DNA of 64,000 bases from Phoronis australis (Eukaryota > Animalia > Phoronida), in NCBI GenBank assembly GCA_002633005.1, contig NMRA01000150.1:740053-804052 (forward strand), given 5' to 3'. The stretch's first letter is position 1; each line of letters opens with the position of its first letter. The notes under the pieces were generated by a model, which saw only the letters and a program-made list of their open reading frames with translations, was not told where the DNA came from and searched no databases. The translations under genes and the position numbers were made by a program. This document shows, piece after piece, positions 1 to 64,000 of the stretch.

Positions 1-2159
1 ATATAAAACATTGCTTTAGGGAAATCAACATAACACATCCAGTGTACATTTACTGCGAATTATTTTTGGAGTGTATTAGACTAAATCATCACTGAATCAT
101 AGACAATCTATTTCGGACCGGTTCATAGTATAAAATTCTCTCACAGGGAATCAACAACAATATGAAAACAGTTTCTTCAGTTATGGCAGACATATAGTTT
201 TCTTTTAAAATACTAATTGGTCTTAACAATTGTATGTAAGAATCACCCAATGACACATAGAGTGGCCATTTAAATGTACCCAAACACAACAAAAATGCAC
301 TGGTTCTGTTAAAGATGCTGCTGAAATAACACAAATAGGAAAAAGGTTCAAAACAAAACGTCAAAATACTATCACATCAGACAACTACCAACCATAAACT
401 CTGTAAATCTGAATAAAGTTTCGTGAATTAACAACTTTCACTACTGGATTGAATAATTTTATTCATGGTGATTTTGATTCTCATGTCTGTAGAAGGAGGC
501 ATACTCTTTGCATGACACATTCACAACAACAAGGAGTGTCCTCAGGCTTACTCTTTCTGTGAAACATTGATCGCAGATATGGCACTGAAACAACTTGGTT
601 CCTGAGCACTATGCTTCATATTGTGTTTTCTTATGCGGTAAAAAAATCTTGCCCCATGCAACATGGGGCTGGTAAAGGTCTTGCTTGCAACTAGTGAGTG
701 ACACTGTGTTTTATTGTCATGTGGTTATACAATAAAGGTTTCTTCCTGAACGAAGCTCCACAACATATATGCATACACAGCCCTTTGTCACATGCAGCAG
801 TTGTGCTACCGGTACTCTTTTTTGAAGGCGTGTGTGTTAACACTCTGAAGGACTCCTCATGCGGCTACAGTTCAACTGAAAAATCAAACACATTTAATCA
901 TATTTGTGAGGCTAAATCTCACACAGAAATCATAAAAAACGGTGAAAGTATAACAAACAATTGACCTGTCAACTACTTCATGGTCGTATTATTCTAAACT
1001 TATTGATAAAACACCGTAACTTGAACAATTATTCAGGAAAATGCACTGAAAAAACGTGCTTTCACGATCGCATTTTTTTGCGTTCACGATCGCCATGGAG
1101 AATTAACAGCTTCGTTCCCGATCGCCGTCTCACACAAGGACCTGCTTGTATCGGTAGATAGCTCGAATTGTTTCACAAATTATAACTAACAAAGGTGTCG
1201 CCAGGGAAGATTTAACTATAAACGTCACACGTGTCCACTGAAGAACCCAGGAATTGCTAATAACAAGTAGAAATTGACGAATTTACAAGACGCAAGTCAT
1301 TTTACCGAAAGCCATTGCATTCTGCGGTCTCTATTTCAAAAAAAAATAGCAAAAGCCAAGTATTATTTCAGATCCACAACAAAGGCTAAGCTCTGACGCT
1401 TTTCGATGTGTCGCATCGGTACCAAAGTAGCCTCTGTTTAAGAAGAAAATGACACTTATACTCACCGGGTACTTCACTGTCGTCTGCCATTTTTGGTGTA
1501 AGGTTTCGTTCTCGATCGTCTTCCGGGCGTTCTCGATCGCGGGTTGGCCGGGGTGGTACACTATAGGCAGGAATTCAGAGTTCATCAGTGAACGGGACGG
1601 CAAACAAAATCTGGAATATCATTAGGGGATTGAAGAATTATCGATGACTAAACTGTTATGTGAAATCTGACAGGGAAGCAAATTGTTTTTTTAACTTTCC
1701 TCGTCTTTAGGACTAACTTATATTTTAACTTGCCACGTCGGACAAGTAGAAATGAAATGTACTTGTCCTGACCTATACGACACTTGTCCGCTGGTAGTTA
1801 AACTCAAATTATAGTTTTCAAACACATATGAATGATGCACATTATACCTGTTACCACAAGCTCAATAAACATATGTAAGAGCATACATTACACAACTTTT
1901 AAATTTCGCACAAGTTTATTGAAGTGGGTATTTGGATTTGGATTTCACCAGTGAACAGGCCCCAAGTTTACATGTTTTTTACAAGCTGCCCAGTGAGCCG
2001 TCGACTTTTCCCAATGGAATCGTAGACAACCATGCACGTGCTAATGATTGACAGGTCTTCTTACTGAATACTTTGAGCTTAGACAACCAAACACATATTA
2101 ACGATTGACAGGTCTTCTTATTGAATACTTTGAATTGTGTAACATTTTATATACATTGT

Positions 2160-5070
2160 GGCCTGCATGCACCCACCTCTCAGCCCACACTCTGCCTGGA
2201 CCATCACCTGAATGACAACCTGACCGTCACATGGCGGCAACGCCTCTTAGAACCCTAACCCTTCGCCAGGTTGGAGGCATCTGTCTGTCCTGAGGGTTAT
2301 GCCCGCCTGGGATTCTCCCACCAGCTGTCCTCTTGCCCAACCACTACTGAAGTCTCTTGCATGGCAAATACAGGGTGCCAGAGCTGCCGAGCTGGTATTG
2401 GCATCTTACATCAGCTCGGACTCACGAATGACGACCTCCCGTGCACATGCAAATGCACGCAGCGAACAACGAAGGCATACCAATCATTGGCGCGACTCCC
2501 ATACGTTTCGCGGGTGCAATAACGACAGTAAGGCGCGAGAAACACGCCACCTGGTCTACATCACGCCATCATCAAGCAAAGTGTTCCTGAGCCGGGAAGC
2601 ATGCGTAGCCCTTGGCATAATCTCGACAATCGGTGAGTTCTGCGACTCAGGACAGAACATGCCCAACCCGACGCTGACTGCTCCGTAACATACTGCTGCA
2701 GTCCCGAGACAGCCTCGCTTTACTCCTGCCCGAAACGCCACCACCAAACTGTCGACTTCCAGCCACTCAATAAGTAAGCCTTGCGAGAGACACACCATAC
2801 CCCGTCCCCATTCCACCAGGCCAGATTGGTCCCGCCGAAGACGAAAAAACAGTCTTCGACGCTTGGAACGGTTATCACATTGTACCTATTTGTCAGAAAG
2901 GCCGTCATTTCACCACCTTTATCACCCCATGAGGTCGATACCGATACCGTGTGGCCCCCAATGATACTTAGCATCTGGCAATGCGTACACCCGCCGCTTT
3001 GATAAGCTGGTCGTGCATATACAGAAGAAGACAAAGATGATACTTTGCTCTGGGCAGACACCCCGCTGGAAAGCTTTTTCCAGGCCTGCGAATGGAATCA
3101 TACTCAACCCGGACAAGTTTACCTTTGGCCGGGACTCGGTCGAGTTTGCTGGATTGGAGATCACTCGAGACTGTTCGTCCCTGCACGGCGTTCCTTAGCA
3201 CAATCCTGGACTTCCCCACCCCACAGTCACTTACTGACATGCGCTCCTGGTTCGGCCTTCTCAACCAGGTATCGTATGCCTTTAGCATGGCTAACTGCAT
3301 GAAAGTATTTCGTGACTTGCTGAAGCTCCACACACCATTTGTATGGACGGACCAGCTACAGTCCTTATTCGACGAATCGAAGAGAGTCATCGTTCAAAAA
3401 CATTGAGCACGGGGTGCGTATATTTGACAAATCGCGACCGACGTGCCTTGCCACTGATTGGTATAAAGAGGGCATTGGTTTCTGGCTCTTGCAAAAGCAC
3501 ACGTCAGCGCCTCATCCCGTTTTGCTGTCGCTCAGGCTGGAAGGCAACTCTCGTCGGGAGTCGTTTCATCCACCCCGCTGAGTCCCGGTACGCTCCGACA
3601 GAGGGCGAAGCGTTCGCCGTTGCTGATGCCCTCGACAAAGCTCGTCACTTTGTCCTTGGCCAAAAGCCGCTGGTCAAGATTTTCACAGACTGCTCCCTGG
3701 AAAATATACCACACTCCCGCATCAGGAACCTGAAGGAAAAGACGCTTCGGTACCGCTTCAAGGTCATGCATGTACCTGGTGCCCATCACAAAGCAGCAGA
3801 TGCAACATCCCGGCGACCATCAGGACCAGCGGTACGACGTCCCCTCCCGGATGACGTTGCCAACATCATGGGTTATGACTCTGCTTGTTTATCTTGAGAC
3901 AGATGTGTCTCGCCCCTCCCTCACGATGCACCCTCGGGCAGCTACCATGGCGACCCTCCGAGTCCCACCTTGCTATCCATTGAGCCTGGAACAGTTATGG
4001 AACTCAACCGTCTCGACTTTGACCTCACTGGACTGCATTACATGGGACAAGGTACGCAAGTAGACAAGCAGCGACCCCACGATGAGTGCCCTGTTGACCG
4101 ATGTTGAGTGCGGTCCACCGAATAAGCAGTCGGAAATGGCTTCCCCACTGCGTGCGTATCATCAGTTTTGTGAGCATCACCACGCCGTTGATGGTGTTGT
4201 CATCTACAAGGACCGCATCGTGATCCCTCCCAAGCTGCAATCCGCTGTTTTGGACACCCTGCACTCTGCTCACCAGGGTGTATTGTCCATGCTGGCTCGT
4301 GCTAAAGCCTCCGTCTTTTGGCCTGGCATCATTTTAGACATTGCAAACCTCAGAGACAACTGTAACCACTGCAACCGGATGGCTCCATCACAGCCCTAGT
4401 GTGCACCGCCAATGCCACCGACCTAACCGGTGTACCCTTTTCAGAGCGTTTGTGCAGATTTCTTCACCTACAAAGGTGCCCATTATCTAGTCATATTTGA
4501 CAGATACTCCAACTGGCTGATTGTGGAAAGGGCCCACTCCGTCTCGGATGGCTTGATGGATAGCCTACATCGGTGCTTCGACGTTACTTTCGGTATACCA
4601 GACGACCTCTCGAGCGACGGTGGCCCGGAGTTCTACTCGACCACGACGCGCAATTTCCTCAAGGCATGGGGCATTCATCACCGCGTCTTGTCGGTCGCCT
4701 ATCTCCACAGTAATTGCCGGGAGGAGGTCGGTGTGAAGACGGCTATGAAGAGACTCGTCACTGACAACACCGCACCGTGAATGGCGAACTGGCCACGAAT
4801 GCCTTTCAGCGTGCCATGCTGCAGTACCGGAATACCCCTGACAAAGACACAAAAATGTCACCCGCTGACTGCGTGTTTGGTCGCCCCATCAAGGACTTCA
4901 TCCCGCTGTTGCCTGGGAGATAACATCCGCATAAGACCTGGGCTGAAACCTTGAGACTCCGCGAGGCAGCCCTGAGACAACGTCATATGCGTATCTCTGA
5001 ACGTCTCAACGCACACACTCGCGGCCTCCCTCCCTTGGTTGTCGTTGACTGCGTCCGCATCCAAAACCAA
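2160..5070 (+). mobile_element. Degenerate Ty3/Gypsy LTR retrotransposon pol (protease, partial RT, RNase H, integrase) with stops and frameshifts
   Basis: Fragments in Gypsy order: protease-like ANTGCQSC (~2365), RT end GIILNPDKFTFGRDSVEFAG (~3095), RNase H CLATDWxKEGIGFWLLQK and AESRYAPTEGEA, integrase zinc finger LHSAHQG..C..C (4082-4399), rve core [30 protein letters not shown] (4430-4780). Confidence 0.9.
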
Positions 5071-7286
5071 GTTGGACCCAATCCCCGCGGAAATACACAC
5101 CTGTCTCACCGCCATCCCAACCGTTGCCTCTGCTTATACTTCCACCCATCATGGACAAAGACGGTCCTCTCTCAGGATTCGTCCAGCGGCCTTTTCCCAC
5201 CCACATCCGGCATGCTACCTTCTCTTGGCGATCACGTCGACAAGTCCATTGGTGAGAAGCCTTTCTCCCCTGACTCGTCCGTCGACCTCTCTCCTACCAT
5301 GATGTCTCCGTCTGTGCCGACTGCCGAAGGTGACCCATCCGCTCAGACCAACGTTCCGTTCCCCAGGTTTCACTTCCTCCGCCTTCGGACGGACCTCGTC
5401 GTTCCACTCGCACCACCCGGAAGCCTTCCTGGATGCAAGACTTTGTTACTGTTGTATTAATGGGGAGTCGGTTGGCCAAGAGGACACACAAGTTCGGGCC
5501 TATTAACACGGTGCAAGAGCAAAGTCTGGAGAATACTCACATTGCGTCCGCACAGGACGGCAGCGAACTCCAGAAGGCCCAGACGATCTTGTCACGTGGT
5601 CTTGATGGTTGACTCGTCACGTGATAGGAGTGTGACCTCGGCTGGGCTCTTCTGGCGTTAGATGTCGCACCAGGCCAAGACCAACATTGTCACGAAAAGG
5701 ACATCACGACATAGAGACGCCACAGCCGAGACTGACGTCGACATTTACTACATTCCTCCCTTCCCTAAAGAAAAGGAGTGGAGCCCTTATAGCAAATGGC
5801 GAACGTCACTCCCAACACCTAAGCATAAACCCTTGACCTAAGATGACAAGACTCTAAACCCTATAAGTAACATGATTAGGAATGACCTTATGAAGTAAGA
5901 ATTACTGTTTAAAATTTTAACTAACTATTCTCCCCCCTACCAAAAAAAAACACATACTAATTAGACATACAGTCATAGCATATATCCATTATTGTAGTCG
6001 AACATGACTAAAAAAAGAAAAAAAAAGAAAATATGCTCCACTAATACCAGTACCAGGGAGCATAAAATTCCTGGACTATGCTATGACAACACTCTTATTG
6101 TTGGTGATGACCTGGCGAGAGAATATATACATTTTTTTTTTAAAACTAAAAAACTGAACAACAAAAGCATACTGGCCAAAAACTCTACCTGGGCCTCTAT
6201 ATACTGGCATTATTAGTCACTGTCGCTGACTGCTCATATGAGTTTGGGGAGATAGACAATATTGGTTCTGCCACTAGAGGGCTCACTGTTCCCCTATAGG
6301 TGGCACTGGCTGTTTTAATATGGCAGCCTCCAACCTACAGTCTCTGTGAACTCTTGTACAGGTACATCAGCTTTAGATTCATGTATACTGTTAGTTTAAG
6401 CACACAGTTCAGTTTGTCATTAGTTTATTACAGTCTTTATGTAGCGTATATCTACTCATAAGTCACAGATGTTTTATTTGTTTTGTAGATATCGCCATTA
6501 TTCTTTGTCACATTGTCTGGCCGTGCAATAATGACTGGTGATTTATGAAATAACCCGTGTGTGTGTTTTGGTTGCCAAAGTGTCTAGGAGGGAGCAAATC
6601 TACAAAATCAGGTGCTTCCCTTATAAATACGTGGCACACTAGTGGAGTTTTTCTTAATCTGCATTTTCTCTCAAAAAAATTGGCCTACTGAATGCACGCC
6701 TTCCTCAGTTCTAAGACTCTAAGAGATGACGAGCAGCGACGGAGGTACGTAAAAAACCCAATCACGCTCAGGATCAGGGCGCCACTGTGTTGTGTGTGCT
6801 ATTCCACTTCGGAGAGTCAAATTCCGTTACTTCAATCTGCCGAAGTATATTTGAACTACTATTCTTGACGTCCAACGTCAGTGTAGTTCCGTGAGGGTAA
6901 AATCGGTCCTCCGTGCAGTAAGCACCCACTCTTGACTTTTCAAAAATTTTGATTTTAACCACCCATGCTCAGGTTACCGTCCACCCGGTTTTTTGATTCC
7001 CAATTTAAGCGCCCTGGTCGGTAATCCGGACGAGTACGGTATTTGCGATTTTCTGTTGACGCTGCACAAATGTTGGTTTATCTTTTGTTTAACAATACTA
7101 TATCTTTAAATAAAATAGAAAATAAATCTGAGACTAAAAGAGGCGATCCAGATCCTAAAGGATACTCTTGTGTGAGGAAAAGTAAATGGATCCATTCTAC
7201 TCACAAGTGTATCTTGAATCGCCTCTGTTAGTTTTGGATTCATTTTCTGCTATAATTTATCATATCTAATCTGAAGCATCCATCAA

Positions 7287-7480
7287 GTGGATCCTAGGAG
7301 AAGCAACATGAATGGAAAGAAGTTTGATCAAGCAAAAACATCATTAGATAAGCACATCAGATATCTACATCATTTTAATACTCTATCCAACTTCAAGAAG
7401 AACATTTGCTTCCCTAAAGGAATGGATCTCAAAAAGACTCCCGCAATAGAATGCAACAACTTATTTTGATACAAATGGAA
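7287..7480 (+). mobile_element. Penelope-like element ORF N-terminal fragment (truncated)
   Basis: KHIRYLHHFNTLSNFKKNICFPKGMDLKKTP..F*YKW resembles the PLE N-terminal pattern (R..HH..L....PKG..LK..P...F..KW); recognised from memory, not searched. Confidence 0.45.
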
Positions 7481-7704
7481 TATGATCCATTTTTGTTGTT
7501 TTATTTATTTATACATTCTATATTACGTAATGATTTCTGACGTCTTCATTCATCATTTGGTTATCATCAACATGTTCATTATCGCTACCATCATCGTCAT
7601 CATTGTCATCATCAATTTATTTTCAGTCAATTTCACCAAGTGTTGCCCCTCCGAGCGCTTTCATGTTATTTTGTGGTTTAATTCTGTATCTTGTTCCTTG
7701 TCAG

Positions 7705-7880
7705 ATTTTCATGGAATTTGACAACCGTTGGCAGTGTTGTCGTGAGTGCAGACCACTACTTAGCATTCTCTTATTATTACTGCACTCGCTTACAGGGGAC
7801 ACTCATTTTGAAAACCAGTTTTCTCCAACAAATTAGGGGCATCAAACTGGTTCTCATAATTCAGTATCGTTGTGACCCAT
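7705..7880 (+). CDS. Possible upstream coding exon of the receptor gene
   Basis: ccttgtcag acceptor and T|gtaagt donor; open frame FSWNLTTVGSVVVSADHYLAFSYYY..RCDP ends in phase 1, compatible with exon 9052; weak resemblance to exon 43008. Confidence 0.35.
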
Positions 7881-9051
7881 GTAAGTGACAATAGCCCTTA
7901 GTACTCAATGTAGGTTCACCACAACATCACTCAAACAATGTACTCTCCCAAGAACTATGTGGTAGTGGCAGATTTGAGACAAAAGCTACATTTGATTGTG
8001 TTTCTTGTAAATGAAGTATATTTCATCACTGGGGAATATGAGAGGGCGTCCCAGAACTTTTGAGTGCGGGTTGGGCAATGTACATGCCTGTAAACTCGAT
8101 CGAGCCATTCAGCTAAAAAACAACTTGGGTGATAATAGAATTTCTATAGCCTGGCCATATATTGCTGACACTCAGCAAATGTCATCTCCACTGACTCTGA
8201 CTTGGGATTTCTCAGAGTCTATAGAAATAATCACCTTGGCGTGACCGCACGGCACCACTTGCGACATTGTGGAATCCATGTTCCTGTCACCTCTTAGACC
8301 ACAGTCTTGAACTTTCCAGAATCTACTCAATTATTCTACAAACACATACTCTAGAATGTTCCAAACCACTGGTTCTATATTAGTCACTTATATGCTGGAA
8401 CATGTTAGAATGTTGTCTGGTATGCTATTGTAAACAATTTACATCATCACTTGACCTCATGGGTCATCTCAATCAAGCGCGATCTTCTAGAAAACAAATA
8501 GAGAATAGCAAAATAAAACGTACAGAAATAAAACAAATGTCAGTCTTCTTCGGACCTTTTGTTTGCCGTTGCTCTCCTCTGTACAAAATGGTGGTTTAAA
8601 TTGTAGATCACTAAAGATTATTCCAGGGATAGCAACTTCAAGTGAAATTACATCTCAAATGTTATGTTCTGATTATGTAATTTTGTAGCAAAAAGCATAG
8701 GCTTTCTTATTATGACATGTTGGAATTATTTTTGTTTCTATTATTGTCATTTCAGCAAAATGTAAAACTCGCTCCCTCTCCCTCCCTTGTTCTACACCGG
8801 CCTCTCCATCTCTATTCATCCTTCCCTCCCACCTTTCATTCTACTCACTGATGCCAAATTTAAAATGATTGTTCCTAATATTTCTTCAGACTTGGCATTG
8901 ACTTGTGTGTTACCAAAATGTGTTTTACATGGTTAACTGCTAATTCATATTTCTCTCTAAGCTTAACCACCATTATTGTCAAAGACATTGTCTCCCTCAG
9001 TTTTGTTGTTTCCCTAAAAATAACTTCTGCATTATTGTGGTTTTATTTCAG

Positions 9052-9255
9052 TGAATATCGCTGCTAACAAACCAACTCAACAGTCCAGCACACTTGGTAG
9101 TCTCACATCTTCAAAAGCTGTGGATGGGGTCCTGAGACAACACTACACCTACTGTGCTCACACAGTTGAGGAGAAGGACCCCTGGTGGAGAGTGGACCTG
9201 TTAGCTGTGTCCTCTATTTCTTCTGTTGAAATAGTGAACCGACGTGACTGTTGTG
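9052..9255 (+). CDS. Receptor exon: F-type lectin (fucolectin/F5/8C) domain 1, N-half
   Basis: ttatttcag acceptor and G|gtaaat donor; 204 nt, phase 1-1; NIAANKPTQQSS..AVDG..CAHT..DPWWRVDL..VNRRDCCG. Confidence 0.92.
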
Positions 9256-10505
9256 GTAAATTTTACCTTCATTTGAAATAATTTGATGAAGTCACAATTC
9301 ACTAAAACTAATTTGATATACTGACTTAGAGTTGCTATAAATGTGTATTCATAAAAAATAAGTTGTGATTTAGTGTAATGGTGTGGGTCATGAAATTGGT
9401 CTCATGTTGTTCCTTACTCAAATTAGAGCTGATAGCTGGACTTGACCAGTCAGGTCATTGGTTCAGATCAGGCCTAACAAGTTTGTACCATTAGGGTGTT
9501 CTCCTGTTCAGTGACTAGGTACTGATATTATCTAGCTCCTTGGTTTACTGCCGAGAACAGTCTTTTGTCTGGTGTGACAACATGCAGGCCAATTATCTAC
9601 CAAGCTTATTACCAACCACATGTGAACACAGTCAAACCCAGTGCATTGGTACGTTCGGACAGAATAGATTGTTTTAACTTCTGTTGTATTTGGGGCGATT
9701 TTGATGTTTCAAAACCTAAACATGATCAGCATTTGACGAGGAATTCAGAAATGCTATTGGTTTATGTTCGTAAAGTCGGGTGATTTTCGGACGGCCCGCC
9801 ATTTTCGATCAAGAATAAATGTTTCCGAAATGAGTTTTTCATAGTCCACGAAATTCGTACAAGGTCCAAAAACTGTTTTTCAATGATCTTTGAATTTCGG
9901 ACAATGTCATAAAAGTCGGATTTTCGGATAAGGAAAATTTTAGAAACGCTAATTTGGGATCGACACAACTCCCGTGTCACTAAAGCGTTCAACGGATGAT
10001 TACTACTCTATAAGGCTTGAATCTGAGAATTGGTGTAACGGGCTTTGTAATTTTTACCTTGTCTTGACGATGTCATGACCGTTACTCGATTGAGTCTTGC
10101 GTTTAGCTTGTGTTTGGCGCTTTAGCTATGAAAAGAGTCACCGAGTCCCGCATGACGAAAATTTCTGATGAAAATACAAATGGGAAATACACTGAAGGCT
10201 GCAGTTTTTCGTTGTAGCGTAACATGTGCTCTGGTTTAAAGTGTAATTTGCAAGGTCCAATTATGTCAAATTGCAATAATATCTTCAAGGTATTGCTATT
10301 TGGATGTATTTTATTCAAATCATCGTATTATTGTATCTTTAGTTGTTTTAAAAAAGCGAAAAGAAAATGCACGAAAAGTTGACCTTTGACACCGTGACAT
10401 GGTGTTGGGGAACACAAACCAGATCATATCCCACAATGCAGTTCACTGCTATTATATCACAGTACACGAAGAACAAAGACCGTTCAACCTTGGCGTGTTT
10501 TAGCC

Positions 10506-10752
10506 ATGGTGCTTCACTGTGTGTGTGCTAACTATTTTAACACCACCCAGGTGGAAGGCATGAGCCCATTTAAATTCTAAAAAGACAAGCATCTGGCTGA
10601 GTAATGGCAGGTTTTCGTGTGCTCTGCTTGTCTTTTGAAAATGACTGTCAAGTCAGCCATCTGTTGGAGCCGAAATATGCTCCGACCATTTTGAGGACGG
10701 CTGCTTTGACGACAAACACATCGTGATGGTTGAAGCTGGTCTTATAAAAGGG
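10506..10752 (+). pseudogene. THAP domain relic (Kolobok transposase exon 1)
   Basis: MVLHCVCAN..EGMSPFKF*KDKHLAE*WQVFV...ICSDHFEDGCFD with stops and frameshifts, ending at a gtaagt donor. Confidence 0.7.
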
Positions 10753-10890
10753 TAAGTTACCTTGAGAATTTTGATGTCTAATAATTCATGAGGCTTTCGC
10801 AGTGCCTGAACAATAACAATCTTTTTTCACAATCACCGTAGTTCTCAAGTGTTTAAAATCTGTTGTTTTTCCGTGAAAGAAAATGGATCA

Positions 10891-11152
10891 NNNNNNNNNN
10901 NNNNNNNNNNNNNNNNNNNNNNNNNNNNNNNNNNNNNNNNNNNNNNNNNNNNNNNNNNNNNNNNNNNNNNNNNNNNNNNNNNNNNNNNNNNNNNNNNNNN
11001 NNNNNNNNNNNNNNNNNNNNNNNNNNNNNNNNNNNNNNNNNNNNNNNNNNNNNNNNNNNNNNNNNNNNNNNNNNNNNNNNNNNNNNNNNNNNNNNNNNNN
11101 NNNNNNNNNNNNNNNNNNNNNNNNNNNNNNNNNNNNNNNNNNNNNNNNNNNN
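10891..11152. other. Assembly gap (N run)
   Basis: 262 consecutive n. Confidence 1.
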
Positions 11153-12054
11153 CTCATCTAAATTGTACACAGAATAATCACTTGCACAGAATTCGAACAT
11201 TGTCTTGGGAATTTTTGAGTGAGTGGTATAAGCACTCCCTCCAGATTTCCCACTTCCTACTCATGTGCATACTTTTTGTGTTTTCACACCATGTCATAGA
11301 CATCTAAAGCTATTGCATACTGGAGCTTATGGGTTGAGATTCAGTGGTTACTGTGTCGTGTTATTTGATTTCTCATTGAATTACAGTAGAACTTGCTAAG
11401 TTGTATCCAGTGAGACTGAGATATTTCATCAAAGTTAGAGTTATTTGGAGGCGTTACTGCGGAATTAATGCTAACCTTTCTAAAGTTCCCACTGAAGCGC
11501 TACCAATTTAGAAAGTTCTACTGTATAAGAAGAGGGCAGAAGATTCAGTCTCGACTTCAGACTATGGCCCAGATTCAAAACTTTTAATTTTTTATGTAAC
11601 AGCCATACTGTTCAATGTGTTCGCTTCAAGCACACAAACTGGTCTCCAATGAGACAAATTCCTCTGTTTACCTAGGTAAACCATAAGTTTAACTGATGTT
11701 GAATTTAGAGGTTTATAATGTAGTCCTAGTTAAATTACACTTGTCGTGACCATGTTATCATAAGTGTCCAGATTGATGAGCATAAATAAATGCTGCTCGC
11801 TGTGTTAATTATTTACCATTCTGAAACCACAGAAGTCTATTCATGGAATGCCTACTTCGATGTTTGATCTTTCTATGGAATTTGTCACTACAACTTTTTG
11901 CAACTCGTTTGAATTACATAAAACTAGTTCCCGAGTCACAAGTTTTCATAACAGAATACATAGGTCATGTGGAGGAGTTGGCATTCCAGGGCTAAGGCAA
12001 CTGTTGATATCTATAAATGGGTGAAACTTTTAAGAAAATCCTTGGAACTCAAAA

Positions 12055-12436
12055 GTTTTCCTCATTTCCTGGCGGAGGGTAGAAAGCTCAGATGCAGGCT
12101 ACTGCGCATGCTGGAATGACAACAAGGGCAGTTTGTCTTGAGTGACCGTGTACCCATTTTTGGAACTGTCTGTAGGCCACGTGTCAAATCCTTTTATCCA
12201 AGAGTCTGTCATAGCCATCAGGATATTGGCTTTTGGACTGCAACCATGCAGTCTCCAAAACAACACAATTTATGTATACAGGTTTAAACCCCCATGCTCC
12301 ACAATACATTTTTTTCTTCTGTGTTTAGTTGTCACGCTTCATTTCTTCATCAAGTTTTGCAACAACCTTGTCAACCTCTTGGCAACATACTCTTTCTTCA
12401 ACAACTGAGGTTGTCTGACAGTTGCCCCAGGTGCAC
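12055..12436 (-). pseudogene. KolX (P2X7 C-terminal-like Cys-rich protein) relic of Kolobok
   Basis: Minus strand after a cttgcag acceptor: CTWGNCQTTSVVEERVCCQEV..CIVEHG..LETAWLQ..HVAYRQFQKWVHGH..VVIPACAVACI*AFYP. Confidence 0.8.
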
Positions 12437-13344
12437 CTGCAAGATGTGTCAACAATAATACATTATTTCAGTAAACATCAAAATTTCGAATTGAAAAATT
12501 TACCAAGAGTGCCTCTACCAAATTGAGGGGGTCTTCATACAACTTCAGTTTTCAGGAAAATTGATTGAAACATCACAACCTATTTATTTTTTGTACAAAT
12601 TGATCATATATAGTAAAGATATTTACTTTTCATACAAATGAATAGCGCTACACCCAAGGCAGTGGTAGATCATGCCCGGGGATATAGTAATGGACATTAG
12701 TTGTTTGATTTTTTAGCTGACCCTAAGACAAAAGGTAGTTGCCCTGATTCATTGATAGAGGGGACTGTTTTGTATGTAGTCGTGAGACCTCTTCTCCAAA
12801 TCTGAATCCTATCGGCACCCACATACCATTAATCAAACTAGACAATGACAATGGGGCAAACCAACTTGAAAAGCAGTGTTGCCACTCAAAGGGTCGCCCA
12901 TATTTTGAATATTACAGTATACATTAAAACTTCTTGATATGCTATATGGGCAATCACCAATCCAATGGTATGCTCTCTTTACTCTATAGAAACTTTTACC
13001 AGGCGGTTCCTACCCAAGTCGACTCGTAACCAAGCCATGTACCATATTTCATTTATAAATAATGGCAACATTGGGTCAATGTACATCGACATGAAATGGT
13101 TGTTTCCATTTCAAGCATGGCCTTACAAAATAAAACTGTTTTGGAACACATGTGTTGATTGTTATAGGTCCGAGTTGACTTGAGTACGAAAATGAAATGA
13201 CTTGTTCTATAACCTATAGAATTATGCCGTCCCCCAGCACCAAGGTGAGAAAGTCTAAATTATAAAATTGCAATTCTTTCATCCTCTTCTTTACAATTCA
13301 CAGTCGATTATTCCAAAGTGGTTCTCATTCGTTCCCTTGCATAC

Positions 13345-14127
13345 ATTTATTCACTCACTAGTAACACCCAGCTCAGTCTCTGAGAAGTAAGAGACAATTT
13401 TGTTCAATGCTTAATTGTGTAACGGGGGCGGTGTCTACGACCAAGGCGCCCCGATTTTACGAGCCCGGTGTGGACTGAGGGTGATATTGAAAACTAAAAG
13501 TTGGTGAATAACACATATGTTTATTGTAAGAATATATAACTACAATATCTCACACTTACAAGCAATCCAGTTGTTCCATGACTTAGTATCGCAGCGTTGT
13601 GATTTATACAGTTCTCATACACGGGCAAGCCAGTCGCTGATTAATAGTTGTGTGTGCAAGAACGGGGCAATTTGGTTATTCAGATCCGAAAGGTGAGATG
13701 CAATCAAGCTCGGGAGGAGCCCGAGAATTGCTGGGGCTAAACTATTGGCAACCAAGTTCGGGAGGAGCCCGAAAGCTGCACAAACAGTTGCAATTTGGTG
13801 CGAGTGTGTTGTGAATTTTTGCTTCTTGAACTCTGCGACTGGACTCCTCGTGTCTGACAGAGACAAAGCTTAAGTACACAATTTCAACCAATCAGACACG
13901 ATCTGAAGGGCGAGGCCCATAGCTCCTAGGCTCTGACCATATTTGGCCATGTCCAAAGGACTCAACATCATAGGAAAATTCCGTACGTAATACACAGCTT
14001 GACCACTAGAGGGCGCATATATCTTACTTACATAATCATGTCCAGGGCACTCCTGTTACAATTGCATGCCAGTGAAACCCAGGATTCGAACCTGAGTCTC
14101 ACGAGCTCAAACCACTGAGCCACACTG
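13345..14127 (-). mobile_element. tRNA-derived SINE, split by the solo LTR
   Basis: Minus strand A-box TGGCTCAGTGG and B-box GGTTCGAATCC near 14120-14078; the body appears to resume left of 13418. Confidence 0.55.
13418..14060 (-). mobile_element. Solo LTR (643 bp)
   Basis: TGTAAC...GTTACA termini, ATTG 4-bp TSD on both sides, AATAAA on the minus strand, no internal ORF. Confidence 0.8.
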
Positions 14128-16250
14128 TCTACAAATAATCAGAGACCTAACACTTTTTGAGTGATTTGCTAAAATGCAAGAAAATCCCAGTTTTATCACT
14201 GAAACTGGTATTTATCCACGGCTGAAACACGATTCACCAATGGGGATATGGGCGCCTGGGACTGACTGGTAAAGCACCTACTTTTGAATTAAAAAAGACC
14301 AAGTTATAATTCGCGGTTGTAGGATACATATTGATAATATTCTTACCAATCACTAACATCTAATCGCAACTCCTGCGCACCTTCAGCCTGTTGACGTTCA
14401 CAGGACGAACCCGCTGGAAGTGAGTCTTCGGCGACCAGAGAAAGGGCCGTGAACGAGATCGAGGGAGAACGGCTGCACTACAGAAAAGATGTGAACACAT
14501 ATTGTTCCTCTGGGATCTGTCACCTCCACGTCCGAAAGGTCGGAATCATCTGAAAAGTCCACCTGTCCGTCCCTGTATCGTTCAAAGTATTCCTCATCTA
14601 CGCTGCTGTACTCACTTGGACACACAGTGTTCCCTTTGTGTTCCCCAACACCACGTCACAGATCTATGTGTAACGAACGAAAATGGCGCCGTTTCTATTC
14701 TCCGTTACAACGATGGCGTTACAACACCACGGCACTAAATATGTACATAACTTTGTATAGCGGCGTACAATTCAGTTAATGTTAAGAATATAGCAATGAT
14801 AATTATAAATTAGAATTTAGACCATATTGTTGTTCAGATTGGTTTGGACATTGGAATTTCCTCTTTAATTAGACCGTGTTGTTCGACTTCCGACTGTGAC
14901 ATTGAACTTGCACGCCTGACATCAACTTGCGTGTTTACGAAACGTTTTTACTTTAAAACGTCCTGGTCTTTGCAAATGCCCTTGTTAGTGGCTAAAATCT
15001 CCCGACGACGTGTCCGGATTTTATTCTTGACGTGATGAAAATTATTTTTTGTTGAGGCCCCCATACACAATAAGCCACAGGTAAGTCTGTCCGTAGGATA
15101 TCGCGCGTTTAAAGTAGTGTAGATAGTGAACAGCAGCAGCCGAATGAGACGGAGCCAAAGTAAAACTGGTTAAAAATCAAACATAGCCCAAGGCCCAGCA
15201 CTCAGAAAGGGGCGCGGCGCACACGCAATTGTTACAGAGACATTGCATCCCTGTCCTATGTTGTGTAAGTGCTGGTGTGCTATAACACATATCAAAAACT
15301 AATGTACATCCACGTAACCACGTTTCACTACCTTTACAAATTGTCTGTTGCTCTCTGATAAGCATCGCAGATGCAAGAATCTCGCTAAAGAAGATAGTGT
15401 GATCGTGTGCTTCGTTTGCAATGCCTCACCATACGTCTGGACGTCTTCAGTCTAGCGTGTTCGTGAGATTCTCACCCTTGCGCTTCTGGTCGCAGACTAG
15501 GGTAGAGTTCAGTAGCTGTCTTGGGAAATACAAAAATCTAGCCAAAATCACGCTTTCAATTAAAAAACACAATGCCTCACGTAATTTCACGAATTCTTGC
15601 TTTTTAGCGAAGTTCTAGCGTTACGAGCTTTACCCCAGATGTAAACCTAAATAAGATTTAACTTGCGGCGACCCAATTTTGCTTGCTCATCCACTGGTCT
15701 GTGTACTTGTGGTCTTGTTAATTCTCACCCTGTACCGTCTGAGGTACAACACCCTGAACTCCATGGTGTCCCGAGATTAAGATGAATCCCGACAAGGACA
15801 CCGGGACCCTGTGGCACTCTCTGTCTGCGGCGACTAAGAAAATCCTCCACCAATCATTTCGAAAAATGGCAAGTCAGTTGAATCAGATTTGGTAGTCGTT
15901 GCTTCTTTTGGTCCTAGGGGTAGGCTAACAAGAATACAGGACCTGGAGTCCGATGCAACGGGCTTGGAACCTGATAGGTGTTTCCGACCCGGAGTTCCAT
16001 ATCTACTTTCCACTGGACCTTGTCTTCTTGTCCATGTTACCGCCTTCAGTTGATAGTTTTGAGACAAAAAAGAAACGTGATCTTAAACTACAGACCATGT
16101 TTTTTGTATTACTTAATATAGTTTTAGAGGCATTTCAGCTGTAAGTGTGTTTAATTGTGTTGACTGTTACATTGCTAATTATTATTGTTCTATTTTTACC
16201 CGAGGTGATGCCTTACTTGCAGCAAGGGTAAATAATTTTGGGAAGTATTA

Positions 16251-16515
16251 CTAGCGATTTCCGTATATAAGTTGGGGAAACCAAACGTCTTATGTAAAAA
16301 TACACCAGGGCCTATACTCAGCAATGCCGAATACACGAACACAGTATAAATACTGTAGCTCACCCTAATTATATCCTAGTGGGAATAGCATTATTTTTAG
16401 ATTTCAAGCATGCATTTTTATTCTCAGATATGCATCCCAGGTATATTTTAGGGAAAAATTTAAGATACGCAAATTGGCCATATATTCTCCTGGACTTATA
16501 TACGGAAATCTACGG
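16251..16515. mobile_element. Small Tc2/pogo-like MITE
   Basis: Inverted repeat GATTTCCGTATATAAGT (16256) / ACTTATATACGGAAATC (to 16510), followed by TACGG. Confidence 0.5.
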
Positions 16516-19500
16516 TGGATCTTCTTAAACCTGTCAACCATGAAAATTTCATTGAGACAGTTTTGTTCTACTAACATGTTCAACTAACATTCCGTTCATG
16601 CAAGTCGGTCAGTACGTTCGCATTTAAGGCGTTATTGCAACAGGTAAGTGTTGTTTTGATTTTTGTTTGGTGTTTCCATATTTTATTTTGTTATGTATTC
16701 CTGTCTTCAGATAGTCACTGTTATTCTTCAACAACATTTCTGTACTTATAATGAGACTTCAGTAAACTCGCGACTGTTCATACTTTAAATGTTAGCAGAA
16801 GTGTGTAATGTCCATCAGCAGAGACCTGTGGGAAGAACTATTTTCCGTAACTGTAGCAAATATATGACGAAATGAAATGAAAACGGTCGACATAGATGAA
16901 TTGTAATTGGTTAAATATACATTAAGAAAGAAAATTAAGTATATAAATAGTAGAATGGTACTTGAATTGCCTGGTTTACGTCCTTCATGAGTTCACCTGT
17001 CCCAAATTGAGTGCTTTCGTTTTTCTTTTCAGGTCGTCACTAGTCGATTCTTCTAACAGTCGTGATCTGCCCAGTATCCTATTGTATCAACGTGCGCAAC
17101 AACGGTCTTGGCAGGGGGTTGCACCTAGTAGACTCCCTTAGAATTAGTGGCGCAAAATCGACATTGGTGTGCAACAGGAGGCCGAGGGGGGGGGGTGGCG
17201 GCGTAAATTAGTAGTGACTGACGGAGACTGAGCTGCGCGAAATTGGTGACGACCGTGGACGGCGCTAAACTGGTGACGACCAGAAGAAACGGCCCTGTTA
17301 TCTTCCACGCAGATTACCAGAAAATGTTAACGATTATCAGTTTCATTTCATCCACAAACAGATTTCACAAGTCAGAGTTTTCACTGTGGTTAAAAACGTA
17401 AGCGAACCCAGATGTGTTAGGTCACCTCAGTTGCATGAAGACGCGCCAGTGTATCACTGAGTTAACATCGGGCGTTTCAAAGGCTGTGGATGAGAAAGGT
17501 TTTAATTGTAAAAAAAAAACGGTTGGGTGAATTTGATGTTGGTAGCATTTGAAATTGCATTTGCTTTCTAGACAACGCCCTTATATATACAATATGTTAG
17601 TTAATCGTGTCTTCAGCCGCGCAGCACTGTACTAGTCGACGCATTCCCATCGTTTGCCGCAGTAGGCCTAAACATGTAGAACGACAGCGCTTCTTCAACA
17701 ATTCAGACGACTACCAGGACGACAAATGGGGATCACGAGTCGATGAGAAACTACTCGTTTTATTATCATGATTGTCTTTGTAATCTATTTTGGGTAATTG
17801 TTCAATCGAAGTTTTCATGTTGAAACTGAGCTTTCAGTTAATATGGAAATAAACGTGTCAGAGTTAACTTGCGTTTCGGTTTGTAACCAGCAGACAATGC
17901 ATGGATACGTTTAATAAACATAAATATATGCTAATGTTCTTGTCATTGTTCGTCACTTTCTTCATTGAACTCGTTCCCACATCCATTACTGTTACGTTTA
18001 ATGCAAAATTCATTAAAATTGAGAAAGCGCATGTTTTGATGGTCGGGAACTCTCTTTGTGCGCCGAATACGCAAGTCCAGCTTTTTATTGGGAAACCATG
18101 CGTCGACAGCGCAAACTCGACATTTTTTATTGAGGAAACGCATTTTGTACAAAAGAGAATCGGTTATCTGTAACGTTTCATGTGCGTCAACAACGCAAAC
18201 CAGACCCGCTCATTGAAAAGCCCATATTTGTCACCAGGAAGACTCTTCACAACGCAGCCCGATATTTCAAGTGAGATAGCGCAGTTTTGAAAAGATTCCG
18301 TCACTTACCGAGAACGGTTTTTGAGCATCGTCAATGCAAGCCGAATATTTCATATTGAGAAAGCACATCTTTGAAAAGAAGAACCAACTCTTGTTGGGAA
18401 CGGTCTTTGTGCGTCGACGGCGCACATTTCTTAATTGGGAAAGCCAGATTTTCAAAAATTAATCGCTCAGACCATTTGAGTCTCATTTACCTGCAATTAT
18501 ACTGCTATCAAATGACCGAGCCAGCAATGTTGATACTACGACCGCTCATCGAAATAATGTACACCCACGAAATTCGGACACTAGCGGAAACCCAAATTTG
18601 GAGGTCCGCTAAATTCGGACACCACAGAAATGATGTTTCGCGAGATTCGTCCAAGAATGAATTTTTTCTATTGGAATTAATTTTCAGTGTCCGAAAATCA
18701 CGCGACTTCACCGTCAGATCAGGCTCAACAAGTTTGTACCATTAGGGTGTTCTCCTGTTCAGTGACTAGGTACTGATACTATCTAGCTCCTTGGTTTACT
18801 GTCGAGCACAGTCTTTTGTCTGGTATGACAACATGCAGGCCAATTATCTACCAGGCTTATTACCAACCACATGTGAACACAGTCAAAACCAGTGCGTTGG
18901 TACGTTCGGACAGAATAGATTGTCTTAACTTCTGTTGTATTTGGGGCGATTTTGGTCTTTCAAAACTTAAACATGATCAGCATTTGACGAGGAATTCAGA
19001 AATGCTATTGGTTTATGTTCAAACATTTATAACTCAACTTTTTTTTTAACAGCACAGCCCAGTCATGCTAGGTAGGATCATATGCGAGATTAGCGCAATT
19101 ATCGAACAAAAGAGAGCTGACCCTCCCACCATAAATGCCAGAATGTACTTAATCACTCAGTACGGGCTACAGTGGTCATACGCCCAACTTGTTGTTGTGC
19201 TGTTCAACCGAACAAGTTGGACTCAACGGGAGTTTGTCATACTTCTACCAGTTGCCTTGTCTTAGCTGTCAATTTTATGCGTGAAGCATGGTCTGTAACA
19301 TTAAAGGCGAAGGCAACCTTTTTCCATGTCATTTTGAGCTAAAATAAGGTTGGTTGGTTATCCTAGACATATTTTCCACTTAATTACAGCTTTTCGTAAT
19401 TTTATTAAGTACTCGTCCTCTCTTCCGGAAGTGACGTTTTAGGAGGCAAGCATTTCGCGCCAATTTCTTTTCATATAGTCTGACTGTGAGAGCTGCCGAG

Positions 19501-19569
19501 TCAGTCATTGTTCTACCTCGGTTGTGTTAAGTTCCGTCGTCGTTAGCTTTCATTTACTAGTCAGTCAAT

Positions 19570-20115
19570 ATGCCACACTGTTGCTGCGTACCAGGATATA
19601 CTAATTATCGGCTCACGCGCGCTTTGGGAGTACCTTTGCATCGCTTTCCGATGGATGACACGCTTCGCCGTACTTGGCTCCTTCGTGTGAAGAACGCAGT
19701 GTTACCCGTCCACGCAACGTACAAAGCAGTGGAGAATTACCGTGTGTGTGGCAAGCACTTTCTGCCGTCCGATTACGAAAGGGATTTGTTCGCTGAACTG
19801 ATGAAGGTCCCTGCGAAGCAACGTCTGAAGAAGGTTGTCATTCCGTCTGTGTTGATTCCTGGCAGTGCCCCGTCGCCACCCTCGAGAAGTGCGTGTTTGA
19901 AGCGAGAAACCTCGCGAGCTGTGGCCAGTACAGTGACTGGAGCCAGGGGAGGCACTACATCTGCTGTCACCCGTGCCTCCGAACGTACCCCACAGCGTGC
20001 AATTCCTGGAACCAGTATTGATTCGCTCTGTGCTGTTTTCTCCAGCCCAGAGCCTCTAAGCAGCCCTGCAGCGATATTGAGTAGTGGGAGTGATTACAGG
20101 CTCGACACCCAGTGA
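19570..20115 (+). CDS. THAP zinc-finger ORF (N-terminus of Kolobok transposase); continues by frameshift into a C2CH finger (20115-20350)
   Basis: MPHCCCVPGY..LHRFP..LRRTWL..RVCGKHF..DY..LKKVVIPSV; next frame KFIVDLSKVLELFRRCQVC..WECVAGH..W. Confidence 0.8.
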   Translation: MPHCCCVPGYTNYRLTRALGVPLHRFPMDDTLRRTWLLRVKNAVLPVHATYKAVENYRVCGKHFLPSDYERDLFAELMKVPAKQRLKKVVIPSVLIPGSAPSPPSRSACLKRETSRAVASTVTGARGGTTSAVTRASERTPQRAIPGTSIDSLCAVFSSPEPLSSPAAILSSGSDYRLDTQ

Positions 20116-20359
20116 AGAGGACAGTTCGTCGTCCGGTGAACAGATCGGTGAGCCAAACTTTGATAAGTTTATTGTGGACTTGTCTAAAGTGTTGGAGCTA
20201 TTTAGAAGGTGCCAGGTGTGTGGCGAGGGAGTCACACGACACGATGTAAGCAGTTTGAGTACTCAGGTCACCATCCAGTGGGAGTGTGTCGCGGGACACT
20301 CTGGCAAGTGGGACAGTTGTTCCTCTGTCCGTGGTATGCCGGAGGTCCACTTAACCATG

Positions 20360-20658
20360 TCCAGTAGTGACTTGGCCTTGTTGAACTCTGAACAGCACAA
20401 GCATTCCATTGAGGTAGGCATAACAACGCACACAGTGCATTTGCACCAAGATGTGTCACCACGTCTGTCCTCAGTAGCCGCCTCGTTTCTCTCAACAGCT
20501 GTCTGTGCCTGTGCGTACTCTGGCTCGTTATACTCGGGCTCAAACATGTACCCACCCACTGAATGTCCGTGAAAAAATTCCTCGTCACCACTGCTGTGAA
20601 CAAGGTCTCCGTCACGCACACTACTGTCACTGTGATACGGGTCACCGACTCCTGCCAT
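20360..20658 (-). pseudogene. KolX N-terminal part, truncated by the internal deletion
   Basis: GYMFEPEY...WCKCTVCVVMPTSMECLCCSEF, the typical KolX/P2X7-C motif. Confidence 0.8.
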
Positions 20659-22073
20659 TTTCAGGTTACAACACGCTAAACAATCCCTAAATCCAACGTA
20701 GTTGAGGTCTCCACTAACCTATCTTGCCGCAGAGTACTCGCTGATGGAAAGTGGTGGCAACAATTGTTGAAAAACAGCACAAAACAAAAGTAGAATAGAA
20801 CAGATTCGCACGGTAAAGTCAACGCAAAACCAAGTGGCGGGAAACGCTTGCCTCCTAAAACGTCACTTCCGGAGTAGCGGACGAGTAATCTATAAAATTG
20901 CGAAAAGCTGTAATTAAGTGGAAAATATGCCTAGGATAACCAACCAACCTTATTTTAGCTCAAAATGACATGGAAAAAGGTTGCCTTCGCCTTTAACATT
21001 CTGGGAGCTCTTTACATGTCAAGAAACTAAACCAGGGCAGAGGATTGGTTTTATTTTACATTAACAATTAACACATGTATGATCACAGTTATTTGAAATG
21101 ACACTAGGACCTTGTAAAGTCTTCTTTGTGATTTTATACTGCTAGGTGTCGTTCTTTGACTCGACAATGGGTAGTCACCCAAGGATCATTCTTAACTTTT
21201 ATAATCTTGTCAACACAACATTAGGATTTTTTAAGGGCTCCAACTGCATACAAGTCTGTTAAGTCGATTGTTTACAATGAACTCTTACTGTTCTTGTGAT
21301 TCTGCATATTGCTTTAACTGAAGGCTTTCAATATTATAATATGATCGAAGGTGGGAGCTTTTGTTGTGGGTGCCAAAGTTAACAATTAGTGAATGGTACA
21401 AGTTGGGTATTATGAATACACTGTTACTTAACTCTTAGCAATAAAAAGGCTACTAAAACACAACTTGGATATATGATTGGTACAAGGTTTTTGCCGTGAA
21501 GGTTTTCCATACCATTAAAACCTATTGTTTGAAAAAAATGTTTTTTATTGAAATTTACTGAAGTTGTCTCTATCATCTCGCTCATTTTGCACACACAAGG
21601 TTGGACGGTTACCTTAAAACTCCACGCAGCGCAGTTTCAAACTGATTTAAGCCAACTGCATGGCAGAATGGGATCCTAGAAGTTATACACTTTTATTTGA
21701 TCCCATTAACAGCTACATGAAATTTCAACAGTAAATGTGTTTTTTTGCCTTTGCCACTGATTGCATGTTGTGTGAAGATTTTTTTCAGTTTTTGTTTAGT
21801 GCTCCTCCGCGAAGGGTTAGAAACTCACGATTTATGTTTCCCATTCTCGTTTTTGGGGTTGGTCTTATAGATAGCCTCCGCGAATTACATGTATCTAAAA
21901 ATAAACAAAACACCAAAATGAACTTAGGCTAATTTGGGGGTGGACCCTTTCACCACTGAGTTGACCAAAAGACGTCACTGGTGTATGCCCTTTTCATGGC
22001 CTCTAGACCGATTTGTTGTGTTTTCACTGACTTGCTGTTTACACTTGATGTCTGTCTGTTCTTATTTCAATAG

Positions 22074-22301
22074 GTGATCGGCTCCATAACTTTGTTGTCA
22101 AGGTAACCAACATCTCAAGCTTATCTGCTCCATACCAACGGTGTAGTTTCTACCCAGGAAAAGCTAGCACAGGAGCTACACTACGTATAAACTGTAGTCC
22201 TCATCCAGTGTTTGGGCGCTATTTGTATATACAGATTGTCGATCGACTTGTGGCCCTCACGCTGTGTGAAGTAGAAGTTCATGGTGTTGTGATTTCTTCC
22301 G
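22074..22301 (+). CDS. Receptor exon: F-type lectin domain 1, C-half
   Basis: tcaatag acceptor and G|gtgagt donor; 228 nt, phase 1-1; GDRLHNFVVKV..C..YPG..INC..GRYLYIQ..LTLCEVEVHG (missed by the ORF track). Confidence 0.92.
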
Positions 22302-22555
22302 GTGAGTTGTTGCATACTTGTCAGCAGAAAAGTATCAAGGTTGAGATGAATTAAATAAACAAAAGTGAAAATTTGTGATCCATTACAGGTATTTCATAGT
22401 CAAATTGTAGAGCCAATACACTATGTTTTGCACATCAAGCACAATGCTCATTCAACTCGCTTTCAGAATATCTGAGATCATTTAAATTTCTTGATAGGGT
22501 GACTCTGGGTATGGTAGAATGTTTAACTTTGGGGAAAGGTACCTCAAATGTCATA

Positions 22556-22935
22556 CTGTACACAGTGTTCTTACACATGTTGTACAATGTGATCTGTACA
22601 CAGTGATCTTACACATGTTGCACAATGTGACCTGTACACAGTGTCCTTACACATGTTGTACAATGTGTTGCTGTACACAGGGTCCTTACACATGTTGTAC
22701 AATGTGATCTGTACACAGGGTTCTTACACATGTTGTACAATGTGTTGCTGTACACAGTGTCCTTACACATGTTGTACAATGTGACCTGTACACAGTGTCC
22801 TTACACATGTTGTACAATGTGTTACTGTACGCAGTGTTCTTACACATGTTGTACAATGTGTTGCTGTACACAGTGTCCTTACACATGTTGTACAATGTGA
22901 TTTGTACACAGTGTCCTTACACATGTTGCACAATG
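22556..22935. repeat. Minisatellite, 38/41-bp unit, ~10 copies
   Basis: CTGTACACAGTGTCCTTACACATGTTGTACAATGTG(AC/TTG) repeated. Confidence 0.95.
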
Positions 22936-23348
22936 CTTACTTTATTTCCACTCATTTATACACTGATCCGATGTAACAATTTCATAAAATGTTAATTATA
23001 TGGTGCTAGGCCTCTTCTAAAATGTAACGAGTTGTTACATTTTCATATTTTGGCCAGAATTTGTTGTATCTCTTCGGGAAAAAATGACCACAACAAAATT
23101 TTTCATGGAGACTTCAATTTCGGAAGCCAATTTGATTAAAAAATCACCCGTTACTCCACAATAGTTTGATTTATTTCAGTCAGTGTTTTATTGTCTTGAA
23201 GTCATCGCTGATGCGGTAATTGATCTGCTCCACACACAAGGAGCTAGATCAAAGTTTCTGATTCTGATGGGTTCTGTCTACCAATTTAGTTGTAAAAATC
23301 TATTGACGAAGTACATCTCACCGCTGTATGGGGCAAGTTTCTTAGAGG

Positions 23349-24193
23349 CAGTGTGCGTCACAGATATAATGTTCATGCTGCCAACGAAACTCCTTATAAG
23401 GCAACGAGATGAACTCGGTCAATCTCAATGGGCTGATGGCACCATAAGTAACCAATAATATTCATCTAAGTGAGAAATACACAAACAACAACCAATGAGA
23501 CCCATCAAAAGCAGTTTCATGCAAATGTTTTTGAGACTGATATCGGTATAGTCTGTGTCGTGGGGCCCACGGAATATTGAAAAATGTGCTACGAAAACCA
23601 AAATTCTGGCCTCCCAGAAGACAGCCGTTACATAAACTGCTGCGCAACGGTGTCTTTGCTGACAAAATCTCCTTCGCAGAATTAACCACTGAGCCTTAAT
23701 TATTGTCAATGGGTCAGTTGTCCGCCAAACACAAAAAGGTGACAACAAAAGCGAATAGGCCTAACGCAATGATCAGCAACTTTCGTGCCCACTGCACTTC
23801 CAGTGAGCAGGTAGTGGATTAGGCATATAGGTAGCACTGGGCCTTTGTTTAAATTGACTAGTTGTTCGAGATGAATTGAATGAAAAGATGAGGGATTATT
23901 TACACGCTGCGTTACACCATAAATAGATTAGCGGCCCGGTCTGCCACTTGAGTGAGACCGGTGATTAGGCTGTCCACAACTGACCACTTCCTTAGCCTTT
24001 TTTCAGTTTTATTGGGCTATGGCCAGTTGCCGTCAAGAGTAATTTGAACCAGTGAAGACCTTATTAACGACGACGACGCCTTTTTTACAAAGTAGTCCCT
24101 ATATTTTTAAAATGGTCGCGGGATTTTTAAACAGGACGCTGGATTTTTAAACAGGACGCTGCGACACGTTAAAAGTGGTCGTGGAGAACACTG
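23349..24193. mobile_element. Possible hAT-like non-autonomous insertion (unit A only)
   Basis: CAGTGT.. start and ..GGAGAACACTG end; absent from unit B; no clean TSD. Confidence 0.3.
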
Positions 24194-25733
24194 AACCCTT
24201 TTGCTACATTGCATAAAAAACTTGCGTCGCATATTTAAAACCATCGCTGATTTCAACGTTGGCCGTTTTTGTTCCATACAACACTTTTAATGAAACCTAG
24301 TACCAATCCCTTACTGTATTCTTTTAATCATATAGGGGGTCAGTTCCACATAAAATTGTTGGATGTTTCGTTTGTCCGTTACCAGCTGTTTTAATGACAC
24401 GGTGACTGCAGCCATAGCCGACTAGCTGCCAGTTCTTGAAAAAATGCCTGCCTCCAGAGTTCAACTAAAGGAAATTTTTACTAAGTTACACATCATCGAG
24501 GAATGAGCCAGAGTTCTTTGAGAAGGAAATTTGTTTTCAGCTACAGACAAAAAATGATAACATGGTGGACTCACGTTTAGATGCAAGTCCCAAGTAAAAG
24601 ATTACAGTCTGAATTCAGTTCTTCATGGCAAACTACAGAAGGATATAGTTATATTACAAACACTTCCGAGCTTGCCAATAGTTCAAAAATAATCAATTTT
24701 TGAAGTTGGTGAATTCTATAGAAGAGGTTTATGAAAAGTGACTCCTAAAAGGGTGTTTTCTCACAGCTAAAGAATACTCTCCAAAATTTTACGAAATTAT
24801 TACATGCACCCACATATCCACATTTCCATCATCTCTGTCTAGGCATCTGCAGTCTGATACTGTATTTACAGGATCTTAGCAAAATTTGGAAAATATGTTC
24901 CTGTGATGCTAGAGAAAGAAAATGGATTTTGGACTGATTCAGTCACTGCTGTGCCCTCTAGTGGCAAATTTGTTTTTCATAAAATTTGGCAAATAAGTTT
25001 CTATTACAGAGACAACTATACCTTTTTATTTTTTGATGGATTTGACGTATTCTGTTCCACCTAGTGACCATTTTTAAGATTTTCAAGTGTTTTTTTGTCA
25101 TCCACCTCTCTATCCGCCAATCCTGCCAAAAACGTAACGAAAGTTGGCATATATGTTGTATTGAAAAGAACACGACTGTCCTTGATTTTGGTTAGGTCTG
25201 GGTGACATCCCATGATGAAAACCTGTTTTTATCTTTAATCCCTTTAATCTTTGTCAAATATGGCAGTTTTTTTACCTATGAACATCACTCAAACAATGTA
25301 TTCTCCCAAGAACTATGTGGTAGTAGCAGGTTTGAGACACAAGCGACATTTGATTGTGTTTTTTGTAAATGAAGTATATTTCATCACTGGGGAACATGCG
25401 AGGGTGTCCCAGGACTTTTGAGTCCGGGTTGGGAAATCTACATGACTGTAAACTCGATCGAGCCATTCAGCTAAAAACAACTTGGGTGATAATTGAATTT
25501 CTATAGCCTGGCCATATATTACTGACACTCAGAAAATGTCATCTCCACTGACTCTGACTTGGGATCTCTCAGAGTCTATAGAAATAAGAACCTTGGCGTG
25601 ACCGCACGGCACCACTTGCGACATTGTGGAATCCATGTTCGTATCACCTCTTAGACCACAATCCTGAACTTTCCAGAATCTACGGAATCATTCAACAAAC
25701 AAATATACTCGAGAATGTTCCAGACCACTGGTT

Positions 25734-25904
25734 TCTTTATTAAAAACCGGACGATCGCCGCACAAATAAAAAAGTTCATGTTCAATTCAACGTTTCGTCT
25801 TTTCATTAGATATCATCAGGATCATATTTACAACAATTTATTTACAACTTTTTTATTTGTGCGGCGATCGTCCGGTTTTTGATCTTTGTGGCCAAAAACT
25901 GATT
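25734..25904 (-). mobile_element. Penelope-like pLTR fragment with a 35-bp inversion and a minimal hammerhead-like core
   Basis: Insertion absent from unit A; perfect inverted repeat 25742-25776 / 25846-25880; minus strand CTGATGA-tatct-aatgaaa-agac-GAAACGTT (25819-25789). Confidence 0.6.
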
Positions 25905-26588
25905 TGGTTCTATATTTGTCACTAATATGCTGGAACGTGTTAGAATGTTGTCTAGTGTGCTATTGTAAACAACTTACATCATCACTTGACCTCTTGGGTC
26001 ATGTCAATCAAGCGTGAGCTTCTAGTAAACAAATAGAGAATAGCAAAATAAAACATATAGAAATAAAGCAAATGTCAGTCTTCTTCGAACCCTTTGTTTG
26101 CCGTTGCTCTACTCTGTACAAAATGGTGGTTTAAATTGTAGATCACTAAAGATTATTCCAGAGGTAGCAACTTCAAGTAAAATTACATCTCAAACGTTAT
26201 GTTCTGATCATGTAGTTTTTTAGCAAAAAGCATAGGCTTTCTGATTATGAAATGTGGTTATTATTTTTGTTTTTATTGTTATTGTCATTTCAGCAAAATG
26301 TAAAACTCGCTCCCTCTCCCTCCCTTGTTCTACACCGGCCTCTCCATCTCTATTCATCCTTCCCTCCCACCTTTCCTTCTACTCACTGATGTCAAATTTA
26401 AAATGATTGTTCCTGATATTTCTTCAGACTTGCCATTGTCTTGTATGTTACCAAAATGTGTTTTACATGGTTAACTGCTAATTTATATTTCTCTCTAAGC
26501 TTAATGACCATTCTTGTCAAAGACATTGTCCCCTCAGTTTTATTGTTTCCCTAAAAATAACTTCTGCATTATTTTGGTTTTATTTCAG

Positions 26589-26792
26589 TGAATATCGCTG
26601 CTAAGAAACCAACTCAGCAGTCTAGCATATATGAAGGTCTCACATCTTCAAAAGCTGTGGATGGGGACCTGAGACAAGACTACATCTACTGTGCTAACAC
26701 ACTTGCTGAGAAGGACCCCTGGTGGAGAGTAGACCTGTTAGCTGTGTACTCTATTTCTAATGTTACGATAGTGAACCGAGATGGCTGTTGTG
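26589..26792 (+). CDS. Receptor exon: F-type lectin domain 2, N-half
   Basis: Paralog of 9052-9255; 204 nt, ag/gtaagt, phase 1-1; NIAAKKPTQQSS..CANT..DPWWRVDL..NRDGCCG. Confidence 0.92.
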
Positions 26793-27788
26793 GTAAGTTT
26801 TACCTTCATTTGAAATAATTTGATGAAGTCACAATTCACTAAAACTAATTTTAATATACCGACTTAGAGTTGCTATAAATGTGTATTCATAAAAAATAAG
26901 TTGTGATTTAGTGTAATGGTGTGGGTCATGAAATTGGTCTCATGTTGTTCCTTACTCAAATTAGAGCTGATAGCTGGACTTGACCAGTCAGGTCATTGGT
27001 TCAGATCAGGCTCAACAAGTTTGTACCATTAGGGTGTTCTCCTGCTCAGTGACTAGGTACTGATATTATCTAGCTCCTTGGTTTACTGCCAAGCACAGTC
27101 TTTTGTCTGGTATGACAACATGCAGGCCAATTATCTACCAAGCTTATTACCGTTAGGACAGAATAGATTGTCTTAACTTCAGTTTTATTTGGGGTGATTT
27201 TGGTCATTCAAAATCTAAACATGATCAGCATTTGACGAAGAATTCAGAAATGGTATTGGTTTATGTTCAAACGTTTATAAGTCAACTTTTAGTTTTAACA
27301 GCAAAGCCCAGTCATGGTAGATAGGAACTTATGCAAGATTAGTGCAATTATCGAGCAAAGGAGAGATGACCCTCCAACCATAAATGCCAGAATGTACTTA
27401 ATCACTCAGTACAGGCTACAGTGGTCATCTGCCCAACTTGCTGTTGTGCTATACAACCGAACAAGTTGGACTCAACGGGAGAATGCCGTAATGCAACAAG
27501 TTGGCTTGTCTTAGCTGTCAATGTTATGCCCGAAGCATGGTCTGTAACATTAACATTCTGGGAGCTCTTTACATGTCAAGAAACTAAAGCAGGGCAGAGG
27601 ATTGGTTTTATTTTACATTAACAATTAACACATGTATGATTGCAGTTATTTCAAATGACACTAGGACCTTGTCAAGTCTTCTTTGTGATTTTATACTGCT
27701 AGGTGTCATTCTTTGACTCAATAATGGGTAGGCACCCAATGATCAGTCTTTTGTAATCTTGTCAACACATCATTCACGGATTCTATAA

Positions 27789-30080
27789 AGGCCAAGTATG
27801 GTGCCAAAATGACTATTTTTACATTTAAAATACATTTATTGATGAAAAATATCAAAATACTTTGTCATAGCATACCCCAGTCGTTAATGAAGTAGGCCTT
27901 CGACAATACAGGGGCACGAACCCCATTTAGAGTAAAAAAAACTTGGGACAACGCACGCGCCAATCGAAGTCAATGACATCATCGTTACCACGAATTTGGC
28001 TTTCACTGTGTCCCCATAGTATTGGAATCAGCGATGACTGGCTATTTCATTTAGTGCAAAATACGTGGAAAATCAAGGAAAACACAGTAATTTTTCATTT
28101 CATGTCAGTAAATATTAAAATTGATCAAAACCATTACCTTTAGAGTTTTTATTCATTTATTTAGCACATATGCGGGCCCGTATGGGAATCCCCTGGAGTG
28201 TGACTGGGGCCGTCGAAACAGCCGGAAAAACAAAACGCTTCGTCTGAATTGTTATCAGCAATTTCACAATGTTTATTATAAAGAGTAATTTGCTTGATAC
28301 AAAAACTTTAGTGTTAGGAACTTTGCATTCATGTCTCTTTGAAGCCGAAGGTGTGAATGCTGCACGATTCCAATACGGGCGGCTGTCGAGTGTGTGTCCC
28401 TTATTGGTATAGGCAACAATAGGCCGTTTAATTTGGTGCAAAATACTTGGAAACGTTACTACACATATTGGCTTGATCTTTTCGTACAAAGCAATTATAA
28501 TCAAATTCGTTGAAAACTTTATATTAGAAACTCAATTTTCAAAATAAGTCGCCTTGAAATGCTGCAACCTATAGCCTGATTGCCACCACTCGGTCAACCT
28601 AAAAAAATTTTTTAATAGCAACGCAACATTGTGAGTGTCTAATAAATTAAAACTACGAAATAAAGTCTGGATTGCATGAAAACACACCCAATTATAAGAA
28701 TTTGTAATCAATTGAACGTTTTAAATTCAGTATCAGAATTCCGTTAGGCCTATGGGAACGACCCAGTCACACAGAACATTCAGGATTTGGGCCGGATTCC
28801 CTATACTCTTGGCCGAAACAGTAACACGAAACGTCGAAGTGCACACTGTATATTTTTTGTAGCCAGCCAGCTAGGTGTTTGAAGAATATCACTAAAATAC
28901 AGCTAGGTAACACTGTGAATTGAGCTCTGTTAAACTACGAAATATCATACAGGCCGGGTATGAGTTGTGTTAGTCACCTCGTTGTGAAACTTCTATCGCA
29001 GAGCCAACGACGGACAGCCGGGGTGCATGCAAAATGTTTGAGACAATTCGGACACTCACCTTGCCTGTTGCCAGTGGTTCACGGGAAGAACAATCTAATA
29101 CACATCATTTTCTAGCATTACTCTACGCCTTTTGAATTGTGTAACAAAGAAAGTCGTTGTTTTGAAAACAGTACGCTCGTGACAAGCACACGCGTCGTAC
29201 TAAAATTTTGCGACTTCTTATGGGACATGATGATAGCTTCGCAGTAGTAAAGTTTGTTCTAAATTCGGTTTGCTGGTCTTAAAAATGCTAAAAACTTGTA
29301 ACAAAATGAAACCAGTTCTGACAATTTGTTGTGACAGTACGCAACCTCGTGGCAGCAAAGAACAGTTGATAGAAGAATAAACTGGGGAGGGGGGGGAGAA
29401 ACTGTTCAGGTCAGGTGACGTAATGGCTAAACGCCGACACAAGAGTGCACTTCAATTTTAACAGTAGATGAGTGGTAGAACAATAATTCTTCCAACACGG
29501 TAAATAATTTGGTTTACTCAAAGATTGGTGCAGCTTTTAATGACACTATTTCTGAGTCAGATTTTATTGAGCAATTTTTACCCACATCGACGCGAAGCTG
29601 TAGATTTTGTATAGGGCTACAGCTTTGCACCAAGCCTAAAACAGATCTTGCCGATCAGGAAAGTTTGTCGCCAGGCCTTGTCGTTGATACAAATCTATTC
29701 CACGCACGGCACACGACATGATCGGTGGGGAAGTTGTGCAAATGTATCACATCGTCGCTGACATTGCTACAACCGCACACCATGCAAAGAGGCATTTTAG
29801 CCCAGAGATCGACAAGTACAGAACGTCCAAGAAGTAGCACTCAGCTCTTACGCAGTGTGGCTTCCTAATAATTTTGTGGCCACGATGATGTCATATGAAC
29901 CACTTTACACTGATTGGTTGAGATTTTTTTGGGGTACTCGAAGGGGCTACGAATTATGAGCGGTGTAATTTGCGTTGCAATTAATTTCTTTCCGTGGTAT
30001 GTAAGAAGCAAAAACATTTTTTATTAACAATACATACGTTCCTGGTGTCAAAAAAGTGTTTTAGCTGCTGGACGATGTCT
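27789..30080 (-). mobile_element. Kolobok-like THAP element relic (unit B only)
   Basis: Inserted at the TTAA that is empty in unit A (ggattttTTAAggg, ~21230); AG..CT ends; minus strand THAP MPLCMVCGCSN..LHNFPTD..RAWNRFVSTTR (29795-29655). Confidence 0.65.
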
Positions 30081-30436
30081 TTAAGGATGCAACTGCATAC
30101 AAGTCTGTTAGGTGCATTTATACCCTACTACACTGTTGTGCGTTTGCCATTGATTGCATGTTGTGTGAAGATTTTTTCAGTTTTTGTGTTGTGCTCCTCG
30201 GCGAAGGGTTGAAAACTCATGATTTATGTTTCCCATTCTCGTTTTTGTGGTTGATCTTATAGATAAACAAAACACCAAAATGAGCTTAGGCTAATTTGGG
30301 GGTAGACCCTATCACCACCGAGGTGACCAAAAGGACGTCGCTGGTATATGCCCTTTTCATGGCCTCTAGACCGATCAGGTGTGTTTTCACTGACTTGCTG
30401 TTTACACTTGATGTCTGTCTGTTCTTATTTCAATAG

Positions 30437-30664
30437 GTGATCGGCTGCGTAACTTTGTTGTCAAGGTAACCAACATCTCAAGCCTATCTGCCCCATCCCA
30501 ACAGTGTAGTCACTACCCAGGACGTGCTAGTACAGGAGACACACTACGTATAAACTGCAGTCCTCATCCAGTGTTTGGTCGCTATTTGTATATACAGATT
30601 TTCGATGAAGCTGGGGTCCTCACGCTGTGTGAAGTACAAGTTCATGGTGTTGTGATTTCTTCTG
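30437..30664 (+). CDS. Receptor exon: F-type lectin domain 2, C-half
   Basis: Paralog of 22074-22301; 228 nt, phase 1-1; GDRLRNFVVKV..GRYLYIQIFDEAGVLTLCEVQVHG. Confidence 0.92.
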
Positions 30665-33391
30665 GTGAGTTGTTGCATACTTGTCAGCAGAAAAGTATCA
30701 AGGTTGAGATGAATTAAATGAACAAAAGTGAAAATTTGTGATCCATTACAGGTATTTCATAGTCAAATTGTAGAGCCAATACAGTAGGTTTTGCACAAAC
30801 TCAATGCTCATTCAACTCTCTGTCAGAATATCTGAGATCATTTTAATTTCTTGATAGGGTAGCTCAGGGTATGGTAGAATGTTTAACTTTGAGAAAAGGT
30901 ACCTCAAATGTCATACTGTACACAGGGTTACCTGTTGTACGGTGCTTAATTTGTTTCCACTCAATTATGTGCTGATTAAAATATAACAAGTTGTTACATT
31001 TTACTCTGCTAGGCTTCCCCTAAAATATAACAAGTTGTTACATTTTACCAAAGCGATTTCATATTTCATGGGTTTGCATGGTACTTTTCACAGGAGGAAA
31101 ATGGTTACCACACTTAATGGCTTCTTTCTTGATTTGTTTGAATGAAATTTTGTCCGTTCAAATTCAGATAGATGTGTCCCCATGTGCTTTCCGTTGTTTT
31201 TTAACATAAATGGTTTCTTGGTATAGTCAAATAATGTGAACCATACAGTTTCAACTCCAGACCAAAGGAGTTTCCAGGATCAGGATCAGTTTATTGTTGA
31301 AGTATTCTTACAATCTTTTGTTGGTGCTCCCAGGTCATAAACCAAGTGTGTATTTTTTCAATAAAAGCAACCATAACAAAGTGTTTCACAGAGAATTCAA
31401 TTTCGGAAACCAAAGAAAAATCAACCCTTTTAGTCCATGATAGTTTGACTTTTATCAGCCAATTTTACTGCCTTGAAATCATCGCTGATTCATTTATTGC
31501 CCCACTCCACACAAAAGGAGCAAAACCAAAGTTTCTGGTACCAACTAGTTTTGTCTACCACCTTAGTTGTAAAAATCCATTGAGGAAGTACATCTCACCG
31601 CTGTGCGGGGAAAGTTTCTTGAGAAGTGCACCATTCCTGCGGATTACAAAAAGTGCATTTTCTCTTTATATTATCTTTTAATATAAAATGTCAATTAATA
31701 TTGTTATTTTTTCAATGTTCGTTAGTACGAAGTTTATATATGAAGACAAAGATTGGACATTCTGCTATTAAAAGGCGTGAAGTCACATGTCTCATCAACA
31801 TGCATGCTTGTAGGCAGAGTAAGGGAATTTGGTTATTAACCACTTCGCTTCATCGCATATAAAAGCGCATATTAAACACTATCACTGACTTTGACGTTGG
31901 CCGTTTTTGTTCCATACAACCATCTTTCTATGAAATCTAGTTCAAATTCCTTACTGTCTTCTAAGAGTATAGTGGCCCATTCCATATGAAATTGTTGTGT
32001 GTTTTGTATGTCCATTACCAACTATTCTAATGACCCGGTGACCGCGGCCATAGCCGACCAGTCGCCAGATCTTGAAAAGTGTCTGCCTCCAGAGATCAGC
32101 TTAACACAAGTTTTGAACTGACTCATCATCGAGGAACGAGTCCCAGTTCTTTGATAAGGAAATTTGTTTTCAGCAAGAGACAAAAATGATATCATGGTGG
32201 GTATCCTCACATTTAGATGTAGTCGCAAGTAAAAGATTAGAGTCTGAATTCAGTTCTTTGTGGCAAACTGCAGAAGGATATAGTTATATTACAAACACTT
32301 CCGAGCTTGCCAATAGTTAAAAAATAATCAATTTTAAAGTTGGTGCATGTCTATACAAGAATTTAAATCTCAACCTCCTCGTTTCCAAAAGGTAATCCTA
32401 CTCTGCATCCACAGCTATCAAAACGTTTCTCACATTATCATTAAGGTTGAACTTAAGAACCCCATTAAAATCCTTTTGAAACAGCAGTTGTTGTAGTAAT
32501 AGTAATAATAATAATGATAATGGTTTGCCAAATGCATGCCATGTCAGCTCGAAGGGTATTCCTATAGAAGAGGTTTATGAAGAGTGACGCCTGAGGGTGT
32601 TTTCTCACAGCTAAAGAATACTCTCCAAAATTTTACGAAATTGTTACATGCACCCACATATCCACATTTCCATCATCTCTGTCTAGGCATCTGCAGTCTG
32701 CTATTGTATTTACAGGATCTTAGCAAGATTTGGAAAATATGTTCCTGTGATGCTAGAGAAAGAAAATGGATTTTGGACTGATTCAGTCACTGCTGTGCCC
32801 TCTAGTGGCAAATTTGTTTTTTGTGTTTGTGTGATCAATTTTCATAAAATTTGGCAAATAAGTTTCTATTATAGAGACAACTATACCTTTTTATTTGTTG
32901 ATGGATTTGACGTATTCTGTTCAACCTAGTGACCATCTTTAAGATTTTCAAGTCTTTTTTTGTCATCCACCTCTCTATCCGCCAAACCTGCCAAAAACGT
33001 AACCAAAGTTGGCATATATGTTGTATTGAAAGGAACACGACTGTCCTTGATTTTGGTTAGGTCTGGGTACTATGACATCCCATGATGAAAACCTGTTTTT
33101 TATCTTTAATCCCTTTAATCTTCGTCAAATATTGCAGTTTTTTTACTTATGAACTTGACAATGGATGATGATTTCTTTCAGATGAATACGAAATAATACT
33201 GTGCCCCTGTTGTGGCAATTTTTTTACATTTCTGCTGCGTGTCCATAGACACAATTTGAATGGGGCTATGCGGAGAATTCTCCTTGCGGTGTTGCTGCTG
33301 TACTAGTGGTGATTGAATTGCGCATGCGTGGCTGTCTGCATGTAAACAACTGGTGAAAGATCGAATTTTTATCAAAATACGTCGTCGCGCT

Positions 33392-34325
33392 AAGCCTTAT
33401 TACTGCTAATTTCCCTGGTGCAAGTCTTCGACAGGTGGCCACAAATTCCCAAAAGACCTAAGGTTACTATATTCGTGGACAATTGCGGTCAACAGGGTCA
33501 ACTAATTGACAAAAAGTGTGTGGATGCTGAAGCCCATGACCGTGTGTGCTCTATGACTATGCAGTTCCATTCGGAGACTACACAACATTACTTGGTAAGT
33601 TTTTAGCTATCAGTTTCTATCAACATCGTTCGGTGATGTTATCCCCACCAGTTACCCCACTGAATGACAGTTTTATTGAGTGGAACTAAGTGTTTCTTTT
33701 TGGAAACTCACCCGATGCCGGGTAGGCTAGCAGCACATATTCATATTGTCCTGGGTGGGAGTGTTCCCAAAATAAGAGGTGTATGGTACGTGATGCACAG
33801 AAGTCACGAGTGACTTTTTCACAGCAGTTTCTCTTCAGAACTATGCTGTTTTCAATAAAATTCTCTAGATGAGTGAGTTTCCTTATTTTATCGTGGACCC
33901 CACCCCCAGGACCACTAGCTCAGTTATCGAATTAACATGAATAAGCCTTAATTCAGTAAATGTCGTAACATTGCATTGGAAAAAATTGACACCTAGAATG
34001 AATTTTACTTGTTGAGATCAGAAGCACATTTTAAGTGAAATGAAAAATACACATTGTTAAATCACTTTTAGCCTGTTTCACATATTTTAATTCAGATATT
34101 AAATAAGACTTGGGTACAAAGGTTATTAGTTTCTACACATAAAACATGAAGGTGAAATGTCAAGTATGTTCTGCCTTACAAAAGTAGTTTTGTCTTGTCT
34201 ATTCTTTTACAATTTGCTAATATTTCTATTCTGTTACAGGCAAGAAAAAACAACTGAAACCAACCTTCTGCCCATCTATTTCACCGTTGGACAGAGTGAA
34301 AAGCAATCCTTCAGCAATAACCTGA
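33392..34325 (+). pseudogene. Two-exon THAP relic (33392-33594, 34240-34325)
   Basis: KPYYC*FPWCKSSTGGHKFPKDLRL..WTIAVNRV..W..HDRVCS, then G|gtaagt ... ttacag|GKKKQLKPTFCPSI. Confidence 0.7.
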
Positions 34326-34660
34326 GAGAATTGAACGTAATTCAGAAATTCAGCACCTGATATGCCTGATTATGGACCCCCTCGCAATGTTGTTTCTTTC
34401 TGTGCTTTTTCAGTTTGCCATTTGTTTTTAAATACACTGATAATTGTTTATTCTCGAATCTTGTGCATAGCAGATTCTTATCCAGCTAACTACAATTGAA
34501 AACATACAATAAGACAATCGATGCAGTCACTGAATGTCATTTCCCCATAATGTGTACCAAATTGAAAAGTTTTTACTAATAGTATAAAGCCTTTCTTCTG
34601 AAAGGAAAATTTAATGTCACTCAGCTTTTGGCTTTCATTTCACTGGGATCTAGTTTCAAT

Positions 34661-35612
34661 CTCTTCTACAAGGTATTACTGTAGCCAAGGCTGTTCAAAG
34701 CCCCTTCCATCCATTACACAGTCAAGTGAAGACTGCACTTGGCAGGTGCGTGAACCCCGTCCCTGCAACAGTAACTTATGGACTTCGTCCTAGACCTTTT
34801 CGCAATGCCGCCTACCAAAGACTTAGCAGGTGCTCGTGGACTGTCGCTGCTGTTAACGTGCAAGATGCTGCTTGGCTGCCAGTACAAGAACTTGGTGAGG
34901 AACCGAATGTCATCATTGCTTTCAACAGGGAAGCTCGGGAATGGCCTCCTGGAGTAGCCCAAGCATTGTGCCGTCAGCAATGGCGTGATCTTGGCGGTAT
35001 TAATGCCATCATTGTAGCAACTGATGGTTCCTTTGATGGTGAGACTAATCGTGCGGGATGGGGTTATCAAATATGCTGTGCTAACAACGTCATTGCGGAA
35101 GGTAGTGGCTGCCACCATGTATGCACAAGCAGTACGCGGATGGAGTTTGAGGCTATACAACGTGCCCTAACCAAGCTGTCACTCTTAGACCTGGAGAATG
35201 ACACCATTATCTTTGCCACTGATTCCATGGCAGTGTTGATGAAAGTTCAATCTGGTAACCTCCCAGCCAACTGGGGTGTCTTCCGATCACGCCACCCTCA
35301 TTATGTAGTGATCTGGTCTTTCGTACCTGGCCACGCCGGTGTCCTGATTAATGAGCGTGCAGATTACCTCGCTGGCTCATGCACCACCAACCAACCAACC
35401 CCTCTACTTATATTCGGCTGACGTTAAGCTGCTGGCCCGCAAACGCAACCTCGAGCAGACTGCATCCCAACTGGCGGAGTTCAATGATGGCAGCCGACTG
35501 CTCGAAGCCGGTATTATTTATGGCCATGCAGCGAAGAGTCACAAGAAGAGCCGTGCCCGAGTGCTGTCAAATCAAATGCTTACAGGCAACTTCAGCAGGT
35601 ATTATTACAGGT
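34661..35612 (+). mobile_element. Non-LTR retrotransposon fragment encoding RNase HI, flanked by a 13-bp TSD
   Basis: ATDGSF..AGWG..SSTRMEFEAI..ATDSMAVL..VPGHAGVLINERADYLA; direct repeat ATCTAGTTTCAAT at 34648-60 and 35613-25. Confidence 0.85.
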
Positions 35613-35625
35613 ATCTAGTTTCAAT

Positions 35626-36060
35626 GCCTATAGAAGCGCTTGTAAAAAGGTCCAGTTTCAACACGTGGCTTTCTTTCATGTTACCTCATTCGGCCTCAAT
35701 AACATCCACAATTAGACCCTTGAAGGTAAACAAAGCAGCATATGACTTGAATCGTTTTGAGCCCAAAACAGACTCTGAACTAGACCAGAGTGTGACTAGG
35801 TCTTCTTTAGCTTCAGTCCCTCATGTTTCTTACAGGAAAGGAAACAAGCTATTGTCCACACATGACTCATTGCCTATGAAAGGGCATCCTCACCAACAAG
35901 GCTTATTTGTATAGCAGTCAGATATTGTTCGTCTGGATACACAGACAGTCCACTGGCACATTGTCTTATGATAAGTTAGTACTGCGATTCACATTTCTCC
36001 AGGGCCACTGATTTGCACATTGTTCCATGCAGCACTGCTGGTGTGTGGAAGTGCTGTGGG
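35626..36060 (-). pseudogene. YqaJ/lambda-type exonuclease relic (ISL2EU second ORF)
   Basis: Minus strand FHTPAVLHG..ALEKCE..ASGLSVYPDEQYLTA..LVGEDA..LKLKKT..VQ..LFTFKGLIVDVI..LKLDLF, with stops and frameshifts. Confidence 0.7.
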
Positions 36061-37974
36061 AAGAGAACAGAGTAACAAAGCTTGTTTATGATACAGCTTG
36101 AAGTGGCCTTAAAATGTCACTGAACATGGAACAAATATTGAAATATGAATAATTAAGTACTCCAGATTGGATCAAAAATGTTATCCCTGTTTTTCAAAAA
36201 TATATGGTGATTGCTCTAAAGTTTCACATAACATTAAATAATTACTATTTTCAGAAACCAATGGTGTATATAATGAGTATTGCATAAAACTGTGTCTTTA
36301 TTTTTTATCCCTAGCCACAACAATTCTTTAAACACATCACTTGTCTGCAAAATATACAAACCTTTGTTACCCATTTTCAAGCCTTTTTAATTTTGATACT
36401 TTCAGCAATTTTAAACTCAGATTACAGGTTCATGGGTCTGTCAAGCATACTTCTAGACTAAGGTTGAGGGAACCGTTTCTCAGACTTTTAATACTTCTTC
36501 TAATAGAAGATATGAAGACTTGGGTCATTTAAAAATGATGGATAATCTTTCTGTTGTTTAAGAGTAATTACAAATCGTAAGGCACCATCAAAAATGCAAT
36601 TTTCACAAAAATGGCAGTCATTTGAATTTATAACGACTTGCAACATTTAAAGGCATGAGTTAAGACTATTCAGTCACTGTGAATTCAGAAAATGTAATAT
36701 ATTTTCGTGGTTTTACAATTGATACAAGTAGCAAAACAGTTTCATGAAATCAACTTGAAGGGACTTCATGAAGGTTACGAATTACCTCACCATGCTCTTT
36801 TCCCCAAACATGTATTACCTGTTATTTCCACACATTCAGTTGTACCAAATATTACAATCCCCCATGCCAATCCCCGGGCCTCTCGGGACCTGAATAAGTA
36901 ATTTAACAAAATGACTTTAAAAATAGCTGTTCCTTTTCAAAGGCTTTGTTCGTTGTCTCCATTATTGAAAGTAGGCTTTGACAACAGATCTGCACTGGAC
37001 GGGAGGATCTTCTTGGTTAGCTGCAGTCAAATGCTAAAAACCAATTTTTGTCCATTCAGGGACGGTGCAGAAGCGATGCATATCTATTCTGCACGGTACA
37101 AGCCTTCAAACCTAAAAACCAAAGGTTACGTGAAAACTGACGTGATAGATTTCCATTTCAACGTGTAATAGATTTCCAGAAGACACATGATAGGGAGTAA
37201 GCAAATAGTCTAATGCAATGGATATTTATCACTCACGCACCCTTTGCCATTGGGATTGGATTGTAATCTTCATTAACCTGTATCGAGTTGACAGCATAAA
37301 CATTCAGCATTGATTGATATAACTGTCACTGATAAACTCTTAGAAATCATTCCAAACAATAATAATGCTTTGATGTACGAAAAGATCCCGATTGCTACGT
37401 CAAGTGTCGTATCACATATCACAACCTACAAAGATTAACCANCCCTCTAGTTATTGTAGATTTTCCGAATAGCCCCATTGCTTTTCATTCCACTCACCAC
37501 AGTTTCAGTCTTAATTTAATTACGTTTACTTTTATTTTGAAGTTTAATTTCCTGTAACATTTGCATCTTTGTTTAGTTGTTCCTATAAATTTTGAGTGCT
37601 TGTTGATAATTCATAATTTGGACAAGTAGTAGACAAGGGATCAGTTGTGTCAGTCTAGACTCTAAATCTGGTGACTGTACATGAAGCATTAACTGACAGC
37701 ATGCTTATGATTAAACTTGAGATAGTAGAGCTGCATTTATATAGTACAACAGGTAAGGGTTGAAATTTGGAAAACTTCTGAGGAAAAATCAAATCATTTA
37801 GTTATGAGATTAACATCTCAACAAATAAGACACCTTTGCTTTAACAATTCATCCAATTTTGAGATTGAAACTTTTCATGCTTATTCATACAGTCTTGTAT
37901 TGGATAGAACGAGTTCCTTTTTAATTTTATTTCTGTCATGTGACTTTTCCTTAAAAGAGTGATGATACATTTAG

Positions 37975-38250
37975 GAACAATCTTACCTAACAAAGAGTGC
38001 AAGATTGACAACTTTGGACAAACTTATTCTGGTCTAGTTAAGACCACTCAAGGCAACAACCATTGTCAGCGCTGGGACTCACAGACTCCAAATACGCATG
38101 GTATAATCACAGAAAAGCTACCAGATGATACACTACAAAGTGCTGCCGACTATTGTAGAAACCCCAACAGAAGCCTAAGTGGACCGTGGTGTTACCATGC
38201 TACTGGGAGTGGTAGATGGAGTCACTGTGACGTTTACAGATGTCCTGTTT
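37975..38250 (+). CDS. Receptor exon: kringle domain
   Basis: ECK..GQTYSG..T..CQRWDSQTP..H..ADYCRNP..GPWCY..WSHCDVYRC (6 Cys); tttag acceptor, T|gtaagt donor, phase 1-1. Confidence 0.93.
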
Positions 38251-38269
38251 GTAAGTATTGTAAAAGTTG

Positions 38270-38575
38270 CTCTAGTTTCTTACAGTTAGTGCAAACATTG
38301 CGTTGGGTAAGCCTGCTATACAGTCTAGATGTGGCTGTACACCCTCACATTCCTCTGTTTCTTACAGTGAGTACAAACATTGCATTGGGTAAGCCTGCTA
38401 TACAGTAGTCTACATATAGCTGCACACCCTCACGCTCTTGTGTTTCTTACAGTGAGTACAAACATTGCATTGGGTAAGCCTGCTATACAGTAGTCTACAT
38501 ATAGCTGCACACCCTCACACTCTTGTGTTTCTTACAGTGAGTACAAACATTGCATTGGGTAAACCTGCTATACAG
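38270..38575 (+). repeat. 4-copy 82-85 bp tandem repeat of the intron/exon boundary
   Basis: tttcttacag|T(G/T)AGT(A/G)CAAACATTGC(A/G)TTGGGTAA(G/A)CCTGCTATACAGT at 38286, 38368, 38453 and 38538. Confidence 0.93.
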
Positions 38576-38762
38576 TCATCAACTCGTGCTGAAGGAAGTG
38601 CTGCATCACTTGCTGTTGATGGAAACAAAAACACAGACTTTGAAGGTGGTAACAGCTGTTCACGCACCACAGGCAGATCAAACGATTGGTGGAGAGTTGA
38701 CCTGGAGAATGTTTATGCCGTGTACATGGTCGATGTAACCAACAGACAGCATCTAGTCAACT
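38538..38762 (+). CDS. Receptor exon: F-type lectin domain 3, N-half
   Basis: STNIALGKPAIQSST..ASLAVDGN..CSRT..WWRVDL..VTNR; T|gtatgt donor, phase 1-1. Confidence 0.9.
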
Positions 38763-39103
38763 GTATGTGATTTATAGTTGTATCTTGTTGAAATAAAGTG
38801 CTTTTTCAAATTTCTTTAACAAAAGTTTAAGTTTCTTCACAAGATGTTCTTTATACGTATCTGGACTTTTCTATAATGGAGGAAAACGTTTCTCTGACAC
38901 ATGCAATATGCAAATTCTGACATAAATGACAATTATACCAGTTAAAGTTTTGTTGGACCTGTACGTTGTTTTCCAACTTTCTGCCTTGATTCATATCAAA
39001 TTTTGCAGCTCCTCAGTAAACTTGTTATCATTTCCAGGTTCATCAATTAAATTAGTTAACCTGTCAATAATTTGTATCTGATAAGTTTTTATTACTCTTT
39101 CAG

Positions 39104-39322
39104 CTACAACTCTGACTAACTTTGATATCCGTGTGTCCTCCAGTGATCAGTTGTCATCTAGCGCACCCTTGTGTCACCACTTTGTTGGTACTGTTGGTGC
39201 AGGTGTAACTCAACGGATCAACTGTGACAATGCTGTATATGGCAGATACCTGTTTATACAACAACGTGGAACAGAGCCTCTTGTTATGTGCGAGGTAGAA
39301 GTATATGGCACACTTGTCCCAA
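39104..39322 (+). CDS. Receptor exon: F-type lectin domain 3, C-half
   Basis: ctttcag acceptor; LTNFDIRVS..LCHHF..INCD..GRYLFIQ..LVMCEVEVYG; A|gtaagt donor. Confidence 0.9.
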
Positions 39323-40650
39323 GTAAGTAGCTGTTTCTCACAATTATACTACTGCTTTGTTTTGCTGGGATGTTGTTTGTATGGGTTTGTATATTGCATA
39401 CATTGATATAATAGCCACAGTTGTCTTCATGACATTCAGGTAACTTTTATATTCTGCCAAGGGTGAAGGGCAACTGTTGGTGTCTGTCCAAACATATAAT
39501 GTCCGTCAGCTTGTGGGTCTGTGTGCCGTTTGTGTATACGTGCAGAAAATTTTCTGTGTTAACCTCTACATTTTTCAAGGTACTTGAGCTAAACATTAAA
39601 ATTGTAACAAAACGCTGTACCGTATATTGTCGGCATTTTACAATTTTGACTTATTTTCTTGTTCTCGATTTTCACTCATACATGTAGGTAAATGGTTTTT
39701 CTGTACGCAACTGAAGCTTTGGCAGAAGATATTGCTGGCTGACTGCCTCGTCTTGTCTTTCTAATTATTGCTCTACAGAAGAGTGATTTCTGATACTTCT
39801 CAAGAAAAATTTTGATGCTGGCTTCAGTTGTAAACAATCTACATACAACTTGTTTTCTTAACTCAACTTCTAGTTCTGCTGTGCAAGTCATGCCGATTTG
39901 ATGAAACATAATTTCTTTAACTCGCGATATTTTGAAACTTTGTAGAATACTTTTTGCATGGTTGCAAAAAAGTCATAAAAATGCTAAAAAATACCAAACT
40001 CGTCCATTCATGAATCCACAATCATCTTTTCAGCCAGTACCATAAACCCTTTGCAAAGCTGTGTTTAGTTACACAATACCACTGGGACAGCTGTGTTGCT
40101 ACTAGTGGTAATTTTGATTATTTTTTACTCTGATTTTGTTGTCTGTTTCTGTATCTGCCAAACCATACAGAAGATCATTATTAAAATTGGTAAATATGCT
40201 CCTAGTTACTTTTGAAATGTTTGACTTTTGAAATTGAATTCCCAGTAAGATGTTGTTATAATCATTTCTGCTTGAAGAAATATGATAAAAATTAGCCAAA
40301 ATAGATATGATAGTTTTCGGTTCTCTGGTATCCATTGATGAATGGTTTTAGCAACTATTTGAACCATGGTAGATAAATTGGCCTATGAGTACTGATGAGC
40401 AAAACAGTGAGATTGATATCTAGATTGAGCCTCGATTTAGAAACCGCTATCTCCTGACATTGAAAACTAACAAGAGCGAGTTTTTGTGATGCGCTTGACT
40501 TATAAAATATCTATGAATGAAATGTTCATGATAACAACGATGACGATGGCAGCAAGGAGCAACAAGAACTGCTACAATCATTATTATTGCCTGGATTATT
40601 GTTTTGTTATCATTAGTTTTATTGTTATTATTATCCTCTCTACGTTTCAG

Positions 40651-40869
40651 ACTATTTTGGGGGTCCAACTAATGTCAATGAGATGAAAACTCCAGGTGCC
40701 TGTCTGTCAATATTCACCGACCTCCGTGTTGACTCAGATGGATTCCTGATTGGTTGGAAGTTTAATGCTGCGCAGCCTGGCACTGTGTGGGCTGACATCT
40801 GGCGGCAGAAAGAAAACTCAGACGAGTTTACCTTGGTTCATAAAGCTCAAATAATCGTGACATATTCAG
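40651..40869 (+). CDS. Receptor exon: uncharacterised extracellular domain, first half
   Basis: gtttcag acceptor, phase 1-1; GFLIGWKFNAAQPGTVWADIWRQ..FTLVHK; G|gtattt donor. Confidence 0.8.
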
Positions 40870-40872
40870 GTA

Positions 40873-41820
40873 TTTTTATGCACCCATGTATTTATATGTG
40901 GACGCATTATACCCTCATCCCTGTCTGTCCGTCCTGAGCCGTCTTGTGTCCAGCGTCTGCTGCTCTATCTCCAAAACTTTTAAACGTGCATTCATGAAAT
41001 TTTGCACACTCGTTTCTTTTATGAATGGGATGTTATGAGCGAACTTTCGGATGGATGCGACTACCGGTGTGCCCCCTAGTGGCAATTTTGATTTTTTACG
41101 TTTATCTCTGTATCTCTAAAGGTCCTCAACGGATTTTCATTAAATTTGGTGTATGGGCATCTATTAGTGAGAAGACGCTATCGTCTCGATTTTGGATGGA
41201 TTCGATGTAGTCTGTGCTACCTAGTGGCCATTTTTAATGTTTTGAGTCTGTTTTTGGTGTCCACTCCTCCATCAACCAAACCGCTCTAAGGATGATTGTG
41301 AAAATTGACATATATGTTTTTACTATGAAGTGGACGGCTGACAATGATTTTCTGATGACTTTGACTACTGTGGCGCCTCCTAGTAGCAGTTTTTTTGCAC
41401 TCATGGCTGTATGTCCTAAACCGTTTACAGGATCTTTACTTAATTTAGCAAGTGTAATTATATGATGTTGACAACGGACGGCGATGACTTTAAAACGGAT
41501 CTGACTACTGGTGTGCCCCTTAGTGGCAATTTTAGTTTTTTACGTTGAGTCTGTATCTTCGAAGGTCCTCTACTGATTTTCATAAAATTTTAAATATAGG
41601 CATCTATTGGTGAGATAATGCTATCTTCCTGTTTTTGGATGGAATCGAGGTATTTCGCGCCACCTAGTGGCGTTTTTTTTGCTATTTTCAACTCTTGTTT
41701 TTGGGGTCAACCCCCCTTATCAACCAAATCATTCTAGGGATGGTTTTGAATATTGGCGTATATGTTCTAAGTGTGAAGAGGACATTCGATGGCGGTGACT
41801 GACTACTTTGGTGCCTCTTG
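40873..41820 (+). mobile_element. Helentron/DINE-1-like non-autonomous element (3' truncated)
   Basis: TTTTTATGCACCCA..GTGGACGCAT head, (CTGT/CCGT)n microsatellite, internal ~445-bp repeats; homologous to 43455-45160. Confidence 0.7.
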
Positions 41821-42214
41821 AAAATAAGTTTGGGATCTCATCATCCTGTCTAACTTTGGTTCTTACCTGTATTCCAGGTCACAACATGTTCTAGTCGATG
41901 ACTCACTTTCACATGTCAAACAATTAATGTCATGAGTGCCTCAATGTTTTTGTGTTGGTCTGGTGCTTTTCACAGGAAGTGCAATTGGGATATTTATTTC
42001 CTTGTTTGTATTTAGACTTATAGTTGACACAAAGCAAGATGACTGGGTGCAATTAACCCTACCTCAGATAAGAAAGACAAAAGTGATTACCACATTGTCA
42101 ATTTCTTCCTTGTCAGTTCTGTTTACACACATACTTGCACGTTTTCCCGTTCAGTGATTTTACCAGATGTAGGGGGTTCTGAGCCTGTGATAACTTCTAC
42201 CTTCTTTGTTAACT

Positions 42215-42660
42215 ACCAAGCACACTCCTTTGTCTGGTATGACAACAGGCAGGCCAATTATCTACTAGGCTTACTATAGACCAGGTGTGAACACAGTCAA
42301 ACTCCAGTGAATTCGTGTATTCGGAAAGAATAGATTGTCGTAACTTCGGTTGCAGTTGAGCGAGTTTGGCGATTGAAAAACTAAAAATGATCACCATTTT
42401 ACGAAGATTTCAGAAATGCTATTGGTTTACGTTCAAGTGTGTTATAACTTAACTTTTATTTTTAACTACACAGCCCAGTCAGGGTAGATATGATCTTATT
42501 GGAGATTGTAGCAATTATCGAACAAAAGAGAGCTGGCCCTCCAACCATGAATGCCAGAATGGAGTTAATCAGTCGTGTAAGATATTGGCGACGGGTAAAT
42601 TTCCCAACTTGTTGTTGGGCTATAGAATCGAACAAGTTGGGAGCAACGGGAAAACGCCGT
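42215..42660 (+). repeat. Interspersed repeat family, also at ~9550-9769, 18800-19260, 27090-27510 and 52350-52790
   Basis: Shared blocks GCAGGCCAATTATCT, ACACAGTCAAAC, GAATAGATTGTC, TTCAGAAATGCTA, GCAATTATCGAACAAAAGAG, AATGCCAGAATG. Confidence 0.8.
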
Positions 42661-43007
42661 AATGTGGAGATCATTTCATGTCATGTATAAATGCAACATT
42701 TGACATAAATAGGTATCATCAGGGATCACAGACATGACCTGACAGTGCATGTGGAACTCTGAATTCTAAGGGCTGTTGTGTTTGCACAAGGCATCTTGTT
42801 CCTTCATTCCCATTCAAAACAGTGAATTTCCTGCCATTATGATTTGGCTAAACGTCCATGTAATTAAGCCTAATAATTATGTATCTGTACTCAAATGTAT
42901 GTAAAGAGCGTGCCATATTGATATGTTGTGACTCTTCTAGAAAGATTTTATTCTTTCATTAGTACTGGTTAATATATGGTATGTGTCTTTTTGTTGTGTA
43001 TTTTCAG

Positions 43008-43265
43008 GTGAACAAGAGATGCGTCTGACTAATGCTGTTCAAGTAAAGCAAGGTGATGTCATGGGGTATCACTACGCCAGTAATACAGGATCCATTGTGA
43101 TCCGTGTCAAAGATGGCGGTGACAGTTGCTGTAGTCATGTGACCCCCGGCACCATGTATGACAAGGAATTGTTTGATGGATCGCTCACAAACGGCCAGAC
43201 TTACACTGTGCCTATCAATTCAACATCACGCGTGCCTGCCATGCAGGCTTTAGTTGATTCAAAAA
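43008..43265 (+). CDS. Receptor exon: uncharacterised extracellular domain, second half
   Basis: ttttcag acceptor; GEQEMRLTNAVQVKQGDVMGYHY..SRVPAMQALV; A|gtaggt donor, phase 1-1. Confidence 0.8.
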
Positions 43266-43454
43266 GTAGGTTATTTTGTAAAGTGCCATTCAAACTGCAT
43301 GTCATTTCAGATATATCGTTTCCGCGGCCTTCATTATTCAAAATTTCCATTAGAGCCTCCAGCTGAAACTGTGCCTGTTTTCAGTCGAAAGAACACCTAT
43401 CAAACAAAATTTTGAACATTTAATTGAAGCATTTTTTTTATTGATTGAAGTCCG

Positions 43455-45160
43455 TTTTTATGCACCCACATATTTATATGTGGATGCATCATGCCGTCAT
43501 CTCCGTCCGTCCGGGCGGCGTCCATCCGGGCGGCGTCCGCTGCTCTATCTTGAAAACCCTTTTACATGCGTTCATGAAATTTGGCATATATGTTCCATCT
43601 ATGAATGGAACGGCATGAGCGAACTTTCGGACAGATCCGATAACCGGTATGCCACCTAGTGGCAATTTTAGTTTTTTACGCTTACCTTTGTATCTTCAAA
43701 AGTCCGGAACGGATTTTCATGAAATTTGGTATGTAGGCAGCTATTAGTGAGATGAGGCTGTCCTCTCGTTTTTGGATGGATTCGACGTAGTTTGCGCCAC
43801 CTAGTGGCCATTTTTACTGTTTTCAAGTCTGTTTTTTTGCGTCCACCCCTCTATCAACCAAACCGCTCAAAGGATGATTGTGAAAATTGGCATGTATGTG
43901 CTTACTATGAAGAGGACATTTGTCGATGATTTTCCGACGATTTCGACTACTGTGGCACCTCCTAGTGGAAGTTTTGTTTTGGTTTGCGCCCATGGCTGTA
44001 TCTCCTAAACTGTTTGCAGGATCTGTACAAAATTTAGTAAGTATATTTATATGATGTTAACAACGGACGATGACGACTTGGACAGATCTGACTACCGGTG
44101 TGTCCCCTAGTGGCAATTTTATTTTTTTTGCATTTACCTTTGTATCTTCAAAGGTCCTGAACAGATTTTCATGAAATTTAATATGTAGGCACCTATTAGT
44201 GAGATGACGCTATCCGCTTGTTTTCGGATGGATTCGACGTAGTTTGCGCCACCTAGTGGCCATTTTTACTGTTTTTGAGTCTGTTTTTTTTGCGTCCACC
44301 CCTCTATCAACCAAACCGCTCAAAGGGTGATTGTGAAAATTGGCATGTATGTTCTTACTATAAAGAGGACGGTTGACGATGATTTTCCGATGATTTTGAC
44401 TACTCTGGCGCCTCCTAGTGGCAGTTTTGTTTTTGTTGCGCTCAAATATATGCATCTATTGGTGTGATGATGCTATCTGCCTGTTTTTGGATGGAATCGA
44501 GGTATTTTGCACCACCTAGTGGCCACTTTTGCTGTTTTCAAATCTTGTTTTTGGTGTCCATCCCTGTATCAACCAAATCATTTGAAAATTGGCATATATG
44601 CTCTCAGTGTGAAGACGACCTTTGATGATGGTGACTGACTACTGTGGTGCCTCCTAGTGGTAGTTTTGTTTTGTGCCCGTAGTTGTATCTCTTAAACTCA
44701 CTGCAGGATCTTTACTAAAGTTAGTAAGTGTATTTATATGAAGATAACAATAGACGACGACAACTTTCATTTTATTCTGTTTTCCTTTGTTTCTCTGAAG
44801 TTCCTTGACAGATTTTTATGAAATGTGGCATGTTCCTGTTATTGGATGGATTGTATGTTTTTGCACCATCTAGTGGCCATTTTTATGATACAAATAAATA
44901 ACCCTAAAAGCACACCATTTGCGATGCATTCGTGGACGCATTTCAATGCTCCGCGTTGCTCTTGTTCTGTTTTCCTTCAATTGTTTCTTTGAAGTTCCTT
45001 GACAGATTTTTATGAAATATGGCATGTTCTTGTTTTTGGATGGATTGTATGTTTTTGCGCCATCTAGTGGCCATTTTTATGATACAAATAAATAACCCTA
45101 AAAGCACACCGTTTTCAATGCATTCGTGGGCGCATTTCAACATTTTACGTTGCTCTTATT
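43455..45160 (+). mobile_element. Helentron/DINE-1-like non-autonomous element with internal tandem repeats and a duplicated 3' end
   Basis: TTTTTATGCACCCAC..GTGGATGCAT hairpin head, (CCGT)n, ~450-bp internal repeats, 3' GTGGGCGCAT plus CAAC..GTTG stem-loop (present twice). Confidence 0.75.
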
Positions 45161-45948
45161 AAATATTCATATTTGCATTGTTTATGATTAGGCAAACATG
45201 GCTGCCACATATCTTACAGGTCATAGTCATGTTTTAATGCTGAAACATTTCAGAAGAAAATTTGCATTTAATCAAACAGCCTCTTTCCATTCACCAACAA
45301 TTTTGTTCTTCAAATTGTGTCCATTACCTTGAATTTATGTTTAACCCGTGCCTTCCATTAACAAACTCATGAGCTTCTGAAGGTTCAGGTCATGCCCTGT
45401 TCGAAATCAAAACTTGTTTTTGACAGAAAGTTCACGTTTAATTTTTCTTCAAGTAATTAAGGGTATTTGCATTTCAAAATTAATTGTTGTTAACATCTTC
45501 CTGGCTACGAGTCGGTGGATTAAACATTTCCAAACTGTGTTCTGTGTCTCCATTGAATTCATTTACAGTTCAAAACTGATTGCAAACTATAAAGAACTTG
45601 GGTACAATGAATAGATTTGCCACCATTTTGAACTACTTTAAACATTTCCCCCTCAAGTGGTCGCCACGCATGGCATGCGTCTTGTCTGAAAAGTTTTTAT
45701 AGGAAAAAATCTGAAAACAAGGGTTCTTATTGTTGCTTTGAGTAATGAATGTTTTGGATTAATTTTCCCAGTTTTTTTATGCAAAGTATTGTTTGAACAT
45801 GATTTCTAACTAGATATTGTTGTTAATTGTTTGTGTAATTGAGATCTTCTGTTTACGAACAAGGTTATTGTTCATGATACCACTGTGAGCCGAGCTTATG
45901 TGATAAAACATGATTTGAAATCTGTCATTTGAGGAATGTATTTTTCAG

Positions 45949-46254
45949 ATCACTGGTGGCATTCTTCAACATTGGCTCAGTCTGACAGCAATGTGACCTT
46001 GACCTTCCAGGCTTGGCCCTCGGTTAACAAACATTTACCCATCGCCTCAAAGTTTGTTGTACTGTATAAACTGAATACATCAACATCATGGAGTCAAGTA
46101 GTAGGGGACATAACTCCTAGCTTATTGTCCAATGGTGTTGTGCAACGTGAAGTAGAACTAACAACTGCAGGGTTATACAAGTTCAAAGGTCAAGTAGTTT
46201 ATGCAGATGGGATTATTGAGTGGACTTCAGCTAAAAGTATAATGTTTTGTACAA
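45949..46254 (+). CDS. Receptor exon: divergent FN3-like domain
   Basis: tttttcag acceptor; NVTLTFQAW..FVVLYK..W..LTTAGLYKFKGQV; A|gtaagt donor, phase 1-1. Confidence 0.8.
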
Positions 46255-47356
46255 GTAAGTTGTCTTCTACAGAACTTACCTTTACTCTCTCTGTCTTGCT
46301 TGTTTTGTGCTCTAGTTACTCCACATATTTTTGCGACAGTGAGTGCCACTGGGAAATTAGAATGCACGCGCTTTCAGAGAGTAAGCATAATTAAAGGGCA
46401 CCCATTTGTTTGGAGACACGACTCTTACCTAGTTCTTCTTTTCATAATCCTTTTGTATGGATTAAAATCCTATAAAATGATCATTTATTTATAATTGAAG
46501 TAATAACATTTATATTTGTTTCGTTTCAACACATCAAGTCACAATAAAACTGTAACTTTTTCAATACAGATCTGTTGGAAATGTGGACCTTTTTAGAGTT
46601 CAAACCCAGAACCTAAGATTTTTAGGGAATTCTATCAGAAATGGTGTTCTTTTGGGGGCGAAACTGGTTGTATGTGAGCAAAATGTCCCGTATATGCCCC
46701 CCCCCCTCGCCGAGGCTTTTCTTTTGCTTTCTTGAAAGTTTGTATACAGCCAGGCCTGGCCAGATGTTTCTGTGTAATTATGAATTTGAACAAAGCTCAT
46801 TAATAAAATGCTCTGTTTTATAACAACTGAATATTAAACTCTTGAACAATAGAATTGCTGTTACCATTGTGTATTCTGTCAGTTCAATGCCTGTGTTCAT
46901 AAGGCAGGTTTTTTGATTTAGGAATTAAAATACGTAAAAGGTCAGGATTTTGAGTTGGTGGGGCAGGGCACAGGAATGACCAGCTTAAAGTGTAGGAATG
47001 CCGGGATCTCGAATTTTTGGGTTTGCGGACCTTTTGACAAAAAAAAACGGTAAACGGAGTTCGTTCAGGGCCTATGCATTGTTTATTCACCCCCCCCCCC
47101 CCGAACCCCCTGGTTGCACGCATGTGCTAGTCAGCAATTGGCACCCAAACTGCCAAATGGTATCTGGTAGAATTTTAGGAGGGCCATGGCCCCCTTTGCC
47201 CCTCACCCCCTAAATCTGCCACTGAAGGTTACCTTGATCGGCTTTAAGTTCATCACTGAGTGATAAGATTGTACTTTGTTTTGTAGAATGATTGCAAAAA
47301 CTTAGTTCATTTGGAAAGTTAACCACTGCTTAATTTGTTCACTTGTTTTTCCTTAG

Positions 47357-47439
47357 CACCCTCTCCTGTACAAAACTTGACTGGTACATCAGCACGACAA
47401 GGTAGTTCTACAAAAGCCACTCTAACACTTACTTGGGAT
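47357..47439 (+). CDS. Receptor exon: FN3, first half
   Basis: ttccttag acceptor; PSPVQNLTG..TLTLTWD; gtaagt donor, phase 1-0. Confidence 0.85.
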
Positions 47440-47627
47440 GTAAGTATTACTTTGGTGAAACTTTACTTTACAAAACATCTGTGTTACTTCAAGAGTCACT
47501 GATAGCTCACTAAACTCATACATATATACAGCATGCATTATTGTTGACTTAAACAAAAAGCATTCAACTAATTACAGTAATTATGTCCATTTTTCGTTTT
47601 CCAAATACTTCAGTTTTTCCATTTCAG

Positions 47628-47847
47628 GATCCAACTTCAGTAAACTGTAACTCAATTCTGGAGTATCGCATTGTATTTAAAAAGAACTCTGACACTTCAT
47701 GGGGTCAAGCACAGACAACTCAGTCCAGATCTCACACACTGCAAGACCTTGATGCTTACATCAGATATGATGTTGCTGTCACAGCAGTTAATGATATGTC
47801 CTTGCAATCGGCAGCAGAGGGCATGAACATAAGAACCGCTGAAACAG
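47628..47847 (+). CDS. Receptor exon: FN3, second half
   Basis: atttcag acceptor; DP..NCNSILEYRIVFK..TLQDLDAYIRYDVAVTAVN..IRTAE; G|gtaaag donor, phase 0-1. Confidence 0.9.
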
Positions 47848-49039
47848 GTAAAGTAAAAGTCATTAACAATCCATGTTGGAATGGACATAAGATTCTGAAA
47901 TCACATCTCCATGATGTGTGTGTTTTGGCGTTTGTGTAACTGTGTGTGTGTGTGTGTTCAAGCAAAGGTATTGTAATAAAGGCATTACAAGGATGTATGA
48001 ATCTGGTGACATTTCTTTTCTCCCATGAATTTCTTAATTTTTATGAAAATGTACATAGTTTTCAATTTGTTCTTATTTCACTTCAAGTTTGTGCTCAAAA
48101 GGCTCTTGTTTCACACTGTGACTGGTCGTTGTGCCCGTATAAGATAAAGGATGTGCGCTAGTGGTATGTGCTTCCTAAGTGGGTCAAATTCCAGGGAGCA
48201 TTAAGTTACATGTGACCGGAATTTGGTTCATTAGGGACAGGTCTAAAACGATTACTAGTTCATCCATCGATACAAATATGTCGGGTTGATCCATTTTCTT
48301 GACTTGGGAGTGGTTAAAGCATTTCTTAAAAATATGGTGGCTTGCTGAGAGGAAAATTTTTTCACTGATTGCGTAATTATGCTTTGTTGATTGGATTAAT
48401 ATTGAATTTGTAATCTACAGTTCACTCTAGGTGAAGTACATGGTCTCCGTGGAGCGCACTGAATATCAATTCAAGCAATTTCGCTGACACAACTGTTTCA
48501 TAACTGTTCAAACCCAGTCACTTTCCTTCAACCAAAATGTGGAGGAGTTTCAGTTTGAATATATAACAGTCTGCTTGGAACTCAATTTCATTCTCGTTGT
48601 GGATGTACAAGTCATCTAATCGAGCTTGTTTATTACAAAGTTCATCCATTTCCATGTGATAATGTCCTATACTAACAGCTTGAGCAATGAATTTCATGGG
48701 CAAGCCATATTTTGGAATATAATGAAATAGTCAGGCCATCCCATTACTTTTGGAGTCTGTTTGATTGGTCGCTTACACCTTGGCAATCGTCTCCATCGCA
48801 TTGCTTGTTCATTTAAGTCCGTATTCGTCTCAAATAGTCGAGTTTGCACACTTTGAACTAAGAACTCGTTGAGTGGCAAAATTTCTTAGTTGTGCTAGAA
48901 CTGAAATAGCATTTTATTTCAAGATCAGGTCATTTTGCGTCCACGCTACTTTGACTTGATGTCCTCCAGTTGATACTAGATGGATCTCTCACACTCTCAG
49001 GTGTAACTTCCTCCTGCAGAATCCACACTCCTGGCTGAC

Positions 49040-51271
49040 TGTTAACTAATTGTGTAAAGAGACACCGATCATTTGCTAACTAGCTTAATTATGAACACAA
49101 AGCTAAACACTAACGTCGACACTGAGCATACAGAGAACTGAAGTGCAAGGACACCTGGCAGTGTATATGTAAACTATACTAGCTATAAACATTTCCTTTT
49201 CTAAAAAGAAGAAAAATCATGTTATGTCAGTTTTCATACAGTCCATGAAATGAGAAAATCTTACAACAAATTAAAGTAAACATCTAACATAATCCTTGAA
49301 ACGAACTGGTTCATGTTGTCCAGAGTGTCGAGTACTGGTATCATCTGTGGTAGTCGAATTTTCACACCCATCGGTTTCCGGGATACCTAGAGCGATCGGT
49401 TCCTCAAAATGCTCTTTAGGGGCTTGCTCAATGTCCAATTGGATATGATGATGGTTTCGGACATAATCGGCTCGGAGGTGGCTACGAATACGGTACGAGC
49501 GATCCTTTAGTTGTTTGGCGACTACTCTGCTGTCCCAATATTTACTGTTGGTATGCTGAAAACGCACTGATTGACCTTCATCAAGAACAGTTGAATCCTT
49601 AGCGTGCCTATCATATTGTGAACACTTAATACGGTCGTGGTATTTTCATTGCTTTCCCACATTAACATTGGGTTTGCCATCACCATGCATAACTGCCAAT
49701 GATGGAATATGCGACATGGTTTGTCAACCGAAATCATTTCTGCCTGACTTTGATTGGTTTCTTGCCACGTTGTATTACGCAGTTCTAATAATGTAAGGTA
49801 TTGGTCGGAACCATCTTGGACACATTTGTTATGAGTCTTAATGATTTTAACTCTAGATTCCGCCTTCCCGTTAGCTTGTTGGTGTCCATGGTGCATTCCC
49901 CTGGTCGTAGCAAATTGACGAAATTCATCACCCGTGAACTGTGTACTGCGGTCGGACACAATGTGTGTTGGTACACCGTATCGTGCTAAATGTTTCTTCA
50001 GACAGTTTATGACAAACTTAGAAGTCAAGTACTATGCAGATTGACTTCAATGAAGTTGGATGCATAGTCGACAAGAACAAGATAGTGTCGACCGGAGATC
50101 TCGAAAAAGTCTATAGCAATGGTTTTGCAAGTGTCCATGAGCTGTTTGATCTCACGGGGCATACCAAGCCAGAAAATAGTGTTCCGCACCGTAATCTTAG
50201 CATGCTGTTGTAGCTTAAGTGTGCAGCATGTACACGCTCCTTCATTTGTTGACGCAAAGCCTTCGGTATAAAAATGCATTCTCCTTTGAGGATAATGCCT
50301 TTCTCATGACTTAGCGTGTTCCGTTTGCTGAAGTACTTTTTTAATGCTTCCGAAAGACTTGGTTTTGGGCCATCCTTCGTGGATTACCTCAAGTAAATCC
50401 TTTGCCACAGAGTCAGTTTCCATTGCTGTCTGTATTTCCTCCAAATGGGCATCAGGAATAATATGTAATGGATTTTCATAGTTTACGCTCATAACATTAA
50501 GCTGTTCCTTGTTGGGAAACGCCCCGCTCAGGGTGTCTGCACTAACTAAAGTTTTACCCTGCTTATACTCAAATGTGAAGTCGTATCGGTACAGTCGTAA
50601 TATAAGAGCCTGCAAATGCTTGGGAGCTTGACTCAGTGGTTTGCGCAGAATATTTACGAGAGGTTTGAGATCATTGTGCACTGTAACCGGTCTACCGAAA
50701 GTATACTGATTGAATCGTTCCAGTCTGAACACCAACACTAGAGTTTCCTTTTCGTTTTGTGTCCACTTCCACTCTGAATGGGCGAGAGAGCAAGAAGCGA
50801 ACTCGAGTGGTTTACCATGTTGCATGATCACAGTGCCTAAACCATTCTGACTGCTGTCGACCTGTAATGCGAGTTCCACATTAGACTTATAGTATGCTAA
50901 CAGAGTAATTTCAGAGACTTTGTTTTTAACAGTTACAAAACGGCACGGAAGACTATTTTTGCTTTGAAATGATTCATTTCCTTACAGTTAGACCTAACTT
51001 TGCCCCTGACGCAGGACAAAATTTTTTCCAGGTTTGTGCTTTGTTCTGCAAAATTTACAGTCGGATCATTCAATCATTACTACTATTACTACCACTAGTT
51101 CAGCAGTACTTGTCTTTGATTGGCATTTCACTGAGTTCCCTGAGTCGATCCTACCGCTGTCAACATGTTAATGATTTCTGTAAAGAGACGCAAAGCTGCA
51201 CACTCTTACATGGAGACTGAGCATATAGAGAACTGAACTGCAAGGACACCTGGCAGTGTATATGTAAACTA
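49040..51271 (-). mobile_element. Internally deleted Gypsy LTR retrotransposon (antisense, intronic)
   Basis: 3' LTR 49040-49191 (TGTT..AACA on minus) after PPT AGAAAAGGAAA; partial 5' LTR 51166-51271; PBS TGTTGACAGCGGTAGGATC resembling tRNA-Leu; RNase H (LQVDSSQNGLG..EKETL) and integrase (IDFF..DYASNF..GVP..SD..QANGKAE) relics. Confidence 0.88.
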
Positions 51272-52026
51272 GATTGTTTGAAACCATGGTTCTTTTTCAG
51301 TTACTAATATGATGAAACCTTCTAGAATTTTCTCAAATGTTCTGTTTTAAGCAGTTACATAGAAAATGACTTCATTCCAAATCAAGTGCTAACTGCCTGT
51401 AAACAGGACAAATAAAACTTAACCATCTAAAACCATCGTCAGTTTGCTCTGAGCACATGCAAAGTGACCCGTAATTCTCTGTCATTATGGCTGAGCATAA
51501 GTTGAATTCCCCCATCAAAGTAGTGAGAGTGACTCATCTTGACAAGTTGTTATGTGTCATTTTCTGTTGTGTTAGGAAAATGGTCTTTGTCTGATAAATT
51601 TTATGCTGTAAAATGTTTATTGTCATCTCCACCACTCTGCGGACGTCCACTGTTTGGGTTGTGTCTGACTACAACCCTGAAGAACTCTTCCTTAATTTGA
51701 CTACTGTGTCCCCTGATGGCAGTGTTAGTTTTTGGTTACTTGGTTCTTGGTATTCCTCTTATCAGTCAAAAAAGTTGAACAAAAATTAAATTTAGCGATG
51801 TATGGTGCAGATCAATCTTCTTCCTTCACTGTGAAAAAGCATTCTCATTGACATATTTTTGTCGTTTTTACATTTTTTTCTTGCAAACTACAATAGTTAT
51901 ATCGTCCTGATTTCTTTTCCAATCAACATTCTTTTCTTTCAAACATAGTGGCAATTTTAGTTTTATTAGGAGACCTCAAAAGATTGGTCTAAGCACATTA
52001 ATCTGATTTTGTGACTAACTTTACAG

Positions 52027-52250
52027 TTCCATCAATGCCTGCTCATGTTGGCACTATCAGTATCAATGACACAAGTCTACTGGTCACATGGTCGCAACCT
52101 TTGAACCCTAATGGCATTATCACTGGCTATAGAGTAAACTTATGGACTGAAGGGCAACCATCAATAAACGTGACACAATCAGACCTGCCCAGCAAGTCGA
52201 ACAACACTGCATTCCATCACCTGGAACCTTTCACGGTACATTCAATACAG
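52027..52250 (+). CDS. Receptor exon: FN3
   Basis: tttacag acceptor; VPSMP..INDTSLLVTWSQPLNPNGIITGYRV..LEPFTVHSIQ; gtaaat donor, phase 1-0. Confidence 0.92.
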
Positions 52251-53237
52251 GTAAATTTCATGTCACATTACAGCGTTCTGTCGATCAGTAACTTTTCCAG
52301 ACCTGAGGGGTGCTGATCGTGCGATAACATCTGGCTCTTTTGTTAGCTGCCCAGCACAGTCTTTTGTCCCACATGATAACAAGCAGGCCAATTATCTTCA
52401 AAGGAAAGGTATGGTGGTTGCAGGCTATTACCGAAGGCATATTCACAACACAGTCAAACCCAGGGCGTTGGCAATCCGTTTGGACAGAATAGATTGTCTT
52501 AAATTCTGTTGTAGTTGGACGATTTTGGTGTTTTAAAAACGGAACATAATCAGCATTTGATGAGGAATTCAGAAATGCTATAATATGTAATAATTTAACT
52601 TTCATTTTTATCAGCCCAGCCCAGTCAGGCTAGATACGATCTGATCGGAGATTAGAGCAATTATCGAACAAAAGAGCGCAGGCCCCCCAACTATAAATGC
52701 CAGAATGGAGTTAATCAGTCGTGTAAGATATTGGCTGCAGGGTAAACTTCTCAACTTGTTCTTGGGCTAGTTGGAAGCAATGGGATGTCGCTGTCATGAG
52801 TATCGTCGTTACTTTTTTTCAAATGTTATGAATTATGTTCAGGGAATTTTAGAGAATGTGAGAAAAAATGTGAACATGGTAGCAACATAGTGAGAAGGGT
52901 CTTTTCCTTTTTGTTGATAACTTCTGTTATTAAAGACAATGTAACTTACCAAAAAAGTTGCGAGAAATGGCACCGTTTTCATACCATATACAATCAAAGG
53001 TCTAGAGGGAAGTTTGCATGTAAAATGTCCGAACAGAACTTATAGCCTTTTGAATAGTGCTGAAATATATCTTAAAATATCGGCAATGAATTTTTTGTCA
53101 GTGTTACTCAGAGAAGGAATTTTTATCCCGTAAACTTCTCAAATATGGCAAATGTTGACAAAGGGATGCGGGCATGTTTTTCAATCTTTTTTAATGCCAC
53201 CACGTTCAAAAAATAACAAAAGACCTACACAGTGAGA

Positions 53238-53410
53238 GCACTTAGTGAATGGCCATTGACATCATCCAGTGACACTTAGTGAATGGCCATTGACATCATC
53301 CAGTGACAGCACTTAGTGAATGGCCATTGACATCATCCAGTGGCACTTAGTGAATGGCCATTGACATCATCCAGTGACACTTAGTGAATGGCCATTGACA
53401 TCATCCATTG
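53238..53410. repeat. Minisatellite, 32-35 bp unit, ~5 copies
   Basis: CACTTAGTGAATGGCCATTGACATCATCCAGTG repeated. Confidence 0.93.
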
Positions 53411-53837
53411 AATAGCCATTGATAATCTCCATGTATAAGAATAAGGTAACAATGACATTTTGAGTATTTACAAGCTCCATGTTCTCACATTGATCAATTT
53501 TTGTAATGTCTGTTGCATTGATAACGTTTAATTGTTCTTGCAGTTTTGGCAACTAGTTGTTTTTGTTTTTGTACCCTTCACATCAAAAAGAAATTAAGTG
53601 TTACATCTTTCAAAGTCACAAATAGTGAGCCACCTTCAAATTCCAAATTTGTCTTACTTCAAAAATTTGGTAATATTAGTTTTCATCAAGAAGAGGCTGC
53701 ACTTACCCATTTTTGGACTGTTCCGCATACTTTGTCCCCTTGTTATCATTAGCTCCATTTTCAGTTTTTGGTATCCCCCTCTTGTATAAGCAAAGCCCTT
53801 TGACTAGTCATGGCAAATGAGTTTCTCATCAGGAGAG

Positions 53838-54022
53838 TGTGCCTGATGCTAATTATTAGATGCATACAACTGCCGTAGTGCCTCCTGGTGCTAATTATTA
53901 GATGCATACAACTACCGTAGTGCCTCCTGGTGCTAATTATTAGATGCATACAACTACCGTAGTGCCTCCTGGTGCTAATTATTAGATGCATACAACTGCT
54001 GTAGCGCCTCCTGGTGCTAATT
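53838..54022. repeat. Minisatellite, 42-bp unit, ~4.4 copies
   Basis: GTGCCTCCTGGTGCTAATTATTAGATGCATACAACTACCGTA repeated. Confidence 0.93.
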
Positions 54023-54321
54023 CTAGTTTTACATCAGTTGAGAACTTGTTTGGTCACTGATGTTTGTGACGGTCAAGTGAGTTATATTTAATAGTGAAGG
54101 GTGTGACCACTACTGGACCATGGTTCTGTTATTACCTGCCCTTACCTTATGTATCCTCTCAATGACGTGTACGCAGGTTTGACTTTCTGTAAAAAGTCTG
54201 TTCACCTGAATCACACCTCATACATTTCAGCTGGCAAGCCCAGTATCCACTAAGTCAAAGATGTTTTGCCATTAAGAATTCTCCACTGAGCACTAAACCA
54301 TGACCTTGTTTTGTTATTAAG

Positions 54322-54391
54322 GTGTTTGCTAAAACTATCAAAGGTTATGGAGAAGGTAGCAAGATTATCACTGGAGTTACCGCTGAAGGAA
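54322..54391 (+). CDS. Receptor exon: FN3 C-terminal end
   Basis: attaag acceptor; VFAKTIKGYGEGSKIITGVTAEG; A|gtaagt donor, phase 0-1. Confidence 0.88.
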
Positions 54392-54879
54392 GTAAGTCTG
54401 TTATACAGTTATAGCGTGGGGTTTGTTGTGGAAGACTTGTATGATTGAAGTAAGTCTGTTACACAGTTATAGCGTGGGGTTTGTTGTGTAAGTTTAGAAC
54501 ACTCTAATGCTTTGCCAGTAAATCTCAGAGTGTAATGGTGCTAGCATATGCTTGCTAAAGGCCGACCAATGAAAGTGAAGGTAAGCCAGAATGTGTTAAA
54601 AAATGGTACGCAAATATCTGAAATACAGATTATATACATCTCTAGCTAGAAGTGTATAGGGAGTGGCTTTTAATAGCTACTTGGTTTATAATGCTTAGAG
54701 TAAATTGTACAAGTGATTTTAAACATGACTTAAGATGTTCAAAATGTACCATACTTCCAAACAGGTTACTCTTTGGCATCTACATAGGCTGTTAAATATC
54801 TATTTGTTTCCCAAGCTGCATGTATTTTTATGATAGTGTTCTTTGTAAAAATGTGAATTTGAATTTGTAATTATGTTAG

Positions 54880-54986
54880 AGCCAGAGAAGCCGGTTGACG
54901 TCCAGAACATCACTAGGTCTGACACGTCCTTGGGTTTCCAATGGAAGGAGCCAGTGAACACAAGGGGCGAAATAAGTGGATACAAG
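54880..54986 (+). CDS. Receptor exon: FN3, first half
   Basis: tgttag acceptor; PEKPVDVQ..SDTSLGFQWKEPVNTRGEISGYK; gtatga donor, phase 1-0. Confidence 0.9.
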
Positions 54987-55355
54987 GTATGATATTTGCA
55001 TGGTTGTCAACCATCAGAGTACATATCACAGCGACGTTGAAATTTGATGAGCAGATCGCTAGATGGCGGTAGAGTATTTTGCGTGCAATGGTAAAACACC
55101 ACCTACAGTTCATATTCCACTTGGATGGAGATTTTGAAGCAGAGGAATTTCATCACTTAAAAAATTGCTATTTAAATGGTATCTTGGTCACCTGAATTTG
55201 AAATTAGGTAATTTAAATGAAGTCGGTCGCATGTTTTTAAGACTTTGAGAGCACAGTTAAATACAAATCAACTTTTAATGGTGTTATATTTAGAATATTC
55301 CCTATTAGCGTTCATAACAGCAGTGTCAGTGACAGTAATGGTGTCATGTTTTTAG

Positions 55356-55557
55356 ATATCCTGTCGGTTTAAACAGTCTCTCCTAGCAACAGATGGCACT
55401 TCAGTCAGTAAACAGTTGGGTGTATCGTTGGTGGGTACCATTAAAGGTCTCCTTAAGGCGTCACTCTACGAATGCACAGTGACTGGCAGGACTTCTGCGG
55501 GATATGGTGATCCCAGTGATGCTTTGTTGGTGTGGACAGCGCCACCTAGAGCCAGTG
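55356..55557 (+). CDS. Receptor exon: FN3, second half
   Basis: tttttag acceptor; ISCRF..TIKGLLKASLYECTVTGRTSAGYGDPS..WTAP; G|gtaaac donor, phase 0-1. Confidence 0.9.
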
Positions 55558-55907
55558 GTAAACTTTACTTAGTGTGTCACTTCTTTCAATACTTTAGGGA
55601 ATATCTATGTAAACATTGTGAGTGAGAAGATGTGTTTTACAGGGAACAAAGTCGTCTTGAAATTGCAAATTGTGGAAAACTAATACCAGCTCTACCAACT
55701 CTGCAGGTGCACTCATAAATATTAGTTGCTTTGCTGGAAAACATGACTAAGGGACATGATTAACTGACTTCACCGACTCTCAAACACGGTCCTCAGACCA
55801 CCATACAGGGCTCACTGACTGCCCTACATGTTACCTGGACATGAAATTTTTTAAGTACATCAATCGTGTTTTGGGAGTCTGGCATTATGCTTGGTAGTCA
55901 GTATGCT

Positions 55908-56006
55908 GCAGTTGGTGAGCTGTGTTTGGCAGTGGGTGAGCTGTGTTTGGCAGTTGGTGAGCTGTCTGACAGTTGGTGAGCTGTTTGACAGTTGGTGAGC
56001 TGTGTT
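55908..56006. repeat. Minisatellite, 19-21 bp unit, ~5 copies
   Basis: CAGTTGGTGAGCTGTGTTTGG variants. Confidence 0.85.
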
Positions 56007-56138
56007 TATCGAGTCTGAAATCCGTAGTTAAAGGAGAAGAATCTAGGGTCATAAATGTGGCAGTCTGAACCTATCCTAATAGCTTGAATTTAGAATTTTT
56101 CTTTGATTACACGTGACCTTTGGTTGTTTGTTTTGCAG

Positions 56139-56253
56139 ATTTAACTGAACTCCTTAAACTACCGCGTGTCAAAACACTGGAGACGGAAGCTACTGATACC
56201 ACGGTAACAGTGAAGTTGTTGCCAGCGGCAGCACCACCTTCTCTTACTCCAAG
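56139..56253 (+). CDS. Receptor exon: start of the membrane-proximal domain
   Basis: ttttgcag acceptor; LKLPRV..EATDTTVTVKLLPA..; AG|gtaaac donor, phase 1-2, matching the next exon. Confidence 0.85.
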
Positions 56254-56667
56254 GTAAACCTAGTGTAGAGTCTACTGTGTCTGGCATGCGCTCATTTCAC
56301 ATTATCATACATTATCATACATTATCATACATTATCTGTGGTATTCATAGTGGTGTACTTAATTTGACTAAAAAAGGGGGTGCTTCAAGTCGTGTATGTG
56401 AGAACATTTATGAAACACCAAAATTAAGCGGTGTACTTTCAGTTGAATATGTCACACAGGTACGGTAAGTATTTAAATTATGCAATCCTTTGAAGTTTAC
56501 TCATATTATGATTTCTGCAAGGAAAATGGAAAGTAATCTTTGTATCTGTGTTTGCAGGACAGTTAACTGGAATTAAATTTGAAATTTTCAAGCTGATTGG
56601 TTAATTACTGTGTCTTTCTAAATACCATTTAGATATTGTAAAATAAATGGTCGACAATGGTAGTTTA

Positions 56668-59010
56668 CCGTAAACGTTCGGGTTAACGCCCATGTACAGT
56701 TAACCGCCCACCCCCTACTTTAGGTGGATTTTCGATTTAACCACCCACTGCTCGGTTAAGCACCCCCCTGCGATTTTTTAAGATTTCCAGTTAAGCGCCC
56801 ACCTCTCGGTTAAGCGCCCATACCCGACTTTTAAAGAATGAAGATTTAGCGCCCAGTGCTAAGGAAACGCGCGATTCCCCGACTTTTAGAAAAAGATCGA
56901 TGATCACAATGAGTGCAACGACGCCGGGCTTCCGAAACGGTGGTTTAGCAATTTGAATTACCATTCAAGTAAAGAGTTATTGCCTTGGGTCATGGACTCA
57001 CTTCAAAATATAATACTTGAACGTTTTTGTCACTTTATTTTCTTCCCATGTTTGCAAAGTTTAAAAACGCCGCTGGTGTCAAAACCTCCGCTTTCAGCGA
57101 CTTCGTCTTCCGCGCTGAGTTTCCATCTGCAGTGCACTAGATAAAACATATATTCGAAAAAATCAGGCCAGAGAAATGTGACAGTGGTTTTGCCAACCCT
57201 CCAAATTCTATTAAGCTCTCGTATTTTGAACAAATCTCACAACTCACGGAAAGATGTCAAATTCTCAATATTTTGATGAATGTAAGAGCCGGGTTACATA
57301 GGATGTGTGGCGACCTAAGGGACAGTACAAGTGCCTTACTGGGTTACCAATTTCGTTGCTGCCTATCAATTTCTGAATTCAAAGGTTGGTAATAATGTAC
57401 GTTTGTGTATGATCTTGAGGTAATAAAAAACTGTTAGTCAAATTTTGTTTTTCGCTTATTGCATCTCAGTCAAACTGGCGTTAGCAGATTTAACTAATGT
57501 CGCTGGCTGTTCTTTACTATTTCTTGCGTCAGCCCCCACGTATAAGCGTGACTGTGTGAATTATCGTTTCCACATCCTCTTTTTTGCCATCCAGAATAAT
57601 TTTGTTTATACATTGGCCAGTTTCAGCCTGAACAAAAATTCTTACCATTCGAGTCTGAAATATCTACGATGTAGACTGACTGAAAATTGGCGATAGTGGG
57701 TAGAAGATGCAAGCAACTAGCTATGGGCTTCGGCTTAGGGAGCATCGAGCTGGGAAATATAGGAATAGACTTGACATCGCAGTTTTGCGGAACATTGGCA
57801 ATGGAGGAACATCATAAAGAACTGGGTCTTTTGTAACAACAGCTTAAAAGTACAGTCATGCCTGTTTTTATTACTTAGGACTGTCGCTATTCTCTTTGGT
57901 GACTTTGTAGTGGTGCACGTGCGCAAGTTCCCACACTTTGGAGTGCATGTTACCTTGACACCAACGTGATTGACAGGTGACTCACACGTATGCCCTACGT
58001 GTGTGCTGAATACCGCCGCTATCTTTGGCCATAAAAAACAGATGCATATCGAAAGAGGCCATTATATTACTTGACTGCATTTCCAAGTCACGATTGTCAG
58101 CCAACTGAGACATTGCACACTAACAGCGGGACCGAACAGTGCCACAGTGCGATATTGCAAGTGATATAAATAGGATAGTCTGGACATCTTGCATGAAAAA
58201 TAAATGTTTTTCCATCACGAAGTTTGGCAAGGTGATCGTTTAAGAATGAATTGAAACATGGCTGTTTTGTGGCGTTTTATCACATATTTGTCTTACGCCT
58301 ACTTCTTTGCCAAGCATGTTTGGCGCAACGGCAAGTGAGCAATGCCGGGCGGTCGAGATAAAACAGCTAGCCGCAGAACCATACGCTGAAATGTCGTCTA
58401 TAAACATCCCAAACACAAAAAACATCTGAATTAACTTTTTCAAACTTTTATTACAACTGATTTTAAAACTGCTCTCTGACTATGAACTTGTCAGCTAGTA
58501 CGAGACTAACCATAAATTTGATGTCTGCTGAGTCGACCTCTGCAACACGTGAAGCTTGCACGCGCGCACTTTAGCAAGGTCACATCTTGAAATAGTTGCA
58601 ATCCAAGTAGGGGCTGCGTGGTCAGTGGTTGTCTGCACTCTGCAGGGCAAAGTAACAAGACCGCAGGACGGCACGGGCCTAGTACTCAGCAATTCTGTAA
58701 ATTTAATAGTGAATAACTAATCTGAGGGCAAGAGAATCTTTGTTGGGATCATCCGCTGTTATGACATTTTTCCCCGTCATGTGACGATAACGCTCTTTGT
58801 AAAGGGCTACGCGTTCCGAGTGCATATATGGTGTGGGGACTTAGATCATGAGGTAAGATTAACCGCCCAGGGCTGTTGCCTGCCATAATGATAAGCGCCC
58901 ATGATCGGTTAATTCCCACCCTGGATTTCTTGAAATTTCACATTTAAGCACCCCCGATTTTTTGGGTTTACCAATTTAACCGCCCAGGGCGTTAACCCGA
59001 ACGTTTACGC
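56668..59010. mobile_element. Non-autonomous Tc2/pogo-like (Tc1/mariner superfamily) element
   Basis: TA TSD; 24-bp TIR CCGTAAACGTTCGGGTTAACGCCC / GGGCGTTAACCCGAACGTTTACGC; subterminal TTAA(G/C)CGCCCA repeats at both ends; no transposase ORF. Confidence 0.85.
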
Positions 59011-59026
59011 TAATATAACAACGACT

Positions 59027-59468
59027 TCAGTGTGGGCTGGTACATGTATATTGGTCTCAGTGTGGTCTGGTACATGTACATCGGTCTCAGTGTGGACTGG
59101 TAAATGTACATTGGTCTCAATGTGGACTGGTACACGTACATTGATCTCAGTGTGGATTGGTACATGTACATTGGTCTCAGTGTGGACTGGTACATGTACA
59201 TTGGTCTCAGTGTGGACTGGTGCATGTACATTGGTCTCAGTGTGGACTGGTACAATGTACATTGGTCTCAGTGTGGATTGGTACATGTACATTGGTCTCA
59301 GTGTGGACTGGTACAATGTACATTGGTCTCAGTGTGGTTTGGTACATGTACATTGGTCTCAGTGTGGACTGGTACATGTACATTGGTCTCAGTGTGGACT
59401 GGTACTTGTACATTGGTCTCAGTGTGGACTGGTACATGTACATTGGTCTCGGTGTGGACCGGTACATG
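59027..59468. repeat. Minisatellite, 30(31)-bp unit, ~15 copies
   Basis: TCAGTGTGGACTGGTACATGTACATTGGTC repeated. Confidence 0.96.
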
Positions 59469-59658
59469 TTTTAGTTTTAGTGTTGGCTGGTGTATGCACC
59501 TATGTAAGTTGACACTTGTGAGAACCTCGGCATAATCATGTGACCTTGATCAAAACTTTGGAGCCAACATCATGCAATCCAATTAGTTTTTATGACTCTC
59601 ATATCAGTTGCTTTCTTAGAAGGAATAAATTTTAATGGTCATACTTTTGATGTTTCAG

Positions 59659-59938
59659 TCACTATATCCTCGTAGTAGAAACAAAGTCTGTCAGAAGAAA
59701 ACGAGACACCAGTCCTTGTCGCTCTCAAGTGAACCCAGCTCTTGTTACTTATGCAGACTCTCAATCACAGGGATTATCTTGTTACGTAGCCGCTTTATTA
59801 AACCCCAGTGAGGTATCCTCAGATGGAACCAAGTTTGTCATTGGTGATGGTAAAACATACAATGGGTATGTGAACAGACCACTGGAGAAAGGTGAAAGTT
59901 ACGATGTCTACTATGGAGCAACAGTGAATGTGGACGGG
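59659..59938 (+). CDS. Receptor exon: RPTP-type membrane-proximal domain with furin site
   Basis: tgtttcag acceptor, phase 2 start; HYILVVE..RRKR..CYVAALL..FVIGDGKTYNGYVNRPLEKGESYDVY, as in LAR/PTPRJ-type juxtamembrane domains. Confidence 0.9.
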
Positions 59939-62341
59939 GTGTGTGCTTGGATTGTTACTTAATTATTTCTCAATTACTTAAAGGGATTTTGGTGAAAGTT
60001 CACTCAGAGGTATATGGTGGGGATACGCTCGCACCTCATGGACAGTTACTATGGAAGCATGCCATTGACCATTTTAGTTTTGAAAAAGATGTTTCTCAGT
60101 GTTGACTGTGGACAAAGCAGCTTTTCAGAGTTTGAACAAACTTAACACAAAAGTACTATGAATGTAGGCCTGTATACGAGATGCACTTACTACTTTGACA
60201 TTATTGCTCTGCTTGTACTGCATTGGTCAGTTTCATTCCTTTCTTAGATTGGTGGCCATTCACCAGCTATTTGACTTGTTCTCAAGGTGTTTGTATTAGT
60301 TCTNCATCCTACGGCCAGGTGTTAGGGGAATCTTTATTTACATTTACATTACTCGAATAATGATTGTCAATGTACAACTTCTGCCCTGACGGTGCTGTGA
60401 CCAAAGCGGAACCTGAATTCGCGGCCCCCGACGAGTAAGTAGATTTGCAGTCTCGTGGCTAATTCACCATAATAATCAGGTGCACATTACTTTGGCTCAC
60501 TAGTATAGCATTTTCTTGACTGGAAGTTTAGTTTCCACTGAACTTTGGCTGGTTTATGTTCGTGATGTCTGATCAGTTTCTGAGCCACTGGCCAGGATAA
60601 CGAGTCAATCCGGCCGGCCGCGACAGGCCTGATCGGGCTCCGAGCCATGGGCCAGGTGAACAAGCGTTTTGTGTTTAGAACTCAAAAAATCACAAGTCTA
60701 AACAACACTGATATAGGTTCTTCTGTCTGTATCTCACGGAAAATACTTCGAAATTATCTCTGAACAGACCCCAAACTCCTGCTATGGACCTTATTGGCCT
60801 GCCAAACTTTGTAGGCTACGGTGTGTCCAAATATCAATAAATCCATAAGAGCGAAATAAAACAACACGTTTTTATAAGAACTCTGTGTATTTTTAAGGGT
60901 TTTGCATCGAAGTTTGATGATTTTTTGGTGTTAAACAATGACTTCAAGCGATAAGCTGACACCAGTAACCCATGTTGTGAACTGCTGATCAGACTGCGTG
61001 TGAAACCGATGACATCATTGGATAATTTCAACACCTCCGTCTGCCGTCAGATGTCCGGTAACGCAATCGTATGTGTCGTTATGGAGTAGAACTACTCGAT
61101 CTAAATTGATACAAATTAGGTTGTTTTTTGGGTGGCATGCTCCTTTAAATAATGCTGCATGGAATAGTTTATACCTTCATGGCAATTTTGAAAGAGGGGC
61201 ATATTCTGCTAGCCTTTCGCTAAAAGTGTTCTAAAACCTTGGTTTACCGACCTCTGATTTTCTGGATTATGCCAACATTAAAATTCAAATTTGCAACATT
61301 TTCATTTCCGCCATCATTATGCTATGGAAACAAGCAAAAATTGGCAACAATCCATACAAGCAACAAAGAATATGTCGTAGCATCACCTAGCCTTGGTGGA
61401 AAGCTGTATACTGTATTGGCTCTAATAAACGCCTCGGACGCTTAGAGAAATTCATTTCACGGGGAGGGGACGCTTATTGTAGCCTAAGGCAGTTGAAACC
61501 CAGTTTTCGAAACGGGTAATATCAGAAGCTAGGATTCATCAAATGTACACTCTGTGACGTATTTGTAGCCTATGACAGTCTTTCTACAAAACTGTGGTGC
61601 ATTGATATCAAACTCCGTTGTTAAATAACGATCATTTTTCAAAAAATTGTGCTGAAATCCCAGGGTGAAAACTTGCCGACTGATATGTCGCTGAATCATG
61701 AAGGAAGACTTGAATTCTTGAATAAAAATATAGTTTCGACTCGACAAATTACCTGAAATCCTCCTGATGTATTACAATTTTTAAGTTCATGCGGAGGTCA
61801 GATTAATTGCGATTAAGTCCAAATCTGCGCTACATCGTAACCCACAACATGAGAAAAATCTCAGGATGCTGAACACACATGTTGTTGTCACGTGACGTTT
61901 GTTTTGAAGTTCGTCTGCGTGTGAGAGTGAGTGAGCGATGACAGACCAACATTTTTTCTCCTTTTCAAATATTACACTCAAAACTACGTAACGCTCTCCA
62001 TAAAAAGTACGGTCATCTAGGCTAGATTGTAATCAGCTGATTGTATCTGCATGAGCGAAGCCAATTATCCTCGCTTGTGACTCAATGAATAGAGCAGCTA
62101 GGCAGGATCCCTTTGTTCGTGAGCTGAGCGCGACACAGCCAATTAACGGTGGATAAATATGGTCTAGTTGAATCGGTCAAACCCCACAGTTTTCCCTGAT
62201 CAGTGGGGTTTGACGTCATCTCGTTTTGTGGGAATGTTTATGACATGCAAGTGTATTGTTCTTTCAGTCCAGCAGTTTATAGACACTGGTGCTATTGATC
62301 TGTGGAACACCACCTGTTTACCAAGTGTATTGTTCTTTCAG

Positions 62342-62432
62342 CCAAACAGTTCACAGACGTTGGTGCCATTGGTGGGTCTGTTGGTTCTGTAGTGGTCATT
62401 CTGGTTGTGGTCATTGTGGTCATCATTGTTAT
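62342..62432 (+). CDS. Receptor exon: transmembrane helix
   Basis: ctttcag acceptor; DVGAIGGSVGSVVVILVVVIVVIIVI; AT|gtaagt donor. Confidence 0.88.
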
Positions 62433-62734
62433 GTAAGTATCACTTATGAATTCTGGACCAGATAAAATCAGCCCTGAGCTTGGCAATTGTGTCTTGTGCA
62501 TAAAACTTATGTAAACGAAGGAGGTATTTCTAGCTGTATCATCATTGGCTACAGTGCTGTAGTGGGCAAAGCATTAATGGAATGTATGTCAGGTAGTCAC
62601 CCGGTGCATATGAGGGCAAACGTGGCGTGTAAAGTTGATTTTCACATCTTTGTAACTGGATTTGCAGTTGTTATCAAGACTGTGTTGTCAAAACATTTGA
62701 TATAATGCTGATTACAAAATGAATCTGTATTTAG

Positions 62735-62799
62735 ACGTCGTCAAAGACAAAACAGACCACGACGACATGCCAAGAAGAATGGCGCCACTGATGGATCAG
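62735..62799 (+). CDS. Receptor exon: basic cytoplasmic juxtamembrane segment
   Basis: atttag acceptor in phase 2, matching the TM exon; RRQRQNRPRRHAKKNGATDGS; G|gtaaaa donor. Confidence 0.8.
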
Positions 62800-63708
62800 G
62801 TAAAAGGTTTCTATATGTGAGCAGGGTGGAATGTTGATATTGAAAGCTTTAGGAACGATATCATACATTATACTACTTACCATTGTGAGAGCACGGAACT
62901 TTCCTTGCGGTCTGGTATAGTGTACCAGACGTGCACATGCTGCTGAGAAGGGCCCATTGCACTGATCATCTAGAACCATTTTTACGCTTTATTAATGTAG
63001 AGTTAAAAACTGAGCTGTGGAGCTAGAGACCTGACTCAAGGGGTCTAGCAGTGTGGCCTAGTGGGACTCAAGGGGTCTAGCAGTGTGGCCTAGTGGGACT
63101 CAAGCAGTCGATTTCATAAAGGTGGTTTAACAAAACCAGGTTTAAGACTTAACCCTGGTCTTCCTAAACCTGGTCTAATTTTAGACCTAACTTGCATTTC
63201 ACCAACATGGTTTAAGAGTCTGAAAGCCTGGTTTTGCTAGACCAGGGAACTGGTTCAGTAGAACCAGGTTTAAAGTAGTCAAAGGCACCCCACTGTGTCG
63301 AGGTGGGTAAACCCAACAAAGAAACGTGGGTATAGAATGGCATACACCAGTAGAATCAGTGCAGACATTTACGACAAAGGTCTAAAAGCTTTTCTCATGA
63401 GGAAAAATGTAATTTGTGTGCCCAACACACACTCATTAAAGAACATGCTCACCATTAGATGTAACATGATAAATGCCCAAATTTATTTCTGTGTCATTTT
63501 AGTTTTTATTTTTCGCGGCCAAAGGGGGGGGGCAAGACCCCTTCCCGGCAACATTTGGTTCGGAGAACAGTGGAGGTGGAACTCAGTCAGAAGAATCAGA
63601 AGATGCTGTCTTCAGTCAAATCCGTAGTGCTTACGACGATGACGCCCTGCTCGACCAGTCGTATTCTGAGGAATCCGCAGGACACACTCCAGCACGTACT
63701 GGTCTACG

Positions 63709-63866
63709 CATAGGCGGATCCAGGGGGGTCAAGGGGTCCGGAGCCCCCTTTTTCCCTTGATTTTAATGATGTCAAATCTATAATTTTCAAATTGTTGACT
63801 TGGTCCCCCCTTCCAAAAAGTCCTTGACCGTCCCCTCTCCTTTAAAAAATCCTGGATCCGCCCCTG
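63709..63866. mobile_element. Short hAT-like MITE
   Basis: CATAGGCGGATCCAGG / CCTGGATCCGCCCCTG, TIR match 14/16; TSD not clean. Confidence 0.55.
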
Positions 63867-64000
63867 TTACGTTTGATCTCGTGTCGTAGTAAACCTGAAT
63901 AATGAAAATAGTCCATTTTCGCTCTAAAACTGCGTCGTAATTGCACACCGCGGCATCGTTCAGTTGTACCTATACCATGCAAGTCTGACATATTTAACAG

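What the first reader, a model, noticed from the sequence alone, without database searches (positions are those of the whole stretch)
9052..30664. Duplicated F-lectin modules diverge faster in exons than in introns, and the fucose-binding motif differs between copies
By-eye comparison: the N-half exons differ at ~26 of 204 nt (16 aa changes, only 3 purely synonymous codons), and the C-half exons differ at 12 aa with ~7 synonymous codons. The adjacent intron (9256-9460 versus 26793-27000) has only a handful of differences. Changes cluster in loops (TLGS/IYEG, HYT/DYI, VEE/LAE, VDRLVA/FDEAGV). Copy 1 keeps the canonical F-lectin motif H-x26-R-x-D-x4-R; copy 2 has H>N and RRD>RDG. Inference: diversifying selection on ligand specificity, reminiscent of oyster bindin F-lectin repeats.
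Basis: partly seen in the sequence, partly recalled or inferred. Interest (0 to 1): 0.8.

Follow-up and report, generated by a model that had tools for sequence, protein, structure and literature searches.

The report
Hypervariable sugar-binding loops on membrane receptor
An animal cell-surface receptor gene carries a tandemly duplicated fucose-lectin-type module whose two copies, and versions read from other samples, differ mostly in the loops predicted to surround the sugar pocket, likely because selection favours new ligand specificities while recombination keeps the nearby introns alike.

Summary
The counts are right: exons differ at 51 of 432 nt (28 aa, 10 purely synonymous codons). The quoted intron (3 of 205) is the most similar block; pooled flanking introns differ at 5.8%, and two distal blocks at 15-20%, more than the exons. 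But 17 of 28 changes fall in the 35 binding-face loop positions (dN/dS about 3, against 0.55 elsewhere), and a partition-free site model agrees (p=5e-4); that test survives multinucleotide mutation but is borderline under strongly patchy rates. Reads from other samples show splicing, both His and Asn at the fucose histidine, further loop residues and a mosaic exon. The modules head a spliced type I membrane protein: F-lectin, F-lectin, kringle, degenerate F-lectin, unnamed domain, FN3s, PTP-type juxtamembrane FN3, transmembrane helix. No catalytic domain lies in the window. Verdict: a real duplication with loop-restricted diversifying selection under gene conversion, a pattern known from oyster bindin, eel fucolectins and primate opsins, here on an RPTP-like receptor, not a bindin. 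Sugar specificity and function are untested.

The parts
7923..25283 (+). Duplication unit 1 (N1 exon, 12.8-kb intron with insertions, C1 exon, flanks)
   Evidence: self-BLAST chain
25281..33154 (+). Duplication unit 2, head to tail; 3-base microhomology (AAC) at the junction
9052..9255 (+). F-type lectin 1, N-half exon; His36, Arg63, Asp65, vicinal Cys pair; calcium motif ends in Val
   Evidence: Pfam F5_F8_type_C_2 E=1.8e-9; phmmer to FBP32 3cqo E=4.8e-19 and eel lectin 1k12 E=2.5e-10
22074..22301 (+). F-type lectin 1, C-half exon; Arg70, CDR5-type loop VDRLVA
   Evidence: phmmer to 3cqo E=2.5e-7; RNA reads on it
26589..26792 (+). F-type lectin 2, N-half exon; Asn36, R-D-G, canonical calcium motif, added N-V-T sequon
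   Evidence: spliced to C2 in 3 of 3 RNA runs
30437..30664 (+). F-type lectin 2, C-half exon; loop FDEAGV
37975..38250 (+). Kringle exon
   Evidence: Pfam Kringle E=1.1e-18; in frame
38538..39322 (+). Third, distant F-type lectin domain (exons 38538-38762 and 39104-39322); fucose triad not kept
   Evidence: Pfam E=1.6e-9; translation
40651..43265 (+). Two likely exons (about 40651-40869 and 43008-43265) of an unnamed domain
   Evidence: acceptor scan; no Pfam hit; no Atlas hit at 0.9 or more for the first exon
45950..55625 (+). FN3-type exons (near 45950, 47357, 47628, 52002, 55356; borders approximate)
   Evidence: Pfam fn3 at 47553-47936 (E=9e-5) and 52002-52313 (E=7e-11); the frames at 45933 and 55356 had no hit; splicing not tested
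59659..59938 (+). Juxtamembrane FN3 of receptor tyrosine phosphatase type (end approximate)
   Evidence: Pfam Fn3_PTPRU E=1.6e-16, PTP_tm E=2.6e-6
62342..62432 (+). Transmembrane exon (Val/Ile-rich run of about 20 residues)
   Evidence: sequence and translation

Best explanation
A two-exon F-type lectin module was duplicated head to tail at the front of a membrane-receptor gene with an RPTP-like ectodomain, and the copies differ mainly in the loops predicted to line the sugar pocket, likely because diversifying selection retunes ligand recognition while gene conversion keeps neighbouring introns alike. Shown: duplication, open frame, splicing, excess of amino-acid change in the loops, extra loop residues in other samples. 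Inferred: selection as the cause, conversion or unequal exchange as the reason for patchy intron similarity, fucose binding by copy 1 and altered or lost fucose binding by copy 2, and signalling through a cytoplasmic phosphatase. The likely role is recognition of variable foreign or self glycans (innate immunity, symbiont, gamete or self/non-self recognition); the data do not choose among these.
For: Loops: 22 nonsynonymous vs 1 synonymous difference (pN 0.284, pS 0.036); rest pN 0.065, pS 0.143; binomial within loops p=0.008. Partition codon model omega 3.0 vs 0.55, LRT p=0.002; loops with landmarks in the review only, p=0.018; partition-free M2a vs M1a LRT 15.3, p=5e-4, about 27% of sites at omega about 7. 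Null simulations with 0, 6 and 15% double mutations reached it in 0 of 346, 0 of 320 and 1 of 361 runs; introns show no excess of adjacent mismatches, 9 vs 8.1 expected. Among columns that vary in 368 homologous domains, 16 of 28 loop positions changed vs 10 of 59 others, p=2e-4; other loops 5 of 36, p=0.002. Reads: N2-C2 splice in 9, 9 and 24 reads; H36N letter in 5 of 163, 2 of 162 and 21 of 38 reads; letters found in neither window copy at codons 15, 28, 35, 38, 39 and 126; two DNA contigs read D-D and G-G at codons 64-65 where the window has R-D and D-G; one contig has copy-1 letters at CDR1 and copy-2 letters further on. Intron heterogeneity p=0.024 among 8 proximal blocks, 3e-23 with the distal two.
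Against: Whole-domain dN/dS 0.86-1.07, bootstrap interval 0.46-1.96. Loop borders were drawn after I had seen the changes, and those of CDR3 and CDR5 are recalled; padding by 1, 2, 3 residues weakens the LRT to p=0.019, 0.040, 0.087; a data-blind entropy partition gives p=0.036 and 0.057. With strongly patchy rates and no positive selection, 38 of 468 and 16 of 320 simulations reached the observed LRT (1 of 368 with milder patchiness). Only two phased sequences exist; read tables are unphased, mix alleles with paralogs, and hide rows (46, 2443). The 50-base flanks next to the exons are more alike (3 of 200) than the rest of the introns (p=0.002), the opposite of the gradual decay expected from linkage to selected sites; I cannot explain this. 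No catalytic domain is in the window and no binding was measured.
Confidence: 0.6

Rival explanations
1. No positive selection: surface loops are merely unconstrained, and patchy conversion with alleles or paralogs leaves short divergent tracts that mimic it.
For: Overall dN/dS about 1; changed sites sit in variable columns, p=7e-4; patchy-rate nulls reach the LRT in 5-8% of runs; a more distant paralog is expressed in two RNA runs.
Against: Divergent tracts should bring synonymous changes, yet the loops hold 1 against 22 nonsynonymous (p=0.008); equally variable positions off the binding face change far less (10 of 59 vs 16 of 28).
Confidence: 0.2
2. The exons were overwritten through a spliced (cDNA) template from a divergent allele or paralog, so divergence stops at the splice sites.
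For: Divergence runs to the exon ends and drops to 3 of 200 in the 50-base flanks; synonymous divergence outside the loops is 12.5 of 87 vs 5.8% in introns, p=0.005.
Against: Fourfold sites alone are not significant (6 of 59, p=0.13); cDNA conversion tends to remove introns (general knowledge), and both are kept; it would not by itself explain the loop bias; splice-signal constraint may account for part of the flank similarity.
Confidence: 0.08
3. The two copies are alleles of one module, wrongly assembled in tandem.
For: Intron divergence of about 6% is near the 4.2% between two nearby 307-base duplicates; the window has an N gap at 10891-11152; no laid contig spanned either stretch.
Against: RNA reads join a C-type exon to an N-type exon (16 reads in X5; 9, 5 and 6 in X7), so tandem modules exist in transcripts; the junction is clean, gap-free, with a 3-base microhomology. 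A real duplication made by exchange between two divergent alleles remains possible and fits the best explanation.
Confidence: 0.06
4. Copy 2 is redundant and decaying after duplication.
For: It lost His36 and Asp65; Asp is kept in 299 of 368 homologous domains.
Against: Frame, cysteines and core are intact and spliced; omega outside loops is 0.55; copy 2 holds the family-consensus residue at several sites where copy 1 deviates (Y14, D26, Y53); His is kept in only 195 of 368 homologues.
Confidence: 0.06

Closest known systems
Oyster (Crassostrea gigas) sperm bindin F-lectin repeats
   Same: Tandem F-type domains, each split by a central intron; positive selection at sites around the fucose pocket; some repeats lack the His-Arg-Arg triad; recombination adds diversity (PMC5712786, section 12 read in full).
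   Different: Bindin is an acrosomal protein with one to five repeats; here the repeats head a kringle/FN3/transmembrane receptor. Testis expression and repeat-skipping splicing were not shown here.
Eel fucolectins (AAA, eFL-1 to 7) and striped bass FBP32
   Same: Closest solved relatives; isoform variation concentrated in CDR1 and CDR2 (PMC5712786, passages).
   Different: Soluble serum lectins that keep His52 and CDR4 strictly; here His and the CDR4 residues themselves vary.
Primate L/M opsin tandem genes (selection against gene conversion)
   Same: Exons more diverged than introns between tandem copies, explained by conversion in introns and selection in exons (PMC3924837, passages; PMC3213168, abstract).
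   Different: Opsins are separate genes with fixed, stable differences; here the repeats lie within one gene and the loop residues also vary among samples.
Receptor-type tyrosine phosphatases (PTPRU/PTPRJ-type juxtamembrane region)
   Same: FN3 repeats, Fn3_PTPRU/PTP_tm domain, one transmembrane helix.
   Different: F-lectin and kringle domains instead of MAM/Ig; catalytic domain not seen. None of 28 long F-lectin-like proteins scanned (of 150 listed) had an FN3 or phosphatase family at E<=1e-5 among the rows shown.

Membership tests
F-type lectin domain | Sequence similarity to solved F-type lectins | tested here: met
   N1 vs 3cqo E=4.8e-19, 1k12 E=2.5e-10; C1 vs 3cqo E=2.5e-7; copy 2 is 80% identical
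F-type lectin domain | Fucose triad motif H...R-x-D-x4-R/K, copy 1 | tested here: met
   H36, R63, D65 align to AAA His52, Arg79, Asp81; R70 matches Arg86 by spacing across the splice junction. The review prints the spacer as 24, but His52 to Arg79 is 26, as here.
F-type lectin domain | Fucose triad motif, copy 2 and third domain | tested here: not met
   Copy 2: N36, R63, G65, R70; third domain lacks His, Asp and the last Arg. Deviant domains are described within the family; 169 of 368 homologous domains keep the full triad.
F-type lectin domain | Cation motif h2DGx (x = N, D, S) | tested here: inconclusive
   Copy 2 A-V-D-G-D fits; copy 1 ends in Val; that residue binds calcium through its backbone oxygen in AAA
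F-type lectin domain | Vicinal Cys pair and two clamp disulfides | tested here: met
   C66-C67, C34/C132, C91/C108 in both copies, aligned to AAA
F-type lectin domain | Jelly-roll F-type fold | tested here: inconclusive
   The spliced domain was not modelled; a proxy relative folded poorly (pLDDT 57) and was not used
F-type lectin domain | Binds L-fucose | not testable with these tools
   needs a binding assay
Oyster bindin | Acrosomal protein made of F-lectin repeats, without a receptor stalk | tested here: not met
   In-frame kringle and third domain follow; FN3, PTP-type domain and transmembrane exon lie downstream on the same strand
Oyster bindin | Sperm-restricted expression | not testable with these tools
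   tissue of the RNA runs is not given
Receptor tyrosine phosphatase | FN3 stalk, PTP-type juxtamembrane domain, single transmembrane helix | tested here: met
   splicing of these exons to the lectin exons was not tested
Receptor tyrosine phosphatase | Cytoplasmic catalytic PTP domain | not testable with these tools
   the window ends 1.5 kb after the transmembrane exon and no whole genome is held

The most novel reading that the evidence does not exclude
A polymorphic glycan-sensing signalling receptor: F-lectin modules that are copied, shuffled and hypervariable between individuals sit on a tyrosine-phosphatase receptor and give each animal its own sugar-recognition code for self/non-self, symbiont or gamete discrimination.
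Probability: 0.2. Interest if true: 0.72.

Novelty: new variant of a known kind. Interest (0 to 1): 0.45.

Why it matters
Hypervariable F-lectins are known as soluble or acrosomal proteins. Finding the same loop-level diversification, including turnover of the fucose-binding histidine, on an RPTP-like membrane receptor would tie variable glycan recognition directly to intracellular signalling in an invertebrate-type genome. The two copies are 80% identical and differ mostly at the pocket, a ready pair for testing which residues set F-lectin specificity. The evolutionary pattern itself (exons above introns under conversion) is established, which limits the surprise.

Tried and rejected
Whole-domain and per-exon dN/dS by NG86, LWL85, YN00 and ML: none significantly above 1. 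Adjacency test of clustering: not significant. Homologue searches among longer proteins: none for the C exon among 38 candidates, none for the juxtamembrane exon among 260, 6 for N1 at 46-50% identity, fish and a hemichordate; no annotated copy of this gene was found, which is weak evidence. A single-sequence fold of a proxy fucolectin was too poor to define loops. No whole genome is held, so copy number and the cytoplasmic part stay open. No RNA holder was listed by words; raw reads were laid instead. No RNA read matched N1 at 99% or more (0 of 322, 295, 89); the samples are probably other individuals, so this says nothing on N1 expression. A signal-peptide-like exon seen before an N exon in 20 reads of one run was not found in the window. 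A secreted form by read-through after the C exon (open frame to 22354) was rejected: RNA depth in that bin is 0.05-0.25. CpG decay does not explain the synonymous excess: by eye 1 of 10 synonymous changes is at a CpG. The two distal intron blocks have repeat-like DNA depth and are not a safe neutral clock. Three look-ups of earlier findings returned nothing. Literature searches for this architecture or for this pattern in F-lectin receptors listed nothing relevant by title; the primary bindin papers and the family-wide domain survey cited in the review were not read.
Full report
Observation. The window is animal-type DNA (40% GC, spliced exons, transposon remains). Self-comparison shows a head-to-tail duplication, 7923-25283 and 25281-33154, with a 3-base microhomology at a gap-free junction. 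Each unit holds a 204-nt N exon and a 228-nt C exon with AG/GT borders in phase 1-1.

Exon against intron. The quoted intron block (3 of 205) is the most similar of ten colinear blocks, which run from 1.5% to 19.7%. Six flanking blocks pooled differ at 135 of 2332 (5.8%) against 51 of 432 (11.8%) in exons, p=1.4e-5. With all ten blocks the figure is 280 of 3649 (7.7%), p=0.003. The two distal blocks exceed the exons but have repeat-like depth in a DNA run. The excess is real, about 1.5- to 2-fold.

What the domains are. Both N exons match Pfam F5/8-type families. The best solved relatives are striped bass FBP32 and eel agglutinin. By that alignment and the residue numbers in the review PMC5712786 (passages and section 12 read), copy 1 has His36, Arg63, Asp65 and Arg70 at His52, Arg79, Asp81 and Arg86. 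Copy 2 has Asn36 and R-D-G. Copy 2 fits the calcium motif and copy 1 does not. Against 368 homologous domains cut from the 156 proteins fetched, copy 2 holds the consensus at positions 14, 26 and 53 and copy 1 at 36 and 65; 169 of 368 keep the full triad. Both copies therefore carry derived changes.

The host gene. N1, C1, N2, C2, a kringle exon and a third, degenerate F-lectin join in one open frame of 527 aa. Downstream on the same strand lie an unnamed two-exon domain, FN3 exons, a juxtamembrane domain of receptor-phosphatase type (Fn3_PTPRU E=1.6e-16) and a transmembrane exon. The catalytic part would lie beyond the window, and no genome is held. That these downstream exons belong to the same transcript is inferred from order, strand and phase.

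Selection. Whole-domain dN is 0.125-0.130 and dS 0.12-0.14; dN/dS is 0.86-1.07 with a bootstrap interval of 0.46-1.96. The average hides two classes. I defined the five binding-face loops as 35 of 143 positions: CDR1, CDR2, His and CDR4 from landmarks in the review, CDR3 and CDR5 from recall, all after seeing the data. They hold 17 of 28 changes (p=4e-6), with 22 nonsynonymous and 1 synonymous difference; the rest has pN 0.065 and pS 0.143. A partition codon model gives omega 3.0 against 0.55 (p=0.002), weakening to p=0.019, 0.040 and 0.087 as the loops are padded by 1, 2 and 3 residues; landmark-only loops give p=0.018; data-blind entropy partitions give p=0.036 and 0.057. A partition-free site mixture beats the neutral model (LRT 15.3, p=5e-4). 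Simulated nulls with double mutations reached that value in 0 of 346, 0 of 320 and 1 of 361 runs (the concern is raised in bioRxiv 10.1101/165969, seen as a search listing). Nulls with patchy rates reached it in 1 of 368, 38 of 468 and 16 of 320 runs, so this test alone is borderline. The lack of synonymous change inside the loops (p=0.008) and the contrast with equally variable positions elsewhere (16 of 28 vs 10 of 59) argue against patchiness alone.

Conversion. Synonymous divergence is about twice the flanking intron value (p=0.008; p=0.048 for unchanged-residue codons and p=0.13 for fourfold sites), and intron blocks of one duplication differ in divergence (p=0.024 for the eight proximal blocks). 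This is the pattern described for tandem opsins: conversion in introns, retained differences in exons (PMC3924837, passages; PMC3213168, abstract). One feature does not fit: the 50 bases beside each exon differ at only 3 of 200, less than the more distant intron (p=0.002). Splice constraint or exon-limited conversion could be involved; it is unexplained.

Reads. Eight runs of one species label were listed; I laid three RNA runs twice and two DNA runs once each. Exon reads come from one strand, consistent with a + strand gene, and the N2-C2 joint appears in 9, 9 and 24 reads. Loose ends show C-type exons spliced to N-type exons in at least three junction variants and a signal-peptide-like exon before an N exon, so tandem modules are transcribed and more variants exist than the window holds. 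The H36N letter is seen in 5 of 163, 2 of 162 and 21 of 38 reads, so it is no assembly error. Letters absent from both window copies occur at codons 15, 28, 35, 38 and 39 and 126; codons 64-65 read D-D and G-G in two DNA contigs. One contig carries copy-1 letters at CDR1 and copy-2 letters at codons 26 and 53. Limits: tables are unphased and truncated (40 rows shown, 46 and 2443 hidden), a more distant paralog supplies most reads in two runs, the C1-N2 joint itself was not among the 15 joints shown, and the DNA sample does not match the window exactly, so the assembly was not checked directly.

Mechanism. Most likely (0.6): duplication of a symmetric two-exon module, exchange between copies and alleles that homogenises introns and shuffles exon parts, and selection for different residues around the pocket, giving a receptor with several specificities. 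By the eel structure, copy 1 would bind fucose and copy 2, lacking the histidine, would bind it less or prefer another ligand. Rivals: relaxed loops with patchy conversion (0.2), cDNA-templated exon conversion (0.08), false duplication (0.06), decay of copy 2 (0.06).

Comparison and novelty. It evolves like oyster bindin and eel fucolectin isoforms but is not a bindin. Two F-lectin reviews do not use the word phosphatase (PMC12221842, passages only), six searches listed no paper on this architecture, and none of 28 scanned relatives showed FN3 or phosphatase families. Subscription papers and supplements with domain surveys were not seen and may list it. I rate it a new variant of a known kind, interest 0.45.

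Noticed in passing
window 9770-18711: An 8.9-kb insertion bounded by 23-base inverted repeats and flanked by a 300-base direct repeat (9463-9762, 18714-19013, 96%); holds the N gap 10891-11152. Could come from recombination between two insertions of one transposon on different alleles.
   Followed up: partly
window 19301-20996: Element with 171-base inverted ends, TTAA on both sides and a THAP-domain frame (19561-20115, E=3e-10); copy 2 has the empty TTAA site near 27548. Resembles a Kolobok-type transposon (name recalled).
   Followed up: partly
window 40651-43265: Two-exon extracellular domain with no Pfam hit and no Atlas hit at 0.9 or more for its first exon.
   Followed up: partly
window 38267-38576: Three tandem copies of the acceptor and first codons of the third lectin's N exon, giving possible alternative acceptors.
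   Followed up: no
window 26759-26767: S57N with E59T makes an N-V-T glycosylation sequon in copy 2 only; reads vary at codon 57.
   Followed up: partly
window 9100-9210 (reads laid there): A more distant F-lectin paralog supplies most reads in two of three RNA runs and few or none in the third; similar high depth of divergent reads lies on the third lectin domain in the same two runs.
   Followed up: no
window 33593-34239: A GT-AG splice joint in 56, 38 and 99 reads inside a high-copy repeat in the intron before the kringle exon.
   Followed up: no
window 2900-5460 (+) and 49270-50980 (-): Broken frames that look like LTR-retrotransposon pol and integrase by eye.
   Followed up: no
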